Source: a virus. Taken from it: DNA of 64,000 nt. This document shows, piece by piece, positions 1 to 64,000 of the stretch. The stretch spans positions 7,624-71,623 of IMG/VR virus record IMGVR_UViG_3300042464_000191; one strand, given 5' to 3'. The stretch's first letter is position 1, and the number at the start of each line of letters is the position of its first letter. The notes under the pieces were generated by a model that saw nothing but the letters and a program-made list of their open reading frames with translations, made no database searches and was not told the origin of the DNA. Position numbers and translations under genes: made by a program.

Positions 1-64
1 AATTCCACCAAACAGTATCGACAACATCTTGACACTAGCCCTACAACAAACTGGATTAAAATAA
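1..64 (+). CDS. 3' end of an upstream hypothetical gene (partial)
   Basis: Open frame from position 2 (IPPNSIDNILTLALQQTGLK) ends TAA at 62-64, overlapping the next ATG (TAATG coupling). Confidence 0.6.
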   Translation, partial: IPPNSIDNILTLALQQTGLK

Positions 65-1047
65 TGGATATTCTTGAAAACATCAGAGGATTATTTAAGC
101 AACACAAGATTAGAAATATGCAGCTTGATCCTAATGGATCGTGTAATGCCGGATGCTGGTTTTGTCCAGTAAGATATGTTGGTAATCCAGAAGAAGCCAA
201 AAATCAAATGGATCCAGAGTTGCTAGAAAAAATCTTCTACAACATTGTTCAAGAAAGAGATAATAATGGATTGGTAGACCCTGCTTTTAATGGTTTCTAT
301 ACTTCTCACTACAATGAAGTTCTTTTATATAGACACTTTGAAGATTTACTAAAAGTAGCCAGAAAGTACAAAATGATTTTTATGGTACTTTCTAATGGTA
401 CAACTCTGACTCCACAAAAGACTGATCTTATATTAGAGTACCGCGATGTTATATCTGGCATATGCTTAAATGTTCCATGTTTTGAAGATGAACTTTGGTC
501 TAAAAGAGTAAATCTCCCAAAACAACTTTTCCCAAAGCTAATCAGTAATATTCAATACTTTTTAGATACTCATCCCATGATGCTATCTATACAAGTAAAT
601 GGCTGGAGTGCAGACAACACATGGCTACAAAAGGGAGAAAATTTTCCTGTAGATTTGTCTGATGATGAAAACGAAAAACAATTTCAATTAGCAAAATCAA
701 TGTTTCCAAAAGCTAATGTATTTAAAATGCCACACTTGGTAGATCGTGCTGGTGCTATTGGGGATGTAATAACCAATCTACATGCTATAAAAACATATCA
801 TGCAAATAAAAAAGTTGTCGGCTGCTTAAACTCCAGAGAAACCGGTGGAAGACCGGTAGGCTGGATTCATGTTAATGCAAATGGAGAATGCTTTTTGTGC
901 TGCAATGACTATGACATGGAAATAAAGTTTGGTGACTTCAAGACTCAATCTTTAAAAGATTTTTGGGGTAGTGAAGATCATGTAAATAAAATTAAGGAAT
1001 CTTACGAAGGAATCTGTACAAAGTGCGCTTCCGCACAGTTCGAATAA
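64..1047 (+). CDS. Radical SAM protein with C-terminal SPASM/twitch domain
   Basis: CNAGCWFC (CxxxCxxC) motif; SNGT motif; C-terminal IHVNANGECFLCCND...FGD...SLKDFW...CTKC. Confidence 0.9.
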   Translation: MDILENIRGLFKQHKIRNMQLDPNGSCNAGCWFCPVRYVGNPEEAKNQMDPELLEKIFYNIVQERDNNGLVDPAFNGFYTSHYNEVLLYRHFEDLLKVARKYKMIFMVLSNGTTLTPQKTDLILEYRDVISGICLNVPCFEDELWSKRVNLPKQLFPKLISNIQYFLDTHPMMLSIQVNGWSADNTWLQKGENFPVDLSDDENEKQFQLAKSMFPKANVFKMPHLVDRAGAIGDVITNLHAIKTYHANKKVVGCLNSRETGGRPVGWIHVNANGECFLCCNDYDMEIKFGDFKTQSLKDFWGSEDHVNKIKESYEGICTKCASAQFE

Positions 1048-1059
1048 CAGGAGAAAAAT

Positions 1060-2079
1060 ATGCCTATTCCATCTAGAAAATCCGGTGAAGATAAAGATGC
1101 ATTTGTGTCCAGATGCATGGGTAATGAAACCATGAAAAAAGACTATCCAGACCAACAACAGAGAGTAGCTATCTGTATTGGTCAAGCAACAGCAGATTGC
1201 GATTGTGTAGAAGCTGCTGATTATGAATTACAGATGGAAGCTGGATATGCAGAAGAACTTACCGAAGATAATTTCTATGTTCCACTAGAAGCAGAATATG
1301 AAGACTTTGGCGAAGAAACAGAACAGTGGGATGTAGCCACAGCAAAGCCCGGATTATGGGAAAATATTCGTAAGAAAAGAGAACGAGAAGGTAAGAATTA
1401 TAAACCAGCAAAGCCGGGAGATCCAGATAGACCAAGCAAAGACGCTTGGAAAAAAGCTCAATCTGACGGCGGCGATGAAATGGCTTTAGAGCAAATCCAA
1501 AAGATGCATGATCAGCTTATGGAAATTGTTATGAAGCTTAAAGATATGTCTTTATCGGTTGAATTTCAAGATTGGACAAAAGACATGATTTCTAAGGCTG
1601 AAATTTATATACAAAATGTATATGACTTTGTAAAGTATTATGAACCCGGTAAATATGAAGATGAATATACTGGCGATGAAGAAGAACCATCAGATCCAGA
1701 GACAGAAGAACCAAAAATGGAAACAGAAGATGGAAGCTATGAATATCAAGATCCACAAACTGGTGAAATTTATACATATAGACGCAAGGGATATTATGAA
1801 AAGAACGGACGAGTTCTTATGTATATGGGACAAGCGGTTGAATATCAAGGACGCAAAGTGACATTGAATAAACCATTTAGAACATCAAATGGTCCAAAGA
1901 AGTTTGCAGTATACGTCAAGAACGAAAGTGGCAATGTTGTTATTGTAAGATTTGGTGACCCAAATATGAAGATAAAGAAGAATATTCCAGAGCGACGAAA
2001 GAGCTTTAGGGCTAGACACAACTGTGATAATCCGGGTCCAAAGTGGAAAGCTAGGTATTGGGCCTGTAAGAGTTGGTAA
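1060..2079 (+). CDS. Modular phage protein made of small domains (MPIP..RCM module, KPGLWENI module, helical MALEQ..W..I..A..YI module, C-terminal KKFAVYV..RFGDPNM..SFRARHNC module)
   Basis: 339-aa ORF with GGAG RBS; modules resemble small domains recurrent in large phage genomes and are separated by acidic linkers. Confidence 0.75.
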   Translation: MPIPSRKSGEDKDAFVSRCMGNETMKKDYPDQQQRVAICIGQATADCDCVEAADYELQMEAGYAEELTEDNFYVPLEAEYEDFGEETEQWDVATAKPGLWENIRKKREREGKNYKPAKPGDPDRPSKDAWKKAQSDGGDEMALEQIQKMHDQLMEIVMKLKDMSLSVEFQDWTKDMISKAEIYIQNVYDFVKYYEPGKYEDEYTGDEEEPSDPETEEPKMETEDGSYEYQDPQTGEIYTYRRKGYYEKNGRVLMYMGQAVEYQGRKVTLNKPFRTSNGPKKFAVYVKNESGNVVIVRFGDPNMKIKKNIPERRKSFRARHNCDNPGPKWKARYWACKSW

Positions 2080-2089
2080 TAATTTGTGT

Positions 2090-2127
2090 GCGATGGGGGG
2101 AAATTGAGTACCCCCATTGTACTCTTT
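2090..2127 (+). terminator. Probable intrinsic terminator hairpin
   Basis: GCGATGGGGG...CCCCCATTGT inverted repeat just after the stop at 2079; weak T-tract. Confidence 0.5.
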
Positions 2128-2145
2128 GATCGTAGACGCTATAAT
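2117..2145 (+). promoter_or_regulatory. Sigma70-like promoter upstream of dnaE-N
   Basis: TTGTAC (2117-2122), 17 bp spacer, TATAAT (2140-2145). Confidence 0.65.
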
Positions 2146-2179
2146 ACATTGATTGAGTCTCTAGTTGCGAGGAAAATAT

Positions 2180-3808
2180 ATGGCTTGGTTTCCATTGAAA
2201 AACTACACACACTATAGTCTATTAAAAGGCTATTCGAAGCCAGACGAACTGGCTTTTAAGTGCAAAGAAAATAATTATTTAGCCTGCGGTATTTGTGACT
2301 ATAAAACAATATCTGGTGCTGTGTCCTTCTACAAGGCTTGCAAGAAAGCTGGCATTAAGCCAATCATAGGCTGCTCATTTGATAAATTCTCTCTATTCGC
2401 CAAGAATAAGGCGGGGTGGCACGATTTAATAGAATTAGTCTCATCACTTGATGAAAATGATAATGTCCCAGAATCTATATTGTCTAATATTTTGAAGAAG
2501 AATAATCTTATCAAGTTGTCAGACTCTTATTCTAAGTCTATGCCTATTAGTTATTATACAAATAGGGCGGATGCCAAACTACACAGAGTTTTACTTTGCT
2601 CTGATATGAAGACAACTCTGCCAAAAGTAACTAAATGTATCAGACAAGATAAAAATGGCAGCATAAATGTTGATTCCTATTTGGCACAAAATCATGCTGA
2701 TAAAGTTCAATACTTCATGCATGATACTTATTATGTTCTGGATAAAGACGAATCCAAAGATTTGGACTCTACTGAACTAGATAAGATCTATAGTCAATGC
2801 GAAGATTACGACATTTTAAACAAGCCAATGCTACCAAAGTTTAGCTGTCCAAACGGAGCCACAGAAGAAGATTATCTTAAAGAACTGTGCCGCGAGGGGT
2901 GGAAAAATCTTTTGATAGCACAAAATAAAGTATCTAATGAAGATGATAAACAAAGATATCTTGATAGATTCAAAGAAGAATTCGACGTTATTAAAAATGC
3001 TAACCTATTCGGTTATTTTTTGATTGTTCGTGATATCATAAACTATGTGAATAGCAGGGGATGGCTTTCTGGCCCCGGTAGAGGTTCAGCGGCTGGATGC
3101 TTAATCTCATATCTTGTCGGAATTACTAAAATCGATCCTCTAGAATTTGATCTTCTATTTGCTCGTTTTTATAATGCTGGACGAAATACTGCTGACCATA
3201 TATCTTTACCAGATATTGATATGGACGTTCCCGGCAAGCATAGAGATGAAATTATTGGGTACATTAAGGACAAGTATGGTCATGATCGCGTCAGTCAAAT
3301 GTTAACGTTTGGTAGACTACAAGGAAAGAGTGCTATCAAAGAAGTTCTACGTATTAATGAGGCTTGTTCTTTTGCTGAAATGAATGCTATAAGCAATTGC
3401 ATTCCAGATGAAGCTAAAATCTCAGATCAACTAGCAGAAATGGACGATGAAGATCGATCTATCATTAGATGGGCATTGATCAACAATGCTGATGAACTGA
3501 GGGACTTTTGTAGAATTAATGATAATGGTGAACTTGAGGGCGAATATGCTGATTATTTTGATCAAGCTATCAAAATCGAAGGCACATTTAAAACGCAAGG
3601 AAAACATGCCGCCGGTGTTGTGATCTCTGCCGAACCTTTACAAAAAGTTTGCCCAATGGTAAAACAGAAAGGATCGCATGAAAAAATTGCTGGGTTAGAA
3701 ATGAGTGATCTAGAGGCGTTGGGTCATGTAAAATTTGACGTTCTAGGAATCAATTTGCTAGATAAAATCATGAAGATACAAGAAATAACAGGAGTTGCAA
3801 ATGGCTAA
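2180..3808 (+). CDS. dnaE: DNA polymerase III alpha subunit, N-terminal part (degenerate PHP plus palm/thumb)
   Basis: THYSLL, GIKPIIGC, GPGRGSAAG, PDIDMD, GKHAAGVVIS, KFDVLG motifs; start moved to ATG 2180 after GAGG. Confidence 0.93.
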   Translation: MAWFPLKNYTHYSLLKGYSKPDELAFKCKENNYLACGICDYKTISGAVSFYKACKKAGIKPIIGCSFDKFSLFAKNKAGWHDLIELVSSLDENDNVPESILSNILKKNNLIKLSDSYSKSMPISYYTNRADAKLHRVLLCSDMKTTLPKVTKCIRQDKNGSINVDSYLAQNHADKVQYFMHDTYYVLDKDESKDLDSTELDKIYSQCEDYDILNKPMLPKFSCPNGATEEDYLKELCREGWKNLLIAQNKVSNEDDKQRYLDRFKEEFDVIKNANLFGYFLIVRDIINYVNSRGWLSGPGRGSAAGCLISYLVGITKIDPLEFDLLFARFYNAGRNTADHISLPDIDMDVPGKHRDEIIGYIKDKYGHDRVSQMLTFGRLQGKSAIKEVLRINEACSFAEMNAISNCIPDEAKISDQLAEMDDEDRSIIRWALINNADELRDFCRINDNGELEGEYADYFDQAIKIEGTFKTQGKHAAGVVISAEPLQKVCPMVKQKGSHEKIAGLEMSDLEALGHVKFDVLGINLLDKIMKIQEITGVANG

Positions 3809-4481
3809 CAGAGACTTTATTATATTTGACTTTGAAACGGGATCAAGAAATCCACACAGAACACAACCAACACAAATTGCCGCCATAGCACTAGATGGTA
3901 GAACGCTATCAATGAAGGGGCAATTCAATAGTGAGATAAAACCGATCTTTGATGAAGCGGAAGCCGTTGCCGCTGGTGTTGACCCAATCGAAGATGAAGC
4001 ACTTAAGATTACTAAGAAGACAAGAGAACAGCTAGAAAAAGCTCCATCATTAAAATCTGTATGGTCCAAGTTTACTAAATTTGTTGATCAGTATAATTGG
4101 AAGGGCGACACATTTTTTAATCCAATTCCAGTTGGGTTTAATATTATTGGATTCGATATGATTATAGTCAATAGGCTATGTAGAGAATTTGGGCCTTGGG
4201 ATAAAGATCGTGAGCAACAAAAGTTATTCAGCAAGGTTTATAAGTTTGATATCATGGACTCTGTTTTTGCTTGGACAGAGAGCGATCCAAGTATTAGATC
4301 TATAAGCATGGATGCATTGAGAGAACGTATGGGCTTAAGTTTTGACAATGCACACGATGCTTTGCAGGACGTAAAAGATGAAGCAAATATCTTTATCAAA
4401 CTGATGAAAACACACAGAGCAGTATATCAAAATATTAAATTTGAGAAAGCCTTTGCAAATGGGGAATTGTATGTTAAATGA
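3801..4481 (+). CDS. dnaQ: DEDDh 3'-5' exonuclease (DnaQ/epsilon-like)
   Basis: ExoI DFET, ExoII GFN..GFD, ExoIII HDALQD; GGAG RBS at 3791; 8-nt overlap with the dnaE-N stop. Confidence 0.88.
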   Translation: MANRDFIIFDFETGSRNPHRTQPTQIAAIALDGRTLSMKGQFNSEIKPIFDEAEAVAAGVDPIEDEALKITKKTREQLEKAPSLKSVWSKFTKFVDQYNWKGDTFFNPIPVGFNIIGFDMIIVNRLCREFGPWDKDREQQKLFSKVYKFDIMDSVFAWTESDPSIRSISMDALRERMGLSFDNAHDALQDVKDEANIFIKLMKTHRAVYQNIKFEKAFANGELYVK

Positions 4482-6042
4482 TTTGGATTATCACGACAAG
4501 CCCACTTGGCAATTGTTTGCAGATGGTAAGACCAAGGGTATCTTTCAGCTAGAAAGTAATCTTGGTAAGTCTTGGTCTAAAAAACTGGCTCCAACTAACA
4601 TTGAGGAACTGTCTGCCTTAATTGCTATTATTAGGCCGGGAACATTAAAAGCATATGTCGATGGAAAGAGTATGACACAGCACTATGTTGATAGAAAGCA
4701 TGGTAGGGAAGAAGTTACATACTTACATCCAGCACTTGAAGAAATATTGAAGCCAACATATGGCGTTCTGGTTTATCAAGAGCAATCCATGCGTATAGCA
4801 GAAAAGATTGCCGGTTTTAATTTGCAAGAAGCCGACGTTCTTAGAAAAGCTATCGGTAAGAAAAAAGCAGACCTTATGAACGAGGTTAAAAAGTCTTTTA
4901 TTGCTGGTGCAGAAAAAGTTGGCATAGTAAACAAGGAAGAAGCAGAGCAAATCTTCGGATGGATCGAAAAGTCATCCAGATATGCCTTCAATAAGTCTCA
5001 TAGCGTCTCTTATGCAATATGTTCTTATTGGAGTGCATATTTTAAGGCCCATTATCCACTTCAATTTTTCTTATCGTATCTTTATTATGCTAACGAAAAA
5101 CAAGACCCTCATCAAGAGATTTACGAATTAATTTCTGAGGCAAAACTGTTTGACATAGAAACAAAGACCCCAAATCTATCTAATTTTGATAAGAAGTTCA
5201 ATATCAAGAACAAGAAGATATATTTCGGTATTAAAGATGTCAAATCTCTTACTGGAGCAACTGGCGATAAATTGATTACTGTTATAGACGAAGCCCAAAA
5301 AGAGTTGGGTAAGCCAATTAAGGACTTTACTTGGTTAGAAATTCTACTCTTTGTTTCGTCTAAGATTAGCTCTACTGCTTTTAAGTCATTAGCATCCATT
5401 GGATTTTTTAGAAACTTTAGTGGAAAGATCACTAGGAATAAAGCGCTATATGATTATGAGATCTATAGAACTTTGACAAAGGCTGAACAAAATTGGATTA
5501 TTGAGAATTATCCTACTAAGCAATGGTCTAGTTTCGTTGATTGTTTAAAGGACTTAGCACCAACTAAAAAAGAGGGTGGAGGAACTTCCAAAATAGATCG
5601 TAAGCAGGCAATCGAAAATGAGATTCAACTATTGATTAATCCGCCATACGATCTAGAAGACGATCCAAGCTGGGTCATTGATCAAGAAGTAAAGTTCTTG
5701 GGGTGTCCAGTGAGTATGGCTAGAGTGGAAACGTCCGACACTTCGGCAGCAAATACAACATGTAGGGAAATCGTAAATGGGAAACGCGGAAAAGATATTT
5801 GCGTTGTCGCCAACGTACAAAGGGTTTCTGATTATACTATCACCAAGGGTGAATCTAAGGGGCAATTGATGTCATTTTTAACAATAGAAGATGATTCATG
5901 TATGTTAGATAGCGTGATAGTATTTCCAAAAGTAAGGGAAAAGTATAAGTACGTCCTATACGAAGGAAACAATCTCATATTTTGTGGATCGGTAGAAAAG
6001 AACGATAACTCTTTTATCGTCAATCAAATTCACGAAATCTAG
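4471..6042 (+). CDS. dnaE: DNA polymerase III alpha subunit, C-terminal part (fingers, HhH, OB)
   Basis: GIFQLES, IRPG, TYGVLVYQEQ, LRKAIGKK, YAFNKSHS, OB-fold MSFLTIED; ATG 4471 after GGGGA. Confidence 0.93.
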   Translation: MLNDLDYHDKPTWQLFADGKTKGIFQLESNLGKSWSKKLAPTNIEELSALIAIIRPGTLKAYVDGKSMTQHYVDRKHGREEVTYLHPALEEILKPTYGVLVYQEQSMRIAEKIAGFNLQEADVLRKAIGKKKADLMNEVKKSFIAGAEKVGIVNKEEAEQIFGWIEKSSRYAFNKSHSVSYAICSYWSAYFKAHYPLQFFLSYLYYANEKQDPHQEIYELISEAKLFDIETKTPNLSNFDKKFNIKNKKIYFGIKDVKSLTGATGDKLITVIDEAQKELGKPIKDFTWLEILLFVSSKISSTAFKSLASIGFFRNFSGKITRNKALYDYEIYRTLTKAEQNWIIENYPTKQWSSFVDCLKDLAPTKKEGGGTSKIDRKQAIENEIQLLINPPYDLEDDPSWVIDQEVKFLGCPVSMARVETSDTSAANTTCREIVNGKRGKDICVVANVQRVSDYTITKGESKGQLMSFLTIEDDSCMLDSVIVFPKVREKYKYVLYEGNNLIFCGSVEKNDNSFIVNQIHEI

Positions 6043-6043
6043 A

Positions 6044-6072
6044 TTGTTTTTTGGACTTGTTGTTGCTAAAAT
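6044..6072 (+). promoter_or_regulatory. Sigma70-like extended -10 promoter upstream of ssb and the GT cluster
   Basis: TTGTTT, 17 bp spacer, TAAAAT preceded by TG at the extended -10 position; AAGGAG RBS downstream. Confidence 0.5.
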
Positions 6073-6093
6073 ACTAAGATCAAGGAGAATGAT

Positions 6094-6405
6094 ATGAATG
6101 TGTGTTCTTTTACGGGGTATCTTGTTGAAAACCCTAGGATATCAATGGAAGGCGATGTGGTGAAAGCTGAGTTTACGATGGTGGTATATACTTATCGTAA
6201 AACAAGAAGCGGTGAGAAGAATAGAATACCTACCTATTTACAGTGCGAAGCGTGGCATACTGGTGCAGAAACTTTAGAAAAATATGCTACAAAAGGAACT
6301 AAATTGAACGTTCACGCTTCTGCTAAAAATGTATCTAAAGATAATAAGTCAGTTATTTTTAGAATAAACGAGTTTGACTTCTGCAACCAAGAGTACGACT
6401 ATTAA
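6094..6405 (+). CDS. ssb: Short single-stranded DNA-binding protein (OB fold)
   Basis: MNVCSFTGYLVENP...TYLQCEAW...AETLEKYATKG pattern; lacks the long linker and DDIPF tail. Confidence 0.8.
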   Translation: MNVCSFTGYLVENPRISMEGDVVKAEFTMVVYTYRKTRSGEKNRIPTYLQCEAWHTGAETLEKYATKGTKLNVHASAKNVSKDNKSVIFRINEFDFCNQEYDY

Positions 6406-6406
6406 T

Positions 6407-8071
6407 ATGAGAAAAAAACGCATACTATTTTGTAGCGAAGCTACATTTTTAAATACTGGATATGCTACTTATACCAGAGAGATATTGAACTATCTACACA
6501 ATACTGGTAAATATGAACTAGCAGAAATGGCATCATATGGTGAGCGAAAAGACAAGCGGGCCGCTTCTATACCTTGGAAATATTACGGAGTAGTACCGGA
6601 TAGTTCTTGCTCAGAAGATGAAAAGAAGCAATATGCAGAACATCCAATAGCACAATTCGGTGAACTATTATTTGAATCTGTTTGCTTAGATTTTCAGCCA
6701 GATGTCGTGTGCGATATCAGAGATTTCTGGATGTTGGACTTTCAAGAGCGTTCTCCGTTTAGGCCATTTTACAAATGGTGCATTATGCCAACCGTTGATG
6801 CTAAACCACAGGCTAGGCAATGGATTGCAACATACGAGTCTGCTGATGCTTGTCTAACATACTCTGAGTGGGCTGGAGAAGTAATCAAAGAACAATCTGG
6901 TGGTAAAATAAAATATTTGGGAATAGCACCACCCTCTGCACATCCAGCATATCAACCCATTGATGACAAGTTATCTTTGAGACAATCTTTTGGCATTAAT
7001 CCAAATGCAAAGATAGTTGGCACCGTAATGAGAAATCAAAGGCGCAAATTATATCCAGATCTATTTTCAGCATTTAGGTTATTATTGGATAAGACTAATA
7101 ATGATCCAGACTTAATGTTATATTGTCACACAAGTTATCCAGACCTTGGTTGGGATATACCGGAGCTATTACAAGAATACGGTCTTTCTTCTAGAGTTTT
7201 ATTTACATATATCTGTGGTCAAACTGGTAAGCCCTTCGTTTCTTTATTTAGGGGTGCGGTAGCACAGTCACCTTATTCAAATAAATATGGTGCCGTATTA
7301 TCAAATGTTAAGAACGGTCTAGAGTATGAGGATCTTGCAAAGATTATCAACTTATTCGATCTATATGTTCAGTATGCAAACTGTGAAGGCTTTGGGTTGC
7401 CACAAGTAGAAGCTGCTGCATGTGGCGTTCCAGTAATGTCAACGGATTATTCTGCTATGGAAAGTGTTGTTAGAAACTTAGGTGGAATACCGATTACACC
7501 AAAAGCTCTGTATAAAGAACTAGAAACCGGATGTCTAAGAGCAGTGCCAGACAATGAATTGGCATCTAGTCTAATGTTAGCATTCTTCAATATGCCAAAA
7601 GATCAACGGCTTAATTGGGGTGCAAAAACAAGAGAATCTTTCTTAAAGCATTATAGGTGGGAACAAAGCGGGAAAATGTGGGAAGATTATTTTGATAGTG
7701 TCGAGATTATACCTGACCACTTGGGCTGGAAATCTCCATCTAGAATCAGAAAACCACAAGCTAAACCAGAGAATATAAATAAGCAATTTTCTCATGAAGA
7801 TTTGGCCCGCTGGTTGATAACGTCTGTATTGTGTGAGCCAGAAAAGATAAATTCATTTATGGAAGCTAGGCTTGTACGAGATTTGATGTATAAGAGTACA
7901 ACTTCTACAACGGGCGGAATGTATTTTAATGAAAGTTCAGCCGCCTTTGATGGTAAACAGGGAAGATCATTTTTTGATTTTGATATGGCATACAACCAGA
8001 TGTTAGCACTATGCAATAGAAGAAATTATTGGGAACAAAAGCGATTAGACGCTATAAGGAATATTAAATGA
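6407..8071 (+). CDS. Glycosyltransferase, GT-B fold (GT4-like)
   Basis: RILFCSEA..LNTGYA N-terminus; RNQRRK; EGFGLPQVEAAACGVPV..TDYSAM; start at ATG 6407. Confidence 0.9.
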   Translation: MRKKRILFCSEATFLNTGYATYTREILNYLHNTGKYELAEMASYGERKDKRAASIPWKYYGVVPDSSCSEDEKKQYAEHPIAQFGELLFESVCLDFQPDVVCDIRDFWMLDFQERSPFRPFYKWCIMPTVDAKPQARQWIATYESADACLTYSEWAGEVIKEQSGGKIKYLGIAPPSAHPAYQPIDDKLSLRQSFGINPNAKIVGTVMRNQRRKLYPDLFSAFRLLLDKTNNDPDLMLYCHTSYPDLGWDIPELLQEYGLSSRVLFTYICGQTGKPFVSLFRGAVAQSPYSNKYGAVLSNVKNGLEYEDLAKIINLFDLYVQYANCEGFGLPQVEAAACGVPVMSTDYSAMESVVRNLGGIPITPKALYKELETGCLRAVPDNELASSLMLAFFNMPKDQRLNWGAKTRESFLKHYRWEQSGKMWEDYFDSVEIIPDHLGWKSPSRIRKPQAKPENINKQFSHEDLARWLITSVLCEPEKINSFMEARLVRDLMYKSTTSTTGGMYFNESSAAFDGKQGRSFFDFDMAYNQMLALCNRRNYWEQKRLDAIRNIK

Positions 8072-9186
8072 AAGCATTATTCATATCACACTACAATGAA
8101 GGTAGCGGGTGGTCAAATTGCGGAATCGATCTAATCAAATCTATGCACAGGTCAGGAATAGACACTGTATGTAGAAGCATTAGGCTTGGAGCGGCAAGGC
8201 CACTAGCAGACGAAGAAATAAGTACCTTAGAATCAAAATCTCTATCTAATATAGATGTGTGCATACAGCATGTTTTGCCACATCATTTTGTAAAGACAAA
8301 TAAGTTCAAAAAGAATATAGGATATTTTGTTGCTGAATCAACCAATATCAATTCTGTTTCTTGGTTTAATAACCTAGAGCTTATGGATGAAATATGGGTT
8401 CCTAATCAAACGCTACAACAGTCATTAGTATCTAGCGGTTTTAAGAAAAAGATTAGAGTTATCCCACATGCTTTTGATTTGTCAAAATACTCCAAAAATT
8501 ATGGCAAGGTGGACTTTGGAAACAATAAGCATAAATTCAAGTTTTATTTCATAGGTGATCTCAATGATCGCAAAAATATAGTATCTATTATTAGATCTTT
8601 TCATTCTGAGTTTCATGCGTCCGAACAAGTTGCTCTTGTGCTAAAAATCAAAAGACATGGAACGAATCCACAGGATGTTCAAAAGTATATTGGCAATTTA
8701 TGTCGAAGCATTAAAGAGCAGATGAGATTATATCCTAATATAAACCAGTACCACAAAGAGTTGGTTATAACAGAAGAAATAGACAATAATCACATTAATA
8801 TGCTGCATTCATCATGTGATTGTTTTATTGGTCCAACCCACGGAGAGGGCTGGTTTATACCAGCATTTGACGCCATGTGCTTTGGAAAAACACCAATATG
8901 TAGCAATGAGGGTGGTCCAAAAGAATTCATAGATCTACATAATACCAGCACTGGCTGGCTCGTAAATGGAGTATATGGAGTTTGTAATCATGGCGATCCA
9001 GCGTTTCCAGAATTATTTACTGGTACTGACGAATGGTTTATACCAAGTGAATCAATAATTAAAAAAGCCATGAGATTCTATTATGAAAATAGGGGTTCTG
9101 TAGATAGAGCCGCTGGACTAAAAAGAGCCTCATTATTTTCTTATGAATCCGTTGGGAACATGATAAAGGAAGCACTCAATGATTAA
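8068..9186 (+). CDS. Glycosyltransferase, GT4-like
   Basis: DEIWVP, RKNI, HGEGWFIPAFDAMCFGKTPI. Confidence 0.88.
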   Translation: MKALFISHYNEGSGWSNCGIDLIKSMHRSGIDTVCRSIRLGAARPLADEEISTLESKSLSNIDVCIQHVLPHHFVKTNKFKKNIGYFVAESTNINSVSWFNNLELMDEIWVPNQTLQQSLVSSGFKKKIRVIPHAFDLSKYSKNYGKVDFGNNKHKFKFYFIGDLNDRKNIVSIIRSFHSEFHASEQVALVLKIKRHGTNPQDVQKYIGNLCRSIKEQMRLYPNINQYHKELVITEEIDNNHINMLHSSCDCFIGPTHGEGWFIPAFDAMCFGKTPICSNEGGPKEFIDLHNTSTGWLVNGVYGVCNHGDPAFPELFTGTDEWFIPSESIIKKAMRFYYENRGSVDRAAGLKRASLFSYESVGNMIKEALND

Positions 9187-10177
9187 TAACTCTGTAAAAA
9201 GATTGATATCTATGGCTAATAGTACCAAGCCAGAGAAGTTTAATATTTTGACATTTCCAACTCACGAAAGATATGAGTCTCAGCTTTGTAAAACAGGGCA
9301 TAATTTCTTCTCTTTCACGGTTCCAAATGCCAAGAAATGGAATACAAATCAATTAGCACCCCCAGAAAATTACTATAGTTTGCCAGAATCAAATCCTTGC
9401 GGGTTTCTAAATTACGACATGATTCTGGTGCAAAGTAAATTTTGGCAATTCCAAGTTGCTCAACAAATCAACCAGCAACTAAGTCTACCAATAATATGCT
9501 TAGAGCATACTTTACCAACCCCACAAACATTAAGTCAACAAAATATAGAAGCTATGAAAAACATGCTTGGAGATATTAATATTTTTATCTCAGAGTATTC
9601 CAAAAAGTCTTGGGGTGTTGAGTATAACTCTTTGGTGATTCATCACGGAATAGACTCAGAAACATTTGCTCCGCTTGACATAGAAAAGAAACCATATGTA
9701 TTAACGGTTGCTAATGATTTTGTTAATCGTGACTATTGTTTAAATTATTCTGGATGGAAGAGAGTAACAGACGGCCTTACCACTAGATTAGTTGGGGATA
9801 CAGATGGCCTGTCAAAATCAGCATCCTCAACAGAAGAACTGGTAAAAGAATATAATAGCTGCGGAGTATATTTTAATAGCTCCACACTTAGTCCAATACC
9901 AACATCTTTACTTGAAGCAATGTCTTGTGGGTGTGCTATTGTATCGACAGCCACCTGTATGATTCCAGAAATAATCACTAATGGTTATAATGGTTATATT
10001 TCTAATGACGAAGAAGAATTGAAAAAATATTTGCAGACTGTACTTAATGACGAAAAAGTGAGACAAGAGCTTGGGGCTAATGCGAGAAAGACTATTGTAG
10101 AGAGGTTCTCACAAGATAAGTTTCTTTCACAATGGAACGGTATATTCAATATGGTATATGAGGTTTCTACACGATGA
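9179..10177 (+). CDS. Glycosyltransferase, GT4-like
   Basis: VIHHGIDSETF, PTSLLEAMSCGCAIV, EIITNGYNGY, LGANARKTI. Confidence 0.9.
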   Translation: MINNSVKRLISMANSTKPEKFNILTFPTHERYESQLCKTGHNFFSFTVPNAKKWNTNQLAPPENYYSLPESNPCGFLNYDMILVQSKFWQFQVAQQINQQLSLPIICLEHTLPTPQTLSQQNIEAMKNMLGDINIFISEYSKKSWGVEYNSLVIHHGIDSETFAPLDIEKKPYVLTVANDFVNRDYCLNYSGWKRVTDGLTTRLVGDTDGLSKSASSTEELVKEYNSCGVYFNSSTLSPIPTSLLEAMSCGCAIVSTATCMIPEIITNGYNGYISNDEEELKKYLQTVLNDEKVRQELGANARKTIVERFSQDKFLSQWNGIFNMVYEVSTR

Positions 10178-10602
10178 ATATTCAAATTACAGAAAAACTA
10201 GATAAAACAATCGACGGGTTTGTAACTATTCCTATTCTATATGGTAAAATAGATCTTGGGGTTGTGCCAGACAACGCCGCATTTAATATAGTCGCGGCTA
10301 ATGCGTTAGATAGCATCCCGCATAATCTTCTAAATGAATTCGTCTCATCAGTTTGTAAAAAGATGAGATTTGGTGCTAGATTATTTTTAGGCGGCGTAGA
10401 GCTATCTTCTGTAGCAAGAGATGTAACAAGCGGAAAAATGCCTAGTGCAGCTTTTAATGAGCTTATCTTTACAAAACGTGGACTATATAATGTGAGGGAC
10501 ATTGTAGAGTTACTAGAATCACACGGATTAAATATTGAACAAGCAAACATACAAGGACATATTTATGAAATCACAGCTTCAAGACCGAAGGCTACAAACT
10601 AG
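10174..10602 (+). CDS. Small protein resembling a truncated or degenerate class I SAM methyltransferase
   Basis: PDNAAFNIVA..ALDSIP...KKMRFGARLFL resembles methyltransferase post-I motifs; no GxG motif I. Confidence 0.45.
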   Translation: MNIQITEKLDKTIDGFVTIPILYGKIDLGVVPDNAAFNIVAANALDSIPHNLLNEFVSSVCKKMRFGARLFLGGVELSSVARDVTSGKMPSAAFNELIFTKRGLYNVRDIVELLESHGLNIEQANIQGHIYEITASRPKATN

Positions 10603-11305
10603 TTGTAAAAGTTGCGTCTTTGCAACCTATGATGATAAAACGCAAGTTGGGTGCTTACACGAAAGAATAGAAAAATTTAGACCCAACGTTATAGAAGCGT
10701 ATGACGAAGAAAAAGAATTCTACGTCATTAATGGCCTATGCAATCTGTATCGTAATAGTAAATGGAATGATGGTGAACCAGATATCGATAAATCTATGGC
10801 CGAATCCAGCCTATCATTCGATTGTTTTATTGATTGCTCAAATATAAATGATGAAGCAACCGACACTATCATCAATTTTGTATCAAATGCAACATATTAT
10901 GATAAAAAGATAAACTGGTATTTGTTTCACCTAGACTCAGAAACTCAGGCGGTAAAGAATAATGTGCTACGTATTTTCATGAGCTTGCACAAAATTTCAC
11001 CGAAAATATCTGTTTGTATTCATAAAAGCATTTATCTAAACGAGTTTGTTACTAAATCGAATAGTACATATCATGCCGTATTAAATGCAACAAATATGCA
11101 TGATTTAGGCATCTTTACCTCTGTAAATAATGCAATAAATAGGGATATCAAAAAGTTCATTATAGGACACATACACAATACCGATTTCATATCGAATATA
11201 GCTTATAGAATAGAATTCATCAAGAATCAAAACATCGATTATTATGCTAACGTGAATAGTATAATAGAACAATCCAAAAATGTGGGGATGTATTTTGAAA
11301 TCTAA
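10565..11305 (+). CDS. Hypothetical protein with N-terminal Cys cluster (CKSC..C..C), possibly a degenerate GT-A-like domain
   Basis: Long ORF within an overlapped operon; AAGGA before ATG 10565. Confidence 0.6.
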   Translation: MKSQLQDRRLQTSCKSCVFATYDDKTQVGCLHERIEKFRPNVIEAYDEEKEFYVINGLCNLYRNSKWNDGEPDIDKSMAESSLSFDCFIDCSNINDEATDTIINFVSNATYYDKKINWYLFHLDSETQAVKNNVLRIFMSLHKISPKISVCIHKSIYLNEFVTKSNSTYHAVLNATNMHDLGIFTSVNNAINRDIKKFIIGHIHNTDFISNIAYRIEFIKNQNIDYYANVNSIIEQSKNVGMYFEI

Positions 11306-12056
11306 GATAAAAAGTAAACGAACGGTTGCTATCAAAAGAGGTCCGAAGGCGACCGTCGTTGATGCACCAGATTTAATTACTATTGTGCTATTGTGTGATT
11401 CACCGGGATATAGAATGAAATCTTACGGTGCGTTGCCTCTTATTGCAATTAATGAAAAATACAAACTGATAGATTTGCAGATACATGCTATTCAACAAGC
11501 ATTCAAAAATTTTGAAATTATACTGTGCATTGGATTTGATGCAGAAAAAATATGTAAATACGTGAGATCTAAGTATAATAAACTGAATATTCGTATAGTA
11601 GAGAATCAATTGTTTGAATCTTCTAATTCGTGCGAGTCTACCAGAGTAGCTATCAATAATACTTTTAACCATAAACTATTGATTTGTGATGGTAATCTAC
11701 TATTGAATAAGCAGGTGCTATCTTTAATAGATGACAAGGATTCATGCATATTGGTAGAAAACAAGCCATCAGACAACCTAGAAATTAAGGTTAATGTTGA
11801 TGATAAGCATCAAGCACAATATTTTTCATTTGGCGCTCATAGAACTTGGTCCGAAATAGTATTCCTAAATACTCAAGAATCGATAGAGATATTTAGAAAA
11901 TTTTTATCGTCACATGATAATAAAAATAAGTTTATATTTGAAGCATTAAATGAGCTTGTTAGATCCAGAGTATCTCTTAGATGCATATATAATGAAAATA
12001 CATTACACAAGATAAGCAACATTAAAACATATAGATCTATAAAGGAATTAACATGA
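11280..12056 (+). CDS. Nucleotidyltransferase-like protein (NTP_transferase/LicC-like)
   Basis: IVLL..PGYRMKSYG..PLI...LIDLQI...EIILCIGFDAEKI...IVEN..F...NS..S...LLICDGNL; signature motif is degenerate and the start is uncertain. Confidence 0.7.
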   Translation: MWGCILKSKIKSKRTVAIKRGPKATVVDAPDLITIVLLCDSPGYRMKSYGALPLIAINEKYKLIDLQIHAIQQAFKNFEIILCIGFDAEKICKYVRSKYNKLNIRIVENQLFESSNSCESTRVAINNTFNHKLLICDGNLLLNKQVLSLIDDKDSCILVENKPSDNLEIKVNVDDKHQAQYFSFGAHRTWSEIVFLNTQESIEIFRKFLSSHDNKNKFIFEALNELVRSRVSLRCIYNENTLHKISNIKTYRSIKELT

Positions 12057-12937
12057 AATTTGTCATATTGAATTACGGATCACGCACCCAAACAGAACCA
12101 TATTACTTGAATATGGCATTCAATCTTTTGGGAGGTTGTAAGTCTATGATATGGGATCCAAAAGAGGTAAGTGCTTATGATTTATTTGACACTGTTAAAC
12201 CAGACGTATTTATAACACATATTTCTGGAGTAACGACAGACGCTGTGTCCTACTTGAAAGAAAACAAGCACATACAAATGATTGTTAATATTACAGGTGG
12301 AAATGCAGCCGCAGTATCTTCTCTGGAACAAATATTTTTAGAAGCCAAGCTTAATTGTCCATTCTTTTTTCTCAACGGAGATTCCGCTACAGAATCTAAA
12401 AAAATCAAGGTTCTAAACCTAGGCTTTGGTAGCGATGTATTTTTAAATGAAGGATCTCTGAAGTATAATATAGAGAATGGAATTTTTGTGAGTGATTATA
12501 ATGAAATCAAATCGATTGGAAACACATACCACACCATTTCTTCTAAAGAAAAACTAGAAAGCAAGGTGGACATTGTATTGCCAATTACTCAACTTGCTAA
12601 CATCTACAAAAACTATAACAATTTTATTTTTAGATCGGGTTTTGAATTTATACCACAGGTTTTATTAGACGCAATTTTCTATGGAAATAGAGTCTGGTTC
12701 GATATAGATAGCGAAGAAGAAAGAAAGATAGTATCAGATAAAATAAAGAAGTCATTTAGAACAGATATGGACATAACTGATCCTAGTGGTATTGACCCAA
12801 CTCAACTTAAAAAGTGCGTTATAAAGAGACATACATGTTTGCATAAGGCCAAGTCTTTACTATCTCAGTTTTCATGCAAAGATCAACTTGGGGAACTTGA
12901 CAAATTAATAGAACTATACACAAAGGATAAAGTATGA
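12053..12937 (+). CDS. Hypothetical protein, possibly a degenerate GT-B-like protein
   Basis: 294-aa ORF with ATGA overlaps; KPDVFI and LLDAIFYG are reminiscent of GT-B motifs. Confidence 0.55.
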   Translation: MKFVILNYGSRTQTEPYYLNMAFNLLGGCKSMIWDPKEVSAYDLFDTVKPDVFITHISGVTTDAVSYLKENKHIQMIVNITGGNAAAVSSLEQIFLEAKLNCPFFFLNGDSATESKKIKVLNLGFGSDVFLNEGSLKYNIENGIFVSDYNEIKSIGNTYHTISSKEKLESKVDIVLPITQLANIYKNYNNFIFRSGFEFIPQVLLDAIFYGNRVWFDIDSEEERKIVSDKIKKSFRTDMDITDPSGIDPTQLKKCVIKRHTCLHKAKSLLSQFSCKDQLGELDKLIELYTKDKV

Positions 12938-13689
12938 GCGTAACAATGGTTATGAGCGGATTCAAAAGACCGCACACTTTACGAGAGCAATTCAACGCGA
13001 TCAAGAATCAAACATATCAAGATCTAGAAATTATTCTTTGGGTTAATCTAGTCGATGATTTAGCCAAATTTGATCCAGAAGTAATCAATTCTTGTAGAAG
13101 CATTATATCTAATTCTGATTACGGAAGCTGGGGAAGATTTTCAGCCGCACTAAATGCTAGAACGCAATATGTGTGCGTAATAGATGATGATACTATCCCC
13201 GGTAAAAAGTGGATAGAGAACTGCATGAATACTATGAAGACCCACGCTGGCGTATTAAGCACAAGGGGCGTATTAGCCCATAAGGAACACGATCTGACCT
13301 ATCCAGCACCAAAGAGCTATACAGCGATTGGTTGGTGTAATCCAAATGAAACCACCACTAGGGTAGACATGGGATGCCATTCATGGTTTTTTGAAAAAGT
13401 TTGGCTAAGAGCATTTTGGGCTGAGATGCCAGATGTTATCCCAATGAGATACGGTGAAGATACCCACCTATCATATGCTGTCAAAAAGCATTTTGGATTA
13501 AATACTTATGTTCCTCCACATCCAAAAGAAGATATGGATCTTTGGGGATCTATGCCAGATACTGCAATTAGATATGGCGAAGAGCCTGTAGCTATATCTA
13601 TGGATTATATGGCAAACGTTGGCATGAATCGTTATTGGAATTATGTTAGACAAAATGGATACAAGATAGTAGAGGAAGAACAATCATGA
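12934..13689 (+). CDS. Glycosyltransferase family 2 (GT-A)
   Basis: VTMVMSGFKRP..L..Q..AI.NQT, VCVIDDD (DxD), GEDTHLS. Confidence 0.88.
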   Translation: MSVTMVMSGFKRPHTLREQFNAIKNQTYQDLEIILWVNLVDDLAKFDPEVINSCRSIISNSDYGSWGRFSAALNARTQYVCVIDDDTIPGKKWIENCMNTMKTHAGVLSTRGVLAHKEHDLTYPAPKSYTAIGWCNPNETTTRVDMGCHSWFFEKVWLRAFWAEMPDVIPMRYGEDTHLSYAVKKHFGLNTYVPPHPKEDMDLWGSMPDTAIRYGEEPVAISMDYMANVGMNRYWNYVRQNGYKIVEEEQS

Positions 13690-14123
13690 ATATAGGGATT
13701 TATATAGACAGTTTATCAGACACAAAGCAACTTGAAGCTATAAATAACTTTGTTGCCAACTCGCTCCAGCATAATGGTGTTCACGATGTTAGCTTATTCT
13801 ATAACGGAATAGGGTTTAACCCATTTAACATCAAGTGCGGAATGTTTAATAGCACAGATTTGTGGAATTTCAAAGGTAAGTTAGTTGTATCCTCTTTAAA
13901 TTGTTTGGTTAGCTCCAAAAATATAGTCAATAATTTAGAACTATATTACTATTACGGATGGGAACAAAATATAAAGGTGCTGGATATTTTGCAGATTATG
14001 CAGGACAAAATACCTATTATATGTAGGTCAGTAGCGGATCAAGAGTTTATCTATAGGGTTACTGGTGTCAATCCACTCGCGGTTTCTAATAACTTCGACA
14101 ATTTACTGGAACACATATTATGA
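13686..14123 (+). CDS. Hypothetical protein
   Basis: 145-aa ORF with GAGG RBS and ATGA overlaps on both sides. Confidence 0.65.
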   Translation: MNIGIYIDSLSDTKQLEAINNFVANSLQHNGVHDVSLFYNGIGFNPFNIKCGMFNSTDLWNFKGKLVVSSLNCLVSSKNIVNNLELYYYYGWEQNIKVLDILQIMQDKIPIICRSVADQEFIYRVTGVNPLAVSNNFDNLLEHIL

Positions 14124-14887
14124 ATGCCGAAAAAATAGTAAGAATGTATGTTGAAGAGAACAAAAGTACATACGAAATTGCGGAGGCTATGGGAACTTAT
14201 CCAAATAAGATAAGACGTATTCTCATCAAGAACGGTGTGAATCTGAAAAATAAAAGTGAAGCACAAAAAAATGCCATCGAAAGCGGAAATGCAAAACATC
14301 CCACGTTGGGCAAAGAAAGAACTTATGAGGAAAAAATCAAGATCAGTTCTGGCTTAAAAAATTATTGGGAAAATATGGACGATGCGGAATACCAAAAGAA
14401 AATTAAGCAAGCAAAAAAACGATGGGAAGAAATGTCAGAGATTGATAAGAGCAATATGTTGGAGTCTGCTATCAAAAGCATTCAATTAGCTGGTAAAGAA
14501 GGATCAAAGTTAGAAAAGTTTATATACGAAGCCTTAGAAGCTAGCGGATATAAAGTAGATTATCATAAAAAATATCTTATCCAAAATGAAAATCTTGAAA
14601 TCGATATGTACGTGCCGTCGATCAAGACTATAATAGAAGTAGACGGACCATCCCACTTCTTGCCCATATGGGGAGAGGAAAAACTACAAAAACAAATCAA
14701 GGCAGATTTTCATAAAACTGGTTTGATTCTAAGCAAGGGTATGGTAATAGTCAGAATAAAACATTTAGCTGACTCCATGTGTTTGGCCGATAAAGAAAAA
14801 TTGAGGGTTGACATTCTGAAATGTTTGGATACAATCAAGAAGAAGTTTCCCAAAGAATCAGAAAGGTATATTGAGATAGAAACATGA
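14120..14887 (+). CDS. Free-standing Vsr/DUF559 (EDxHD)-like endonuclease with N-terminal HTH and NUMOD3-like segment
   Basis: STYEIAEAMG HTH; HPTLGKERTYEEKIKIS; SKLE...EIDMY...IIEVDGPSHF...D..K. Confidence 0.8.
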   Translation: MNAEKIVRMYVEENKSTYEIAEAMGTYPNKIRRILIKNGVNLKNKSEAQKNAIESGNAKHPTLGKERTYEEKIKISSGLKNYWENMDDAEYQKKIKQAKKRWEEMSEIDKSNMLESAIKSIQLAGKEGSKLEKFIYEALEASGYKVDYHKKYLIQNENLEIDMYVPSIKTIIEVDGPSHFLPIWGEEKLQKQIKADFHKTGLILSKGMVIVRIKHLADSMCLADKEKLRVDILKCLDTIKKKFPKESERYIEIET

Positions 14888-15654
14888 ATATGAATACAAT
14901 AGAAGTAACAGAAAACTTGTTTGAAGAAGTAGAACTTGCAACACCTAGTAATACAAATACCAAGACCAAAGACGTTATAAACTCTAATATGCCGTCTATG
15001 CTTTCGCCAGAATGGCATGATTATGCCATGACTTTGTTCCATGAATCAGAAATGGTTGATGGTCATCCTCTGGTTGCTGGTCTTCGTAGAGTATCAGAAG
15101 TTGTTTTAGGACCAATTGTTTTTAGTGGTCCGACTCAAGTATTCCCTGTGCAACGTGAAGATCATCACGGTCGTGCTACCGTGGTATTTACAGTAGAATT
15201 TGCTAACGGCATGAGATATTCCGAAGTAGCAGATTCTTGGGAGGGTAATACTGACGATATGTTCTGCGCTTTTGCCGTAGCTATTGCTAGCACAAGGGCA
15301 GAAGCTAGAGCTTTGAGAAAGGCACTTAAGATTAAGGGTGTCGCGGCAGAAGAACTCACAAAGAAAGATACTGCTAAGATTGTCCGTGATATTTCATCAA
15401 CAAAGACTAGCAGTGAAGGTGAATATAATGAGCAAAGCCGAATGAGTGATGCTCAACTAAACTTTATCGATGTTAAGTGTAAGCAGCTTAATATTGATGG
15501 ACAGAAACTATTTAAGCAATTTAATGCTGATAGTGCGAAGAAAGTATCTAAGAAAGTCGCTAGTGATATTATTGATGCTCTCAATGATTACCAGCGGGAC
15601 AAGAGTGTAATTCCAAAAGAAATCCTTGGCTACCAACAGGAGTGGCGTAATTAA
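14884..15654 (+). CDS. Rad52/Sak-like single-strand annealing protein
   Basis: ATVVFTVEF..G..YSEVAD...AIASTRAEARALRKAL; C-terminal SDAQL..I...SKKVASDIIDAL module. Confidence 0.6.
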   Translation: MNMNTIEVTENLFEEVELATPSNTNTKTKDVINSNMPSMLSPEWHDYAMTLFHESEMVDGHPLVAGLRRVSEVVLGPIVFSGPTQVFPVQREDHHGRATVVFTVEFANGMRYSEVADSWEGNTDDMFCAFAVAIASTRAEARALRKALKIKGVAAEELTKKDTAKIVRDISSTKTSSEGEYNEQSRMSDAQLNFIDVKCKQLNIDGQKLFKQFNADSAKKVSKKVASDIIDALNDYQRDKSVIPKEILGYQQEWRN

Positions 15655-15990
15655 ATGAAACTTACATATACTACAAAAAATGGCAGAATTACTGGAGAAA
15701 TTGAAGGAGAATCCCAAAAGGATCTATTTGCTGAACTAAGCAAGTTCCAAGAGGTCTTTGAAGAAGGGGTTTGTGGAAAATGTGGCTGCGACGATATCAA
15801 GTTTGTGGTCCGAACGGTCGATGATAATCAGTACTACGAGCTTCGCTGCTCTAAGTGTGGTGCTAGATTAGCATTTGGCGTTCACAAGAAGGGTGGCGGG
15901 CTTTTCCCAAAGCGTAAAGATAATGATGGCAAGTGGTTGCCAGACAACGGTTGGGTAAAGTGGAATCCTAAAACGGAGCAATCTGAATGA
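15655..15990 (+). CDS. Zinc-ribbon protein
   Basis: CGKC...CSKC pairs. Confidence 0.7.
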   Translation: MKLTYTTKNGRITGEIEGESQKDLFAELSKFQEVFEEGVCGKCGCDDIKFVVRTVDDNQYYELRCSKCGARLAFGVHKKGGGLFPKRKDNDGKWLPDNGWVKWNPKTEQSE

Positions 15991-16304
15991 CTAATTTAGT
16001 TAAGTATATTGTATTTGCCTGTATAATGTTTGTTATGGTAGATCAAGGATATGCACAGGAAACATATGTACAAAATAATTATGCGTATGTTTCTGCACCG
16101 GCTGTACCGCAGCCAGTTCCTTATCTACAAGTAATGGTGTACCAAGCACCATACTATACAGTAACGGTTCCTGTCGTGGTGAATCCGTTGGTAGCTGAAA
16201 CTAGGGTTGTTTGGGGATATCCCTATGTTCCAGTGACAGTTCCAGTACAACAATATAGGTACTGGGGATATGATAGGAGATGTTGGCCTCTGAATAGATA
16301 TTAA
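15987..16304 (+). CDS. Small secreted Tyr/Pro/Val-rich protein
   Basis: Signal-peptide-like N-terminus (MTNLVKYIVFACIMFVMVDQGYA|Q); low-complexity mature region. Confidence 0.65.
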   Translation: MTNLVKYIVFACIMFVMVDQGYAQETYVQNNYAYVSAPAVPQPVPYLQVMVYQAPYYTVTVPVVVNPLVAETRVVWGYPYVPVTVPVQQYRYWGYDRRCWPLNRY

Positions 16305-16317
16305 TAGAGGCTAAGAT

Positions 16318-16365
16318 AGTAATAGCCCGTGGGCCGCATATGTAGCCCACGGGTCTTACTGTTTT
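16318..16365. terminator. Likely bidirectional terminator between convergent blocks
   Basis: CCCGTGGGC (16326-16334) / GCCCACGGG (16345-16353) stem with flanking AGTAA/TTACT and T-rich tails. Confidence 0.75.
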
Positions 16366-16468
16366 ACCAACTTCTACCGTTAATTAAAAACCAAGATAAG
16401 AATCCAGCCAAGCCAAAAGCGGCTGCTGACATTGCTAGTATAAATAATCTTATATGCTTTTCTGGCAT
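16364..16468 (-). CDS. 34-aa single-transmembrane microprotein (absent from the ORF track)
   Basis: MPEKHIRLFILAMSAAAFGLAGFLSWFLINGRSW*; ATG overlaps the upstream stop as TAATG. Confidence 0.6.
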   Translation of the reverse strand: MPEKHIRLFILAMSAAAFGLAGFLSWFLINGRSW

Positions 16469-17184
16469 TATAGGTATTCTAAAGTAAAGTATAGACCGTA
16501 CTGAGTCTTACTTCCAACAGTGATTGGTTCCGAACTGAGAGCAACATACCAATCGTGTCTGGCGGATTGATGTAAACTGCCTTCTGTAGAAGTAAAGCCT
16601 AAACTGGTAGCTCCAGCGTCCTGAGTGTTTGTGTTCTTTCCGCTAGCACCGGGAGAGGCTGTAAATGCCATATCTGTCATAGCATCTACTGGATCAAATT
16701 CATACCAGCTAGTTTCTGATCTAGCTCTATGGCTTAAATTAAGAACAGACTGAACTGTGGCTGGATGTCTAGCTTCATAAACATATGTTACAACACCGCT
16801 AGCATGATTATTGATATTATTTCTATCAAATATTCTTAGGCGGCAGTTTTGAACACGTACTGGTTCTGAGTGTGTGAATCTAATATTAAGTGGGCATAGA
16901 TAATTGGGTAATTTATCTAGATCAACAGCACTAGCACTATTAACGCTGACTGTGCCTTTTGTATTTAGGTTTCCACTTGATGCCCAAGCTGTATTGTTGA
17001 GTCTTGGGCCTTCATTTGTACCAAGAGCATTGGTTACGAATGTTGTGGTTTGCTTGGCACCGATTGGTACTGAAATACCAAAACCGTTACCATAAAAGCC
17101 AACGCCGGAACCGGCTGAATGATTGATCAATTCGCCGTCGCCGCTCTGATCTTTAATATTAGCGTAAAATTTGAGTTCAGCCAT
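16468..17184 (-). CDS. Putative virion structural protein
   Basis: 238-aa beta-rich ORF with GGGAG RBS, preceded by the GTGTATA motif. Confidence 0.65.
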   Translation of the reverse strand: MAELKFYANIKDQSGDGELINHSAGSGVGFYGNGFGISVPIGAKQTTTFVTNALGTNEGPRLNNTAWASSGNLNTKGTVSVNSASAVDLDKLPNYLCPLNIRFTHSEPVRVQNCRLRIFDRNNINNHASGVVTYVYEARHPATVQSVLNLSHRARSETSWYEFDPVDAMTDMAFTASPGASGKNTNTQDAGATSLGFTSTEGSLHQSARHDWYVALSSEPITVGSKTQYGLYFTLEYL

Positions 17185-17219
17185 AAATTTCTCCCTATTT
17201 TAAGATAGTTCCACTATAT

Positions 17220-17230
17220 TATACACGAAA
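17220..17230 (-). promoter_or_regulatory. Candidate late promoter motif TTTCGTGTATA
   Basis: Same motif occurs upstream of four minus-strand genes. Confidence 0.6.
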
Positions 17231-20200
17231 TTAGCCTGCACTTATGGTTAATGTAACGTATTGTGCAAATCCGGGTACGAACGCATCTATTCCCTGACCT
17301 ACGGTGTGTAGGATGTCATTATGGAAAAAGTAAAAAGCATCGTATTTTCCAGTTGTGTTTTCAGTGCCTAAATTGATATTAGTTACTAATCCGGCCTCTA
17401 TAGCCCCAACGCCACCTCTTTGGCTACTAGAAGTAACTCTTATTGGGCCACTTGTTCTTTCTAATGGGCCAGCATCTGTGGCTAATTTATCCCAAATTAT
17501 ACCATTTAGAATCAAAATAGAGGCACTTTCTCCACCTTCTCCAGAGTTTGGAATAGATAATAAATATCCATATTGATTTTGATTATCTACCTTTTGAACT
17601 GTAGCAAAATCTGATGGCATAAATCCTTCGCCACGATTAGTAAATGTGAAGCTAGTAATGCCACCACCGCTAGCAATGCCAGTTATTTTAATTTTGACAC
17701 CCTTGGCAAGTTCTAGTTCTTCATTTGCCACAAACCCTTTACCAGCTTTAACTACCACTTTATTATCCGACAAGCCGATTGACCTCTTATAGTATCTAAA
17801 TCCACCCATAGTTAAGAGTTGTCCTCTTCTGATTGGATTTATTCTCCATTCATTTACCGGTCTTAGTGCTTTATTGTTGCATCCAAATCTATTTACAACA
17901 GCGTCAAGAGGAATAACTTTATTATCTATTGATGTGTCAGACGGATGACCAAAAGTTGGGACTCTAAAATCAACAGGGGTTTGTTGAACATCTACTTGTC
18001 TTTCATATTTATAATTGTTTAATACTGACACATTTTCTGGTTTTTCCCAATTTGGAATTCTCTCTCCAGCATTGAGAGTCTTAGTAAGAATAGTGTTAGG
18101 ATCGCCACTGCTTACGATAGGATTGAAATGCAGAACAGAAAAATATCTACCATCATAGATTGTCTGATCATCGGGCCACTGATCAAATATTCTAACATGT
18201 AAAGCAGTTGTTCCAAAACTATTGTATTTGTCATCTGATGAACCCCACTGTGGACTAGAATTAACCCTACTAGGAGTAGATGGACCTACCCATCCAATTC
18301 CTCCACCAATTGGCAGAATAGTTACTCCACCAGTTTGACCACCACTTACTGTTGATTTAGCTGGTAATCCAAAATATTGATCAACAGTTAAAACAATAGA
18401 ACCAAAAGCAGAAAACTTATTTTTAGCAGCAATGATACCAACAAAATTAGACTTATAATCAAAACCGCTAGTATCTGCTGCTGGTAATACATCTAGAGGA
18501 AATCCGATAGGACCAGAAGCATTATATTTTGTATCTGGGCCTATTTTTGGAAAACTACTTTCTCTATTAGTCATATTGCCCCAAGCTGGACCAGTAACAC
18601 CTTCTCTAAGATAAGATTTGAATGCATTTTTAAGTTCATCCCATTCTTTTGATGCTGTTGTTGGGGTATAATCATGGGTAGTAAATTCTACCTGTAATGG
18701 AGAAAATTGAATTTTTGATGGCTGGGTCGGACTCAATCCGTATACGTTACCACTATCTTGTACCTTATAAAGCCAATGATATCTTTGATTTGATAGTAAA
18801 AAATCACGACAAGCATCCATCATGTTGACAGAGCCTACATTTTTAAATGATGAAACCCACTCTATAGGAGAACTAGATAATCCACTTAAAGATCCGTTTA
18901 TTCCTATCTCGGCTGGAAGCTGTAATAGATTAGCCTCGGTTTCGGCGCTATCAAACATTTTGTATCTAGATAATCCATTCTCGGCATCGTCTTTCGATAA
19001 AATTTTTGACCCATCATTTGATTTAACAAACACGCCCTCTACCGATGCTTTCATTGGCCGAACTTTTTTAAGTGCTTGAGTTTGTTGAGAACCAAATCCG
19101 TCTGGAAATAATGGTCCCCAAAAGATTGGTAAATTATCTACATAAATAAAACCATCAGAAGCATCCGGTTCACCATTGGTTTCATATGCTACATTGGTTC
19201 TACCAAGAAAATTGGTGGAACTAGTACCACCCATATGATTACCAACTTGATCAAATGCACTGCTTTGTACATATCCATCGCTAGTTTCAAAGTCATACGA
19301 AGTTTCGCTAGGTGTAGAAGCTCTTAAAGCTTCAACCTCGTCAGTTTCATCGAATGTATACTTTGGCTTATCTGGTTTTTCAGAAGGAGTATATAGATTA
19401 AGTTGTGCGATTTTACCAAGATCATTCATAGACTCTGTGGTTAAAAATGTCTTGTATGGGTCACTTAACTGTGGGACATTACCAAATGGATACATATGTC
19501 TATAGTATCTAGTTCTGCTAATAGTTTCATATTTATCTGGAGTATATAATGTTATGTATCTATTATTGTCATTGTCAAATCGTTTATCTCTGAAGAAAGA
19601 ATCAGAATTAACCAAGAACTTATTAAATGACCATTTTCCAACTTTGATGGATGTGTTCAACTTAGTTTCAGCTATGTCGAAACCCTGTATAATCCATTCG
19701 CTATCAATTAGGCTACACATAACCGTGTCACCCTTTTTAAATGATCTTGGCGCTCTGTTGACAACTCTAATGCGTTCTTTCTTTTCTGTTTCTTTGATGG
19801 TATTTGGGCCAAAAGTGTGTGGATTTCCACCATGAACAGTCATTGGTAAGGCTATGCCTGTTTTAAATTGACCCATATAATTAGTAGATTCTACATTGAA
19901 TATTTCATCATTAGAAATACTGTCTATTCCATCATAGTTTACAGAATTGACAAGCTTGGCAGCATCTATATCAGTTAATAGTTTAGCTAAAATTTGCTGC
20001 GATCCAGATTCCCAGCATCCTAATGCCCTATTATATGAGACTCTAAGTGGGCCTGTTATGTCATTAAGTGGATTACTATTGTCATCTTGTGCTGGCTTGG
20101 CAATAATACCTATACCAGAAGACATTACATCTTGAGTCTCTTGCCAACCGTATTTTCTACCCGTTGGAAGCCTAGGTATATCTGTAATAACAGGTGCGCC

Positions 20201-20707
20201 CTTGACAGTGATAACTCTTTCATTCTTGTTGTCTTCTTTATTTTTTAAAAACAGATGTACTATAGGGGTTCTTTCAGAACCAAATATGCTAACCGTTGGC
20301 CTAAAAGTAATGCATCCAGATAAACTGTTTTGCACACTTGCTACAATATCAGAAATAGTCTCATCTTCTAGTTGACCAGACTGTATCTGATCATTACCAT
20401 CTATGACTTCTGTCAGAGTTTTTCCAAGCAAAAAATCATTGCTAGACAAAGAGTATGAGTTATTATTTAAATCAAATAATATGATAGATGGCTCTTCAGC
20501 AAAAGATGAGGCTCCGGTTAAAGAGTCTATTGCTTGATCTGGATTCCCAAAGTATGCTTCTAGTTCTTTTTTATTACTCTCTATATACTCTTTGAGTGAA
20601 TTTTGGGTAAAATAGCTTAACCCAATATCTTCAAAAGCCTCGTCTTTCACGAAGAAAGAGTGGTAATCCGCACCAGAATGATTTAATAATCCTTTAAATG
20701 TTGCCAT
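17231..20707 (-). CDS. Putative tail tip/baseplate protein
   Basis: 1158-aa ORF downstream of the tape measure gene; C-terminal V..AGKGF...GGITSFTFTNRGEGF repeats typical of tail proteins. Confidence 0.6.
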   Translation of the reverse strand: MATFKGLLNHSGADYHSFFVKDEAFEDIGLSYFTQNSLKEYIESNKKELEAYFGNPDQAIDSLTGASSFAEEPSIILFDLNNNSYSLSSNDFLLGKTLTEVIDGNDQIQSGQLEDETISDIVASVQNSLSGCITFRPTVSIFGSERTPIVHLFLKNKEDNKNERVITVKGAPVITDIPRLPTGRKYGWQETQDVMSSGIGIIAKPAQDDNSNPLNDITGPLRVSYNRALGCWESGSQQILAKLLTDIDAAKLVNSVNYDGIDSISNDEIFNVESTNYMGQFKTGIALPMTVHGGNPHTFGPNTIKETEKKERIRVVNRAPRSFKKGDTVMCSLIDSEWIIQGFDIAETKLNTSIKVGKWSFNKFLVNSDSFFRDKRFDNDNNRYITLYTPDKYETISRTRYYRHMYPFGNVPQLSDPYKTFLTTESMNDLGKIAQLNLYTPSEKPDKPKYTFDETDEVEALRASTPSETSYDFETSDGYVQSSAFDQVGNHMGGTSSTNFLGRTNVAYETNGEPDASDGFIYVDNLPIFWGPLFPDGFGSQQTQALKKVRPMKASVEGVFVKSNDGSKILSKDDAENGLSRYKMFDSAETEANLLQLPAEIGINGSLSGLSSSPIEWVSSFKNVGSVNMMDACRDFLLSNQRYHWLYKVQDSGNVYGLSPTQPSKIQFSPLQVEFTTHDYTPTTASKEWDELKNAFKSYLREGVTGPAWGNMTNRESSFPKIGPDTKYNASGPIGFPLDVLPAADTSGFDYKSNFVGIIAAKNKFSAFGSIVLTVDQYFGLPAKSTVSGGQTGGVTILPIGGGIGWVGPSTPSRVNSSPQWGSSDDKYNSFGTTALHVRIFDQWPDDQTIYDGRYFSVLHFNPIVSSGDPNTILTKTLNAGERIPNWEKPENVSVLNNYKYERQVDVQQTPVDFRVPTFGHPSDTSIDNKVIPLDAVVNRFGCNNKALRPVNEWRINPIRRGQLLTMGGFRYYKRSIGLSDNKVVVKAGKGFVANEELELAKGVKIKITGIASGGGITSFTFTNRGEGFMPSDFATVQKVDNQNQYGYLLSIPNSGEGGESASILILNGIIWDKLATDAGPLERTSGPIRVTSSSQRGGVGAIEAGLVTNINLGTENTTGKYDAFYFFHNDILHTVGQGIDAFVPGFAQYVTLTISAG

Positions 20708-20709
20708 TT

Positions 20710-23700
20710 TTATCCTTCATATAGTGAGATATCTAATTGAGAAAAGTCTTCGTCATCTTGTTTTTGATAAATCTCTTGTTTAGCTTTGATAAATGCCGGA
20801 TGCTTATGCGACATATTGTGATGATAATAATCTAATGATGCTGGTGTTTGATTATCTGATAGTGCGCTTCCAGCAGAATTATAATAGTTAACAGCGGCTT
20901 GCATTTTGGTAGCAAAGTTTTGAGCAGCTATGCCAAGACTTTCTTGAGACTGCATAGCCATTTCTACCCCATATTTTTTAACCTGTACTTCGGTTGAGAG
21001 TGTACTACTATACATATCCTTGTCTTGTTTTTTAACAGATGCTACAACGTATGTTGGAGTTAAAGCTCTTGATTGAAGATCATTGTATAAAGCCAAAGCG
21101 TCCTCAGATGCCTTGATGGCGTTGTTCATATCTTCTATCATTTTATGATAGTTCTCTGATCTCTGATTTTTCCCCATATTCTTACGAATAAGAGAGTTTC
21201 TCTCGTCTTTTAACTTTTGCCTTTCTCTACTCGCTTTAGAAATTTCATCAGCTTTTTGTTTCTGGAGTTTACCAAAACTAGATGTATATAATTCTAGCTG
21301 ATATGTGCTTCGTATTCCATTCTCAGAAATATCTACATTAATATTTGTAATTAATGGACCATTATTTAATAATGCCTTACCTAATGAAACACCGGATGGT
21401 TCTGCTGGTACTGTAAATCCGCCCCTCTCTGCAAATAATAATAAGCTATTTGAGAAAGCGGCTTGTAAATTACCAGCCTCATTCATACCCTTGTATCCAG
21501 CATAATTCCAAGGTGCTAGATTTTCATCTTTAATAAACTCTATTCTTCCACCAATATTAGCATATGCTGTAGCTTGGACATCGCCAACTCTACTAATAGA
21601 TGTATCTGGATCTTGTCGATCAATTTGCGATGAAATCCAAGGCCCATAACACCTTTCTTTTGACATTAGCGGTATGGCTACTAAGTCAGGATACACAGGA
21701 GATGGCATAGCCATATTTATTTGTTGTGGAAATGCAAATGATAGAGTATCAAGAACTTTCTGATAAGCTAAATTAGCATTGAATTTAGCGTCATCACTGA
21801 CACCATTGTACTTTGCTAATAAATTGGTATACTCTGCTGGATCTGCATCATTTTTATATGGAGGTGTTGAAAATTCATTCAGCCCCTTAACAACGTCCAT
21901 ACTTAATAAGTGTTTCAATGCTTCTGCATTAGCATTTTGAAAAGGACCGTCTCTAAATCTGGCATCTTGTATCGGTATGACTCTTCCCGGTAAAGTGATA
22001 AGAGCATATACATGATCTGTATCAAGGTATTCCAAAGATGATTCTATGATTCCGCTAGATAATCCAAGATTAGCATCTGACCTTACACTACCATCTGTAG
22101 AGACATCAAATTTACGTTTGAAATCTAATACAGTGGCGGTAGTTGATCCAGTATCACCAGAAGCATTTGGCACCCAATGGGCTTTATAGTATGGAATAGC
22201 GTCAACCATTTGTCCGGTATTTTTGTCTAAAATTTTGTTTGGTTTGACAATTTTACCAATATCTTTGATTTCTATACCATATACTTTCATTTCTCTAGAA
22301 ACGGTTTGTGGAGGCATATATAATTTTTCATCCACCTGACACTTAACAAATGCCATCGTATCTGGTTTTTTATTTTGTTCGTCTTCATCGTCTTCGCTTG
22401 GCGGCTTGGGAAAACTAGTGAACTCATTACCTGCTGCCGTTGTATTGTCTAAATTTTCTGCAATATCTGGTATTAAGAAGTTGCCGTTTATTTCTTGCTG
22501 AGTAAAGTTGTCATTATTCATAGTGTCAAAAGCTAATTTTTGACTATGATCAAACCTTACATACGCATTTACTCTTCCATTTTCATTTATAAAGTTCGTT
22601 AGATCTAGAGGAATAATTCCCTGTTTAATTCCCAGAGGAAGGTTATCAAACCCCTCCGACTGAACAGCGTTTTGCTTACTCTTTGGTAATAAATTGGATA
22701 GTAGATCAAAATTAAAAAATCCACCATAATTTACTGGCTCATAGTTAAATTCATATTGATCGGCTATAGGATTAAAGTTTACTCTAAGCGCGCCGGTAAA
22801 ATCATCTAGAGTTTCGGCATGATCTTCCACCAAAAATGATCTTATTGAGTTATCTTGGATACTAGATCTTGCATCTCGTTTTTCTCTATAAAATTCTGAT
22901 GAGAATTCATATCCAACGCCGGAATTTGCTGGCCTAGGTTTAAATCCAAATGGACCGAATTCATATTCTCCAGAATCCTCCGAGTCTTTGAACCCAATTT
23001 TATTTCTATGCCATAGGTTAACATGTTTTGGTATTTTGACTAAGAATTTTTTACCAAGACATTCTTCTGCTACGTTCTTTACAAAATTATAAACTCGTAA
23101 CGCATTTTCTGTAGCTTTTTTGGCAGTTCTAGGTAAAGATGATAGTTGCTTAGTTATGCCCTCAAATTGCTCCTCCACAAAACCTATAACATCTGCTGTG
23201 GATATATCATTATTAGCTAATACGCCTTCAACATATTCTATGATTTGCTTCTCAATTGGCGAGTCTATATCTAATTGAGATTTAATTTGAGTCCACTGAT
23301 TATTCAGTAGTATTTTTACATCTTGTTCGTTTGCAGCATTTTTTATCTTGGCTAAATTGGTAATAATTTGGGTATATTTATTAGAAACATTTGTTAAACC
23401 AGCCTCTGGAATACCTATCTTAGTAGCTCTCTTATAATAAAGAGGATATCCATACGGTGGATTGCAGGCGCTCTTTGGTAAGCCATCGTCACCATATGGT
23501 GCTTCTTGATTATCAGTTGGGAATACAGATCGCGGTACAGTTACTGCATAATGATTAGATATATCTTCTATGGGCCAATCTTCTAAACCAGCTAACGGAG
23601 TAGCGGCTAATGCTGAACCTTCTATAGCGTCATCTGTTTCGATAGATTCAAGATATGCATCATTGTATCTTACTAAAAAGTCTTTCCATCTTTCAAATGA

Positions 23701-25557
23701 TATCAATGCGCATCTTAATTCCATTTCCGTTGCAACATAATATTGACCAACACCATTAGCATTAACATTGCTAGCATCCAATAATATCTGTTGGTACGCT
23801 CCGAAGCCTTTTGGAATAGTTACTGCGTCTTTACCAATTTTTCCATAATATGGCAATATTTGTTGTTCTAGCGAAGTTTCTAATTTCCATTGTCTTCCAA
23901 GGTCTAGATCGCTTGTTTGACCGCTTCTTTGTTTTCTGATTTCAAGACTATCTCTATCATTATTAGATGAGAAATAATACATGTCAATCTCTTGCCCACC
24001 AACAATAAATTTGTCAGTAGTAACATTGGACAATTCAAAGCCTAAGTCTCTATTCTCAACATATACGCCGCTACTTGCTAAACCTTCTACGAACGACTTT
24101 ATCGCTCCATAATTTGGTTGCTTGGTTCTGTCTATTGTATCTAATCTTATGATACCGGCGACCAACTTCTCCTTATCATTATTAGCAATTTGTTCTTTAT
24201 TCCAAGTGTATAAAAATTGACAAGAAGGATGATCTATGATCGGTAATAACGTCACAAATAAATCTCTACTTGTTATATCACAAATTTCTAATGCTAAATC
24301 AAGTAGTGATATTTGATCAAAATCTAGATAATAGAATTTGGGTAGTTTTGGTAAACCGCCAAGATCAACTACATAATGAAAACCACGAAAATTGATGAAG
24401 CCACCAAATCCCATTTCTTCATATTCTTCTGGTAAAATACCATCAAATTTAAATAATGATCTAAGAGCTTGATTTACTCTATAATAAGGTATGCCTTGAC
24501 TGCACCTTCTAGCAAAGCCTGTGCCAGTGATTGGAAACTTTGGTGGCAATTCTGTTGCGCTTGGATCTTGTAAATTATCGTCTGAATCAGAAGATGGTGT
24601 AAAGAATTCATCATATCCAAGGTCTTCATCAACAATAGCTCCGGTGGTTGGGTTAACACCGGAAAACAATACTTGACCATTCGCTTGGACGAATCTTTGA
24701 ACTATTCCACTTTCTGGATAGTGTCCAGTTAATTCATCAGTAGTAGCATCTGTGGGGTTGTACTCTAAAAAGCCATAAATATTATACATGTTGTTATTAT
24801 TGTATGTGGTGCCAGCGTAATTGTTAAGCACCAAAACAACATTGGATAAAATTTCTCTTGGGTCAATTACTTGAACAGAGTACAATGGGTCGCCCGCTGG
24901 ACTTCTATTTTCTACAACTGACTGAAGAATACCTCCAAATACTAAGTGATTTCTTCCCCTATCTGGACCAGTAACTACACTAGTATAGTCTTTAATTTTC
25001 TTAGAGGCTAAATCTACATATTGATTATTACCAATAGAAGTGAAATTATCTATATTGAAATCACCAGCATCAGTTGGTTGATTTGTGCCTTGATCTGTTC
25101 CTCCAGATGGTCCACCTCCACTATCGCTATCATCGGAGCCAACCAAGCTATTAACACCATATAAATCATCAAAAGTTTGTAAATAGGCTTCTTGAACCGT
25201 TGCAAAATTCTTGCCAAATTTAAAAAATACCGGCGCTCCCATGATGGGAGGAACAAATGTGTCTCTGAATCCAGCGTGATAAACATCATCACCCGTACCT
25301 TGGCCGGTTTCATCTGACTTATTGTATTCATCATTAACTAGATCAATACTTAGGGTTGAGCTTGTATCTCCAAAGCCGCCATTCATATTAAAATTACGAA
25401 TAGAAGCCCCAAGAAAAGTCTGTTGTGCAAAACCTCTAGCATCTGTTGTCCATCCAGCACTAGAAAAGCTAGTTGGAATAGCACCACTGTTGGGCCAAGT
25501 TTCTCCAAAGTATCCAGATGCTGGAACTATTGAATGCTCACCAAGAACTATGGTCAT
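20710..25557 (-). CDS. Putative baseplate hub/central tail protein
   Basis: 1615-aa ORF; FLGASIRNFN..GFG..STLSIDLV N-terminus and ITNINVDISENGIRSTY plus coiled-coil C-terminus; genomic position. Confidence 0.6.
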   Translation of the reverse strand: MTIVLGEHSIVPASGYFGETWPNSGAIPTSFSSAGWTTDARGFAQQTFLGASIRNFNMNGGFGDTSSTLSIDLVNDEYNKSDETGQGTGDDVYHAGFRDTFVPPIMGAPVFFKFGKNFATVQEAYLQTFDDLYGVNSLVGSDDSDSGGGPSGGTDQGTNQPTDAGDFNIDNFTSIGNNQYVDLASKKIKDYTSVVTGPDRGRNHLVFGGILQSVVENRSPAGDPLYSVQVIDPREILSNVVLVLNNYAGTTYNNNNMYNIYGFLEYNPTDATTDELTGHYPESGIVQRFVQANGQVLFSGVNPTTGAIVDEDLGYDEFFTPSSDSDDNLQDPSATELPPKFPITGTGFARRCSQGIPYYRVNQALRSLFKFDGILPEEYEEMGFGGFINFRGFHYVVDLGGLPKLPKFYYLDFDQISLLDLALEICDITSRDLFVTLLPIIDHPSCQFLYTWNKEQIANNDKEKLVAGIIRLDTIDRTKQPNYGAIKSFVEGLASSGVYVENRDLGFELSNVTTDKFIVGGQEIDMYYFSSNNDRDSLEIRKQRSGQTSDLDLGRQWKLETSLEQQILPYYGKIGKDAVTIPKGFGAYQQILLDASNVNANGVGQYYVATEMELRCALISFERWKDFLVRYNDAYLESIETDDAIEGSALAATPLAGLEDWPIEDISNHYAVTVPRSVFPTDNQEAPYGDDGLPKSACNPPYGYPLYYKRATKIGIPEAGLTNVSNKYTQIITNLAKIKNAANEQDVKILLNNQWTQIKSQLDIDSPIEKQIIEYVEGVLANNDISTADVIGFVEEQFEGITKQLSSLPRTAKKATENALRVYNFVKNVAEECLGKKFLVKIPKHVNLWHRNKIGFKDSEDSGEYEFGPFGFKPRPANSGVGYEFSSEFYREKRDARSSIQDNSIRSFLVEDHAETLDDFTGALRVNFNPIADQYEFNYEPVNYGGFFNFDLLSNLLPKSKQNAVQSEGFDNLPLGIKQGIIPLDLTNFINENGRVNAYVRFDHSQKLAFDTMNNDNFTQQEINGNFLIPDIAENLDNTTAAGNEFTSFPKPPSEDDEDEQNKKPDTMAFVKCQVDEKLYMPPQTVSREMKVYGIEIKDIGKIVKPNKILDKNTGQMVDAIPYYKAHWVPNASGDTGSTTATVLDFKRKFDVSTDGSVRSDANLGLSSGIIESSLEYLDTDHVYALITLPGRVIPIQDARFRDGPFQNANAEALKHLLSMDVVKGLNEFSTPPYKNDADPAEYTNLLAKYNGVSDDAKFNANLAYQKVLDTLSFAFPQQINMAMPSPVYPDLVAIPLMSKERCYGPWISSQIDRQDPDTSISRVGDVQATAYANIGGRIEFIKDENLAPWNYAGYKGMNEAGNLQAAFSNSLLLFAERGGFTVPAEPSGVSLGKALLNNGPLITNINVDISENGIRSTYQLELYTSSFGKLQKQKADEISKASRERQKLKDERNSLIRKNMGKNQRSENYHKMIEDMNNAIKASEDALALYNDLQSRALTPTYVVASVKKQDKDMYSSTLSTEVQVKKYGVEMAMQSQESLGIAAQNFATKMQAAVNYYNSAGSALSDNQTPASLDYYHHNMSHKHPAFIKAKQEIYQKQDDEDFSQLDISLYEG

Positions 25558-25958
25558 GGTTGTCCTCCGGTGTCATCTTCTTCTTGAAATTGATCTCTGT
25601 ATTGTTTGCTATATATGTTGAATTTATCAGCAACTTCGTTGAACTGTGTAGAAAAATCTATTTTGAATGGCATACCGCCATTATCAATATAGTGTATGTA
25701 TGGGTTAAAAATATCTATCCCAATAACAGCATTGTCCCTAGATCTCTTTGCATTAGATAATTTGTCATTTTGTAAAAACTCTAAACCGCTAGGTTCAATA
25801 ATAGATGTCGATGCAACGACTGATGTATTAAATGTTGGAACTTGCAAAAAATCAAAATAATTTGCTTCACCAGAAGCCACAATGCTAACTGGTCTAGTGA
25901 TACTGATGTGGCTTCCACTTTCAATCGGAGTCAGTGGTCTATAAAGAGTATTATCCAT
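25554..25958 (-). CDS. Hypothetical virion-associated protein
   Basis: 134-aa ORF in the coupled operon. Confidence 0.6.
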   Translation of the reverse strand: MDNTLYRPLTPIESGSHISITRPVSIVASGEANYFDFLQVPTFNTSVVASTSIIEPSGLEFLQNDKLSNAKRSRDNAVIGIDIFNPYIHYIDNGGMPFKIDFSTQFNEVADKFNIYSKQYRDQFQEEDDTGGQP

Positions 25959-25959
25959 A

Positions 25960-27630
25960 TTAATGATCCAATTCGTATGTCCAACTTAAATTAATACTAT
26001 ATCTTCCCTCTTTTGGTGTCCAGCTTTCGCTTGGTGGATTAAGAAAATACTTTCTAACTCCCGGCTCGTATGCTGGACTCAACTGTTTGATTAAAGTATT
26101 TAGCTGTGATCTAATTGGTTCTCTTAAACTTGGCTTAGATAATAGCAATGGGTTACGACCACTAGAATATGGTACATCGGTGTAATCTAATAGAATTTCT
26201 ATACCAACGTCTCGTCTATATTCTGTTCTGCCTCCGATATATTGTAAAACTGGTCCGGTTGTTCTACCAAGAACTGGTATAATAGCAAATACGTCGCCGG
26301 GATAGGTATCATTAACATTGATGCTTTCAGATAGTACCCCGCTGATGAAATTAGTTGGACGATTATCAAATTCTACATTATATGTGATTTCGCCAGTAAA
26401 TTCATTCGTTGCTAAAGCTATAGACTTTGGTTGACTATTTAGAGTTGTATTTGCAGCATTACAGGCTCTTTTATAAATGTACGAGGTGATGCCATATGTT
26501 CCATTGTTACTTACTTCAAAGTATTTTGTTTTAGCGTTATCAAATGGGCTTGGTGTGCCAGTTGATGGAGTTATACCATTGTATAGACTTCCACTTGCTG
26601 GTATTACTGATAAGCCTTTGATGGTTCCATTGATACTAGCAGATATAAATGGACTGTCTATACTAGCATTAATAGATAGATTGTAATTCTCATAAGCAAT
26701 TCCACTAGTAAGCAACCATGTATCTGTGATGCTAAAAGTGCCAGCGGTTTTATCAATATTTTCGGTACGTGTGTGGTTGGTTGCCGAATATACGCCAGTT
26801 AAAGATATAACATAATCGGATAAAGAAACCCCTAAAGTATGATTAGGATATTTAGCATATCCGCCATTACTATCATTTTGTATAACCGATTTTTTAAGAA
26901 AGTTTCTAGCCTCAAGCCAGCCGTATAATCTACTGGTAGCAGCATTGCCACTTGGGATAAAACCGTCTCTCCCTGTAGCTGTCAAGTTTCTAGTTAATCT
27001 ATAGGTGCGTGGATTATGTGGCCCCAAATCTCCTCTAGTTTCTCCAATGCCCTCATCTACTTCCATAGACCAAGTTTCAGAAAAATCTTCCACCAATCCG
27101 CCAAATTCAGCAATTAATTCTATTTCTGTTTTGTTGCCAACATTATAGCCATCAGGCGCATATGAACTATCGATATAAACTTGATTGTTGTTTTTAAGAA
27201 TAGAATCTGCTCTGAGATTAACAGTATATCTACATAGATCTACATAAACACCTTCTTCGAATGAGATACTAACTAGCTTGGGATAAAATACTATCGGTGG
27301 AGTATTGGCTGGAGCAAATTCGAATCTAGATGCTTCTAGTGCAAATAATTCTCGCAAAGCATTTTGCTTGGCAAAAATAGATCCTAATCTTGGCAGATCA
27401 CCACCACCTCCGTAGCTAATAGTTTCGCCTAATGGTCTATTGTAATTATTGTGGTGCAAACCAGTAGAAAATGGTGAACCTTCATCTGCTAATATTGTTC
27501 CAGTTAATACAATATCATAAGATGAACCTAGTGTTCCGGTTTTATTTTTAATTGGTGTGCATGTTATAGACACAAGAGGTGTTGGTCGAATAACAGCCTG
27601 TAAACCATTACTTGTAGTAATTAATAGCAT
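25960..27630 (-). CDS. Putative distal tail/tail-tip protein
   Basis: 556-aa beta-rich ORF with repeated E(S/T)W..G.(Y/F)SI strands; genomic position. Confidence 0.55.
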   Translation of the reverse strand: MLLITTSNGLQAVIRPTPLVSITCTPIKNKTGTLGSSYDIVLTGTILADEGSPFSTGLHHNNYNRPLGETISYGGGGDLPRLGSIFAKQNALRELFALEASRFEFAPANTPPIVFYPKLVSISFEEGVYVDLCRYTVNLRADSILKNNNQVYIDSSYAPDGYNVGNKTEIELIAEFGGLVEDFSETWSMEVDEGIGETRGDLGPHNPRTYRLTRNLTATGRDGFIPSGNAATSRLYGWLEARNFLKKSVIQNDSNGGYAKYPNHTLGVSLSDYVISLTGVYSATNHTRTENIDKTAGTFSITDTWLLTSGIAYENYNLSINASIDSPFISASINGTIKGLSVIPASGSLYNGITPSTGTPSPFDNAKTKYFEVSNNGTYGITSYIYKRACNAANTTLNSQPKSIALATNEFTGEITYNVEFDNRPTNFISGVLSESINVNDTYPGDVFAIIPVLGRTTGPVLQYIGGRTEYRRDVGIEILLDYTDVPYSSGRNPLLLSKPSLREPIRSQLNTLIKQLSPAYEPGVRKYFLNPPSESWTPKEGRYSINLSWTYELDH

Positions 27631-30600
27631 TATTTTCCTCTGATACTCAGATTAATGGTGTCAGTATTTAATCCTATCCCGCTGGCAGTATACAATATCA
27701 AGCCGGATTCGGAAACAATGGTTGCATCTGGCGTATGCACATAAAGCATCAAGCCGGATGGATCGTTAGAAACGATGTCCATAACACTGCCGGTGTACAT
27801 TCCTAGAGTATTATACACATTTGCTACGTCATCAACATGTGTAAATAAGTTCATATTATTATCAACGTCGATCTTTCCATCTATAAATAGTGGCATAATA
27901 CCGCTATTTTGCGTACCATAAACATATTGACCATTTACCGAAGAAATATAGGGTCTATGGGAAATTAGACCCTTTGACACTGGATCTTGCCCAGATGCTT
28001 CGATAAATATTTCGCCTTGATTGTTAGTGTAAACTATACCGCTGGCAAAATGCTTGAAATTAGCATTATTTTCATTACTAAATCTTAACTGTACCGTTGG
28101 TACTCCAGATTCATTTCGTTCCCCAAAAATCTTTGCATCTATGTAGGCATCTGGGCTTTGAACGGCTGGAGCAACGCCACGTAACATAATATCATATGTA
28201 TATGCCGCACCTGCATATTCTACATATTCATTGTCTACAGATCCACTAGCTGAGTATCCGTGATTCATGGCTCCGATGCCAATAACGTAATCAGAATCTG
28301 ATCTTCTTGCTCTATCTATAGATACTGACCTTCCGAACGCATCGTTTTCACTATAAGCTTGAGCGTTTGCTTTATATCCCTGTGGTACAATTTTCTCTAC
28401 CTTCGTCCATTTTTGTCTCTTAGTGGGCCAATCCACAATCTTGTTTTCAAATGTGAATGCGGCTCCGCGATTAAGTACAGCTATACCACTATTTTCCATT
28501 GATGATCTTATGCCAGAACTTCCTAAATCAATTACGGTTCTGGATGGAATATCAAACTCGGGATTAAAGCACTTTCTTATGAAAGACCCAGAGGCGTAGG
28601 TATTAATGGAATAGTTCTCAAAGTCATGACCGGGAGCGCCAACTAGTAAAATATCTCCATCGATACTAACGTCGTAGCCGAACTGATCGGTTACAAAGCT
28701 ATTAGCAGTTAAAAATTCATCGGTATAACTATTTGTGCCTAACTTAGATTCTGCTTGAGATTCGATACCATTAGTTAAGTCTTGACCAACATTTATATCT
28801 TCTGGTCTAAGCTTCTGAGTAAATTCCCAAGGTACTGTTCTTCCAGCAATTCCACTACCCATATAAGTTTTTTCAAAGATATAAACAGATCCAGCGCCAC
28901 CATTATATGATGCTCTAATTCCAGACTGTGATCCACCTTCGATAAAGTATGACCAAGGCTTGTATTCATTTAAAGAATACGCTGACAGTGGTGATCCAAC
29001 TATTAGTTTATCTCCCTGTAAATCTATAGAGTATCCGAACAAGTCTCCCTTGAAGCCAGACGGAACTCTATCAAAATCCAAGTAATCGTACCCCTTATCT
29101 TTCATAAGTTGTGGCATACCACCTTCTCTACCAGCATCTTCATACATAACACCTTCTATAATTCCACTAAATCTTGGCATAGCGCCAGCTTCAGATGCTA
29201 AAGATATAAATTCTGCAATCTTTGCTCTTTTCTTTCGTTCTACGGTTTCTGGGTCATCAAATTGACTCCAAGGATTATCGGTGCGCTTAACATAAATGGG
29301 GTTGTATAGGGACTCTTTGTCAGTCAAAGATGATAAAGGAGTTTGATTTAAATTACCATTGAATAGGGTTGTTAATCCACTATTTGGAATAACACTATTG
29401 TATCTTATTGGACTTCCTCTTTCTGGAGACATTAATTTGGTTCTTTGATTGAACTGTCTTCCAGAATTTACTCCAGCAAAAAATGTTGGAGGATATAGGC
29501 TTCTTATAAATGCGACGGTATTAGCAGACATTCTTCCTTGATCGTCTACCATGCATCTACCTTGAACCAAACTTGAATCACTGATAACAGTAATTCTAGA
29601 TCTTTCATATCCAGAAGTAAACGAAGATGTTATCTCTTGTTCTTGTGCTGCTACAACTGGTCCGTCTTTAATAAGTTGACCACCCATGCCATTATCTAGG
29701 CATGTTTGTTCATTATTACAATACTTGGTATTGTCATTAGCTAATTCTTGAAACTTGATATTATAGTTTACAATTTCTGGCCTAGCAGCAGATATTAAAT
29801 ATGGTTCCCATCTATCAATAACGTCTTTGGTGGTAAATCTCTGTACTATTGGCATAGCCACGCCAGAAATAGCATGTAGTCTAATAGAGTGTGGTCTATA
29901 ATCTATATTAGTATTATCTATAGCATAGTTGTTATATAGGTAAATTGAAATACTTGTAGCACCAGCAGTTGCTTGACAATTAATTGTTTGAGTCTTTATT
30001 TTGTTGTTGGAGTCATTTCGTAGTTCGCCAACAAATCCAATGCTTGCTGTCTCAACCACAAACTTTGTTTCACTATCTGGAGGAGTATCATATATACTTG
30101 AATCTAAACCACTATTTAAATCTGGAAATGGAGACTTGGGGTTGGATCCAACATTGCTAATAGAAAAGTATAGTGGTCGATTTTCTGAAGGTAATTCAGA
30201 CACTGTGTCAATGAAAATCTTATAACCAGAACCCTCTACAACCGGGAATGTAACCTTTGTTACTCCGGTTCTCATCTTCCAATATCCTAGCGTATCATAC
30301 TTTGTATCATATATTGGTACATTATTAGCACAAACATTAACTGCATTTTCTCCTAAAGCCAATGGAACATAGTTAACAGTTCCATTATAAGAAAATACGT
30401 CTATGGACGAGTTGACATTAAAGCCTTGAGAAATAAATGTATTGCCATTGAACAGTAGAGATCTAGCACTAGCACTGGCATATTTATTATCGACATTGAG
30501 ATACAGTGGTTTAATATTGCAGAAATTGCTAAGTAAAGATGCTATGAAATTCATCTTAATATCGATTTCATTTTCTATTAAACTATCAGTATTATATGTT

Positions 30601-33600
30601 ATTACTAATCTCTTGTTGCCAAAATTTAACCAATTAAATAGATCTAATAGTTCTGTTTGATTTGGTAGATTAGTTGGATCGGCTATCCAGCATACATCAT
30701 CTGTAGAATATAGCTTGTTAGCATATCTGACTTCATTACCAGTATTCGTGAATAGCTCTGCTAAAATAGAATCTGGATCAGCATCTGTAAAAGATGATCT
30801 TCCTGTCCAAGTGCCAGATCCTAAGAAAGCAACTAAAGATTCGCCATACCTTGTTCTTGCAACAGTATTTACATAGAAGTTAAGATTTTCGTCTCCCGTT
30901 CCAGAATATACAGCGGATTCAGATTCTGTTTTTGTTCCAGCAATGACAATGATTCTTGATGATGTGTTATTGAATTGTTGCGTAGCGCAATATACGCCAT
31001 TTTCAGCAACCATCTGACGAGAAGTAATTAATCTTTCATCAGAAATGGCTTTTCCTTGTAAGACTGATTGTCTATCTGCAAATTGTTCTGGCTCAAAAAA
31101 TACGCCAGCGGATTGATTATTACCGATATTGGTATTTAAAGAAATATAGTTATTACCACTGGCACTCCAATAGAACTGTGTGCCACTAGCCATATTGCCT
31201 TCGTCGAAAACATCTATGGTTCGATCAAATACTGTCTTGTAAATTGGATAATATCCAGATGAGTCTGGAGTAGCTGGTATAACAGTTTTTTCAACAATAT
31301 AGTCAGCGGTCGATAGAATTGGAATTGGTTCAAATCCGGGTAGATCAAATCTATCCTCATCCTCAATTGGTTCGCAGCAAGACGGTTCGAATGTTTTGAA
31401 TACATAAGGCCAGTTAACTGGATAAGTTAGCGGATATCCTCTGCAATCGGCGCAATAATCTTTCCATTCGGCTCTTAAGTCGCCATTGTGAACAAGTGGT
31501 AATTCGCATTTAGTATTTACTAATGCCCCCGGCTCACCATCATAACTAGGATATCGTCTATCGCAAGGCATGTATCGATAATAATCCGGCATATGCATAC
31601 GAATATCACCAACGCCATAACCCTTAAGTGGAACACCATAAGTAAATGTTGATGTGATACGTTCCGGCTTAGTAGATGGTATAATGTGTCCTTCTACCAT
31701 ACAGCCAGAAACCAGAGCTTCATATTGATTTCTTGCTCCGTGAATACGCATCCTAGACTTTAATCTATCTAGAATTTTATTGATGATCTCGTTAGACTTA
31801 GCATATATGCCATCTTTTTCCCAAACAGGATCATTGCCAACTAATACTAGATTTCTATCACCAAGAGCAAGCCATTGTGCGATATTATCACCAACTTCTT
31901 CACTCAATGCATCTACTTCTGGAGTAATGATAAAGGCTAGTCCAGCATCCTGTGGAATATCTACTTCTGTAAACTCTGTCTTTCTGAAATTTTTATCAGA
32001 GAATATACCACTTAAGTAATTAAAGTGACCAGAATCAATTGGATCATTCAAGCTTTCTTGTAGATTACCAAACTTAGTATATTCTACAACTGAATTATGA
32101 GGGTAGTATTTGCGAGATTCAAATACGCGAACCGCACCGGCGTTGACATAAGACTTCCAAGTTGGATGAACATTACCAGTATTTAGATTGTAAATATTGT
32201 TTGGATCATCGTATCCATCATTCTTGTAGTATATATTGTTATCTTCCCACTCGTTTGTGCTATCAGTTGGCGCGCCGAAAGCAACAATACTGCCATCTTC
32301 ATTGACGGCTGTACTATATCCAAGTCGTGATGTAGGAACAAATCTTTCGGTAATAAAGTCCCAAGTACCAATAGAAGAAATATCTCCATATCCATAAGAT
32401 AAGATATTTTGATATTCTTGAATATTTAGATATTTTCTTGCTTCAAATTTTTCTGTTGATGTTAGGCTAACATATAATTCTTGTCCAGCAACTATTGCCC
32501 CACGGTTTTGAATAGTTGTATTATAGATTTCTTTTAGGTTCGTGTATCTAGAATCTAAACCGCCAGTGGCAGAGATTTTATAATCAAGCCACCTAGAAAT
32601 AGTTTGATAAAGTCGCTGCTTTTCTGCGGATTTATATTCATAGACCCTACAAGAATCTGAAATATATGGCGATCCTACGGCGATAACTTCAGCATTATCA
32701 CTAATAGAAACAGAGTGTCCGAATCTATCTGGAATACCATAAGCGGTGATGGGTGTAGGAATTTCTTGTGTAAGATTCCAAGAGCCACTTTCTTTTTCAA
32801 ACACATATACTCTACCACCGCTATCTGGTGGGAAATTAAATTGTGTGAGATTTGGGTTAAAGTATTGTTCTCCAACCCCAGATGTTAGGAATCTAACTTG
32901 ATCATTAGCAACTAATCTTCCTGTATCTAAAACATGGTCGAGAATATCTATACTCATTGACACCCAATTTTCGGCAGCGCCAAAGTTTGGAGTAAATTCT
33001 GAAAATGCTCCAGATGCTGGTGTGTTATAGAAATCTTTCAATCCACTAGCAAAGCTATATTCTTTGTAGTATTGGATGAATTGATCTATTGCTGGAGAAA
33101 GAGCATCCCTACCCAATGACCTTGAATTATCTACATATAATCCAAGAATAACTGGGATATTGTTGTTTAATTTAGTCTCATCAATCGGGAAAGCTTTATG
33201 AAACGCTTCCTTGATTCCACTCAAACATTTTGCAGTCTGAGAAATAAATAGATCCGATCCCGGTCTACCTTGATTTCGGCTAACTTTTTGCTTGATTATA
33301 AAGTTGGGCTTGGGATCTGGAAAATCTGGCGTGGTTCTATTGGTAGAATCAGCGATTGGCTCGCATATTATTAGCTTTACATCAAAATTAATTGGTGGAT
33401 TTGCGAAGTATTTGTATAGTATATCTTTATTGCGAATACTAGATAGTACAGTCCTGTAATCTGTTGTGTTTTGACCGGTGCCATATGATGGTGCGAACTC
33501 GTCTGTGAAAATCACTAATCCAATCTGCACCCCAGATGTTTGTATACCTTCGAATGTTCTGCTCCACTTGGCGTTTGGCCCACCAACAACCAGAACCTGT

Positions 33601-36600
33601 CTTGAATCTTCTCCAAGTGACTTTTCACCGGATGTAGATAAAGCTAAATCCAAAGAATGTCCAAGTTGTCTTCCTTCTTGACCAACTGTCCAATACCTTT
33701 CTTTGGCTGGTAATGGTAAAGATACATTATCAATAGAATACTTTTCTACTTCTCTGTAATAATCTTTGATAAAGCCAGATGGTAATGTTAATTTAGTCTC
33801 TAGTTTCCAATCGGACTTGTCTTGTCCAGAGGGCCAAGTATAAGATGTTGGCCTTGGATCTCTCTTGTAAATAAATACCGCACCGGCTTCTTCAAGATTA
33901 TAAGACTGTTCACCATCATCATAAGAAATTGAATGAAATGGAGCGCCAACGGCCATAACATCTCGTTTAATGGCAACAGATTTTCCAAACTTGTCATTGG
34001 CTTGTCTATAATCATCTCCAAATTTATCGGCAACTAATTTGATTCCAGAGTAATCTACTGATTCATTAGTGCCATATTCCATCTCAATGAATTCAACTGG
34101 AAGAGGGACGCTTTCATTATTTCCTGTTTGTCCGTCAACAATTATTTGATATGGTGAATTTGGTAATAGTCCAGTATATTTTCTAATACCGTAGAAGTGA
34201 CCGCTATATCCTATTTCAGTCTTGAATCCACTTGCTTCAAGATTAGTATAAGTATTTTTTGCTCTAAAAATTCCACCATCTATGCAAGAATATGGAACAC
34301 TCCATAGCTGCTCATGCATATAAACGCTATCTTCTTTGCAGGCATGGCTACTGTTGCAGTTTCCATAGCATAATAAATCTACGCCGCGAATTTCATCATT
34401 AGCTTCTAAGAAAGCGTAGTCATTATCATCGACATTGATGTTTGAGCCGGTATTGTCGGAATCCCATACTATAGCCTGTCTAGCACCAAACACTTGATTA
34501 AATGGGCTATAGTTTATAGTAAATAGATTACATGTTCCACTTGCAAATGTGCGTGGCTCAACAGTATTAATATATAACCTAAGTACATTGTCACCGCCGT
34601 CATATGTATAAGCAATTGATCCGGCTGGCTGTGTCTCTAAATGTAATGGTAAAGAACCCTTTGCAAACACTGACGAAAGCTGTGGAGAAGCTGTCAATGA
34701 GAAATTTAAAGATGCATTATTGAAATCAGTCTGAATAATATTTTGAGTAAATAATCTTAGAGATCCACTAGCAGACTGACTAGTGATATCATTAATAGTA
34801 ACAAGTGGTAGTATTTCATCGTTGAATTTATTGCTCCTACCAGCAACATACAGATTCGGTCCAAGATAATATTCTGATCCAAAGAAATCGCCAAAATTGC
34901 CGCCACCGGTTGAACTATCTAGTGATGATTTGTTGAATGTAACTAATCTTAGACTTGAACTGTCATAATATGCACCAGATGCAAACAAATTAAATACAGA
35001 AGAAGATACTGGTAGGTAATCTCCTTCTACGAAAAGGTCAAAGTTGGTAGAGTAAATACCATAGGTATCAACAAACAAATTAAGATTGTCTAGCCATTTC
35101 TTTTCACCACTGGTACTCAATCCTAGTTGAGTATTGTGATCCTGCGAGGTCAGTAAAGCATTTTCTAAACGAACATTGGCGGTGTGTATTTTGATTATCG
35201 ATTCAAATGGAGAGCCAGATGGATATACTAAATCATACTGCAAGAACATATCATTTATATCCTTGGAGTAGTATTTTTCAGTAAATTCAGTCACATTCCT
35301 TTCTGGGTCAAAATTAGCCCACGGCTCTGACTTATCAAACAAATCACCGGGAGTAAATGTACTACTTATTTTTTGCCAACATCCAGATGGTTCCAAGAAA
35401 TGGATGGAGCGATTAATTAAACCCCAATTTTTCTTGCTTGGTCTATCTGTTGGATTTTGATTTGTAGTATATAAACTAACAATTACCTTTGGACCGATCT
35501 TACCATCGTTCCATACAATATTATTGTATGTGTCATGTTGTAAAACCGTATCTACAACTATAGCATCTTCAACAAACTCATATCCTCTTGGTAAGGTCTT
35601 AGAGATTCTTGGATGTGCCGAGTAAAATCTAGAATTGTTCTCAGAATCCTCTACGTTATCTAGATAGAATCTTAAGAAATCATTCTCTATTTGGGTATGA
35701 TATGCCAAGCCGGAAGCGTAGACGTTGGATGGCAGCGGTTGATTTGTAATATCAGAGTATGGTCTGCCATCGTGCTTAAGTCTATGGATTATGAAATCCT
35801 TACCTTCTCGCTTTGTAAAACCATCAAAGTCTGCCGAGAAAGAACAAATTTTAAAGTCACCAAGCTTCCAAGAAGAAATATCTTCATCAATATAAGAATG
35901 TAATTCGTAGTTTGATCGCAAGAAACTATAAGCAGTTGTTTGCTTTAAATATCTATCGGGATTTGAATGTACAATATTCCCACTTGTAGATACGCCTACT
36001 TCGTGAACAAATATATTTGAATTTATTAATGTTGTATTATTGTATCCTATTATAAGATCGCCTGTGCTATCTACTAAATTAATGGGGCCAATAGATAAAA
36101 TATCTATAACATCACCATTTGCTGAAGCAGCATAAAGACGTATAATACCACTCGGGTTTTTATCATATGTGAATAGCAACGATAAAGGATATTGGTAATT
36201 ATCATATTCTTGACCATAATCCGCGTATATATTGAGATTTTCATCAACTGCGGAAATATATAATCTATTATCTTGACTTCCATCAAAGCCAACAATTATA
36301 CCGGCGTTGGTAAAACTTTGCACTTTAGATATTAATAGATTATCTCCAGTATTATAATCAACACCCGGAGTGAAGTTGAGATAAATTGCAAATCCATTAT
36401 CGATTGAGATATTTCTAAAATTTATATTGTCAATGCCAGATAAAGCAATCGCTGAATCAAATGAGTCGATCAAGTGTCCATATAGTGGGTTATCGTCTTG
36501 TGTCCAATCTATAGTAGTATAGTCTGTTGGATTGCTAAATAACTGTGTGTTACTGAATCTCCATCCTAAATTTTTGAGAATATTGTTCGACCCAGTGTAA

Positions 36601-38972
36601 TAACCACTGTTTGCAAAATCGCTAGATATAATCCAGTTTCCACTTGAATTAGTGAAATCATAATAACCGTTTAAGAATGGGTGGTTCGCTTCTGGATTGA
36701 AGAAGGAAAAATCAAATTGATTGGGGTTGTATGGACCATTTACAATATTGCCATCTACGCCTCTCCATCTTCTAGCGTAGTTATTCTTGGACTCTACTGT
36801 AAATGCACTTGGTATATTTTCGATTAATAATGATTCTGAATCAAATATTGGATCAGATATTTTCTTAGGAGATGGCTTTAGATTGATAGTTCTTAAAGCA
36901 ATATCTGTGGCTATAGGTCTACCAAATGTAGAGAGCATTAGACCATTTGCGGGCTTGTATGTTATAACAAGCTGTGCTGTAGCAATGGTTGCTCCACTTG
37001 GAAGTGGATATAGATCTAAATATAGATTCTCAAAATATGAGCTATTGGAATAGTCGATAGAACTTCCTACGTCAACATTATCTTTATAAATAGCTAGGGG
37101 TATTGTGTATTCTTGAAATTGAATGCTGTTTACTACTGGCGTACTTGATAAAGCATAGTGATCTTTAGCTGGATTAAGTGTGATATCACGCACATAGTAT
37201 TGTGATTTATCGCTAAGTGTTTCAGATGATATACCTAAGTCATCAATGTGTTTAAATCCAGACACATCTGGAACATCTCCATTTTGAGATTCTGAATTTT
37301 GTAAGAAAGCCCCAATTTTAGGAGTAATATTGAGCAAACCATCATCGCTATAACCAACAACATCTAAGGCATAATCACGACTACCAACAGCTTTCTTAGC
37401 TATTACCTTGAGTGAAATATCTTGGATAGTAAAGAAGTGATCAACTTGTTCAAGGGATTGAAGTCTAGCAACATCGAACTGATTTTTTCTTCCAAATGCG
37501 AACGGGCCTTCTGAATATCCGGTTACATTTCTTGGTGAGCTATGTCCAAACTTTAATGTTAATCTTCCACTATCATTAAGTGGTGTGCTATTAATAAGTG
37601 TCACATAATCGTATATAGCTGTGTTCTGTAATTTTGATGCCAAGTATTTACTACCACTAGCAGAAGTGTTATAAGCAGTATTATCAAAGGAATCTGGAGA
37701 AGATTCCCATAAGCTATATGTTTCTGGATATACATCAATATCTTCATTGTATTGAATAACATCAATGGGTACTAGATTTCGGGTTAATAAAAGACCCTCT
37801 TGATTGATTTCGGTGACTACTGGTAAATAAGCATTTCTGACGATGCCAAAGCCGCCACTATTAGCAATTTCAATAGCAGAAATACGAATAGCATTATCTG
37901 GATTAAGCGAAAAATTTTGGGTTTGAGTTGATAGCGGCGACCCGTCTACTGATAGATAGTCATTATTACTAGCAAGCAATACATCTATCTTGCATGTATC
38001 TTCGTATCCCTTATCAAACCCTTCTGCGAATGGATCGTCTAAACACTGAATATTAAAATCAATATTGAGTGTATATCCGCTAGCTTCCTCCATGAGAGGA
38101 TAGTTATCTTCCCAAGTATTTAGAAGTAGATTGTTGATCTCTGGTTCAGAAATATATGTTGTAAAGTTTACATAGTCTTTGGAGTAATCGGCATCTCCGC
38201 GAATAACTATATCCTTATATTTAATGATCAGATTACCAGATGGATCTTCTAACCTAATATTATGTAATCTATACTGTGGTGGAATATCAGAAAAATATGT
38301 TGATACTGGCGCAGCGGCTCTTATGAATAAGAAACTATTTTCAGCATGGAATAAAGGCGTAGTAACTTCGCACTTATATCTAAAGTTTCCACTAGTAAAC
38401 ACAGATGACGGTTGTATAAACGAATCTTTTTCATCAGATATAGTTTTGCCACTTTTACCATGCTTTGTGAAGTTTCCAATGCTAACGCCCTCATCGATGT
38501 TTGTATAAAGCTCTGATTGATTAGAGTACTTATCTACAAAGAAACTATTATTTAATGAAGATGAGATATCTTGAATGGGATATAGTTTTTCTGATGCTAT
38601 GAAATTATCAAAGCTATTGATTTGAGTTAAATATCCACCAAATTTTTCTGTCTTTACATCATCGATCTCTGAGCTTGATTGTACTCTTGCTCTGATAACG
38701 CCTTTAACTTGAAGTTTGGCACGAATATTTCCTTCGGCAGATTCTGATAAATCAAATAAGCCGTGGGATAATAGATATTTGCCTTTGAGTTTTGATACTC
38801 CAGCAACTTTGGCCTTCACTCCCGGCCTTAATGAGTTACTTGGATTTATGTCACTATTTCCAGCGATTCTTATATATGGATTGCTGGTGACTGTGGCTCT
38901 GGCGGTAAACTTACTAACGCCAGATGTTCTAGACGAATGTCTAGTTGTGCAAAGTAAACAAATATCAGACAT
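27630..38972 (-). CDS. Giant (~3780 aa) virion adhesin: LamG-like domain, LxLF/Y repeats, seven FG-GAP repeats with inserted domains
   Basis: FGKSVAI..VGAP, LGHSLDL..VGGP, FGHSVSI..VGSP, LGYSTAV..FGAP, FGYSIDL..VGSP, FGYDVSI..VGAP, FGRSVSI..IGAM, most followed by G(A/S/R)(V/A)(Y/F/R)xF/Y; start probably ATG 38972. Confidence 0.8.
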   Translation of the reverse strand: MSDICLLCTTRHSSRTSGVSKFTARATVTSNPYIRIAGNSDINPSNSLRPGVKAKVAGVSKLKGKYLLSHGLFDLSESAEGNIRAKLQVKGVIRARVQSSSEIDDVKTEKFGGYLTQINSFDNFIASEKLYPIQDISSSLNNSFFVDKYSNQSELYTNIDEGVSIGNFTKHGKSGKTISDEKDSFIQPSSVFTSGNFRYKCEVTTPLFHAENSFLFIRAAAPVSTYFSDIPPQYRLHNIRLEDPSGNLIIKYKDIVIRGDADYSKDYVNFTTYISEPEINNLLLNTWEDNYPLMEEASGYTLNIDFNIQCLDDPFAEGFDKGYEDTCKIDVLLASNNDYLSVDGSPLSTQTQNFSLNPDNAIRISAIEIANSGGFGIVRNAYLPVVTEINQEGLLLTRNLVPIDVIQYNEDIDVYPETYSLWESSPDSFDNTAYNTSASGSKYLASKLQNTAIYDYVTLINSTPLNDSGRLTLKFGHSSPRNVTGYSEGPFAFGRKNQFDVARLQSLEQVDHFFTIQDISLKVIAKKAVGSRDYALDVVGYSDDGLLNITPKIGAFLQNSESQNGDVPDVSGFKHIDDLGISSETLSDKSQYYVRDITLNPAKDHYALSSTPVVNSIQFQEYTIPLAIYKDNVDVGSSIDYSNSSYFENLYLDLYPLPSGATIATAQLVITYKPANGLMLSTFGRPIATDIALRTINLKPSPKKISDPIFDSESLLIENIPSAFTVESKNNYARRWRGVDGNIVNGPYNPNQFDFSFFNPEANHPFLNGYYDFTNSSGNWIISSDFANSGYYTGSNNILKNLGWRFSNTQLFSNPTDYTTIDWTQDDNPLYGHLIDSFDSAIALSGIDNINFRNISIDNGFAIYLNFTPGVDYNTGDNLLISKVQSFTNAGIIVGFDGSQDNRLYISAVDENLNIYADYGQEYDNYQYPLSLLFTYDKNPSGIIRLYAASANGDVIDILSIGPINLVDSTGDLIIGYNNTTLINSNIFVHEVGVSTSGNIVHSNPDRYLKQTTAYSFLRSNYELHSYIDEDISSWKLGDFKICSFSADFDGFTKREGKDFIIHRLKHDGRPYSDITNQPLPSNVYASGLAYHTQIENDFLRFYLDNVEDSENNSRFYSAHPRISKTLPRGYEFVEDAIVVDTVLQHDTYNNIVWNDGKIGPKVIVSLYTTNQNPTDRPSKKNWGLINRSIHFLEPSGCWQKISSTFTPGDLFDKSEPWANFDPERNVTEFTEKYYSKDINDMFLQYDLVYPSGSPFESIIKIHTANVRLENALLTSQDHNTQLGLSTSGEKKWLDNLNLFVDTYGIYSTNFDLFVEGDYLPVSSSVFNLFASGAYYDSSSLRLVTFNKSSLDSSTGGGNFGDFFGSEYYLGPNLYVAGRSNKFNDEILPLVTINDITSQSASGSLRLFTQNIIQTDFNNASLNFSLTASPQLSSVFAKGSLPLHLETQPAGSIAYTYDGGDNVLRLYINTVEPRTFASGTCNLFTINYSPFNQVFGARQAIVWDSDNTGSNINVDDNDYAFLEANDEIRGVDLLCYGNCNSSHACKEDSVYMHEQLWSVPYSCIDGGIFRAKNTYTNLEASGFKTEIGYSGHFYGIRKYTGLLPNSPYQIIVDGQTGNNESVPLPVEFIEMEYGTNESVDYSGIKLVADKFGDDYRQANDKFGKSVAIKRDVMAVGAPFHSISYDDGEQSYNLEEAGAVFIYKRDPRPTSYTWPSGQDKSDWKLETKLTLPSGFIKDYYREVEKYSIDNVSLPLPAKERYWTVGQEGRQLGHSLDLALSTSGEKSLGEDSRQVLVVGGPNAKWSRTFEGIQTSGVQIGLVIFTDEFAPSYGTGQNTTDYRTVLSSIRNKDILYKYFANPPINFDVKLIICEPIADSTNRTTPDFPDPKPNFIIKQKVSRNQGRPGSDLFISQTAKCLSGIKEAFHKAFPIDETKLNNNIPVILGLYVDNSRSLGRDALSPAIDQFIQYYKEYSFASGLKDFYNTPASGAFSEFTPNFGAAENWVSMSIDILDHVLDTGRLVANDQVRFLTSGVGEQYFNPNLTQFNFPPDSGGRVYVFEKESGSWNLTQEIPTPITAYGIPDRFGHSVSISDNAEVIAVGSPYISDSCRVYEYKSAEKQRLYQTISRWLDYKISATGGLDSRYTNLKEIYNTTIQNRGAIVAGQELYVSLTSTEKFEARKYLNIQEYQNILSYGYGDISSIGTWDFITERFVPTSRLGYSTAVNEDGSIVAFGAPTDSTNEWEDNNIYYKNDGYDDPNNIYNLNTGNVHPTWKSYVNAGAVRVFESRKYYPHNSVVEYTKFGNLQESLNDPIDSGHFNYLSGIFSDKNFRKTEFTEVDIPQDAGLAFIITPEVDALSEEVGDNIAQWLALGDRNLVLVGNDPVWEKDGIYAKSNEIINKILDRLKSRMRIHGARNQYEALVSGCMVEGHIIPSTKPERITSTFTYGVPLKGYGVGDIRMHMPDYYRYMPCDRRYPSYDGEPGALVNTKCELPLVHNGDLRAEWKDYCADCRGYPLTYPVNWPYVFKTFEPSCCEPIEDEDRFDLPGFEPIPILSTADYIVEKTVIPATPDSSGYYPIYKTVFDRTIDVFDEGNMASGTQFYWSASGNNYISLNTNIGNNQSAGVFFEPEQFADRQSVLQGKAISDERLITSRQMVAENGVYCATQQFNNTSSRIIVIAGTKTESESAVYSGTGDENLNFYVNTVARTRYGESLVAFLGSGTWTGRSSFTDADPDSILAELFTNTGNEVRYANKLYSTDDVCWIADPTNLPNQTELLDLFNWLNFGNKRLVITYNTDSLIENEIDIKMNFIASLLSNFCNIKPLYLNVDNKYASASARSLLFNGNTFISQGFNVNSSIDVFSYNGTVNYVPLALGENAVNVCANNVPIYDTKYDTLGYWKMRTGVTKVTFPVVEGSGYKIFIDTVSELPSENRPLYFSISNVGSNPKSPFPDLNSGLDSSIYDTPPDSETKFVVETASIGFVGELRNDSNNKIKTQTINCQATAGATSISIYLYNNYAIDNTNIDYRPHSIRLHAISGVAMPIVQRFTTKDVIDRWEPYLISAARPEIVNYNIKFQELANDNTKYCNNEQTCLDNGMGGQLIKDGPVVAAQEQEITSSFTSGYERSRITVISDSSLVQGRCMVDDQGRMSANTVAFIRSLYPPTFFAGVNSGRQFNQRTKLMSPERGSPIRYNSVIPNSGLTTLFNGNLNQTPLSSLTDKESLYNPIYVKRTDNPWSQFDDPETVERKKRAKIAEFISLASEAGAMPRFSGIIEGVMYEDAGREGGMPQLMKDKGYDYLDFDRVPSGFKGDLFGYSIDLQGDKLIVGSPLSAYSLNEYKPWSYFIEGGSQSGIRASYNGGAGSVYIFEKTYMGSGIAGRTVPWEFTQKLRPEDINVGQDLTNGIESQAESKLGTNSYTDEFLTANSFVTDQFGYDVSIDGDILLVGAPGHDFENYSINTYASGSFIRKCFNPEFDIPSRTVIDLGSSGIRSSMENSGIAVLNRGAAFTFENKIVDWPTKRQKWTKVEKIVPQGYKANAQAYSENDAFGRSVSIDRARRSDSDYVIGIGAMNHGYSASGSVDNEYVEYAGAAYTYDIMLRGVAPAVQSPDAYIDAKIFGERNESGVPTVQLRFSNENNANFKHFASGIVYTNNQGEIFIEASGQDPVSKGLISHRPYISSVNGQYVYGTQNSGIMPLFIDGKIDVDNNMNLFTHVDDVANVYNTLGMYTGSVMDIVSNDPSGLMLYVHTPDATIVSESGLILYTASGIGLNTDTINLSIRGK

Positions 38973-38988
38973 ATTTAATCCATTAATA

Positions 38989-41900
38989 TTAAATTGGGGC
39001 AGATGGACTGCCGGGTAATGATCCACTACTTAACTTTAATTTACCATCATTTCCAATGCTAGCATTTTGAAGCTTGTTGGACACCTCTGTGAGTACAGCC
39101 TGTTGAACGTCTTTGGTGAGCTTGGCTAGGAAATCTCCACCACTTAAATTTACATTAATATTGGTGGCATCTAATTTGATACTAAGATTAGTGTTAGCTA
39201 GTTTATCTATATTAGCCGATAGATCAACATTAAACTTATCTAATGTTGCCATTAATTTATTGACAATTTCTGGATCTATTCCACCGGAAGCCTGTATTGG
39301 AGTAGTTGTTCCTGCGGTCTGGTTGGTAAGAGTACCGCCACTTAGAGTTTGTTGACTAGCTCTTCCCGGCTGAGTTTGACTAACTTGCATGGCTTGTACA
39401 CCAGATTGATTGAGTAGTTCATTTGCTTTTTCTGGAGTTACTAGCGATGCTGGTGGTATATTACTCATCGGGGTTGCGACGGCTTCTGCCGTTGCCTTTG
39501 CTTGAGCTTCTTGCTGTGCGGCAGCTTCTGTTTGTGCTTGTTGTGCAGCCTTTTGTTGCTCAACATATTGCTTGTATTCTTGAGTATCTGTTCCAGCGCC
39601 ACTTAACATACTTGGCAACCAATCGTTGGCGGTTCTTTCTTGAATTCTTCTAGCCTCTAAATCTTTGAGTTCTTTTTGTGCTGTGGCAACACCAGTTTGA
39701 TCACCCTTGGCTTGTGCTGCGGCTAATTGATTTTCTCTCATGGCCTGCTCTTTGGCCCATGTTCTTTCTTGTACATTTAATCCAGTAGCATCTACTGTGG
39801 CAGCTTTCATCTTTTCTGTTTTTGCTGCGGCTTGTGATGCCGCCATAGCATCCTTAGTAAAGTCCTTCATTACATAGCCAGCTTCTACAAGTTTACCAAC
39901 TGGATCAACGAATCCTTCTAATGCGCCAGCGGCAGAATCGTAAGCAAATCCAGCAGTATCTCTTGTTTGCGCCCTTGCTAATCCAGCATCAGACTTGCCT
40001 TGCATTTTAGCATTATAAGCAGATGGATCATAGGCAAATTCTGCAAGATTAGTAACACCACTGATGGCGGTTCCAAGACCTAAACCTCCACCCTTTGTTA
40101 ATAAACTTCCAGCGAATTTACCAACACCACTTCCAGCAACCTTTGCTAAAGTTTGACCGCCAAGTAAACCCGCCCTACCAGCCAACGTTGAACCGGCAGT
40201 CTTGGCTGCTTGCTGACCAAACATTCCGCCAGCATTTGCTAAACCGCTGCGTCCTACATTGAAGCCTTTAAGTAAATTGCCACCTGCGGTTCCAGCGGCA
40301 CTTAATCCTCTTTGTGCCATAGGTAATGCTCTTAGTCCTAATCTTTGAGCTTGAATACCAACCGCTCTACCCTGAGTAGCTAAAGAGCCACCAAGTTTAC
40401 TTATTGCAGACGGAGCGCGTAATCCAAGTCTTTGAGCTTGAATACTAGCGGCTCTAACGCCGGTTCCAACTTTATTACCTAGTCTTTGTGCGCCAACTCC
40501 AGCTTTTTGTGCTAATGTAAATGCCTCATCTTCCATACCACTGCCAACAAGACCTCTACCAAAACCAAAGTCTTTTACTAAGTTAGATGCTCCAGAAACT
40601 AAACCTCGACCACCAACAGCGTTAATGCCTCTTTGTGCTAAACTAGATGCTCCAGAAGCTAATGGTGATAATCTATTACCAATTGCTCCAACTCTTTGAC
40701 CAAGAGCCATTGCTTTGCTACCGAATGTGGGTGCGGTTGTGCGAGACAGGCCAGTTCTAAAGTTTTGGAAACCTTGAACTCCCTTTTCAATTAAAGCGCC
40801 AGCTTTTCCAGCCCTAGTAGAAGGAGTTAATCCTTGTCTTTGTAAACTTCGTCCAGATTGTAAATAATTGTATTGCTGTGCTGTATTAGCTGGTAAATTC
40901 TGTGCAAAATTTTGAGCTTTAACACTAAATCTGCCAAGTCTAGCAGGAGCAGTTTCACCAGCCTGTGCTGCAAAGCCAGCTTGTTCTAAACCTCTACCTA
41001 TTCCAAAACTTGCGGCACCATTTCTTATGGCCGTTGTTGTATTTTGTACGCCGTATCCAAGTTTGCCAACCCTGCTTAATCCACCGCTACTCATTCCGAT
41101 CTTGGCAACGTCCATGCCAGCCCTAAATCTACCGGCGGCACCACCAACGGCATTAACGGCTGATGGTCCAACTGCATATCCTGTGGCTGCTAATCCGGTG
41201 CCTCTTCTTATTGATCCGAATATATCTCTATTAACCGGCTCTCCAGCCGCAGCTACAGTGGCAGCACTAACTCCACCGGCAACACCAGCAGCAACTCGAC
41301 CGCCAGTTCCACCGGTTCCACCAACTCCACCAGCACCTCCACCACCAGCTACGCGACCGGCTGTTCCAGCGGCGGCTGTAGCAGCGGCATTGGTTGTTGC
41401 AGCACCACCAGTACCGCCAGCACCGCCAGATGTTGCTGGAGTAGATGGACCGCCAAGCTTTAATGTTTCACCGCCAGCAAGCTTGATTTCTGCTTGTTCT
41501 ACATTAATCTTAGCTGTTCGAAGCTTCATGGCTGCTAAATCAGCTTGTACTTGACCAGCGTCAGCTAGCTCATTTGATAATCCACGAATATTAGCATTTA
41601 TTCTTTCTTCTTCAGCGGTTGTTCTGGCCGTTAATTGTGCGGCTCTTGGATCAGTTACACCTCTGGCTGCTAATGATGCTCCTGCGGCTCTTTCTGTTAA
41701 GCCGCCAGCGCCAGCAAGTCTTACGCCATAAAGTTCTTGTACTCCAGCCTCTTGTTGTCTTTGAATATCAGTATAAGCAGCACCAAGAGCTTTGGCACCG
41801 AATTGATTCATTAATGTTTCATTACCAGTAGCGATAGCGGCAGTAGCACCAACTGCGGCTTGTTGTTCAAAGAATTTGTCAACATCGCCAGCTATAAGAG

Positions 41901-44900
41901 CGTCTAACGAATCTTTTTCAAGTTTATTCTTTTCTTGAATAAGCTTTAATTCGTCTTCTTGTATCTTGATCAACTCTCTGATGGTGCTGATCTGGTCTTT
42001 ACTTGCTTTTTCTAGATCAGCTTGAATAGCATCATCTACAACGCCCTGTGTACCAGCCATTCCTCCTTCAACGGTTCTTTTTCCTTCTATTCCAGCGAAT
42101 TGTTGTCGTATCTCGTCATTTCTGCGTCTTAATTGATCTACACCGCCACCTTGTAGGTTAGAAAGTCTCATTCTTTCTGCACCAGCGTTAGCCCTAGCAA
42201 TAACGTTAGCTTGACGTTCAGCATTTGTAACAGCTTTACCGCCATATTTACCTTGAAGTTCTCTAGCTTCCATTTGGATGGATAGAGCTTCTTTTTGGGC
42301 TTCAATGTAGTTGCGTTCAGCTTCTATTCTACGCTTAGTAAGTTCGATTAATTGTTGATGTATCTTAGCATAATTATCAACAATCTCTTGCATTACTTTA
42401 CTAGCTTCTTGACTTACACCCTCTAGAGTTTCTCCAAGTTTATCATAATCTCCTCTATCTATGGCATCAATAATATCTTGATCAATTGCTCCCATTGAAT
42501 CAAGAATTCTGTTACGCACATCTTCACCAACTCCGCTAGCGTCTAATTGGGCGGCAACCTCTTTTTTAAATACATCAGCAATACTATTGGCTTCCATTCC
42601 CCTTAAATCTTGAGACTGAAGGTTACGCTTAATATTCTCAAATATGGTTGGGAAGTTACGTTGTACAGTTGCGGCAGCACCAATGTTTTCTCTAAACTTA
42701 GTGATCTCGGCTTCGGATGCTCCAAATTGTTTGAAGACACCGCTTACTTCATCTAATGCTGAATTAACTTCGTTTTCACTAATCGCTTGACCGGCCTTAG
42801 TAAGTGATGCCTCTAATGTTGCTACTGCTTGTTGTGCAGGAACAGCCCCAACTTCAAGATTCGCTACGAAATTATTTAGCCTTAAAGCAGCAGCTTCTGA
42901 AGTAGCACTAACGGTTCTAAATCCAAGATTAATAGCAGCAAATCTCTTTCTTGCAAGTTCTATCTCAGTAGATAGATTCTTAAAGCTTTGTTCTAAGAAA
43001 TTTATTTCATCATCTATTTGTGCTATATCTAAACCAATAGTTTCGGCCTGTTGCTTATTGCCAGATTTTTCAGCGGCTGCTTGTTGTGCCTTAAGATTGT
43101 CTCTTTGCTGTTTAAGCTCTGTAGGAGTTAATATTTGTCTAGATCCATCTGGACCTCTAGTAGCGTTACTAATAGTAGTGTATACATCCGATTCTGATCT
43201 ACCGCGATAAATGTTCTCACGCATAGCTTGAGAAATATTACCTCTCATAGATTCAAGATTTTGATTTCTAAATGCTCGCCTCTGCTTGGATGTATCCGCT
43301 ATTTCTCTATCAATACGCTCATTTCTACCAGCACCAGACTCAACGCCCAATAATCCAGCTATACCTAAAGTACCAACTCGTAATGCCCCTCTACCAAAAC
43401 CGCTGAGAGTACCACTCCTACTATTTTCTTGTGCAGCAATAGCTCTATCATATGCGGCAGATTGTGCAGCCATTTGGGCTGCTCCAGATGCAGCTAATCT
43501 CTTTAATGCTTCTGTAGCAGAAATAGATCCAGTTTCTAGATCTTTCATAATTTGAGCAGAATCTTTTGTTCTCTGCTCAAAGGCTTTGGTGGTCTTAGAT
43601 GCATTTGCTTGGGCGTCAGCTAATGCTATGGCTGATGCCCTGTTTCTACCTCCAAATAGTTCGCTTACGGCATCAGTAAGATAACTGGCGATTGGTAAAT
43701 TAGCAAACACTCTACCTACACCAGCACCAATTGCGGCACCTATTGGGCCACCAACTATTAATCCAATAATTGCTCCAGCGGAAGTACCAACATTAGCACC
43801 CTCAAGATTGGTTTGACCACGGGCAGCTTTTCTAGCACCCTCAACGTCTCCAAGTTCAATAGCTTTATTTAGTTTTGCTGTTTGGTCGAATAGTGCTTTG
43901 AATATTGTATTGATAGAATAAACAGCTAATGTAACACCAGCTAATGAACCAGCAAATTTAGCCAATCCTCTGGTTACTGTAGCGATTTCTGGTCCAAATT
44001 TAGCTAATCCGGGTATTTGTTCAGCACCTAATCTCGCATAAGTGCCAGCACGATTAGCAAACTTACCACCTTTACCAGATAATAAGTCAAAAATACTACT
44101 TAAATTTTGTTTATCAAGTTGTATTTTAAAAGCTTCTAAAGCAAACCCAACGCTAGCTAATGTTGTTGTAAGACCTAGCATACCGTGAGTGAGTTTTAAT
44201 ATTACGCCAGAGCTTTCGTCTACTGCTGGTAAAAATCCTTGTGCTAAACTCGATATAGTTGATGCAGCAAAGAATTTATTACTATTTATAACCTCACCAA
44301 TGCTACGTCTTTGATCGTCTTGAGCGTCACTAATTCTATCTGTTGTATCAACAAATCTTGCTACAGATTGAGTAGCGGCTGTCATATTTGGTAATGAGCC
44401 GGGAGCGCCCATTGGTAAAGTAGCTCCACCGGCTGCAAATTTTTGAACACCAACAACTCCACCCTTTGCATATTTGCCAACCTTGTTCATGCGGTGTAAT
44501 GAACTATATCCGATCTTTTGGGCAGAAGCACGATTAATAACAAACTCACCGGGAGTTAATAATGCTGGAACAGTATCAGTACCAACATTTCCACCAGTAG
44601 CAAATCTAGCAACTCTAGTCGATCTTGGACCCTTGGTTCGTAAAGCGTCCATCGCTGGTTGCTTGCTGCCACCCTGAGTAAAGATCATATTAGCAAGTGG
44701 AATGCCAAATAATTGACTTAGATATTCTGCAACTCCCGGCACTCTTTGAGACTTACTAAGAATAGATAATTTTCCGGGTTGTAATTGTCCAGACTTAATT
44801 GCTGCTTGTAGTTCTTTTCCGAATGCTGTTAAAGGTGCTGATGTAACATCTTTTAATCTAGCCTGTGGATCGCGGAAATATTTTTCTAATGCAGCTGATT

Positions 44901-47499
44901 GTTGACCAGATGTTTTAGCCATACCATAAGCTTTATCGCCAATTGTACGCTTGATAGTTCTGTCGATGTCGATAGCTCCACCGCCAGCACGGATTAAACT
45001 AGCAATAGCAGAACTTGGACGAGGCATCATGGTGCCACTGGCATTTACAATATCGTCAATTAGTGGGGCTTTTGCGATACCGCCAGATGCTAATCTCATA
45101 ACCCCATCTAAATTATTTTTTTGTATATCTTGACGTAGTTTATCGATTATACTCTTATTAGTTTTAGAGGTTTTGCTTCTTTTGGCATCCGCTTTAATTA
45201 AAGGGGTTAGTGAAGAAATATCTGTTGTAAACATTGCAGCTAATTTAGCTTTATTATTAGCTACATTGGGAAAATCAAAACTTTCTCTGCCTCCAAGCAG
45301 TTTGGAACCAGTAATACCCTGTATGATACCTTCAAATAAATATCCACCAACAGTAGAATATACTTGTTTATCTTGAGCAATTGCGTTTGCCGCATCATTC
45401 AATGTATTTTCATCAAAATTTATTTGAGGCATGTCTAAGAAGGCATTTACTTTTGGTAAAGCTTTCTTGACTCCCAATCTTAATCCTCCACGGGCAGAAG
45501 AATCTATTATCTTATTGAGTGCAGCATTTTTCTTAATATCTGTTCTATATGGAACAAAGTTTGAGATTGTTGATCCGGGTGCTATTGCTGCTTTTTGACC
45601 ATTTAAATCAAATGGATACGGGGCTGATAATACATAAGGAGAATCTGTGCCGCTCTCTGGTGTTAAAAAGAATCCACCGATTGCTCCCGGTATTGTTCTA
45701 AATACGCCACCGGGATATTTAGACTTTAGGGCATCATCTGTTGGAATTTTTGAAGATTTTCTTTTTCTGGTTTTTGATCTTTCTTTAGAGGCATTTGCAG
45801 ATGCCGCTGTGCCTAAAACTTGATCGATTGCTTCCTTACCATAACCTTTAGATAATTGCTGTCTACTGAGTTTACCAGAAGCAATGGCTTCTTCTAAAGT
45901 CATATTCGCTGTAGCTTTAGTCATACCGCGAGGTGGTAAAGATCCATATAGATGCTTAGACTGTTTAACTACACCACCAGCTTCGTACTTATTTTCATTC
46001 ATAGCAGCAAGATTACCAGCACCTAATCTCTTGACGCTACTCTTTCTGATAACAAATTCTCCCGGCTGTAACATTGCTGGTACAGTGTCTCTATTTCCAG
46101 AACCGGGAACCATTCCACCTCTAGCAAATTTATGAACTTTGCCGCCTTGGTTGAAAGTGCGACTAGACTGTAAACCGCCAGCAACGCTACCAACGAATGT
46201 TCCAAAACCTCTAGCGATTTTAAGGGCTGCTAGAGAAGCTAATAATGGAAGCAATGGCTTGATTGCTTCAGAGATTTTCAACAAAGCAGAAGCAAGAGAT
46301 AAGGCAGTATTTGCCATAACTTGGAACGTAGAGGTTTCAGTTATACCTCTAACTAAAGCTAAGAATTCTTCTTTGACCTTAATAATTCTAATAGCTAACG
46401 CTTGCTGTGCTGTTGCAGCATCTTGGGCCAAAGAGTTGCCAGCCTTTGTTGCAACATTGAGGGCGGCTTGTGCGGTAGAAAATTGCTGTAGCAATGGTAA
46501 TACTTTACCAATCTGTCGGAATCCACCAAGTTCTTCAGCAATTCTAATGAATGTGATATCGCCTTCACCAAGTCCAGACAAAGCTGCACTTAATCTTCTA
46601 ACAGCTTCGAACGGTCCAACGAATTTACCTTCAAGATCAACAAGTTCAACGCCGAACTGTTTCAAATATTCAATAGTCTTTGGTCGTTGAATACGAGTAA
46701 AGATAGTTCGTAAACCAGTACCAATACTTTCAGCACTTTCACGGGTTGTGGCTCTTACTGATGTAAATAAAGCAAGTAGTTCATTTAAACTACCGCCAGA
46801 AGATTTGAACACACCGCCAGTTCTACGAATAACGTCGATTAAGTCGCCAGCTTCTACGGCAAACGCGCCAGCAACAGCATTAATAGATCCTAACTGACCC
46901 TCTAATGCTCCAACTCCTTTTTGGAATTGTGCTAAAATAGCAATGGCACCTTCAGCAGTTTCGGTAATGCTGTCGAAGTTAGGAGCAAGAGCCGCTTTTG
47001 CTAAAGACTTAAGAGCAACCTCTGTATCTTTAGCAGAAAGACCAGCCTGTAATAATACAGTAGAAACTTCTAATAATGAACCGGATGAAACACCAAGGCC
47101 GGTTGCTAATCCCGTGATTGTTTTAGTCAATCCACGCAATTTAACTAAACTATCACCAGTTACCTGAGAAACTTTAACCATCTGTCGTTCAAAATCAATA
47201 GCTGTTTGAACGGCATCGCTTAAAGTACTAGTGAATAATCCTACTGCTCTGGTAGCAATAGAGAATGCAGCAAAGCGACGAACGGATACAGCAAAAGCTT
47301 TACCCATCCTCTCGGCTGCACTGGCAGCTTGATTGGTTTGGGCGGCTATTTGCTGTATCTGTCGTTGAGCTTGTGGAGCGCCTTGAACTTGCACATTTAC
47401 ACTAACCCCATTCAGTTGACTCTGAATTTGGCTAACTACTTGTGCTACATTCGTTGGTGCTTGTAATTGTAGTTGTGCTGTCAGTACAAATCTTGACAT
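38989..47499 (-). CDS. Tape measure protein (2836 aa) with internal cargo domains
   Basis: AIDFERQMVKVSQVTG, TRESAESIGTGLRTIF tape-measure core; two DTVPA(M/L)LxPGEFVI motifs; long helical and Gly/Ala-rich regions. Confidence 0.92.
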   Translation of the reverse strand: MSRFVLTAQLQLQAPTNVAQVVSQIQSQLNGVSVNVQVQGAPQAQRQIQQIAAQTNQAASAAERMGKAFAVSVRRFAAFSIATRAVGLFTSTLSDAVQTAIDFERQMVKVSQVTGDSLVKLRGLTKTITGLATGLGVSSGSLLEVSTVLLQAGLSAKDTEVALKSLAKAALAPNFDSITETAEGAIAILAQFQKGVGALEGQLGSINAVAGAFAVEAGDLIDVIRRTGGVFKSSGGSLNELLALFTSVRATTRESAESIGTGLRTIFTRIQRPKTIEYLKQFGVELVDLEGKFVGPFEAVRRLSAALSGLGEGDITFIRIAEELGGFRQIGKVLPLLQQFSTAQAALNVATKAGNSLAQDAATAQQALAIRIIKVKEEFLALVRGITETSTFQVMANTALSLASALLKISEAIKPLLPLLASLAALKIARGFGTFVGSVAGGLQSSRTFNQGGKVHKFARGGMVPGSGNRDTVPAMLQPGEFVIRKSSVKRLGAGNLAAMNENKYEAGGVVKQSKHLYGSLPPRGMTKATANMTLEEAIASGKLSRQQLSKGYGKEAIDQVLGTAASANASKERSKTRKRKSSKIPTDDALKSKYPGGVFRTIPGAIGGFFLTPESGTDSPYVLSAPYPFDLNGQKAAIAPGSTISNFVPYRTDIKKNAALNKIIDSSARGGLRLGVKKALPKVNAFLDMPQINFDENTLNDAANAIAQDKQVYSTVGGYLFEGIIQGITGSKLLGGRESFDFPNVANNKAKLAAMFTTDISSLTPLIKADAKRSKTSKTNKSIIDKLRQDIQKNNLDGVMRLASGGIAKAPLIDDIVNASGTMMPRPSSAIASLIRAGGGAIDIDRTIKRTIGDKAYGMAKTSGQQSAALEKYFRDPQARLKDVTSAPLTAFGKELQAAIKSGQLQPGKLSILSKSQRVPGVAEYLSQLFGIPLANMIFTQGGSKQPAMDALRTKGPRSTRVARFATGGNVGTDTVPALLTPGEFVINRASAQKIGYSSLHRMNKVGKYAKGGVVGVQKFAAGGATLPMGAPGSLPNMTAATQSVARFVDTTDRISDAQDDQRRSIGEVINSNKFFAASTISSLAQGFLPAVDESSGVILKLTHGMLGLTTTLASVGFALEAFKIQLDKQNLSSIFDLLSGKGGKFANRAGTYARLGAEQIPGLAKFGPEIATVTRGLAKFAGSLAGVTLAVYSINTIFKALFDQTAKLNKAIELGDVEGARKAARGQTNLEGANVGTSAGAIIGLIVGGPIGAAIGAGVGRVFANLPIASYLTDAVSELFGGRNRASAIALADAQANASKTTKAFEQRTKDSAQIMKDLETGSISATEALKRLAASGAAQMAAQSAAYDRAIAAQENSRSGTLSGFGRGALRVGTLGIAGLLGVESGAGRNERIDREIADTSKQRRAFRNQNLESMRGNISQAMRENIYRGRSESDVYTTISNATRGPDGSRQILTPTELKQQRDNLKAQQAAAEKSGNKQQAETIGLDIAQIDDEINFLEQSFKNLSTEIELARKRFAAINLGFRTVSATSEAAALRLNNFVANLEVGAVPAQQAVATLEASLTKAGQAISENEVNSALDEVSGVFKQFGASEAEITKFRENIGAAATVQRNFPTIFENIKRNLQSQDLRGMEANSIADVFKKEVAAQLDASGVGEDVRNRILDSMGAIDQDIIDAIDRGDYDKLGETLEGVSQEASKVMQEIVDNYAKIHQQLIELTKRRIEAERNYIEAQKEALSIQMEARELQGKYGGKAVTNAERQANVIARANAGAERMRLSNLQGGGVDQLRRRNDEIRQQFAGIEGKRTVEGGMAGTQGVVDDAIQADLEKASKDQISTIRELIKIQEDELKLIQEKNKLEKDSLDALIAGDVDKFFEQQAAVGATAAIATGNETLMNQFGAKALGAAYTDIQRQQEAGVQELYGVRLAGAGGLTERAAGASLAARGVTDPRAAQLTARTTAEEERINANIRGLSNELADAGQVQADLAAMKLRTAKINVEQAEIKLAGGETLKLGGPSTPATSGGAGGTGGAATTNAAATAAAGTAGRVAGGGGAGGVGGTGGTGGRVAAGVAGGVSAATVAAAGEPVNRDIFGSIRRGTGLAATGYAVGPSAVNAVGGAAGRFRAGMDVAKIGMSSGGLSRVGKLGYGVQNTTTAIRNGAASFGIGRGLEQAGFAAQAGETAPARLGRFSVKAQNFAQNLPANTAQQYNYLQSGRSLQRQGLTPSTRAGKAGALIEKGVQGFQNFRTGLSRTTAPTFGSKAMALGQRVGAIGNRLSPLASGASSLAQRGINAVGGRGLVSGASNLVKDFGFGRGLVGSGMEDEAFTLAQKAGVGAQRLGNKVGTGVRAASIQAQRLGLRAPSAISKLGGSLATQGRAVGIQAQRLGLRALPMAQRGLSAAGTAGGNLLKGFNVGRSGLANAGGMFGQQAAKTAGSTLAGRAGLLGGQTLAKVAGSGVGKFAGSLLTKGGGLGLGTAISGVTNLAEFAYDPSAYNAKMQGKSDAGLARAQTRDTAGFAYDSAAGALEGFVDPVGKLVEAGYVMKDFTKDAMAASQAAAKTEKMKAATVDATGLNVQERTWAKEQAMRENQLAAAQAKGDQTGVATAQKELKDLEARRIQERTANDWLPSMLSGAGTDTQEYKQYVEQQKAAQQAQTEAAAQQEAQAKATAEAVATPMSNIPPASLVTPEKANELLNQSGVQAMQVSQTQPGRASQQTLSGGTLTNQTAGTTTPIQASGGIDPEIVNKLMATLDKFNVDLSANIDKLANTNLSIKLDATNINVNLSGGDFLAKLTKDVQQAVLTEVSNKLQNASIGNDGKLKLSSGSLPGSPSAPI

Positions 47500-47541
47500 A
47501 TTCTAAGATGACCTTTACTGATTATGCACAACACTATCTAA

Positions 47542-48444
47542 TCAACTTTCCGTTGCTGCCTTGGGTTTTTTGGTACGCCTTGGTTCTTCCGATTCTTTAG
47601 CTTCTTCAGTTGATTCATCTGGCTTTAATTCGTTATCCTTATCGTCCATGTAAGTAACGGTAGGAATATAATTGCCAAATTCATCTAGAATATTGCCATC
47701 TTTATCTACTCTCTTGCCTTCGCTATTGATGTAATAACCATTCTTATCTATACGTCTGCCGTCTAGATCTACAGTTTCCCCTTTATCGTTTACTAAACTG
47801 AGGTTATCATCAACAAAGTGGAACATTTTAAGGAACTTATTCTCTGGTAACTTTGCTTCAAAGTCCTTATCCACAGAATAAAGCATAGATGCCAAAGCAG
47901 TAGCAGCAGTAAAACCTATCTCGCTATCTGCCTTTTCCTTATATTCGTCCAAATTAGTATACACTTTCTGACCATTTTCATAAAATGTGCAGCTTGATAC
48001 TAGGAAGTCAAATCTGGCATTATCAGATATAGATTCTGCTGTATTTTGCTCTAAACTCATTCTTTCAGCAATAAGATCCCTGAGTTCATTTCTCTTAATT
48101 CTCATATCCACGGCGATCTTTTTGCCTTCGGAAGCCCTCATTTTACCATCTTTGTGAGTTCCGCTAACGTATAGCTTCTTTTCCAAAGAACTAATATCTT
48201 CTACTATCTTCTTTTGCTCTGCGTCCTTACCATCATCCCAGATACCATGCTCTTTCATGAACTTTTCTAGTTCTTTTTTGGTCATGATACCGTCACGAAC
48301 GCAATCTGTCCAAGCCTTTGCCCCAACTCGCTGTGCCTGTGACATAATAACGTTATTTGGACGCTTGATTACAAGCGTAACCTTTTCTTCTCTATCACCA
48401 TTCTTAACGGTAACTTCTACTTTCTTTTCCTTATCCTGTGACAT
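47542..48444 (-). CDS. Putative tail assembly chaperone
   Basis: Immediately upstream of the tape measure gene; helical/charged; C-terminal DxxGxx(V/I) repeats. Confidence 0.55.
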   Translation of the reverse strand: MSQDKEKKVEVTVKNGDREEKVTLVIKRPNNVIMSQAQRVGAKAWTDCVRDGIMTKKELEKFMKEHGIWDDGKDAEQKKIVEDISSLEKKLYVSGTHKDGKMRASEGKKIAVDMRIKRNELRDLIAERMSLEQNTAESISDNARFDFLVSSCTFYENGQKVYTNLDEYKEKADSEIGFTAATALASMLYSVDKDFEAKLPENKFLKMFHFVDDNLSLVNDKGETVDLDGRRIDKNGYYINSEGKRVDKDGNILDEFGNYIPTVTYMDDKDNELKPDESTEEAKESEEPRRTKKPKAATES

Positions 48445-48454
48445 AGGTTCCTCC

Positions 48455-48805
48455 TTAGTTCTGTGGTTTTTGAATCACGGGCATCTTTATAGAATATCTA
48501 AGCCATTCTACTTCGTATTGAGCCAACTCAGCATCAATGTTTCTAGCTTGATTGTTTCCCTTATCTAATATATCTGATCTAATTTTATTATAGATCTCTT
48601 TCATCTGCTCTTGTTCTTTTGTCAAATTTCCGCTAGGATTATTCCACAAAAAACCAAGATTTTCTTCAATAGTGCTTAAAGCACCTATCATAGTAGTCTG
48701 TATTTTCTTTTTAAGAATCTTTGAGAGTCTATCTTTGGAGTCTGCTTTATATTTTGACTCCCTCATTTTTTTGTATTCTGAATGCTGCTGCCTAATTTCA
48801 TCCAT
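48455..48805 (-). CDS. Hypothetical helical protein in the tail chaperone region
   Basis: 116-aa ORF with GAGGAGG RBS. Confidence 0.65.
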   Translation of the reverse strand: MDEIRQQHSEYKKMRESKYKADSKDRLSKILKKKIQTTMIGALSTIEENLGFLWNNPSGNLTKEQEQMKEIYNKIRSDILDKGNNQARNIDAELAQYEVEWLRYSIKMPVIQKPQN

Positions 48806-48806
48806 A

Positions 48807-49853
48807 TTATCCTCCTCTTATTTTTCCTCGGTATTGATTGGTTTGTTGCATCTGTATATTTAATCGCTCGTCTGCAAAATTCTGTTGCTCTACTGATCCT
48901 CGTTCTTTTATTGTGTTTGCTCTTTGCTGTTTGATCTTTAGTGCCTGCAAAGAATTCATGCTATTAATCTTCTCTGCTGTTTTCTTATCTTTACTTACTA
49001 TGAACACTTCGGATGAGTTTTTAATTTTGTCACTCTTTGTTCCATTATCAAACTCTTGAGCTATTCTATCATTCTCCCTCTTCTTTGCCTGTATTATAAA
49101 CCATCCATCTAAAAGATCGTCATCGTCAATAACTTCTTTAGAAGGACACTCTGGTGACTCTTGTATGTTATCATACATCTGTGACCAAATTACCAAATTT
49201 TTTTGATTGTATGTTAGTTCGCACGTATCAGAATTATCAAATAGTTTGGCTTTAGTGTTTTCTCTAATAACCCATAGCGACTTCCACGGTTCATTTCTAG
49301 CTAATTCGCGGGACTGAGTGTCGCCTAAGAATGAACTTTGCCATTCATCTGTAACATAGTTAATACTAATGTCACTAAAGTCATAAAGGGCATTATCACA
49401 AAAAGTAGAATTTTTGATAATCCAAGTAACTTTTTCAGTTGTTGCAAATCCCTCCCTAGTATTCTGATGATATAGGTTTTTACGAGACAGATGTTGAGCA
49501 AACTGTTTCTCGCCTATCCTTAAATATAGTCTGATTTTTTCTCTTAGCTCTGCATTAGCTCTGGAGTTATAAATTTCTATTTTGAGTTTTTCAAGATCTT
49601 TTTTGAATCGCTCGGTTTTTGCATCGTCTTCTTCTGTCCATAAACCATGTTCTATCATCCACTGATTCATTTCATCTTCATCCATAATACCATCTATATA
49701 TGCTTGCTCGTATGCCGAATTGTATACTTCGCAAGACTCTACAGATTGATCGAATGTTAATGGTTTTATGATCAGTTTTTTGCTATTTTGACGAATAATA
49801 ACCTTACCGGATCGTATTTGTGCAATAAAAAACTCCCGCTCATGTTGTTTCAT
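48807..49853 (-). CDS. Putative tail assembly chaperone-like protein
   Basis: 348-aa ORF between the tube and tape measure genes; YDNIQESPECPSKEVIDDDDLLDGW; N-terminal half resembles 47542..48444 (DGIM...M.EHG.W). Confidence 0.55.
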   Translation of the reverse strand: MKQHEREFFIAQIRSGKVIIRQNSKKLIIKPLTFDQSVESCEVYNSAYEQAYIDGIMDEDEMNQWMIEHGLWTEEDDAKTERFKKDLEKLKIEIYNSRANAELREKIRLYLRIGEKQFAQHLSRKNLYHQNTREGFATTEKVTWIIKNSTFCDNALYDFSDISINYVTDEWQSSFLGDTQSRELARNEPWKSLWVIRENTKAKLFDNSDTCELTYNQKNLVIWSQMYDNIQESPECPSKEVIDDDDLLDGWFIIQAKKRENDRIAQEFDNGTKSDKIKNSSEVFIVSKDKKTAEKINSMNSLQALKIKQQRANTIKERGSVEQQNFADERLNIQMQQTNQYRGKIRGG

Positions 49854-49873
49854 AAAAACCTCATGGCGGGAGT
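49826..49873 (-). terminator. Intrinsic terminator/attenuator hairpin enclosing the RBS and start codon of the 49853 gene
   Basis: mRNA ACUCCCGC-CAUG-AGGUUUUUAUGAAACAA-CAUG-A-GCGGGAGU followed by UUUUU. Confidence 0.7.
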
Positions 49874-49926
49874 CTAATATTTTTGTGTCCTTTTAAGTCC
49901 TAGTAACAAGTTTTAATTAACGATCA

Positions 49927-50979
49927 TCATGTTCCGTGAGGACCAAGAATTTCAAGATCATTAAATGTACTATAGCTGTAAGTCATACTGACGTTACCAC
50001 CACCAGCATCACCACCGCCGTATGTAACAGACGATAGTCTATTCTTGCTACCAAGGTCGAAAGTTGTGCCATCCTGTAGAACGACTTCGATGGTTTCTTC
50101 GCCAGTGTTGTTGCCTTCATCTACGGTTCCAACATAAGCTGGCTTACCTTCTTCATAGGCACTAACGAAGTCACCCGAAACGGCAATAACTTCAAACTCA
50201 CATGTAACTTCGATTGGGAAGTTTGGAGCGCGATAATATGGAGCTTTTCTTCCAAGCTCTAGAATATCTTCACGACCCATATCAGCACTAATGCTAATAT
50301 TTTGAATGTGAGCTTTTGGTGAACTTGTAGCAGAATTCCAGTTGTTACCAGCACTAGTACTCTGTGTAACACCGTAGATTGATTTTGGTAATGTCGAAGA
50401 TGACATATCAACATTTTCTCTACGCTGAATACCACCAGCAATCGTGCCAGCCTGTAGATTCTTTGGAGTATCTGTGCCGAATTCGGAAGCCAAGGTTGAT
50501 GTAAACTTTGTAGCTGGAGTGTTCCATACCTTGTGATTACCAACCAATGTTACAGACTCTGTGCAGTTTCCGTCAACAGGGAGAGTATAGCTAACATTGT
50601 TGATGTAAAGGCCAGATAGATAAATTTCTACTGGGGCTGTTCCAGTTACAGCGTCTTGATCGTCAGCGAAAATGGCTAAAGCGGCACAGCATCGTTGCTT
50701 AGTTCTATTTACTAGTGTGTCTTCTGTAGCGTCCGATGTTGCTAATCTATAAACTAGAGGATAGCCATCAAGAACCTTTTCGATTGTGAGTTCAACGTCT
50801 GGAAGACCTTCGATGTTTTCATAAATTGAAATTTGACCTAATTCGAAGGCTTGTTCTAGATTGAATGTGGTGTTAACACCAACGCTCTGTACGCCGTGAA
50901 CCTCAACAAAGTTATTATTGTCGGGGTATGGGCTAATCGCTACGGCCTGACAGGCGTAAAAAATTCGATTATTTGCCAT
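49927..50979 (-). CDS. Major tail tube protein with two tandem tube domains
   Basis: VQSVGVNTTFNLEQAFELGQ matches IQNISISADMGREDILELGR; strong RBS, upstream promoter motif and downstream terminator. Confidence 0.75.
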   Translation of the reverse strand: MANNRIFYACQAVAISPYPDNNNFVEVHGVQSVGVNTTFNLEQAFELGQISIYENIEGLPDVELTIEKVLDGYPLVYRLATSDATEDTLVNRTKQRCCAALAIFADDQDAVTGTAPVEIYLSGLYINNVSYTLPVDGNCTESVTLVGNHKVWNTPATKFTSTLASEFGTDTPKNLQAGTIAGGIQRRENVDMSSSTLPKSIYGVTQSTSAGNNWNSATSSPKAHIQNISISADMGREDILELGRKAPYYRAPNFPIEVTCEFEVIAVSGDFVSAYEEGKPAYVGTVDEGNNTGEETIEVVLQDGTTFDLGSKNRLSSVTYGGGDAGGGNVSMTYSYSTFNDLEILGPHGT

Positions 50980-51017
50980 TATATCTCTCCTGTTTAGTTG
51001 GGGAAACTCTAATTAGA

Positions 51018-51028
51018 TATACACGAAA
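51018..51028 (-). promoter_or_regulatory. Candidate late promoter motif TTTCGTGTATA
   Basis: Exact copy of the 17220-17230 motif, upstream of the tail tube gene. Confidence 0.6.
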
Positions 51029-51029
51029 A

Positions 51030-52007
51030 TTATATTGTAGGCTCAATTGTTTCGACCGTTAACCTAACAATACCAGCGTAAAAATTGGTATTTATCAGAT
51101 CCATACCTTGCACGGTAGTATTTTTAAGCCTTAATCCTCCCCTATAATGCTTGGATATTAAATCTGGGTATCTTAAAGCCCCAGAAACGGGAACACCACG
51201 ATAATCAAGGGGAAAATCTCCACTGCTAGCAATAGAATTACTATTGAACATTAGTATTGTTTTTTCATTCTGTAGCGAAATAATATCTACTAATTTATTT
51301 CTTGTAAATTCATCTTCAGCTAAACAGTGAAAAATAACGTCGGTGTCAACAAACTGACCACCTCCAAGCTGATAGCCTCTAAGGGTTCTTCGTGGAACAA
51401 CTTCTATGGCTATTGCCGGTAATTGAACCCTAGATTCTGGAGGAACATCAAATTCACCACGATCATTGTTATTAAAAGATAGAGGAAAATCCAGAGATCG
51501 ATATTGTATTTCTCGTATCCAAGGTAAATTATTAGCATATATTATATTGATATATTTATAGCTATATTCTGCTTGTACTTTGGAGCCGCTTGGAATAGGA
51601 TTATCAAATATTATGCGGCCATGAAAATAATCTACTTTATGAGAATATACGCCTGTGGTTGATGCGGGATAAAAAGTATCATTTACATAAATTCCAGAGA
51701 TGCCGGGAATGGCATTATTATTGCTTACTATGGGAGAAGGAGTGTGACTAATACCGCTTTGCCATATCCAATTTTTTCGAAATCCTTCCCACACAGTTCC
51801 AGTGGAAGCATTATTATCATCGTCGGCCATTCTCAATTTCGAATAGTCTTGACCGTTTGGAGATAATTCTCCCAATGTTACATTTTGGTAATTGCCCTTC
51901 TCCATTAAGGCCCAATCCAAAAATTCAACAAGATTATCTTGTATCTCATTATTGAGAGTTGTGTCGAATACGCTGTTGAATCCTTTAAGGTTGAGGTAAT
52001 TTGACAT
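51030..52007 (-). CDS. Putative tail terminator/completion protein
   Basis: VDYFHGRIIFD insert; QLPAIAIE...GYQLGG...DVIFHCLAEDEFTRNKLVD; lies before the tube gene. Confidence 0.6.
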   Translation of the reverse strand: MSNYLNLKGFNSVFDTTLNNEIQDNLVEFLDWALMEKGNYQNVTLGELSPNGQDYSKLRMADDDNNASTGTVWEGFRKNWIWQSGISHTPSPIVSNNNAIPGISGIYVNDTFYPASTTGVYSHKVDYFHGRIIFDNPIPSGSKVQAEYSYKYINIIYANNLPWIREIQYRSLDFPLSFNNNDRGEFDVPPESRVQLPAIAIEVVPRRTLRGYQLGGGQFVDTDVIFHCLAEDEFTRNKLVDIISLQNEKTILMFNSNSIASSGDFPLDYRGVPVSGALRYPDLISKHYRGGLRLKNTTVQGMDLINTNFYAGIVRLTVETIEPTI

Positions 52008-52010
52008 ATT

Positions 52011-52646
52011 CTACCTCAATATTTTTTTGAAAGAGTATGCCAAATCAATTTCTTGTTGTGGGCCGATAAATGCTCTAGTAATAAAATTGTCTGTTTCGGT
52101 TCCAGAGAATTGTGGTGGAACTCTGAAAGACCCTCCACCAACCATGTGTCCTAATCCAGACCTACCTATTCCTGACTCTGGACTATATTGATAATTAGTA
52201 ACAATAATGTTATCGCCACGCTTGAGCAACCAATCTAGCCAATGTAAGTCACCGCCGTTGTATATGGTGTGACCTTGTGGTAAAGATAGTAAATTGCTAA
52301 AATTGCTGGGCTGAAACTGTAATTCTAACCCACCCTTAAGATTTGGCGAGAATTTAACTATTTTAATCACCGTAGCGTCCACTACTGCTTGAATGATAGC
52401 ATTTACTATCGACATAGTTTCGCCGGGAATGCCAAATTGCCCTTTTAAAGAATAAGCCGGATCTGTTGATAAAAGTGCAGATATTTCTGGTTGTCTATGA
52501 ATCCATATTGGTATAAGGGTTTTAACCTCGCTAAGTATTTCGCCTTGTTTTCTATTCATTACAGAATTCATATGATCGGCTATTGCTTTATTAACATTTT
52601 TTTCAATAGCGCGAATAGAGTCTGTAATTTTAATAGATAGTGTCAT
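52011..52646 (-). CDS. Putative neck/tail completion protein
   Basis: WLDWLL..G and GT..DNFITRA motifs; TAATG-coupled start at 52646. Confidence 0.55.
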   Translation of the reverse strand: MTLSIKITDSIRAIEKNVNKAIADHMNSVMNRKQGEILSEVKTLIPIWIHRQPEISALLSTDPAYSLKGQFGIPGETMSIVNAIIQAVVDATVIKIVKFSPNLKGGLELQFQPSNFSNLLSLPQGHTIYNGGDLHWLDWLLKRGDNIIVTNYQYSPESGIGRSGLGHMVGGGSFRVPPQFSGTETDNFITRAFIGPQQEIDLAYSFKKILR

Positions 52647-53128
52647 TATATTCTCTTCCACAAGCAAGAAAAATATCTATCATTTTTAAATGTCACTGGA
52701 GCGTACTCGCCCATCATCTCGTATCTAAGTTCTTTTATGTCTTTTATATCTTTGTGAATAATCATAGCTTTGGCTTGTAAAATCTTTGGTAGATCAGACA
52801 TAAAACCAACGGTTTGTACAGAACCTTCTGGAGCTTTTATATTACCGCCAACATTTACCCATTGTCTAGGGTCATAATATACCTTAAGTTTAATATCAGT
52901 TAAAACTTCTACTTCTTTGATAATCTTATTGGCTCGTTCATAATCACCGCCGCGTATTCTATGTGCATTAATAGAATTTTTCTCTGGTATATTATTATTG
53001 GGTGTATGTACAATTTCTTCAACCTTGTTGATAGATACTAATTGACATGTAACACCAAATATTTCTATGGTATAGTCGATAGCTTCATTATATTTATCAA
53101 ATACGCTTTGTGGAATATTGATAGGCAT
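52646..53128 (-). CDS. Putative head closure/head-tail joining protein
   Basis: FGVTCQLV N-terminus, C-terminal W(K)R strand; size and position. Confidence 0.55.
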   Translation of the reverse strand: MPINIPQSVFDKYNEAIDYTIEIFGVTCQLVSINKVEEIVHTPNNNIPEKNSINAHRIRGGDYERANKIIKEVEVLTDIKLKVYYDPRQWVNVGGNIKAPEGSVQTVGFMSDLPKILQAKAMIIHKDIKDIKELRYEMMGEYAPVTFKNDRYFSCLWKRI

Positions 53129-53138
53129 TAAGTTAACC

Positions 53139-53651
53139 TTATATTGTTACATTTACCATTTGAACTTCTTCTATGGTATCCGCATCTTCTATGGCTCTTG
53201 CTTTTTCTGCATAAATGCCACTTAATTCTGATCTAGCCTGACCATAAGCTAGCATGATGCCAGTAAAATCAGATAAACTGATTAGATGAGATTGACCAGA
53301 TAAATCTACTATAGATACTGGAGCGTCTACGCCAATATTTGATGCTTCTTTAGCTAATAAAAATGCACCCGTTAATAGGCTTACATCTTGAACCGTAAGG
53401 CCGAGTTTCCAGCCGGATGGAGTTTCCCATCCCTGACTTAATCTATCGCTCCATTTTTGATCTAGTATTTGTTTTTTAACTACTTTTTCGCTTTCTAATC
53501 TCCATAAAACGACCAACTCGTTCATTTCAATTAGTTTGTCTGCTGGAATTTCTAATTCAGAATGAAAAATATATTGATTGTTTTCATCTATAGAAATACC
53601 ATCTATTGGAAAGATAGCTGAAATTTTTGCGTGTAGGTTAGAAAGATTCAT
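53139..53651 (-). CDS. Tail fibre assembly chaperone-like protein (DUF4376-like), paralog 1
   Basis: GWETPSGWKLGLTVQDVSLLTGAF.LAKEA...ML.YGQAR; follows a fibre gene. Confidence 0.65.
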   Translation of the reverse strand: MNLSNLHAKISAIFPIDGISIDENNQYIFHSELEIPADKLIEMNELVVLWRLESEKVVKKQILDQKWSDRLSQGWETPSGWKLGLTVQDVSLLTGAFLLAKEASNIGVDAPVSIVDLSGQSHLISLSDFTGIMLAYGQARSELSGIYAEKARAIEDADTIEEVQMVNVTI

Positions 53652-53652
53652 A

Positions 53653-55545
53653 TTAGCACTCCCAAGTTCCTAAAATACCACCAAAATAACCAGCCGCTCT
53701 ACTATCTCCACCATAAACAGTAGCGGTTCCAGCTAGAACGGATTCCATAGTATAGTAATAATTAATGCCAACATCGGGACCATTATCGAAAGAGAAATAC
53801 ATTGAGTGATGACCGGGAACGCCAGTAAGACGCCTCATGCTATACAAAGGATTAAAGTGTGTAGTTGGATTATCAACAAAAGATTTAACAACGCCAAAAT
53901 TATAGTTAACGGTGGTAGTTCCTTCATTAACAAATAATATCTGAGCGGATAATTCCACAAAACTATTTGTTAAAGAGAATCCGCCGTTTAAGATTTCTAC
54001 AGGTGAGAATGTATTATTGATTGGCCTCCAAGCAGAATTGGCATATGTCCAAGGACCATTAGCGGAGAATCTACTAACGGGCTTGATAAGCTTATTGTGT
54101 TGATTGTATAGTCCTCTTCTCGTTGAAGAATCTTCTGTTTGAGTAGAAGAAATAGCTTTGAAACTTCCTATATATCTTCTGGTAAGATCAGCAGCTTTGC
54201 ACCAAACGCCATTAAGGTTGGTCATAGCATTAGCAAATCTTTCCGAATTTGTCTGCCAAGAATCATAAATTTCTAAAGCTGGGGTGCCATTGTTATTATA
54301 GATCATAATATCATAAATCTTATTTGCGGTTAAGCTACTAAGATTTAGCGATAATGTTCCAAAGTTTACAACATCCCAGAATGTACCATTATAGATAGCT
54401 ATGGAGTTACCAGAGTGAGGACCGTAAAAAATTGTTGATGATATATCGCTACCTAGATAAAGTCTGCCACCAGCTATGTGAGCTACAGAAAAAGATAGTC
54501 TATCCGGTTTGATTCCACTAAGAGCTATTTTGGTATTAGTAACTGCACCGTTATCAATAGACCATATTGTACCATTACCACCAACGCTGATATCACCCTT
54601 ATCTCCATCTCCAAGTTTTTGAATACCGCTGTTTAAAACTCCAGAAACATTATTAATGACAGCGATTGAAGAATTGTAGAAAGAAACAATACGAGTATTT
54701 AATATACCAGAAACATTTTCGATATCATTGTATGATGAGTAGGTATCTGATAAATCTGGTATATCTTCTGAAACTAATTGTCTAAATGCCGGATAACCGG
54801 GAGAACAGGGTGGAGTGCAGCCACTTGGCGGTCCAGCAAAAACAGTTCCAGCATTTTGTTGCTTGAATAAAAAGTTCTGGTTAACTACTCCGCTTAACTC
54901 TAAAACATAGCTTGCGCCGCTTAGTGTATCGACTGAATTTGGGACGAAGTGAGCTAATTGTCTACCACCAACATAGCCACTGTCGCCATTATTGCCAGAA
55001 GGAAAATATAATCCCGAAGATCCACAAATAAAACCAGAAGCTTTAATTATAGATTGATATCCATCACCACCAAGATCTACTCCGTAGGCTGGAGAAGTGT
55101 TATTTATACCTAATCTAGAATTAGCAGAATCCCATACAAGATTATTACTGTAATTTAAATGATTAGACGATTCCCATATAGCAATGCCGCTTTTTTGAGG
55201 TAAACTAAAATCAGATATTCCAGAACAATTTGAAATAGCGTGTGTTGCGGGATAAGTTACGAATACTTCTTTGATGCCTTCTGGAAAATTTACTTTAGAA
55301 TTACTATTACTACTTTTGAATGGAAATCTAACTAATGAGTTCTGAACGCCAGTAACATATATGCCAGAACCTACTTCATAACTTGTGCCATCTGTAGCTG
55401 CGTAGAAAACATTGTCGTTGTTTTGATACGAAGATCCAAATGAGCTAAAGCCAATAACAGGACCGTTCAATAAAAAGTTGCCGGTGCCTAGTGTATAGCT
55501 AATTTCTTTTATACGATCAGAAACATAAATAACTTTTTCTGGCAT
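53653..55545 (-). CDS. Tail fibre/receptor-binding protein 1
   Basis: DRIKE...GTG N-terminal module; RLGINNTSP; GDKGDI; C-terminal domain shared with 58116..60002. Confidence 0.7.
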   Translation of the reverse strand: MPEKVIYVSDRIKEISYTLGTGNFLLNGPVIGFSSFGSSYQNNDNVFYAATDGTSYEVGSGIYVTGVQNSLVRFPFKSSNSNSKVNFPEGIKEVFVTYPATHAISNCSGISDFSLPQKSGIAIWESSNHLNYSNNLVWDSANSRLGINNTSPAYGVDLGGDGYQSIIKASGFICGSSGLYFPSGNNGDSGYVGGRQLAHFVPNSVDTLSGASYVLELSGVVNQNFLFKQQNAGTVFAGPPSGCTPPCSPGYPAFRQLVSEDIPDLSDTYSSYNDIENVSGILNTRIVSFYNSSIAVINNVSGVLNSGIQKLGDGDKGDISVGGNGTIWSIDNGAVTNTKIALSGIKPDRLSFSVAHIAGGRLYLGSDISSTIFYGPHSGNSIAIYNGTFWDVVNFGTLSLNLSSLTANKIYDIMIYNNNGTPALEIYDSWQTNSERFANAMTNLNGVWCKAADLTRRYIGSFKAISSTQTEDSSTRRGLYNQHNKLIKPVSRFSANGPWTYANSAWRPINNTFSPVEILNGGFSLTNSFVELSAQILFVNEGTTTVNYNFGVVKSFVDNPTTHFNPLYSMRRLTGVPGHHSMYFSFDNGPDVGINYYYTMESVLAGTATVYGGDSRAAGYFGGILGTWEC

Positions 55546-55561
55546 GTTGTGTTACTCCAAT

Positions 55562-56497
55562 TTATTGAACGACGGTTGGTGGAACACCACTTACTGCTCC
55601 AACACTTCTGCCGAAAACAACAAGATCATTCATAGCCGCGTCAACATATTCACCGGCATCGTTGATTACATGAAATGACAACTTGCGTAACATAGAAGCA
55701 TCGTCGCCATATCTTCGAACAACGCCAACAGTATTAACGCTAAAGTCTTCACCGGCATCGTTATCACTTCTAGCATTTGAATTAGCCATAGCAACGTAGT
55801 CATTGTTTGCTAAAACGCCAGAAACAAATGTTATAAGGAATTTACCAGCACCGCCATCTCTTTCAATTTGACGAATATTGTATGAATCACGAACTTGAAT
55901 TATGCCACCGCTAGCACTAAAGTTAATCCAAGCTTGAGCAACACCCTTGCCAGAACTAAAGCTGCTACCATCAGCATCAAACTTAACAGTTGTGCCACTT
56001 CCAACAATCATATTTTCTTTGGTGGAAGAAACATATTGAAATCTAATTCCATGATTATCACTTAAGCCATTATTACCGCTAGAATTAATCCAATTATTAC
56101 CTACTCCTAAGTTATCTTGCATAACTCTAGTACCATTAAGATGCATATACTGAGTATGTGGATCGCCAACTGTCAAACCAGCTAGCGTATTATGCTGTAT
56201 TCCACTTGCGCCGGGATATGGTTCATATTGAACACCTCCACCGGGAGAATTAGGAAAAGAAATTCCAGATTCTGCTATAAACATGCCGTACTGATTGTTT
56301 ACTATCTTAGCTCTGACGTTGCTACCAGTAAATGGTGTGCTTACATCAAAGTCTCCACTAGCAACAATTTGATTAATGGAATCAACAATGTCTTCCATAT
56401 TATGTCTAACGTCATAAGCAGAGATTAAACCAGCATTATTATCTGCTAATTCACTCTGTATGTTTGTTCTAATCTGATCTTGTGATAAAACAGCCAT
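55562..56497 (-). CDS. Virion fibre/decoration protein
   Basis: HNTLAGL..GDPHTQY motif; C-terminal AQAWINF...IQVRDSYNI..I...G.GKF.ITF domain common in phage fibres. Confidence 0.65.
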   Translation of the reverse strand: MAVLSQDQIRTNIQSELADNNAGLISAYDVRHNMEDIVDSINQIVASGDFDVSTPFTGSNVRAKIVNNQYGMFIAESGISFPNSPGGGVQYEPYPGASGIQHNTLAGLTVGDPHTQYMHLNGTRVMQDNLGVGNNWINSSGNNGLSDNHGIRFQYVSSTKENMIVGSGTTVKFDADGSSFSSGKGVAQAWINFSASGGIIQVRDSYNIRQIERDGGAGKFLITFVSGVLANNDYVAMANSNARSDNDAGEDFSVNTVGVVRRYGDDASMLRKLSFHVINDAGEYVDAAMNDLVVFGRSVGAVSGVPPTVVQ

Positions 56498-56508
56498 TTA
56501 ATCCTCCG

Positions 56509-57033
56509 TTAATATCTAAAATAACCGCCTCTAAAATCGTAATCGCTATGAGTTCTGGCGATAAAGTCACTGCCGGGGCTATATGGGCCAAGAATTGCTT
56601 TACCAGCTAATGCGCGATCATCTTCCTTATAATCGAACAGAAGTTTTTCATATTTATCGCATAGATCTTTGTATAGCACAGTTAGTGTACTAGCAACGCC
56701 TCTTAAATCTATAGAAGAAACGCCATCTCTAACAGAAATGGCATTGGAAGCTTCAGACTTGATTTCACTGCCAACAATAATGCAAGCAGTTTTCATAGAA
56801 GTTAATACTACAAATGCCTCATCTTTTGTTTCTTGATCCGTTGGATCTGGAGACAGTAAGCATTGCTCAACATTGATTTGATAGTCATTTGGAAATGATG
56901 TATCATGCGTTACTAGATATGATGCAACCAAAATAGATGTTTCTATTCTTTTGTCGCTATATTTATATGAAGATGGATCAACATCATTAATAAGATATCT
57001 AACTATAGTTGACATTTGACCTTGCCAAGACAT
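56509..57033 (-). CDS. Putative head-tail adaptor protein
   Basis: VRYLIND...YKYSD.RI and AISVRDGVSSID helical adaptor pattern. Confidence 0.6.
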   Translation of the reverse strand: MSWQGQMSTIVRYLINDVDPSSYKYSDKRIETSILVASYLVTHDTSFPNDYQINVEQCLLSPDPTDQETKDEAFVVLTSMKTACIIVGSEIKSEASNAISVRDGVSSIDLRGVASTLTVLYKDLCDKYEKLLFDYKEDDRALAGKAILGPYSPGSDFIARTHSDYDFRGGYFRY

Positions 57034-57040
57034 AAATCAC

Positions 57041-57346
57041 CTATAAGTTGCAGTGTACTTGAAATGTGTGAACATCTGTATAATAAGTGCCGCTTGGCAT
57101 TACAACTCTAGCTTGTAATTTATACAAACCGGCTTCATCTAAGTCGCCCGAAATGGTGTCATAGTATACTTGACCATCCGACCCATTAGTTAAAAGAATA
57201 CCAGATCTATAAACTATAGAGTCATCTGGTTTTTTAAAAACCATAGTAATGCTAGAGGCATTGGATATATTTACAGCTTCACCATCATCTTGGATAGTTA
57301 CCAAAAATCTAGTACCAATATTGTCTACGTGTAATTCGCTTGACAT
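57041..57346 (-). CDS. BppU N-terminal-like Ig domain protein
   Basis: IGTRFLVTIQDDG.AVNIS.A...FKKPD...DGQVYY....GDLDEAGLY.LQ. Confidence 0.65.
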   Translation of the reverse strand: MSSELHVDNIGTRFLVTIQDDGEAVNISNASSITMVFKKPDDSIVYRSGILLTNGSDGQVYYDTISGDLDEAGLYKLQARVVMPSGTYYTDVHTFQVHCNL

Positions 57347-57347
57347 G

Positions 57348-57410
57348 TTATCTATATAATATGATTTGTGAGGTTTGTTTTATGGACAGGGTTATGTGTA
57401 AAATTTTCAT
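57348..57410 (-). CDS. 20-aa micro-ORF
   Basis: MKILHITLSIKQTSQIILYR*; ATGA overlap upstream; stop 1 nt before the next ATG. Confidence 0.45.
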   Translation of the reverse strand: MKILHITLSIKQTSQIILYR

Positions 57411-57580
57411 AGTACAACTATCGGATTCTGCTGAATTGTCATAACGAAGTATAGGTTGGTCTGGGTTTCGCTCAAAATTTCTTGATCCTGCTGAACATAT
57501 AAAATAAGTGGATATTCCTGACCGTTTAAAAATACTGATCCAGACGCTGAAAACGATACAGAGCTAAAGCAGCCAAACAT
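57407..57580 (-). CDS. Small virion protein with MFG..S..FS N-terminus
   Basis: GAGGT RBS before ATG 57580; promoter motif just upstream. Confidence 0.6.
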   Translation of the reverse strand: MFGCFSSVSFSASGSVFLNGQEYPLILYVQQDQEILSETQTNLYFVMTIQQNPIVVL

Positions 57581-57596
57581 GAGTACCTCATCTAGA

Positions 57597-57607
57597 TATA
57601 CACTAAA
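57597..57607 (-). promoter_or_regulatory. Candidate late promoter motif TTTAGTGTATA
   Basis: One mismatch to the 17220/51018 copies; directly before the RBS of the 57580 gene. Confidence 0.55.
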
Positions 57608-58106
57608 TGGAAGCCAATTCATCTATAGAAATAGCTAGCTTTACAGCTTTCCTCCTATTAGCATCTTGAGAGCTTAATGACGCCCTAGCCTGTCCATATT
57701 GTAACATTAATATGGTTAATTCTTGTAGGGTTAAATTATGTGAATTTCCATCGGTGTCTATAATAAAAATAGGCGCATTTATGCCCATAGCAGACGCTTC
57801 TTTGGCTAGTGTAAAATTACCATTCAATAAGGCAACATCCTGAGTTGATATTCCAAGCTTCCAACCATATGCGGTTGTCCAGCCATTTTGAACAATAGTC
57901 TCCCAATCTTGATCAATTTGAGCTAGTTTTTCGATTTTGGCTTTTTCTAAAGGTAAATTGGATATGATGTTATTTATTTGATTTAACTGCTCTGTGGTTG
58001 GTATATCAACATAGTCAACTCTATATGAGTTATTTTCTACGCCAACCCCAAGTATTGGGATTATTTCGCTAATCAAATTGTGCAATATCTCTACGTCTAA
58101 TAACAT
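57603..58106 (-). CDS. Tail fibre assembly chaperone-like protein, paralog 2
   Basis: GWTTAYGWKLGISTQDVALLNGNFTLAKEA...MLQYGQAR; clear similarity to 53139..53651. Confidence 0.65.
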   Translation of the reverse strand: MLLDVEILHNLISEIIPILGVGVENNSYRVDYVDIPTTEQLNQINNIISNLPLEKAKIEKLAQIDQDWETIVQNGWTTAYGWKLGISTQDVALLNGNFTLAKEASAMGINAPIFIIDTDGNSHNLTLQELTILMLQYGQARASLSSQDANRRKAVKLAISIDELASI

Positions 58107-58115
58107 AAGTCCTCG

Positions 58116-60002
58116 CTAACATAAAATCTGAGAATGAATTTCGGCATTGTTAAAAGATCCAGACGTTCCATTTGTTGAGTTTTCTAATAACTGTAAATAG
58201 TGATACCCTGCTGAAATGTTCTCAAGAATGTTTGTAAGTCCTACTCTAATAGGGCTAGCATTAGCATTAATAGTTAGTAATACTTCATCCGATCCAGACG
58301 TTGTTGAATCTAGTCCTAGGCTTGAGGATGCGCCGTTTTGTTGAGATACCCAATATCCACCCAGAATATTAGCAGATAAACCAAGAACAAATAAAGATCT
58401 ACCCTGACCAACTGTTGTATTATTGTTCCAAGCTCTAACGGTAAGGCTCGTGTATGTGTGTGTGGCTCCAACGAGACTAGCCCGTGATTGTTTGTAAGTT
58501 TGATTATATAGGCTCCATACAAATCTTCTGGAGGTGCTGTCTTCGCACTGACCTATTGTAGCTGTGGTTCTGATAGTACCAATATATCTCCGCGTAGTTG
58601 CTCCAGTTTTTACATATATACCATCTTGTGTCGTTAATGCAGTTGCTCTTGTTGTATCATTAGTCCAAGCTGTAGATTCTAATGCTGGAGTACCATTGTT
58701 ATTGTATACGAATATATCAAAATTAGTATTTGCTGCATATCCACTTAAACTTAGACTCAATTCAGAGAACGTATATACTATCCAAGCCGATCCGCTATAT
58801 AAAGAAATTCTATTTCCATGAAAAGGAGTATAGTATATTGTTGTTTTAGCTGTTTGATCTGTGGTGCTGATGGGAACGCCAGCTTCTAATGTTAATCTGC
58901 CCGCCGCAAATATATCTGTAATTGGCAATAATCCGCTAACAGAACTATTAAAATCTGTGATATTTGAACTGGTATGGGTGTGTCCATTAACACTAACCGC
59001 TGTACCATTAACCAAAAGATTTTGACTAAAATTTCCTGTGCCAACAACATCCAATTTATATGATGGCGTAGCTGTTCCTATTCCAACATTGCCATTAAAA
59101 TAATTCGTAGCTGTACCATTAGCATAAAAATTAAATCTATTTGTTCCGCTAGGAATATCTGAAAAAAATCCGTGATTAAATGTTGCTCCAGTAAGAGTAT
59201 TTCCAGCAATAAATCCATATTGAGTATTAACTGGTCCAGACAAAGTTCCCTGAGAAGCATAAAAATGAAGAATACTGCCGGTGCCAGAAGCTGAAACGCT
59301 TGAAATGCTAGTAAAATACTGACCATTTGAGGTAGCGGCTGAACCTATTTGACCATAATTCAATACTCCATAAGCCGTTGATCCACCATTTATTTGCGAT
59401 GATAAAACTAGCCCGCCGTTGCCACCGTTTGACGCAGTTCCAACTAAAAGTTGACCAGTTGAAACTGAAATGGTTCCAGCAACGTCTAATTTATATGATG
59501 GTGATGCTGTGCCTATACCAATATTACCATTACTACTTATTCTAAGTCTTTCATTTCCGCTAGTTGCTATGGCTAAACTTTTTGTGGTTGGACAAAATAG
59601 ACCAGTATCAGTATTAAAATTAAAAGCAAATGATGGCAAAGCGGCGGTTCCAGAATTAGCATAGCTAGATGGAGAATACAGCGCGGTAGCTAAATATAGA
59701 TTTCTAAAACCAAAAGAGCTTGATCCAATATCATAAGAATTATTAGCAAGAGGCAATAAATTACCAGCACTAGATATCTTTAATTTGCCGGTTGCTGATT
59801 CGCTACTTGCTGTAGAAAATACCAATGATGTCGCATTAGATGTGGCCGTGAATGTACTCTCTGCTTCAGCATAAATGCCGCCTCCAATTAAAATAGCGTC
59901 TGAACCACTAGTTTCACTAGAGGCGGCAAATGATATGCGTCCTAAAACATCTGAAGCTATAATGTCGCTATCAGATGTCTGTAGAGTAATTGATTGAACC
60001 AT
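58116..60002 (-). CDS. Tail fibre/receptor-binding protein 2
   Basis: Two GN(I/V)GIGTA(S/T)PSYKLDV repeats; GHTHTSSNITDF; C-terminal YNNNGTPALE domain. Confidence 0.75.
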   Translation of the reverse strand: MVQSITLQTSDSDIIASDVLGRISFAASSETSGSDAILIGGGIYAEAESTFTATSNATSLVFSTASSESATGKLKISSAGNLLPLANNSYDIGSSSFGFRNLYLATALYSPSSYANSGTAALPSFAFNFNTDTGLFCPTTKSLAIATSGNERLRISSNGNIGIGTASPSYKLDVAGTISVSTGQLLVGTASNGGNGGLVLSSQINGGSTAYGVLNYGQIGSAATSNGQYFTSISSVSASGTGSILHFYASQGTLSGPVNTQYGFIAGNTLTGATFNHGFFSDIPSGTNRFNFYANGTATNYFNGNVGIGTATPSYKLDVVGTGNFSQNLLVNGTAVSVNGHTHTSSNITDFNSSVSGLLPITDIFAAGRLTLEAGVPISTTDQTAKTTIYYTPFHGNRISLYSGSAWIVYTFSELSLSLSGYAANTNFDIFVYNNNGTPALESTAWTNDTTRATALTTQDGIYVKTGATTRRYIGTIRTTATIGQCEDSTSRRFVWSLYNQTYKQSRASLVGATHTYTSLTVRAWNNNTTVGQGRSLFVLGLSANILGGYWVSQQNGASSSLGLDSTTSGSDEVLLTINANASPIRVGLTNILENISAGYHYLQLLENSTNGTSGSFNNAEIHSQILC

Positions 60003-60005
60003 AAA

Positions 60006-61103
60006 TTACACTATAAACCAATTTGTTCCATCAGAAACGAAAGTTAAAGCTTCATATTGATAATACAATACCTTTGAGGTTGCTCCGTCAATAGTATCAG
60101 TACTATTACGAGAAATAGTAACTGAACCTGCGGCACTATCAGTCTTTTTAACGATTACCATCTTTCCAGAAGCTGGTGCTGGCAATTTGATAGTTATACC
60201 ACCTGCTCCAGCGGCTACTAAATTGATATCAGAAGCAATAGTTTCATTAGCTGAGAATGATGAGTCAACAGTTCTAACTCTCTTAGCCTCAGTAATGGCA
60301 CCATCGGCAATTTTGCCAGTAGTAACATTGCTATCTAAAATCTTAGCTGTTGTGACAGCATCGGAAGCAATTTTATTAGCAGTAACGGCTGAATTAGCTA
60401 GTTGGGTTTCACCGACCGCCGTAGCAGCAATCTTAGAACTAGTAATACCGCTATCTTTAACTCTAAGAATGTCGGCATTGACTTCGACTGTAGAATTATC
60501 AACATTAAGATGCACAGTCATTGTGTCGGTCGCACCGGCGACAGTAGTGATACCGCTACCACCAGCTACTGTGATTGTGTCTCCGCTTGTTAATGTCTGA
60601 CTAGTTCCACCGTCTCCAGCTAAAGTAAATGATGTAGCAGCAACGCCAGTAGGAATGGCATAATAAGTTGATCCATCGTTCGTAAACTTCCACTGATCGG
60701 TTCCTTCATCATAATAAAGCTTGACGTTTGTTGAATCTCCACGCTCAATTTCCAAGCCAGCATCCAGAGATGGAACGCCAGTTACATTTTTATTGAGTAG
60801 AATAATATTGTCTTCTACGGTTAAAGTGGCTGTGTTTAATGTTACAACGTCGCCGTTTACCGTTAAATCACCGGCAATAACCACGCCAGACGAGAAGGTG
60901 GCGATGCCGTCGCTACCTAAAGTTAGAATTCCGGTTTGACTAGCGCTACCGATTTTTCCGCCATTTGGTAGCTTAATATTGGGAGCTACTAGGCTTGTTC
61001 CGTCGAATGTAAAGTTGGCATTAGATTCAAAAACTTGATCTGATGCGGCTGTTCCGAAATATACAATGCCGGAAGGATTTCTATCTATTGGTGAATATGC
61101 CAT
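60006..61103 (-). CDS. Fibre-like virion protein with 10-aa IAxxAVTxxK repeats
   Basis: GDLTVNG..VEDNIILLN..AGLEIERG module; six 10-aa repeats; C-terminal LP.P..G..VIVKK..IDG..SDGTNW domain. Confidence 0.7.
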   Translation of the reverse strand: MAYSPIDRNPSGIVYFGTAASDQVFESNANFTFDGTSLVAPNIKLPNGGKIGSASQTGILTLGSDGIATFSSGVVIAGDLTVNGDVVTLNTATLTVEDNIILLNKNVTGVPSLDAGLEIERGDSTNVKLYYDEGTDQWKFTNDGSTYYAIPTGVAATSFTLAGDGGTSQTLTSGDTITVAGGSGITTVAGATDTMTVHLNVDNSTVEVNADILRVKDSGITSSKIAATAVGETQLANSAVTANKIASDAVTTAKILDSNVTTGKIADGAITEAKRVRTVDSSFSANETIASDINLVAAGAGGITIKLPAPASGKMVIVKKTDSAAGSVTISRNSTDTIDGATSKVLYYQYEALTFVSDGTNWFIV

Positions 61104-61146
61104 GTTGATTTACCTCTGTGTGTAATGGTGGGAAAATACACTAATT

Positions 61147-61157
61147 TATACACTAAA
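61147..61157 (-). promoter_or_regulatory. Candidate late promoter motif TTTAGTGTATA
   Basis: Upstream of the 61103 gene, with a partial second copy (TTAGTGTATT) immediately downstream. Confidence 0.55.
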
Positions 61158-61824
61158 ATACGTACCAATTTGTGTTGTTAGATATCAAAGATACCGACTC
61201 ATGCTCATAATATAGTAAAAAGGATTCTTTTCCGTCTATCAATTGATTTCCTGCGGAAGATAGACTTAATTGGTGAGAACCTAATTTTTTGATTGCGATT
61301 TCTACGCCGCCGTTCCCAGAAGGGTTGGGTAAAGTTAAGTTGATGGGGCCAGAAGAACAATCCACAAATACGATATCATAGATTGACGATATTACAGTGT
61401 TAGAATTAATATTGATATACGATTTATTTAGTCTAGCTCCACCGGCAGCAGTTACTTGAATACTATTATCTGGAAATAAAATACCAGCCGCATTTATTGC
61501 AGAAATATAGTTATTGTGATCTAAAAAAACCGCCCTGTCGGCTGGATATGTACAGAATACTATTGATAATCCATCTAAAGCTATCTTTGAGTTATTATTT
61601 GTGCTTTTAAGAACAGTGTCTCTAGATAAAGAATTGGTAGAAGCGTTATACGTTCCTATTCCTATTTCAAAGTTAGCATTATTCTCAATAGTATAAAAAG
61701 TGGAATTACCATCACCAATAGCACTACTGAATGATGTGAAACCATTATAAGTTTCATTAAAAACAACCGACCCTATGCCGGTTGTGATTGATGCCTCTTT
61801 AACTCTATCTGCTAGTTTAAACAT
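61153..61824 (-). CDS. Short fibre-like virion protein
   Basis: N-terminal ADRVKE..TTG.G module shared with 53653..55545; C-terminal domain shared with 60006..61103. Confidence 0.7.
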   Translation of the reverse strand: MFKLADRVKEASITTGIGSVVFNETYNGFTSFSSAIGDGNSTFYTIENNANFEIGIGTYNASTNSLSRDTVLKSTNNNSKIALDGLSIVFCTYPADRAVFLDHNNYISAINAAGILFPDNSIQVTAAGGARLNKSYININSNTVISSIYDIVFVDCSSGPINLTLPNPSGNGGVEIAIKKLGSHQLSLSSAGNQLIDGKESFLLYYEHESVSLISNNTNWYVF

Positions 61825-61831
61825 AGTTCAC

Positions 61832-63610
61832 TCATAATGCTGGACAAACCTTGATATTTAAATTGTATTGACCAGAATTATCAATGTGTGGATTATCTCT
61901 ATAGCTAACTCCGAGGTCGCCAGCTTCGGTGCTAACAAAATCAGTTAAATTTGTATTAACAGATACTAGGGTATTTCCAATATAAATCTCTAATTTTGTT
62001 GGAGCATCAGTAAATCTTCCATCAGCGGCTAAAAATATTCTTCCTAGGCTAGAAACAGACACAGAGTCATTAACATTGACATTTATGCCTAATGGTAATA
62101 TATTCGATGTTGTGCCGGGCATAGTTGCTGTAAAATCTTCGCAACAACACTGGCATCCATCTAAACTATCAGCGATCCACTTGACAACCGGTGGCTTTTG
62201 GCATTCGCATGGGATTAATACTTGATCCGTAATTCTGGGATTAGTTGCACAACTGATATTGAAATATAAATATTTCCATTTTTGTAAACAGGAATTAGAA
62301 TCTGTGGCAGCGATATTGTTATCACATGATACAACAGCTTGAACAGTATCTCCGCAAGCTGTTGTTGTGTTTGCTTCCCATATATTATCATTGATTTTTG
62401 TAAACTTTAGATTTAATCTTCTGTTATTAAAGCATTCTTGAGGAAATTCTATATATCCATCACCATCCCAATCGCAGCATTGTTTGCAGCTTTCTGGACA
62501 ATTAGATACATCTGAATAAGAAACTATTATTGGAGATCTACCGTTTGGATAAATATACGGTATGTCAGATGGCGGAATTACCGTTTTGGTGCCACCTCCA
62601 CAATCAAGAAATCCATCATAGATAAACTTGTTGGTGTTAGGATCGCATGTCATTGACAAAGTAAAGTTTATACCGCACGGAAAAGTTCCTTGAGTCACCC
62701 AATAATTCCCAACTTTGTTTACTATTACTTGTTTTTCTTGACCAGACAAAGCGCCAAATCCCACAACTGTGTAAATAAAAGAATCTGGTAGATCAAGATC
62801 GCAGGGGTTTGGTATGGAGCATCCATCGCTACAAGTTTGACCCTGTTTCCATATTCTGGCACCTTCAAAACCCTGCATAGGATTACATTCGGATTCTGTA
62901 AGAACGCCAAGACAATTCCTATATTGTATCCAATTATTAGTCGCCGTATCCCAATAAACACCAACCTCACAACACGCCCCGAGTGGAGAAGGCGTAGTAG
63001 TACTGGTTGTTGTAGAAGTAGTCGTTGTGGATGGAGGAATAGTGGTTGTGGTAGTAGTTGTGGTAGTCGATGGACATGTTAGAATGAGCGAATAATTAGA
63101 TAACAATAAAGAAGACGGTAGTTTATCGCAACATCCCTCATCTTCGGCTTGACATAAGCTATAGATATCAACATATAATTTTTGACCAGATAGATCAATA
63201 GAAGCTAATTCATCTTGATTAATCGGCAACTCAAAATAAACTACCTCATTATTAATAGATGGTAGATTTTGTGTGTCTCCAAAAGATCCTAATGTGTTGT
63301 GGGCTATGGTTTTGTTGCTAGAGCGAACAATAATTTGAAATTGATTGCTGTATGACAAAGATTTGTTCATACTTTTAGATACAATATATGCTTTGGTAAT
63401 AACTAGAGATGATAAATTGTTGATGGGGCTTGTGGACGTTGTAAAAGACTGACCACTAGAAACATAAACGTCTCTGTCGTGAACAAGAGATAAATCGACC
63501 GTTCCGCCATCATAATCTAATCGTAAAAATAAACCACGATTATTGTATTTAGATCCAGATGGCAACCATATTGCTCCACATGGACACAAGTCTATTATAT
63601 TATTTGTCAT
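61832..63610 (-). CDS. Cys-rich adhesin-like protein with poly-Thr linker and C-terminal LecA/PA-IL-like lectin domain
   Basis: GGAGG RBS before ATG 63610; STTTTTTTTT linker; GACC; LGINVNVNDSVSVSSLG...IG...GDLGVSYRD...DNSGQYNLNI. Confidence 0.65.
   Translation of the reverse strand: MTNNIIDLCPCGAIWLPSGSKYNNRGLFLRLDYDGGTVDLSLVHDRDVYVSSGQSFTTSTSPINNLSSLVITKAYIVSKSMNKSLSYSNQFQIIVRSSNKTIAHNTLGSFGDTQNLPSINNEVVYFELPINQDELASIDLSGQKLYVDIYSLCQAEDEGCCDKLPSSLLLSNYSLILTCPSTTTTTTTTTIPPSTTTTSTTTSTTTPSPLGACCEVGVYWDTATNNWIQYRNCLGVLTESECNPMQGFEGARIWKQGQTCSDGCSIPNPCDLDLPDSFIYTVVGFGALSGQEKQVIVNKVGNYWVTQGTFPCGINFTLSMTCDPNTNKFIYDGFLDCGGGTKTVIPPSDIPYIYPNGRSPIIVSYSDVSNCPESCKQCCDWDGDGYIEFPQECFNNRRLNLKFTKINDNIWEANTTTACGDTVQAVVSCDNNIAATDSNSCLQKWKYLYFNISCATNPRITDQVLIPCECQKPPVVKWIADSLDGCQCCCEDFTATMPGTTSNILPLGINVNVNDSVSVSSLGRIFLAADGRFTDAPTKLEIYIGNTLVSVNTNLTDFVSTEAGDLGVSYRDNPHIDNSGQYNLNIKVCPAL
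62990..63075 (-). repeat. ACN-codon low-complexity tract encoding a Thr/Ser/Pro linker
   Basis: PSTTTTTTTTTIPPSTTTTSTTTSTTTPSP. Confidence 0.85.
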
Positions 63611-63612
63611 AA

Positions 63613-64000
63613 TTAACCTCCATGTCCCTGAATGCAAACCATATTACTTGGAGAACTATTTCCTACAGAATTTTTTGCTATTATTCTAAAACACACATAT
63701 GAATAGTTTAATACTACATTAAATTCTGTTGATGGAGGCTGAGTTGATGCGCCAGAGTCGTATGTATCCCAAGAAATACCACCGTCTATACTATATTGTA
63801 TAATATATGCAGTTATTGCTGTGCCGCCATTAGAAACTGGAGCATTCCAATCTAAACTAAAATATGAAGGATGAGCAGTACCTATCAAGTTCAATGGAGC
63901 AGACGGTACAGATAAAATAGTTGTGGTTGTTGTAGTTGTAGTAAAGGTGGCGCACGGCTCTATAGTGAGAGTAAAAGTTCTTGTTATAGGTGTAAATCTA
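63613..64000 (-). CDS. 3' part of a gene with a poly-Thr linker and fibronectin type III domain (partial)
   Basis: Frame open to the window edge: ...CATFTTTTTTTTILSVPSAPLNL...LDWNAPVSNGGTAITAYIIQYS...FRIIAKNSVGNS. Confidence 0.8.
   Translation of the reverse strand, partial: RFTPITRTFTLTIEPCATFTTTTTTTTILSVPSAPLNLIGTAHPSYFSLDWNAPVSNGGTAITAYIIQYSIDGGISWDTYDSGASTQPPSTEFNVVLNYSYVCFRIIAKNSVGNSSPSNMVCIQGHGG

Follow-up and report, generated by a model that had tools for sequence, protein, structure and literature searches.

How can a replicative polymerase of the C family be encoded in two pieces with the gene of another enzyme lying between them? The alpha subunit of DNA polymerase III (Pol III), DnaE, is normally a single chain of ~1,100 residues. 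In the window, that is, the whole 64,000-nucleotide stretch analysed here, which derives from an uncultured lake phage, DnaE is encoded by two separate genes and a proofreading exonuclease gene lies between them. Here, I argue that this layout probably reflects a genuine and ancient fission of dnaE around the exonuclease gene, and that the three chains most likely form a non-covalent assembly resembling the Pol III core.

The first gene, dnaE-N (2180..3808, plus strand; 542 aa), reads from an ATG at 2180 to a TAA at 3806-3808 and encodes a degenerate PHP domain, the palm and the thumb (PF02811, PF07733). It carries the codons of the three catalytic aspartates (D345, 3212-3214; D347, 3218-3220; D520, 3737-3739) and stops 19 residues past the KFDVLG motif, in keeping with a first-pass annotation of the locus, which had placed all three aspartates in a piece ending shortly after that motif. 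The gap is filled by a complete gene for a DnaQ/epsilon-like DEDDh 3'-5' exonuclease (3801..4481, plus strand; 226 aa; ATG at 3801, TGA at 4479-4481), which overlaps dnaE-N by 8 nt (3801-3808) and dnaE-C by 11 nt (4471-4481), coordinates and domain match both agreeing with the earlier description. The third gene, dnaE-C (4471..6042, plus strand; 523 aa), encodes the fingers, a helix-hairpin-helix region and the C-terminal region (PF17657); its start is taken to be the ATG at 4471, an in-frame alternative ATG lying at 4459. Each gene had been credited with a ribosome-binding site of its own, and a Shine-Dalgarno-like sequence can be read on the plus strand before each of the three starts, namely GAGGA (2169..2173) 6 nt upstream of dnaE-N, AGGAG (3790..3794) within the end of dnaE-N and 6 nt upstream of the exonuclease gene, and a weak GGGGA (4461..4465) 5 nt upstream of dnaE-C. 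The ORF coordinates likewise bear out that the reading frame shifts by +1 at each of the two junctions.

The PHP domain and the three-aspartate palm of a C-family DnaE are both present, and palm and fingers are contiguous on profiles, though not as one chain: a stop codon at 3806-3808 and a separate gene part the halves, and no intein or intron was found (see below). In Pfam, the N piece matches PHP and DNA_pol3_alpha (E = 2.6e-68) and the C piece matches DNA_pol3_finger (PF17657; E = 8.2e-49). HHH_6 is weak in the C piece of the window (20.4 bits, under the 25.6 cut-off) and no OB match is seen in this protein; both HHH_6 and PF01336 are matched in its relatives. Either half alone scores below the NCBIfam equivalog cut-offs. 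When aligned to phrog_405, the N piece extends up to position 615 and the C piece covers 623-1067; on the NCBIfam model PRK05673 the N piece stops at 569 and the C piece begins at 584. Residues 205-529 of dnaE-N align with 265-564 of E. coli alpha, and residues 7-260 of dnaE-C with 591-841, the break corresponding approximately to E. coli residues 577-585. The distance from KFD to FQLES, summed over the two pieces, is 54 residues, compared with 49-59 in unbroken relatives. Since the halves abut on the profiles and this distance falls within the unbroken range, the break loses no DnaE sequence, and dnaE-C begins, as had been claimed, with the segment that follows the N half in intact DnaE.

D345, D347 and D520 are invariant in all 31 aligned N pieces. 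The metal ligands of the PHP domain are replaced, H14, H16 and D23 of Mtb DnaE1 corresponding to K7, Y9 and K16 in the window, and D23 is needed for the PHP exonuclease activity according to the available text of PMC5636811. This replacement implies that a separate proofreader is needed. The nested gene has the features of one: its product matches Pfam RNase_T (PF00929) with 55.2 bits, the cut-off being 24, belongs with phrog_192 ('DNA polymerase exonuclease subunit') and shows the RNase_T fold with the Exo I, II and III (H-x4-D) residues of a DnaQ/epsilon-like DEDDh enzyme, D10, E12, D119, H185 and D190 being invariant in 32 of 32 rows. The solved structure best matched by its alignment profile is the PolC exonuclease domain (2p1j, E = 2e-9). 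It also has a conserved C-terminal tail of ~20 residues, in which F218 is invariant and F214 occurs in at least 90% of rows. [quoted passage not shown]

Is the layout peculiar to the window? The first-pass annotation had suggested that the same order be sought in related phages, and it proves to be widespread. Among 158 viral loci examined, 152 were informative (38-87% identity to the window) and 149 of these have the order dnaE-N, exonuclease, dnaE-C; 141 were scored so directly, and the remaining 8 had been put under 'other' for the sole reason that their N match runs into the start of the exonuclease gene. The best 120 near-length relatives of the N piece are all 515-555 aa long and have PHP and palm domains only, while the 150 representatives at 50% identity that best match the C piece are mostly 505-580 aa long and start at the same break. 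Sequence comparison shows the layout to be the rule in a large group of related phages from freshwater and marine habitats, which measure ~100-160 kb and apparently have no other replicative polymerase. Four related genomes, three of them complete, each hold one RNase_T gene with a DnaB-like helicase nearby; no family A or B polymerase was detected in the four, and neither was a sliding clamp (PF00712 / PF02768), the latter being a weak negative. Among phage records (50,697), blastn of 2100-6100 gave no match, and tblastn of the three proteins against cultured phages retrieved only relatives below 40% identity, the layout being absent among the matches listed. Two cultured phages with interrupted dnaE were set aside: there are gaps between the three dnaE CDS of Bacillus phage vB_BceM_WH1, an endonuclease lies between the dnaE pieces of Alicyclobacillus phage MMB025, and neither phage has an exonuclease inside.

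The junctions themselves are less uniform. In 104 of 142 loci, the start of dnaE-C overlaps the stop of the exonuclease gene or is at most 30 nt away from it; the junction between dnaE-N and the exonuclease gene is tight in only 33 of 142, and coupled 1:1:1 translation is therefore not general in the group. Frames and spacers vary among related loci at both junctions, and genes for an FkbM methyltransferase, Endonuclease_7, HNH_3 and ThyX are inserted there in relatives; the paired +1 offsets carry no meaning, because relatives differ in frame and spacing. In some relatives, at both junctions, Endonuclease_7, HNH_3 or HNH-like ORFs stand beside the exonuclease gene. In most relatives the nested unit consists of a small ORF plus the exonuclease gene. 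These small ORFs, located between dnaE-N and the exonuclease gene, form two families, S1 and S2, with no detectable relationship between them (hhalign probability 0.2%); the only matches of S1 are weak ones to PHROGs without known function, S2 matches nothing in Pfam, and no homologue of either was found in the window.

By which route did the layout arise? Three loci, comprising two distinct sequences, have a dnaE that is unbroken at the site (L114, L117 and L143). The exonuclease gene lies just upstream of it in L114/L117 and 2.1 kb downstream in L143. In L114/L117 it is the whole unit of small ORF plus exonuclease that sits directly upstream of dnaE, with the same flanking genes, an arrangement that points to relocation of a free-standing cassette. 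In a DnaE tree based on the 403 columns next to the break, split forms are interspersed with unbroken ones; at least four changes are needed, and starred branches force two of these. The AU test rejects monophyly for the split rows (log-likelihood difference 135, p-AU 6e-72), for a split group that was named only after the tree had been seen. Given this interleaving, the ancestral form is not settled by the tree and the AU test.

A possible, albeit doubtful, alternative is that the unbroken form is ancestral and that the nested layout arose once and then spread sideways among co-infecting relatives by homologous recombination, possibly driven by homing-endonuclease-like genes at the junctions, in which case neither vertical inheritance nor independent re-fusions would be needed. 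The interleaving with its four or more changes and the rejected monophyly are in line with such a spread, as are the Endonuclease_7, HNH_3 and HNH-like ORFs found at junctions in several loci, for free-standing homing endonucleases co-convert flanking markers (PMC2988022, in the part available). However, the 403 columns that flank the break should have travelled with the cassette and brought the split rows together, and no such clustering is seen; the AU result is tempered by the late definition of the split group; and the differing places of the exonuclease gene in the unbroken forms, upstream in L114/L117 and downstream in L143, are explained no less well by independent re-fusions that started from a split ancestor.

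The first-pass annotation had also considered an exonuclease domain inserted in frame into DnaE, as in PolC, with fission following at both domain borders. PolC proves that a polymerase of the C family can accommodate an inserted DEDD exonuclease (PMC5636811, available text), yet this route is improbable here: the two-gene cassette is found free-standing upstream of an unbroken dnaE in L114/L117, and no fused form turned up among the longer relatives of any of the three proteins. Of the longer relatives of the N piece, the best 120 all lack RNase_T, as do all 8 that were checked among the longer relatives of the C piece. P0164 and P0201, picked by length as exonuclease-C fusions, are palm-plus-fingers fragments unbroken at the site, and P0271 (430 aa), the sole longer relative of the exonuclease, has an unrelated N-terminal part and no DnaE, comes from a 1.8 kb contig and is probably a chimera. 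As no exonuclease-DnaE fusion was found, insertion followed by fission is unsupported.

Very improbable is a rejoining of the halves by an exonuclease-carrying group I/II intron, a split intein, programmed +1 frameshifts or translational bypass, so that the functional enzyme would be a single DnaE chain or a PolC-like fusion. The suspicion is natural, introns and inteins being frequent in phage polymerase genes, relatives of this phage having split inteins elsewhere in dnaE and both junctions of the window showing +1 offsets. However, neither half matched a Hint/intein family of Pfam at E up to 0.01, the N piece has no intein-sized extension in its 19 residues beyond KFDVLG, and the head of the C piece spans ~6 residues before conserved DnaE sequence begins; the absence of intein termini, reported from the outset, is thus upheld. 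By contrast, the obvious split inteins that relatives carry at other dnaE sites are plainly visible, and the N-fragment of locus L025, used as a positive control, shows Hint-type matches under the cut-offs as well as the classic intein start and the block motifs. Scanned permissively against Rfam, positions 1900-6400 gave three chance-level matches and no group I or II intron family, and the overlaps of 8 and 11 nt leave no space for an intron core outside the ORF. Frameshifting and read-through are ruled out by the varying frames and spacers and by the unrelated genes inserted at both junctions of relatives.

It has a negligible probability that indels made in assembly or sequencing produced the junctions, or that the gene is a decaying pseudogene: the window does belong to a viral contig assembled from a metagenome, with an estimated completeness of 45%, but in 4 of 4 other runs of lake-water metagenomes, not one of which was flagged as a possible source, contigs bridge both junctions with 0 gaps and 0-2 substitutions, the break is common to the 149 loci and to thousands of database proteins, and the catalytic residues are invariant. 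Twenty runs from 19 studies each contain 59% or more of the words sampled from the stretch, and no RNA run was among the 23 listed. The split gene is confirmed as genuine and is not an assembly error.

Among known systems, the E. coli Pol III core (alpha, epsilon and theta) likewise combines a PHP domain without metal ligands and a separate DEDDh exonuclease; there, alpha is one chain and the core genes are unlinked. The small ORFs of the relatives recall theta in size only. The split DnaE of cyanobacteria is likewise a C-family replicative polymerase made from two genes. The half-models PRK09532 and PRK07373, which I take to be the cyanobacterial halves, meet at about residue 175 of the window C piece, ~175 residues downstream of the break. 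The cyanobacterial halves bear intein parts and are joined into a single chain, and their genes occupy separate loci (PMC2677866, in the part available); none of this holds for the window. PolC shares with it a C-family polymerase and a DEDD exonuclease at one locus, but the PolC exonuclease is a domain within the PHP loop of a single chain (available text of PMC5636811), whereas that of the window is a separate ORF ~300 residues further on, after the palm, at the palm/fingers boundary.

The 'fractured genes' of environmental phages, which include three DnaE loci (Dassa et al. 2009, PMC2677866, available part), also have phage DnaE in adjacent genes with a free-standing gene between, an arrangement present in relatives of the window at two other dnaE sites. 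There, split-intein halves flank a homing endonuclease gene, apart from one case without inteins, in which a Vsr-like ORF separates the two halves of an SbcD-like gene; in the window no Hint parts occur and the only gene between the pieces is that of the proofreading partner. The T4-like genes-in-pieces, namely Aeh1 nrdA split by mobE, gene 43 split into 43A/43B and T4 topoisomerase 39/60, are also intein-less and intron-less splits of essential replication enzymes whose pieces reassemble, split NrdA being active and 43A and 43B co-purifying with polymerase activity (PMC2988022, in the sections available). The window resembles them in having an essential enzyme in adjacent ORFs, both pieces conserved and no splicing element. 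They differ in being split by a homing endonuclease gene or an untranslated spacer, in few phages, and in concerning a family B polymerase or other enzymes, whereas the window has a C-family polymerase, a nested gene for a putative functional subunit and a very large group sharing the layout. In T4-like jumbo phages, a minimal Pol III alpha module is divided between two stand-alone proteins, and the available part of Iyer et al. 2021 (PMC7824862) reports no intein. That module is described there as having no PHP or other domains, its genes as far apart and a family B polymerase as present alongside; the window has a full-length DnaE with one cut and adjacent genes around an exonuclease, and no other polymerase was detected in its relatives.

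What would the enzyme look like, if dnaE was indeed split around the exonuclease gene? The break would lie in a variable loop at the palm/fingers boundary of alpha, and the three genes, whose stop and start codons overlap in the window phage, would yield three separate polypeptides, the halves not being rejoined by any intein, intron, frameshift or bypass. Alpha-N would supply the palm, with its catalytic residues, and an inactive PHP domain; alpha-C would contribute the fingers together with the regions that bind DNA and the clamp, and the exonuclease would proofread as epsilon does in E. coli, the three chains presumably forming a non-covalent Pol III-like core. I infer this assembly, its stoichiometry and its activity from the comparative evidence. 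The three-subunit C-family replicase proposed in the first-pass annotation is the reading best supported by that evidence (149 of 152 loci, invariant residues, no rejoining element, no other polymerase in three complete relatives), while coupled 1:1:1 translation does not extend to the group. A complex prediction with full alpha-N, residues 1-230 only of alpha-C and the exonuclease, using 31-row alignments, gave no verdict (scores 0.00 and 0.00, no controls) and counts neither way. It is conceivable, though unlikely, that the exonuclease and the small conserved neighbour protein act as a structural clasp joining alpha-N and alpha-C. If so, the polymerase could not assemble without its proofreader, fidelity would be built into assembly, and the position of the cassette would decide whether the fission is kept or reversed.

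No report of a DnaE split around an exonuclease was found in a literature search. The known natural splits of Pol III alpha are mended by inteins; the present cut, between palm and fingers, is widespread in nature and apparently functional, and has no element of this kind. It may serve as a system to ask in what way the half for catalysis and the half for template binding dock in a C-family polymerase and what part the proofreader plays in docking, as well as to follow fission and fusion of an essential gene in nature, the naturally unbroken sister genes being the controls. For annotation, thousands of public entries named 'DNA polymerase III subunit alpha' or 'PHP domain-containing protein' are halves of the split DnaE. 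The downstream neighbour of the module in the window encodes a single-strand DNA-binding protein (6094..6405, plus strand; 103 aa; Pfam SSB, 31.2 bits), and an SSB homologue lies 3' of dnaE-C in 128 related loci.

Three adjacent genes on the same strand of the window encode DnaE in two pieces with an exonuclease between them, namely dnaE-N (ATG 2180 to TAA 3808, with Pfam PHP and Pol III alpha palm domains), the exonuclease gene (ATG 3801 to TGA 4481, Pfam RNase_T) and dnaE-C (ATG 4471, or 4459, to 6042, Pfam Pol III alpha fingers domain). These positions confirm the first-pass annotation, as do the overlaps of 8 nt between dnaE-N and the exonuclease gene and of 11 nt between the latter and dnaE-C; a Shine-Dalgarno-like run lies 5' of all three starts. 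The source is an IMG/VR viral contig of 71.6 kb, with a completeness estimate of 45%. Placed on profiles of full-length DnaE, the N and C pieces lie end to end, the N piece reaching position 615 and the C piece starting from 623 on phrog_405 (569 and 584, respectively, on NCBIfam PRK05673). In comparison with solved structures, residues 205-529 of the N piece align with E. coli alpha 265-564 and residues 7-260 of the C piece with 591-841, which places the cut at about E. coli residues 577-585, immediately beyond the palm strand bearing the third catalytic Asp. The distance from KFD to FQLES, summed over both pieces, is 54 residues, as against 49-59 in unbroken relatives; the cut falls in a loop whose length varies, with no residues lost.

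The window stretch is present in public data from 19 studies (20 runs), which are lake or freshwater metagenomes throughout. Contigs were compared in four runs, none of which is flagged as a possible source of the record; in each of the four, one record spans the two junctions, gap-free and with 0-2 substitutions, and nowhere in their contigs is an insertion or deletion relative to the window listed. This speaks against assembly indels at the junctions, an outcome named with the first description of the split as one that would refute it. Querying IMG/VR with dnaE-C and with three unbroken relatives gave 158 related loci. Of the 152 that are informative, 149 keep the window's order of dnaE-N, exonuclease and dnaE-C, including eight that the script scored as 'other' solely because the N match overruns the exonuclease start. 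Identity to the window ranges from 87% down to about 38%, and the reading frames of the three genes vary between loci. Taken together, these results exclude programmed frameshifting across the junctions as well as assembly error and pseudogene decay. Among 5,162 candidate relatives of dnaE-N at E 1e-30, the best 120 of near length are all 515-555 aa and comprise PHP and palm only; most of the best 150 representatives (50% identity) matching dnaE-C are 505-580 aa long and share the same starting point. The dnaE-N ORF of one locus (L126:6001-7641) carries a single in-frame stop codon, which may be a sequencing error or mark a broken copy, and was excluded from the alignments.

The claim that intein termini are absent also holds. 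The three ORFs of the window have no Pfam match to Hint/intein families, the N piece terminates 19 residues past the KFDVLG motif, and conserved DnaE sequence begins about six residues into the C piece. No intron family was found in a permissive Rfam scan of 1900-6400, which returned three chance-level matches only, and with both junctions overlapping, an intron core would have no non-coding sequence to occupy. Intein-like breaks elsewhere in the dnaE genes of relatives serve as a positive control for seeing inteins. A second break within dnaE-N, at a GPGRG/S site, occurs in six loci (L023, L025, L027, L043, L045 and L046), where an N-intein-like domain ends the upstream fragment; in the inspected loci L025 and L045 this is followed, between the pieces, by a free-standing nuclease-like ORF of 264-291 aa and of TnsA-like/DUF7487 type. 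Likewise, dnaE-C has an intein-like break at a FN(K/R)/SHS site in L114, L117, L135, L136 and L138, with a free-standing NUMOD3/DUF559-type nuclease-like ORF between the pieces in L117. Both breaks fit the 'fractured gene' arrangement as far as the accessible text of Dassa et al. 2009 (PMC2677866) describes it, whereas the break between dnaE-N and dnaE-C is flanked by none of the intein features given there. Many database relatives of dnaE carry contiguous inteins with LAGLIDADG domains.

The polymerase aspartates D345, D347 and D520 are invariant in 31/31 aligned N pieces, the DEDDh residues D10, E12, D119, H185 and D190 in 32/32 exonucleases, and about 100 positions are invariant in the C piece. 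The PHP metal ligands, on the other hand, are absent, K7, Y9 and K16 standing opposite H14, H16 and D23 of Mtb DnaE1, the last of which is needed for PHP exonuclease activity according to the available text of PMC5636811; given this loss, proofreading must come from the separate exonuclease, as it does in E. coli. Searches of four related genomes, of which three are complete (149.5-161 kb), gave a single RNase_T gene per genome, with a DnaB-like helicase a few kb off, and in none of the four was a family A or B polymerase matched or a sliding clamp found. The invariant residues, the lost PHP ligands, the lone RNase_T gene and the lack of matches to another polymerase, along with the precedent for assembly of split enzymes set by other phage genes-in-pieces (PMC2988022, in the part available), suggest that alpha-N, exonuclease and alpha-C would assemble as three chains. 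About 20 residues at the C-terminus of the exonuclease form a conserved tail, plausibly a tether.

Precedents, drawn from the accessible portions of the papers cited, are the intein-mediated split DnaE of cyanobacteria and fractured genes (PMC2677866), the minimal split Pol III alpha module of T4-like jumbo phages (PMC7824862), enzymes other than DnaE encoded as genes-in-pieces without inteins (PMC2988022) and PolC (PMC5636811). No description of an intein-less cut in a full-length DnaE with a nested proofreader was found in the openly accessible full-text literature; within it, the layout is an unreported variation on known split genes and not a separate category.

Junction spacing was scored by a start-codon heuristic in 142 loci. 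In 80 of these, dnaE-C starts within the end of the exonuclease gene, and a further 24 have a gap of 0-30 nt between the two genes, while the dnaE-N/exonuclease junction is tight in just 33; 81 loci have a spacer of 31-300 nt there, usually with a conserved small ORF. One such family, S1, about 60 aa long and marked by an invariant CC pair, belongs to one major clade (L043-L081, also L147), and the other, S2, of about 72-87 aa, to a second (L082-L137, L144-L151, and L117:5064-5315). There is no detectable kinship between S1 and S2, nor with known families, and both are absent from the window's own lineage. They lie directly upstream of the exonuclease gene both in the nested cassette (small ORF plus exonuclease) and upstream of unbroken dnaE, and their products may be accessory subunits. 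In other loci, FkbM methyltransferase, Endonuclease_7, HNH_3 or HNH-like ORFs occupy one or both junctions, and in two (L069:2296-4920 and L074:1280-4920) 2.7-3.7 kb of extra genes, including ThyX, separate the exonuclease from dnaE-C. The extra genes also encode a DUF1559 protein bearing a prepilin-type N-methylation motif, a type of protein typical of Planctomycetota, which may hint at the host. In the more distant clade, the dnaE-C products of L043-L081 bear an extra N-terminal extension of ~27 residues (within the first ~35) with a conserved CGC...C pattern, missing from unbroken relatives of that clade; it could be a docking element gained after the split.

At the break site, dnaE is unbroken in three loci, L114, L117 and L143. 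The first two are separate contigs with identical tree segments, one contig being a complete genome of 158.5 kb, and their gene order is PD-(D/E)XK nuclease, 165 aa ORF, S2, exonuclease, dnaE, SSB. Split relatives, L082 among them, read nuclease, 165 aa ORF, dnaE-N, S2, exonuclease, dnaE-C, SSB, so the sole difference in layout is the exchange of dnaE-N with the S2-exonuclease cassette. In L143 the exonuclease lies 2.1 kb downstream of the unbroken dnaE. Three database proteins from marine data (P0001-P0003; 1,052 aa) are likewise unbroken, with 54-56% identity to the N piece. A quick IQ-TREE tree, in which nine bacterial DnaE formed the outgroup, was built from 87 rows over 403 break-flanking columns; loci sharing about 88% identity or more with a retained row, the short matches L074, L081 and L137, interrupted-segment proteins, and database proteins past P0040 except P0176 and P0267 were excluded. 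Split and unbroken rows are interleaved, which takes at least four changes, two of them forced by the starred branches of the tree. Grouping the 52 split rows as one, a group defined after the tree was seen, is worse by 135 log-likelihood units (p-AU 6e-72). Since the exonuclease sits at different sites in the unbroken lineages, I lean slightly towards an old fission of dnaE followed by several re-fusions; the slightly less favoured alternative is lateral spread of the nested layout between lineages. The suggestion that the exonuclease was first inserted in frame, fission following, is without support, for no protein joining it to either DnaE half was found among the longer relatives checked. 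One protein of 430 aa from a 1.8 kb contig (P0271), in which ~235 unrelated residues precede or follow residues ~36-226 of a close exonuclease relative in one chain, is probably an assembly chimera.

As to other genes of the window, SSB is directly followed by a run of at least four genes for glycosyltransferases of the GT1 and GT2 families (6374-13689, plus strand), whose first member is kept beside SSB in L117 as well. Upstream of the replication module, a radical SAM/SPASM-domain protein is encoded at 64-1047 on the plus strand; within the flanks examined, just four loci, the window's ORF counted, have a homologue. The minus strand has a back-to-back pair of giant ORFs, one of 3,798 aa (27630-39026) and one of 2,836 aa (38989-47499). 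Among the scanned ORFs neighbouring them (presumed structural), most are without a Pfam match and just some have PHROG matches. The GC content rises to as much as 0.46 near 40-42 kb, being about 0.36 elsewhere.

Follow-up and report, generated by a model that had tools for sequence, protein, structure and literature searches.

The central part of a giant phage tape measure protein (TMP) carries a dense cluster of [FY]xxGG motifs, which are integral to two copies of a ~60-residue module or to single junctions between the units that the modules enclose. As judged by profile comparison, the module is homologous to residues 731–790 of the lambda TMP gpH, and related phages have exchanged the enclosed units at the motifs. 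Our preferred explanation, which we hold to be somewhat better than an even guess, is that residues ~449–1025 form a cargo cassette that would be injected into the host and whose junctions would be processing sites cut in trans.

Motif cluster of a TP901-type tape measure protein

We analyzed a 64,000-nucleotide stretch of viral DNA (the window), which encodes the TMP P0001 (Table 1). TMPs are ejected into the host, are sometimes processed and sometimes carry enzymes. P0001 matches Pfam PF10145 (PhageMin_Tail) over residues 128–312 (E 2.2e-23, 83.6 bits, cut-off 33.2), PHROG tape-measure families also match it, and on sequence grounds it is a TP901-type phage tail TMP. Neither TIGR01541 (tape_meas_lam_C) nor Pfam PF09718 (Tape_meas_lam_C) matches P0001 at E ≤ 1; for comparison, lambda gpH scores 448.7 bits on TIGR01541. 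We found no DNA similarity to known phages for positions 44300–46300 of the window. A Pfam scan of 28 neighboring proteins detected no peptidase, and a PHROGs scan of 10 neighboring proteins matched no family and hence no protease. Lambda gpK has JAB and NlpC/P60 domains; no JAB or NlpC/P60 protein of this kind was seen in the window. In Achromobacter phage JWF, an NlpC/P60 gene is annotated downstream of the TMP.

All seven [FYL]xxGG motifs listed in the original prediction are present: FNQGG (residue 449), FARGG (458), YEAGG (505), LASGG (803), FATGG (966), YAKGG (1010) and FAAGG (1021). An eighth that it had overlooked, FTQGG at residue 940, sits inside unit B, which is conserved, and does not mark a junction. 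The DTVPA(M/L)LxPGEFVI sequence that it placed at each end of the cluster was likewise recovered, as DTVPAMLQPGEFVI from residue 471 and DTVPALLTPGEFVI from residue 975. The clustering is far from random. When residues 447–1027 were shuffled, the mean number of [FYL]xxGG motifs was 0.94, and the observed 8 were reached in none of 5000 shuffles. All 7 of the [FY]xxGG motifs of the whole of P0001 fall in the same stretch (shuffle mean 0.42; 7 reached in 0 of 5000), and the remaining ~2250 residues contain only 4 more motifs, all LxxGG.

Table 1. Features of the tape measure gene and its motif-rich region (window coordinates; residues of P0001)
Feature	Coordinates	Strand	Description
Tape measure protein gene P0001	38989..47499	-	Single ORF, 2836 aa
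Module M1	45973..46155	-	Residues 449–509: FNQGG, FARGG, DTVPAMLQPGEFVI core with helix, YEAGG; HMM 84.2 bits (461–505)
Basic linker and unit A	45094..45972	-	Residues 510–802; conserved core ~640–800; alignment A1
Junction motif LASGG	45079..45093	-	Residues 803–807; relatives have [KR]FAxGG here
Unit B	44605..45078	-	Residues 808–965; candidate HAD-phosphatase-like alpha/beta domain (fold prediction and conserved residues)
DIDRT of unit B	44956-44970	-	Residues 844–848
Module M2	44425..44604	-	Residues 966–1025: FATGG, DTVPALLTPGEFVI core with helix, YAKGG, FAAGG; HMM 78.6 bits (965–1009)

The junction module and its relation to lambda gpH

The module of ~60 aa consists, in order, of [FY]AxGG, a short Gly-rich spacer, the DTVPAxLxPGEFV core, a helix and a second [FY]AxGG. 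The core is beta-hairpin-like, and the helix that follows it usually ends in MN. The core is almost invariant across 342 distinct instances from 121 proteins, although these were picked by a regular expression and some columns are thereby fixed. The DNA sequences of M1 and M2 are only 72% identical, with synonymous differences, and the conservation of the protein sequence marks the module as a real, selected protein element. A profile built from 39 module sequences matched 22,178 representative proteins at E ≤ 1e-3; 6,787 of them pass E ≤ 1e-10, and 1,195 pass E ≤ 1e-30. As a TMP element, the module is both ancient and very widespread. Cultured phages that carry it include lambda, mycobacteriophage Douge, Gordonia phage Yeezy, Achromobacter phage JWF and cyanophage S-SM2.

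We characterized its arrangement in 252 proteins with 2–10 copies, the highest number being reached in giant tape measures. Measured from the C-terminus, the final copy stands at a median distance of 174.5 aa, in a position like that in lambda; P0001 lacks this C-proximal copy, which is found in most relatives. The spacing between copies peaks at 1000–1300 aa. Because the module also separates long helical ruler segments without cargo, it need not concern cargo release. Three position-specific subtypes (M1, M2 and M3) can be distinguished, each conserved across phages. In the models of P0001 the M1 and M2 regions have pLDDT below 50 and are predicted to be disordered. A self-association prediction for three M1 copies (alignment A3), run without controls, returned no answer either way, with a score of 0.01 against a mark of 0.42.

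Several comparisons link the module to gpH. Aligning the module profile with gpH using hhalign gave a probability of 93.6% (E 2.1e-7) over 58 columns, covering gpH 731–790. When the profile of alignment A2 was searched against all PDB sequences, gpH was the top match (E 0.022, gpH 730–786), and it ranked second (E 2.9e-4) with the profile of alignment A3, behind the TMP of mycobacteriophage Douge, which has two copies (E 1e-7). The module family and lambda have in common no residues beyond P-A, G-E-F-V, a single Lys/Arg, one Gly and one Leu. Since the [FY]xxGG motifs are part of this ~60-residue homologous element, they are integral to it, or to the single junctions between cargo units, and are not free-standing sites. 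As in P0001, the module of lambda gpH (PDB 8IYK chain H) includes both flanking [FY]ATGG words (FATGG at 733–737 and YATGG at 778–782), and it comes after a hydrophobic, Gly-rich stretch, as does M1, which a hydrophobic stretch read from the translation (residues ~395–445) directly precedes. Unlike P0001, gpH has a single C-proximal copy and no cargo, and its N-terminal domain is of the TMP_2 type whereas that of P0001 is TP901-type.

The homologous region of gpH is close to a site of processing. During maturation gpH loses a C-terminal piece of ~14 kDa, yielding gpH* and gpHC; the cut is placed only to the Gly-rich C-terminal region, and the catalyst is not named in the available portion of that report (PMC12617516). 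A 14-kDa fragment would begin at about residues 710–725, and a cut after FATGG would leave 12.3 kDa. Residues 731–790 of gpH lie in or just after the Gly-rich region of processing. A second TMP known to be processed is pb2 of phage T5, which, according to the accessible part of the source, is cut after R1127 into pb2* and pb2C, which detaches its muralytic domain from the body of the TMP (PMC10038345). The residues directly after R1127 are AEGG, one of only 2 A.GG words in the 1219 residues of pb2. As far as that source describes it, pb2 has an enzymatic domain on the TMP, as P0001 may, and is cut just past a hydrophobic stretch; it differs in that its cargo is single, C-terminal and a peptidoglycan hydrolase. 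We rejected pb2 as a homologue of the module, since none was detected in it (hhalign probability 0.07%, no HMM match), which leaves four residues as the basis of the T5 parallel.

Exchangeable units between the modules

The original prediction held that the motifs bound swappable units, and the comparison with relatives agrees. Of 348 internal homology-block ends, 208 fall within 10 residues of a motif, compared with an expected 19%, and ends accumulate at residues 790–809, around the LASGG junction. We classified the 143 relatives that have the N-terminal module, noting that the counts combine proteins and loci, some of which may derive from one phage or from close relatives of it. Unit A was present in 40 and unit B in 113: A occurs alone in 17 and B alone in 90, 23 contain both and 13 lack both. 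In two relatives (P0074 and P0038) a Pfam ADP-ribosyltransferase domain lies exactly between two [FL]AxGG motifs. On this sequence record, relatives gain, lose or replace units A and B with breakpoints at the motifs. Single-linkage clustering grouped 588 motif-bounded segments into 26 clusters, but units A and B were merged and the number is not a count of cargo families. We also considered split genes as natural “pre-cut” forms of the protein; the one short TMP ORF examined (L022) is broken in its coiled-coil part and not at a motif.

Unit B contains a set of conserved residues that resembles an active site. Across 94 distinct sequences (48–98% identity), ~39 residues are invariant or near-invariant, many of them polar, and D844, D846, R847, T848, S915, K916, S917 and K946 are invariant in all 94. 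We compared these residues with the HAD phosphatase motifs. D844-I-D846-R-T848 follows a strand of the model (E47–50), as motif I (DxDx[TV] at the end of strand 1) would, and aligns to DIDDT of AphA. An hhalign comparison with 77 AphA sequences placed DiDRT on motif I, SKS (S915/S917) on motif II and IFTxGxxK (K946) on motif III; this alignment is weak (probability 2.5%, P 0.018), it leaves motif IV of AphA opposite a gap, and we identified no acidic pair of motif IV in unit B. The possibility that M2 supplies motif IV and the last strand of unit B was dropped, as hhalign matches the final strand of AphA to the end of unit B; also against it, M2-type modules occur without unit B, and the model leaves M2 disordered.

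Structure prediction gave a similar picture. HAD phosphatases top the fold searches with unit B in three libraries, with weak scores throughout. The best match has a Z score of 7.0 (123 residues aligned, rmsd 3.4), within the range of 7–8 that is typical, for this tool, of models without a true match, and CheY-like receivers reach about 5. The best Foldseek E values are 4.3e-3 and 5.5e-3, with none at E ≤ 1e-3. At the heads of the lists are class B and C acid phosphatases (AphA 1z5g, 3pct), phosphoserine phosphatase (1l8l) and the phosphatase domain of T4 Pnkp (5uj0). Sequence searches were less informative: Pfam returned no family at E ≤ 1 for residues 440–1040, no HAD chain appeared among the PDB sequence matches of the alignment A2 profile, and the ESM Atlas returned only unnamed viral clusters (0.89 or below). 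A shared-word search, from which distant relatives may escape, found no free-standing unit B homologue among proteins of 92–296 aa. In its model and alignments, unit B resembles HAD phosphatases in showing DxDxT past strand 1, a helical segment inserted between the first two strands, a Ser beyond strand 2 and a Lys that is invariant. Unlike these phosphatases, it is embedded in a TMP, lacks a sequence-family match and has only three strands in its model (mean pLDDT 57.9, 10-sequence alignment). The signal, weak but consistent, suggests for unit B a phosphatase domain like those of the HAD superfamily, in which the DxDxT nucleophile motif is intact.

In alignment A1, unit A conserves E723, D742 and D771-A-K773. 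This E...D...DxK set of charged residues was considered as a possible sign of the PD-(D/E)xK nuclease superfamily, in whose restriction-endonuclease-like fold it would be placed on helix, strand and strand. Residues 440–810 were modeled by AlphaFold2 on a 10-sequence alignment, and the model was unusable (mean pLDDT 45.6). The segments between the motifs had been described as non-helical and enzyme-like; this description holds with moderate confidence for residues ~826–964, which are predicted to be alpha/beta, and finds no footing in the model of residues 440–810. Unit A has no PDB sequence match and no usable ESM Atlas match, and no free-standing homologue was found among proteins of 118–378 aa, again by a shared-word search that distant relatives may escape.

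Proposed processing of the cassette and competing explanations

In the explanation that we favor, the two modules would fence the cassette, with units A and B as independent globular cargo inside it, and related phages shuffle cargo units at the motifs. The TMP would be ejected into the host before the DNA, bringing both units along. The [KR][FY]/AxGG junctions would most likely be protease recognition sites, used in tail maturation or after ejection, and processing would be analogous to the conversion of gpH to gpH* and gpHC and to the cut of T5 pb2 at R1127/AEGG, with a protease that would act in trans. By analogy with these two phages, cleavage at the [FY]AxGG motifs of P0001 is plausible. 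Exchangeable enzyme-like inserts, combined with a module common to the processed region of lambda, suggest that the phage may inject ready-made enzymes.

The module and its [FY]AxGG words could instead be structural, serving along giant TMPs as hinges, as register marks or as sites where tail assembly chaperones or the tube bind, with the units tethered for life. We regard this as the less probable reading, though a substantial one. It accommodates the modules that punctuate cargo-free helical segments of ~1000–1300 aa, and the conservation of subtypes M1, M2 and M3 by position suggests position-specific partners. The consulted part of the P23-45 study mentions no TMP cleavage (PMC10770324), and existing structures leave this reading room: the module is not built in lambda, where gpH ~690–817 is missing according to the portion available (PMC12617516), nor in Douge, where the TMP structure covers only residues 1658–1699. 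A plain hinge, however, needs no aromatic-Ala-x-Gly-Gly word at every junction, and both TMPs whose processing has been studied are, on the parts of the reports available, cut at or beside such a word or module.

Two further readings seem far less probable to us, to much the same degree. The original prediction raised the possibility that the DTVPAxLxPGEFVI module acts as an autoprotease on nearby xxGG sites, and comparison gave this no support. Most variants retain an acidic residue ahead of P-A as well as the Glu of GEFV, the scans of neighboring proteins turned up no protease gene, and no catalyst is named for gpH in the available text (PMC12617516), all of which would fit. Yet the module family and lambda have no nucleophile of the Ser, Cys, His or Thr kind in common, and the sequence lacks the conserved nucleophile and base, as well as the adequate size, of a self-cleaving protease; the module is only ~60 aa and predicted to be disordered, it also occurs between ruler segments, and Zweig and Cummings (1973) point, by their title, to a role of the host in cleaving a T5 tail protein. 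The segments between the motifs could also be variable ruler filler, with the motifs as recombination scars or DNA-level crossover sites. Breakpoints of the cassette do fall on motifs, and units A and B have neither a Pfam family nor free-standing relatives that we could find; such filler would hardly preserve the polar, near-invariant residues of unit B, a bona fide ADP-ribosyltransferase domain occupies the same slot in relatives, and M1 and M2 are conserved as protein and not as DNA.

Polymorphic toxins share the principle of a conserved pre-toxin motif. Phage MuF-toxin fusions, in which a VIP2-like ADP-ribosyltransferase is joined to MuF, resemble P0001 in placing exchangeable enzyme or toxin domains past a conserved boundary on a conserved virion scaffold; as described in the part of the study available, that scaffold is a head protein, not a tail ruler, and the boundary motifs are different (PMC7302621). 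Gp96 of Thermus phage P23-45, in which a TMP and a virion RNA polymerase are fused, is likewise giant and takes a large enzyme into the host. Unlike in P0001, its enzyme is N-terminal and unrelated and appears to stay tethered to the TMP, and the consulted portion of the study describes no junction module or cassette exchange (PMC10770324).

In our literature search we found no description of a junction module common to at least 22,000 protein clusters, no prior link of it to the gpH processing region, no account of it fencing exchangeable enzyme-like cassettes and no structure resolving it. A broader proposal, which we advance tentatively and consider doubtful, is that the module with [KR][FY]/AxGG is a near-universal TMP processing signal in siphoviruses and myoviruses, and that giant TMPs are polyproteins cut at up to 10 signals. 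If true, cutting would yield ruler pieces along with enzymes set free (a HAD-like phosphatase, an ADP-ribosyltransferase, nuclease-like domains), the enzymes would act in the host at DNA entry, and the proposal would predict the position of the gpH cut. Even if no cleavage takes place at the junctions, the module would remain a very common TMP domain that lacks annotation and merits a family model. If the junctions are cut, the position and manner of cutting in lambda-type TMPs would gain a concrete, testable explanation, and a large and unexplored stock of phage effectors delivered by injection would come into view.

Motif cluster and junction module of the tape measure protein

The tape measure protein (TMP) is encoded on a virus contig of 71.6 kb with an estimated completeness of 45% (CheckV). 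It matches tape-measure families in PHROGs, and its sole Pfam match is the TP901-type N-terminal domain (PhageMin_Tail, residues 128-312, E 2.2e-23). The large ORF directly downstream overlaps the end of the TMP gene. Its product, which has FG-GAP repeats alone in Pfam and no PHROG family, is probably a giant component of the tail tip or of a fibre. No PHROG family was found for the structural neighbours of TMP among 10 proteins searched, and a Pfam scan of these neighbours gave no informative family. Elsewhere in TMP, the glycine-zipper-like stretch has a weak PdsO match, and Gly-zipper Pfam families are present in TMP relatives. Local GC reaches up to 46% in the Gly/Ala-rich tract. Outside the tail genes, DNA polymerase III alpha is apparently split over two ORFs.

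Coordinates of TMP segments and of other features in the window
Feature	Window	Strand	TMP residues	Description
TMP ORF	38989-47499	-		single ORF, 2836 residues
M1			461-505	module copy, 84 bits
Unit A			~515-800	conserved core ~640-800
Unit A conserved core	45100-45582	-	640-800	
Unit B			~805-965	
M2			965-1009	module copy, 79 bits
Hydrophobic stretch	~43500-43820	-	~1227-1322	glycine-zipper-like
Gly/Ala-rich tract	~41300-41500	-	~2010-2060	long
3798-aa ORF	27630-39026	-		downstream of TMP
Pol III alpha	2165-6042	+		both parts
Pol III alpha part 1	2165-3808	+		PHP + NTPase domains
228-aa ORF	3795-4481	+		between the Pol III alpha ORFs
Pol III alpha part 2	4441-6042	+		finger + HHH domains
Plus-strand block	64-1047 and 6374-10177	+		radical SAM/SPASM protein, three group-1 glycosyltransferases

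The original prediction listed seven [FYL]xxGG motifs and two DTVPA(M/L)LxPGEFVI stretches, and all were found where it placed them; FTQGG at residue 940 adds an eighth motif. Residues 447-1027 hold eight [FYL]xxGG motifs versus 0.94 expected (0 of 5000 shuffles reached eight), and this region contains all seven [FY]xxGG motifs of the whole protein.

The GG motifs are parts of a module. Exactly two copies, M1 and M2, are detected in TMP by a profile derived from related loci. In order, a copy consists of [FY]AxGG on the upstream side, a core that is almost invariant (DTVPAxLxPGEFV), a helix-like stretch mostly ending in MN, and a second [FY]AxGG downstream. The module is conserved at the protein level, because M1 and M2 are only 72% identical in DNA and show synonymous differences. 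Relatives carry three position-specific subtypes, each kept across phages.

Distribution of the module among phages

With a 39-sequence profile of the module, the number of representative proteins matched is 22,178 at E ≤ 1e-3, falling to 6,787 at E ≤ 1e-10 and to 1,195 at E ≤ 1e-30. The best matches are giant, with lengths reaching 7,872 aa. Across 252 proteins there are 2 to 10 copies each, with spacing peaks at about 200-700 aa and 1000-1300 aa. The median distance between the last copy and the C-terminus is 174.5 aa; TMP has no such C-proximal copy. Two giant proteins, P0123 (7794 aa, 10 copies) and P0125 (7872 aa, 9 copies), have many copies ~1000-1260 aa apart and resemble a head-to-tail series of tape-measure units.

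In cultured phages (24 records), similarity to TMP is confined to the module, and none of the 24 covers 80% of the query. Achromobacter phage JWF carries the module about 60-120 aa before the C-terminus of its TMP, and the TMP of Gordonia phage Yeezy has three copies. T4-like cyanophages encode it in a protein of 766 aa that occupies the gp29 position. In Synechococcus phage S-SM2 (locus L119, 4005-6305) this protein has a strong copy (65-70 bits, residues ~331-380), and its gene has baseplate hub genes on one side and a transglycosylase gene on the other. The presence of the module in this cyanomyovirus indicates that it is not confined to siphoviruses.

Units between the modules

BLAST against 120 relatives divides the M1-M2 stretch into units A and B, joined at LASGG in TMP and at [KR]FAxGG in relatives. 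After leaving out 11 of 154 relatives that lack the N-terminal module, 23 of 143 contain both units, 17 unit A alone, 90 unit B alone and 13 neither; between 35 and 1152 residues separate M1 from the start of unit B. Internal ends of homology blocks (≥120 aa) fall ≤10 residues from a motif in 208 of 348 cases versus 19% expected, the relatives not being mutually independent. The swappable cassette originally predicted is supported by this gathering of block ends and by units that come and go. The Pfam domain ADPrib_exo_Tox occurs in 6 of 120 listed proteins, and in both proteins examined it lies between two [FL]AxGG words. No free-standing relative of similar length was found for either unit. 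In one related locus (L022, 9216-9371), the TMP is broken into two frames inside its coiled-coil part, which may reflect a frameshift, a fault in the assembly or a genuine split.

In unit A, E723 (GGYLFEG), D742 (FDF) and D771-A-K773 are kept in 10 of 10 aligned relatives, an order of residues that recalls PD-(D/E)xK nucleases.

The unit B model has pLDDT 64-88 over residues ~826-964, and M2 falls below 50 in the same model. Among 48,161 chains compared with this model by VIA-align, the top matches were class C and class B acid phosphatases (Z 7.0, 6.6, 6.5 and 5.6), with CheY-like receivers and further HAD enzymes ranking next. No chain reached Z 8, and the tool itself cautions that scores of Z 7-8 often arise without a true relationship. 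Foldseek searches of PDB and BFVD gave no match at E ≤ 1e-3, and nearly all rows listed were HAD phosphatases, nucleotidases or Pnkp phosphatase domains. Ten residues are invariant in 94 distinct sequences (D844, D846, R847, T848, S915, K916, S917, N937, T941 and K946). An hhalign comparison with the class B acid phosphatase AphA aligned motifs I to III and was not significant (P 0.018). On balance we favor, with moderate confidence, derivation of unit B from a HAD domain, its nucleophile motif being intact.

Lambda and T5 precedents and the role of the junction words

The same module is present in lambda gpH, where it spans residues 731-790 and contains FATGG and YATGG (hhalign probability 93.6%, E 2.1e-7), and profile searches over all PDB sequences recover gpH and the TMP of mycobacteriophage Douge (two copies). 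The module has never been seen in a structure, because gpH residues ~690-817 are not resolved (PMC12617516) and the Douge TMP was built for residues 1658-1699 only (PMC13033339). The same gpH paper describes the loss of a ~14-kDa piece by a cut within the Gly-rich C-terminal region. A piece of 14 kDa would start near residues 710-725, and a cut after FATGG would leave 12.3 kDa. Cleavage of T5 pb2 occurs after R1127 and separates a hydrophobic stretch from the muralytic domain (PMC10038345). The residues that follow are AEGG, one of just two A.GG in 1219 residues. No module was detectable in pb2, so the T5 parallel rests on four residues.

An autoprotease, as originally proposed, is disfavored because the module lacks a conserved nucleophile. 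In the main rival explanation, the modules would serve as structural or chaperone-binding marks, with the cargo remaining tethered. We favor a cargo cassette for the M1-M2 stretch of TMP. Based on the lambda and T5 precedents, and because the same word bounds every exchangeable unit, we infer that its junction words act as signals for processing in trans.
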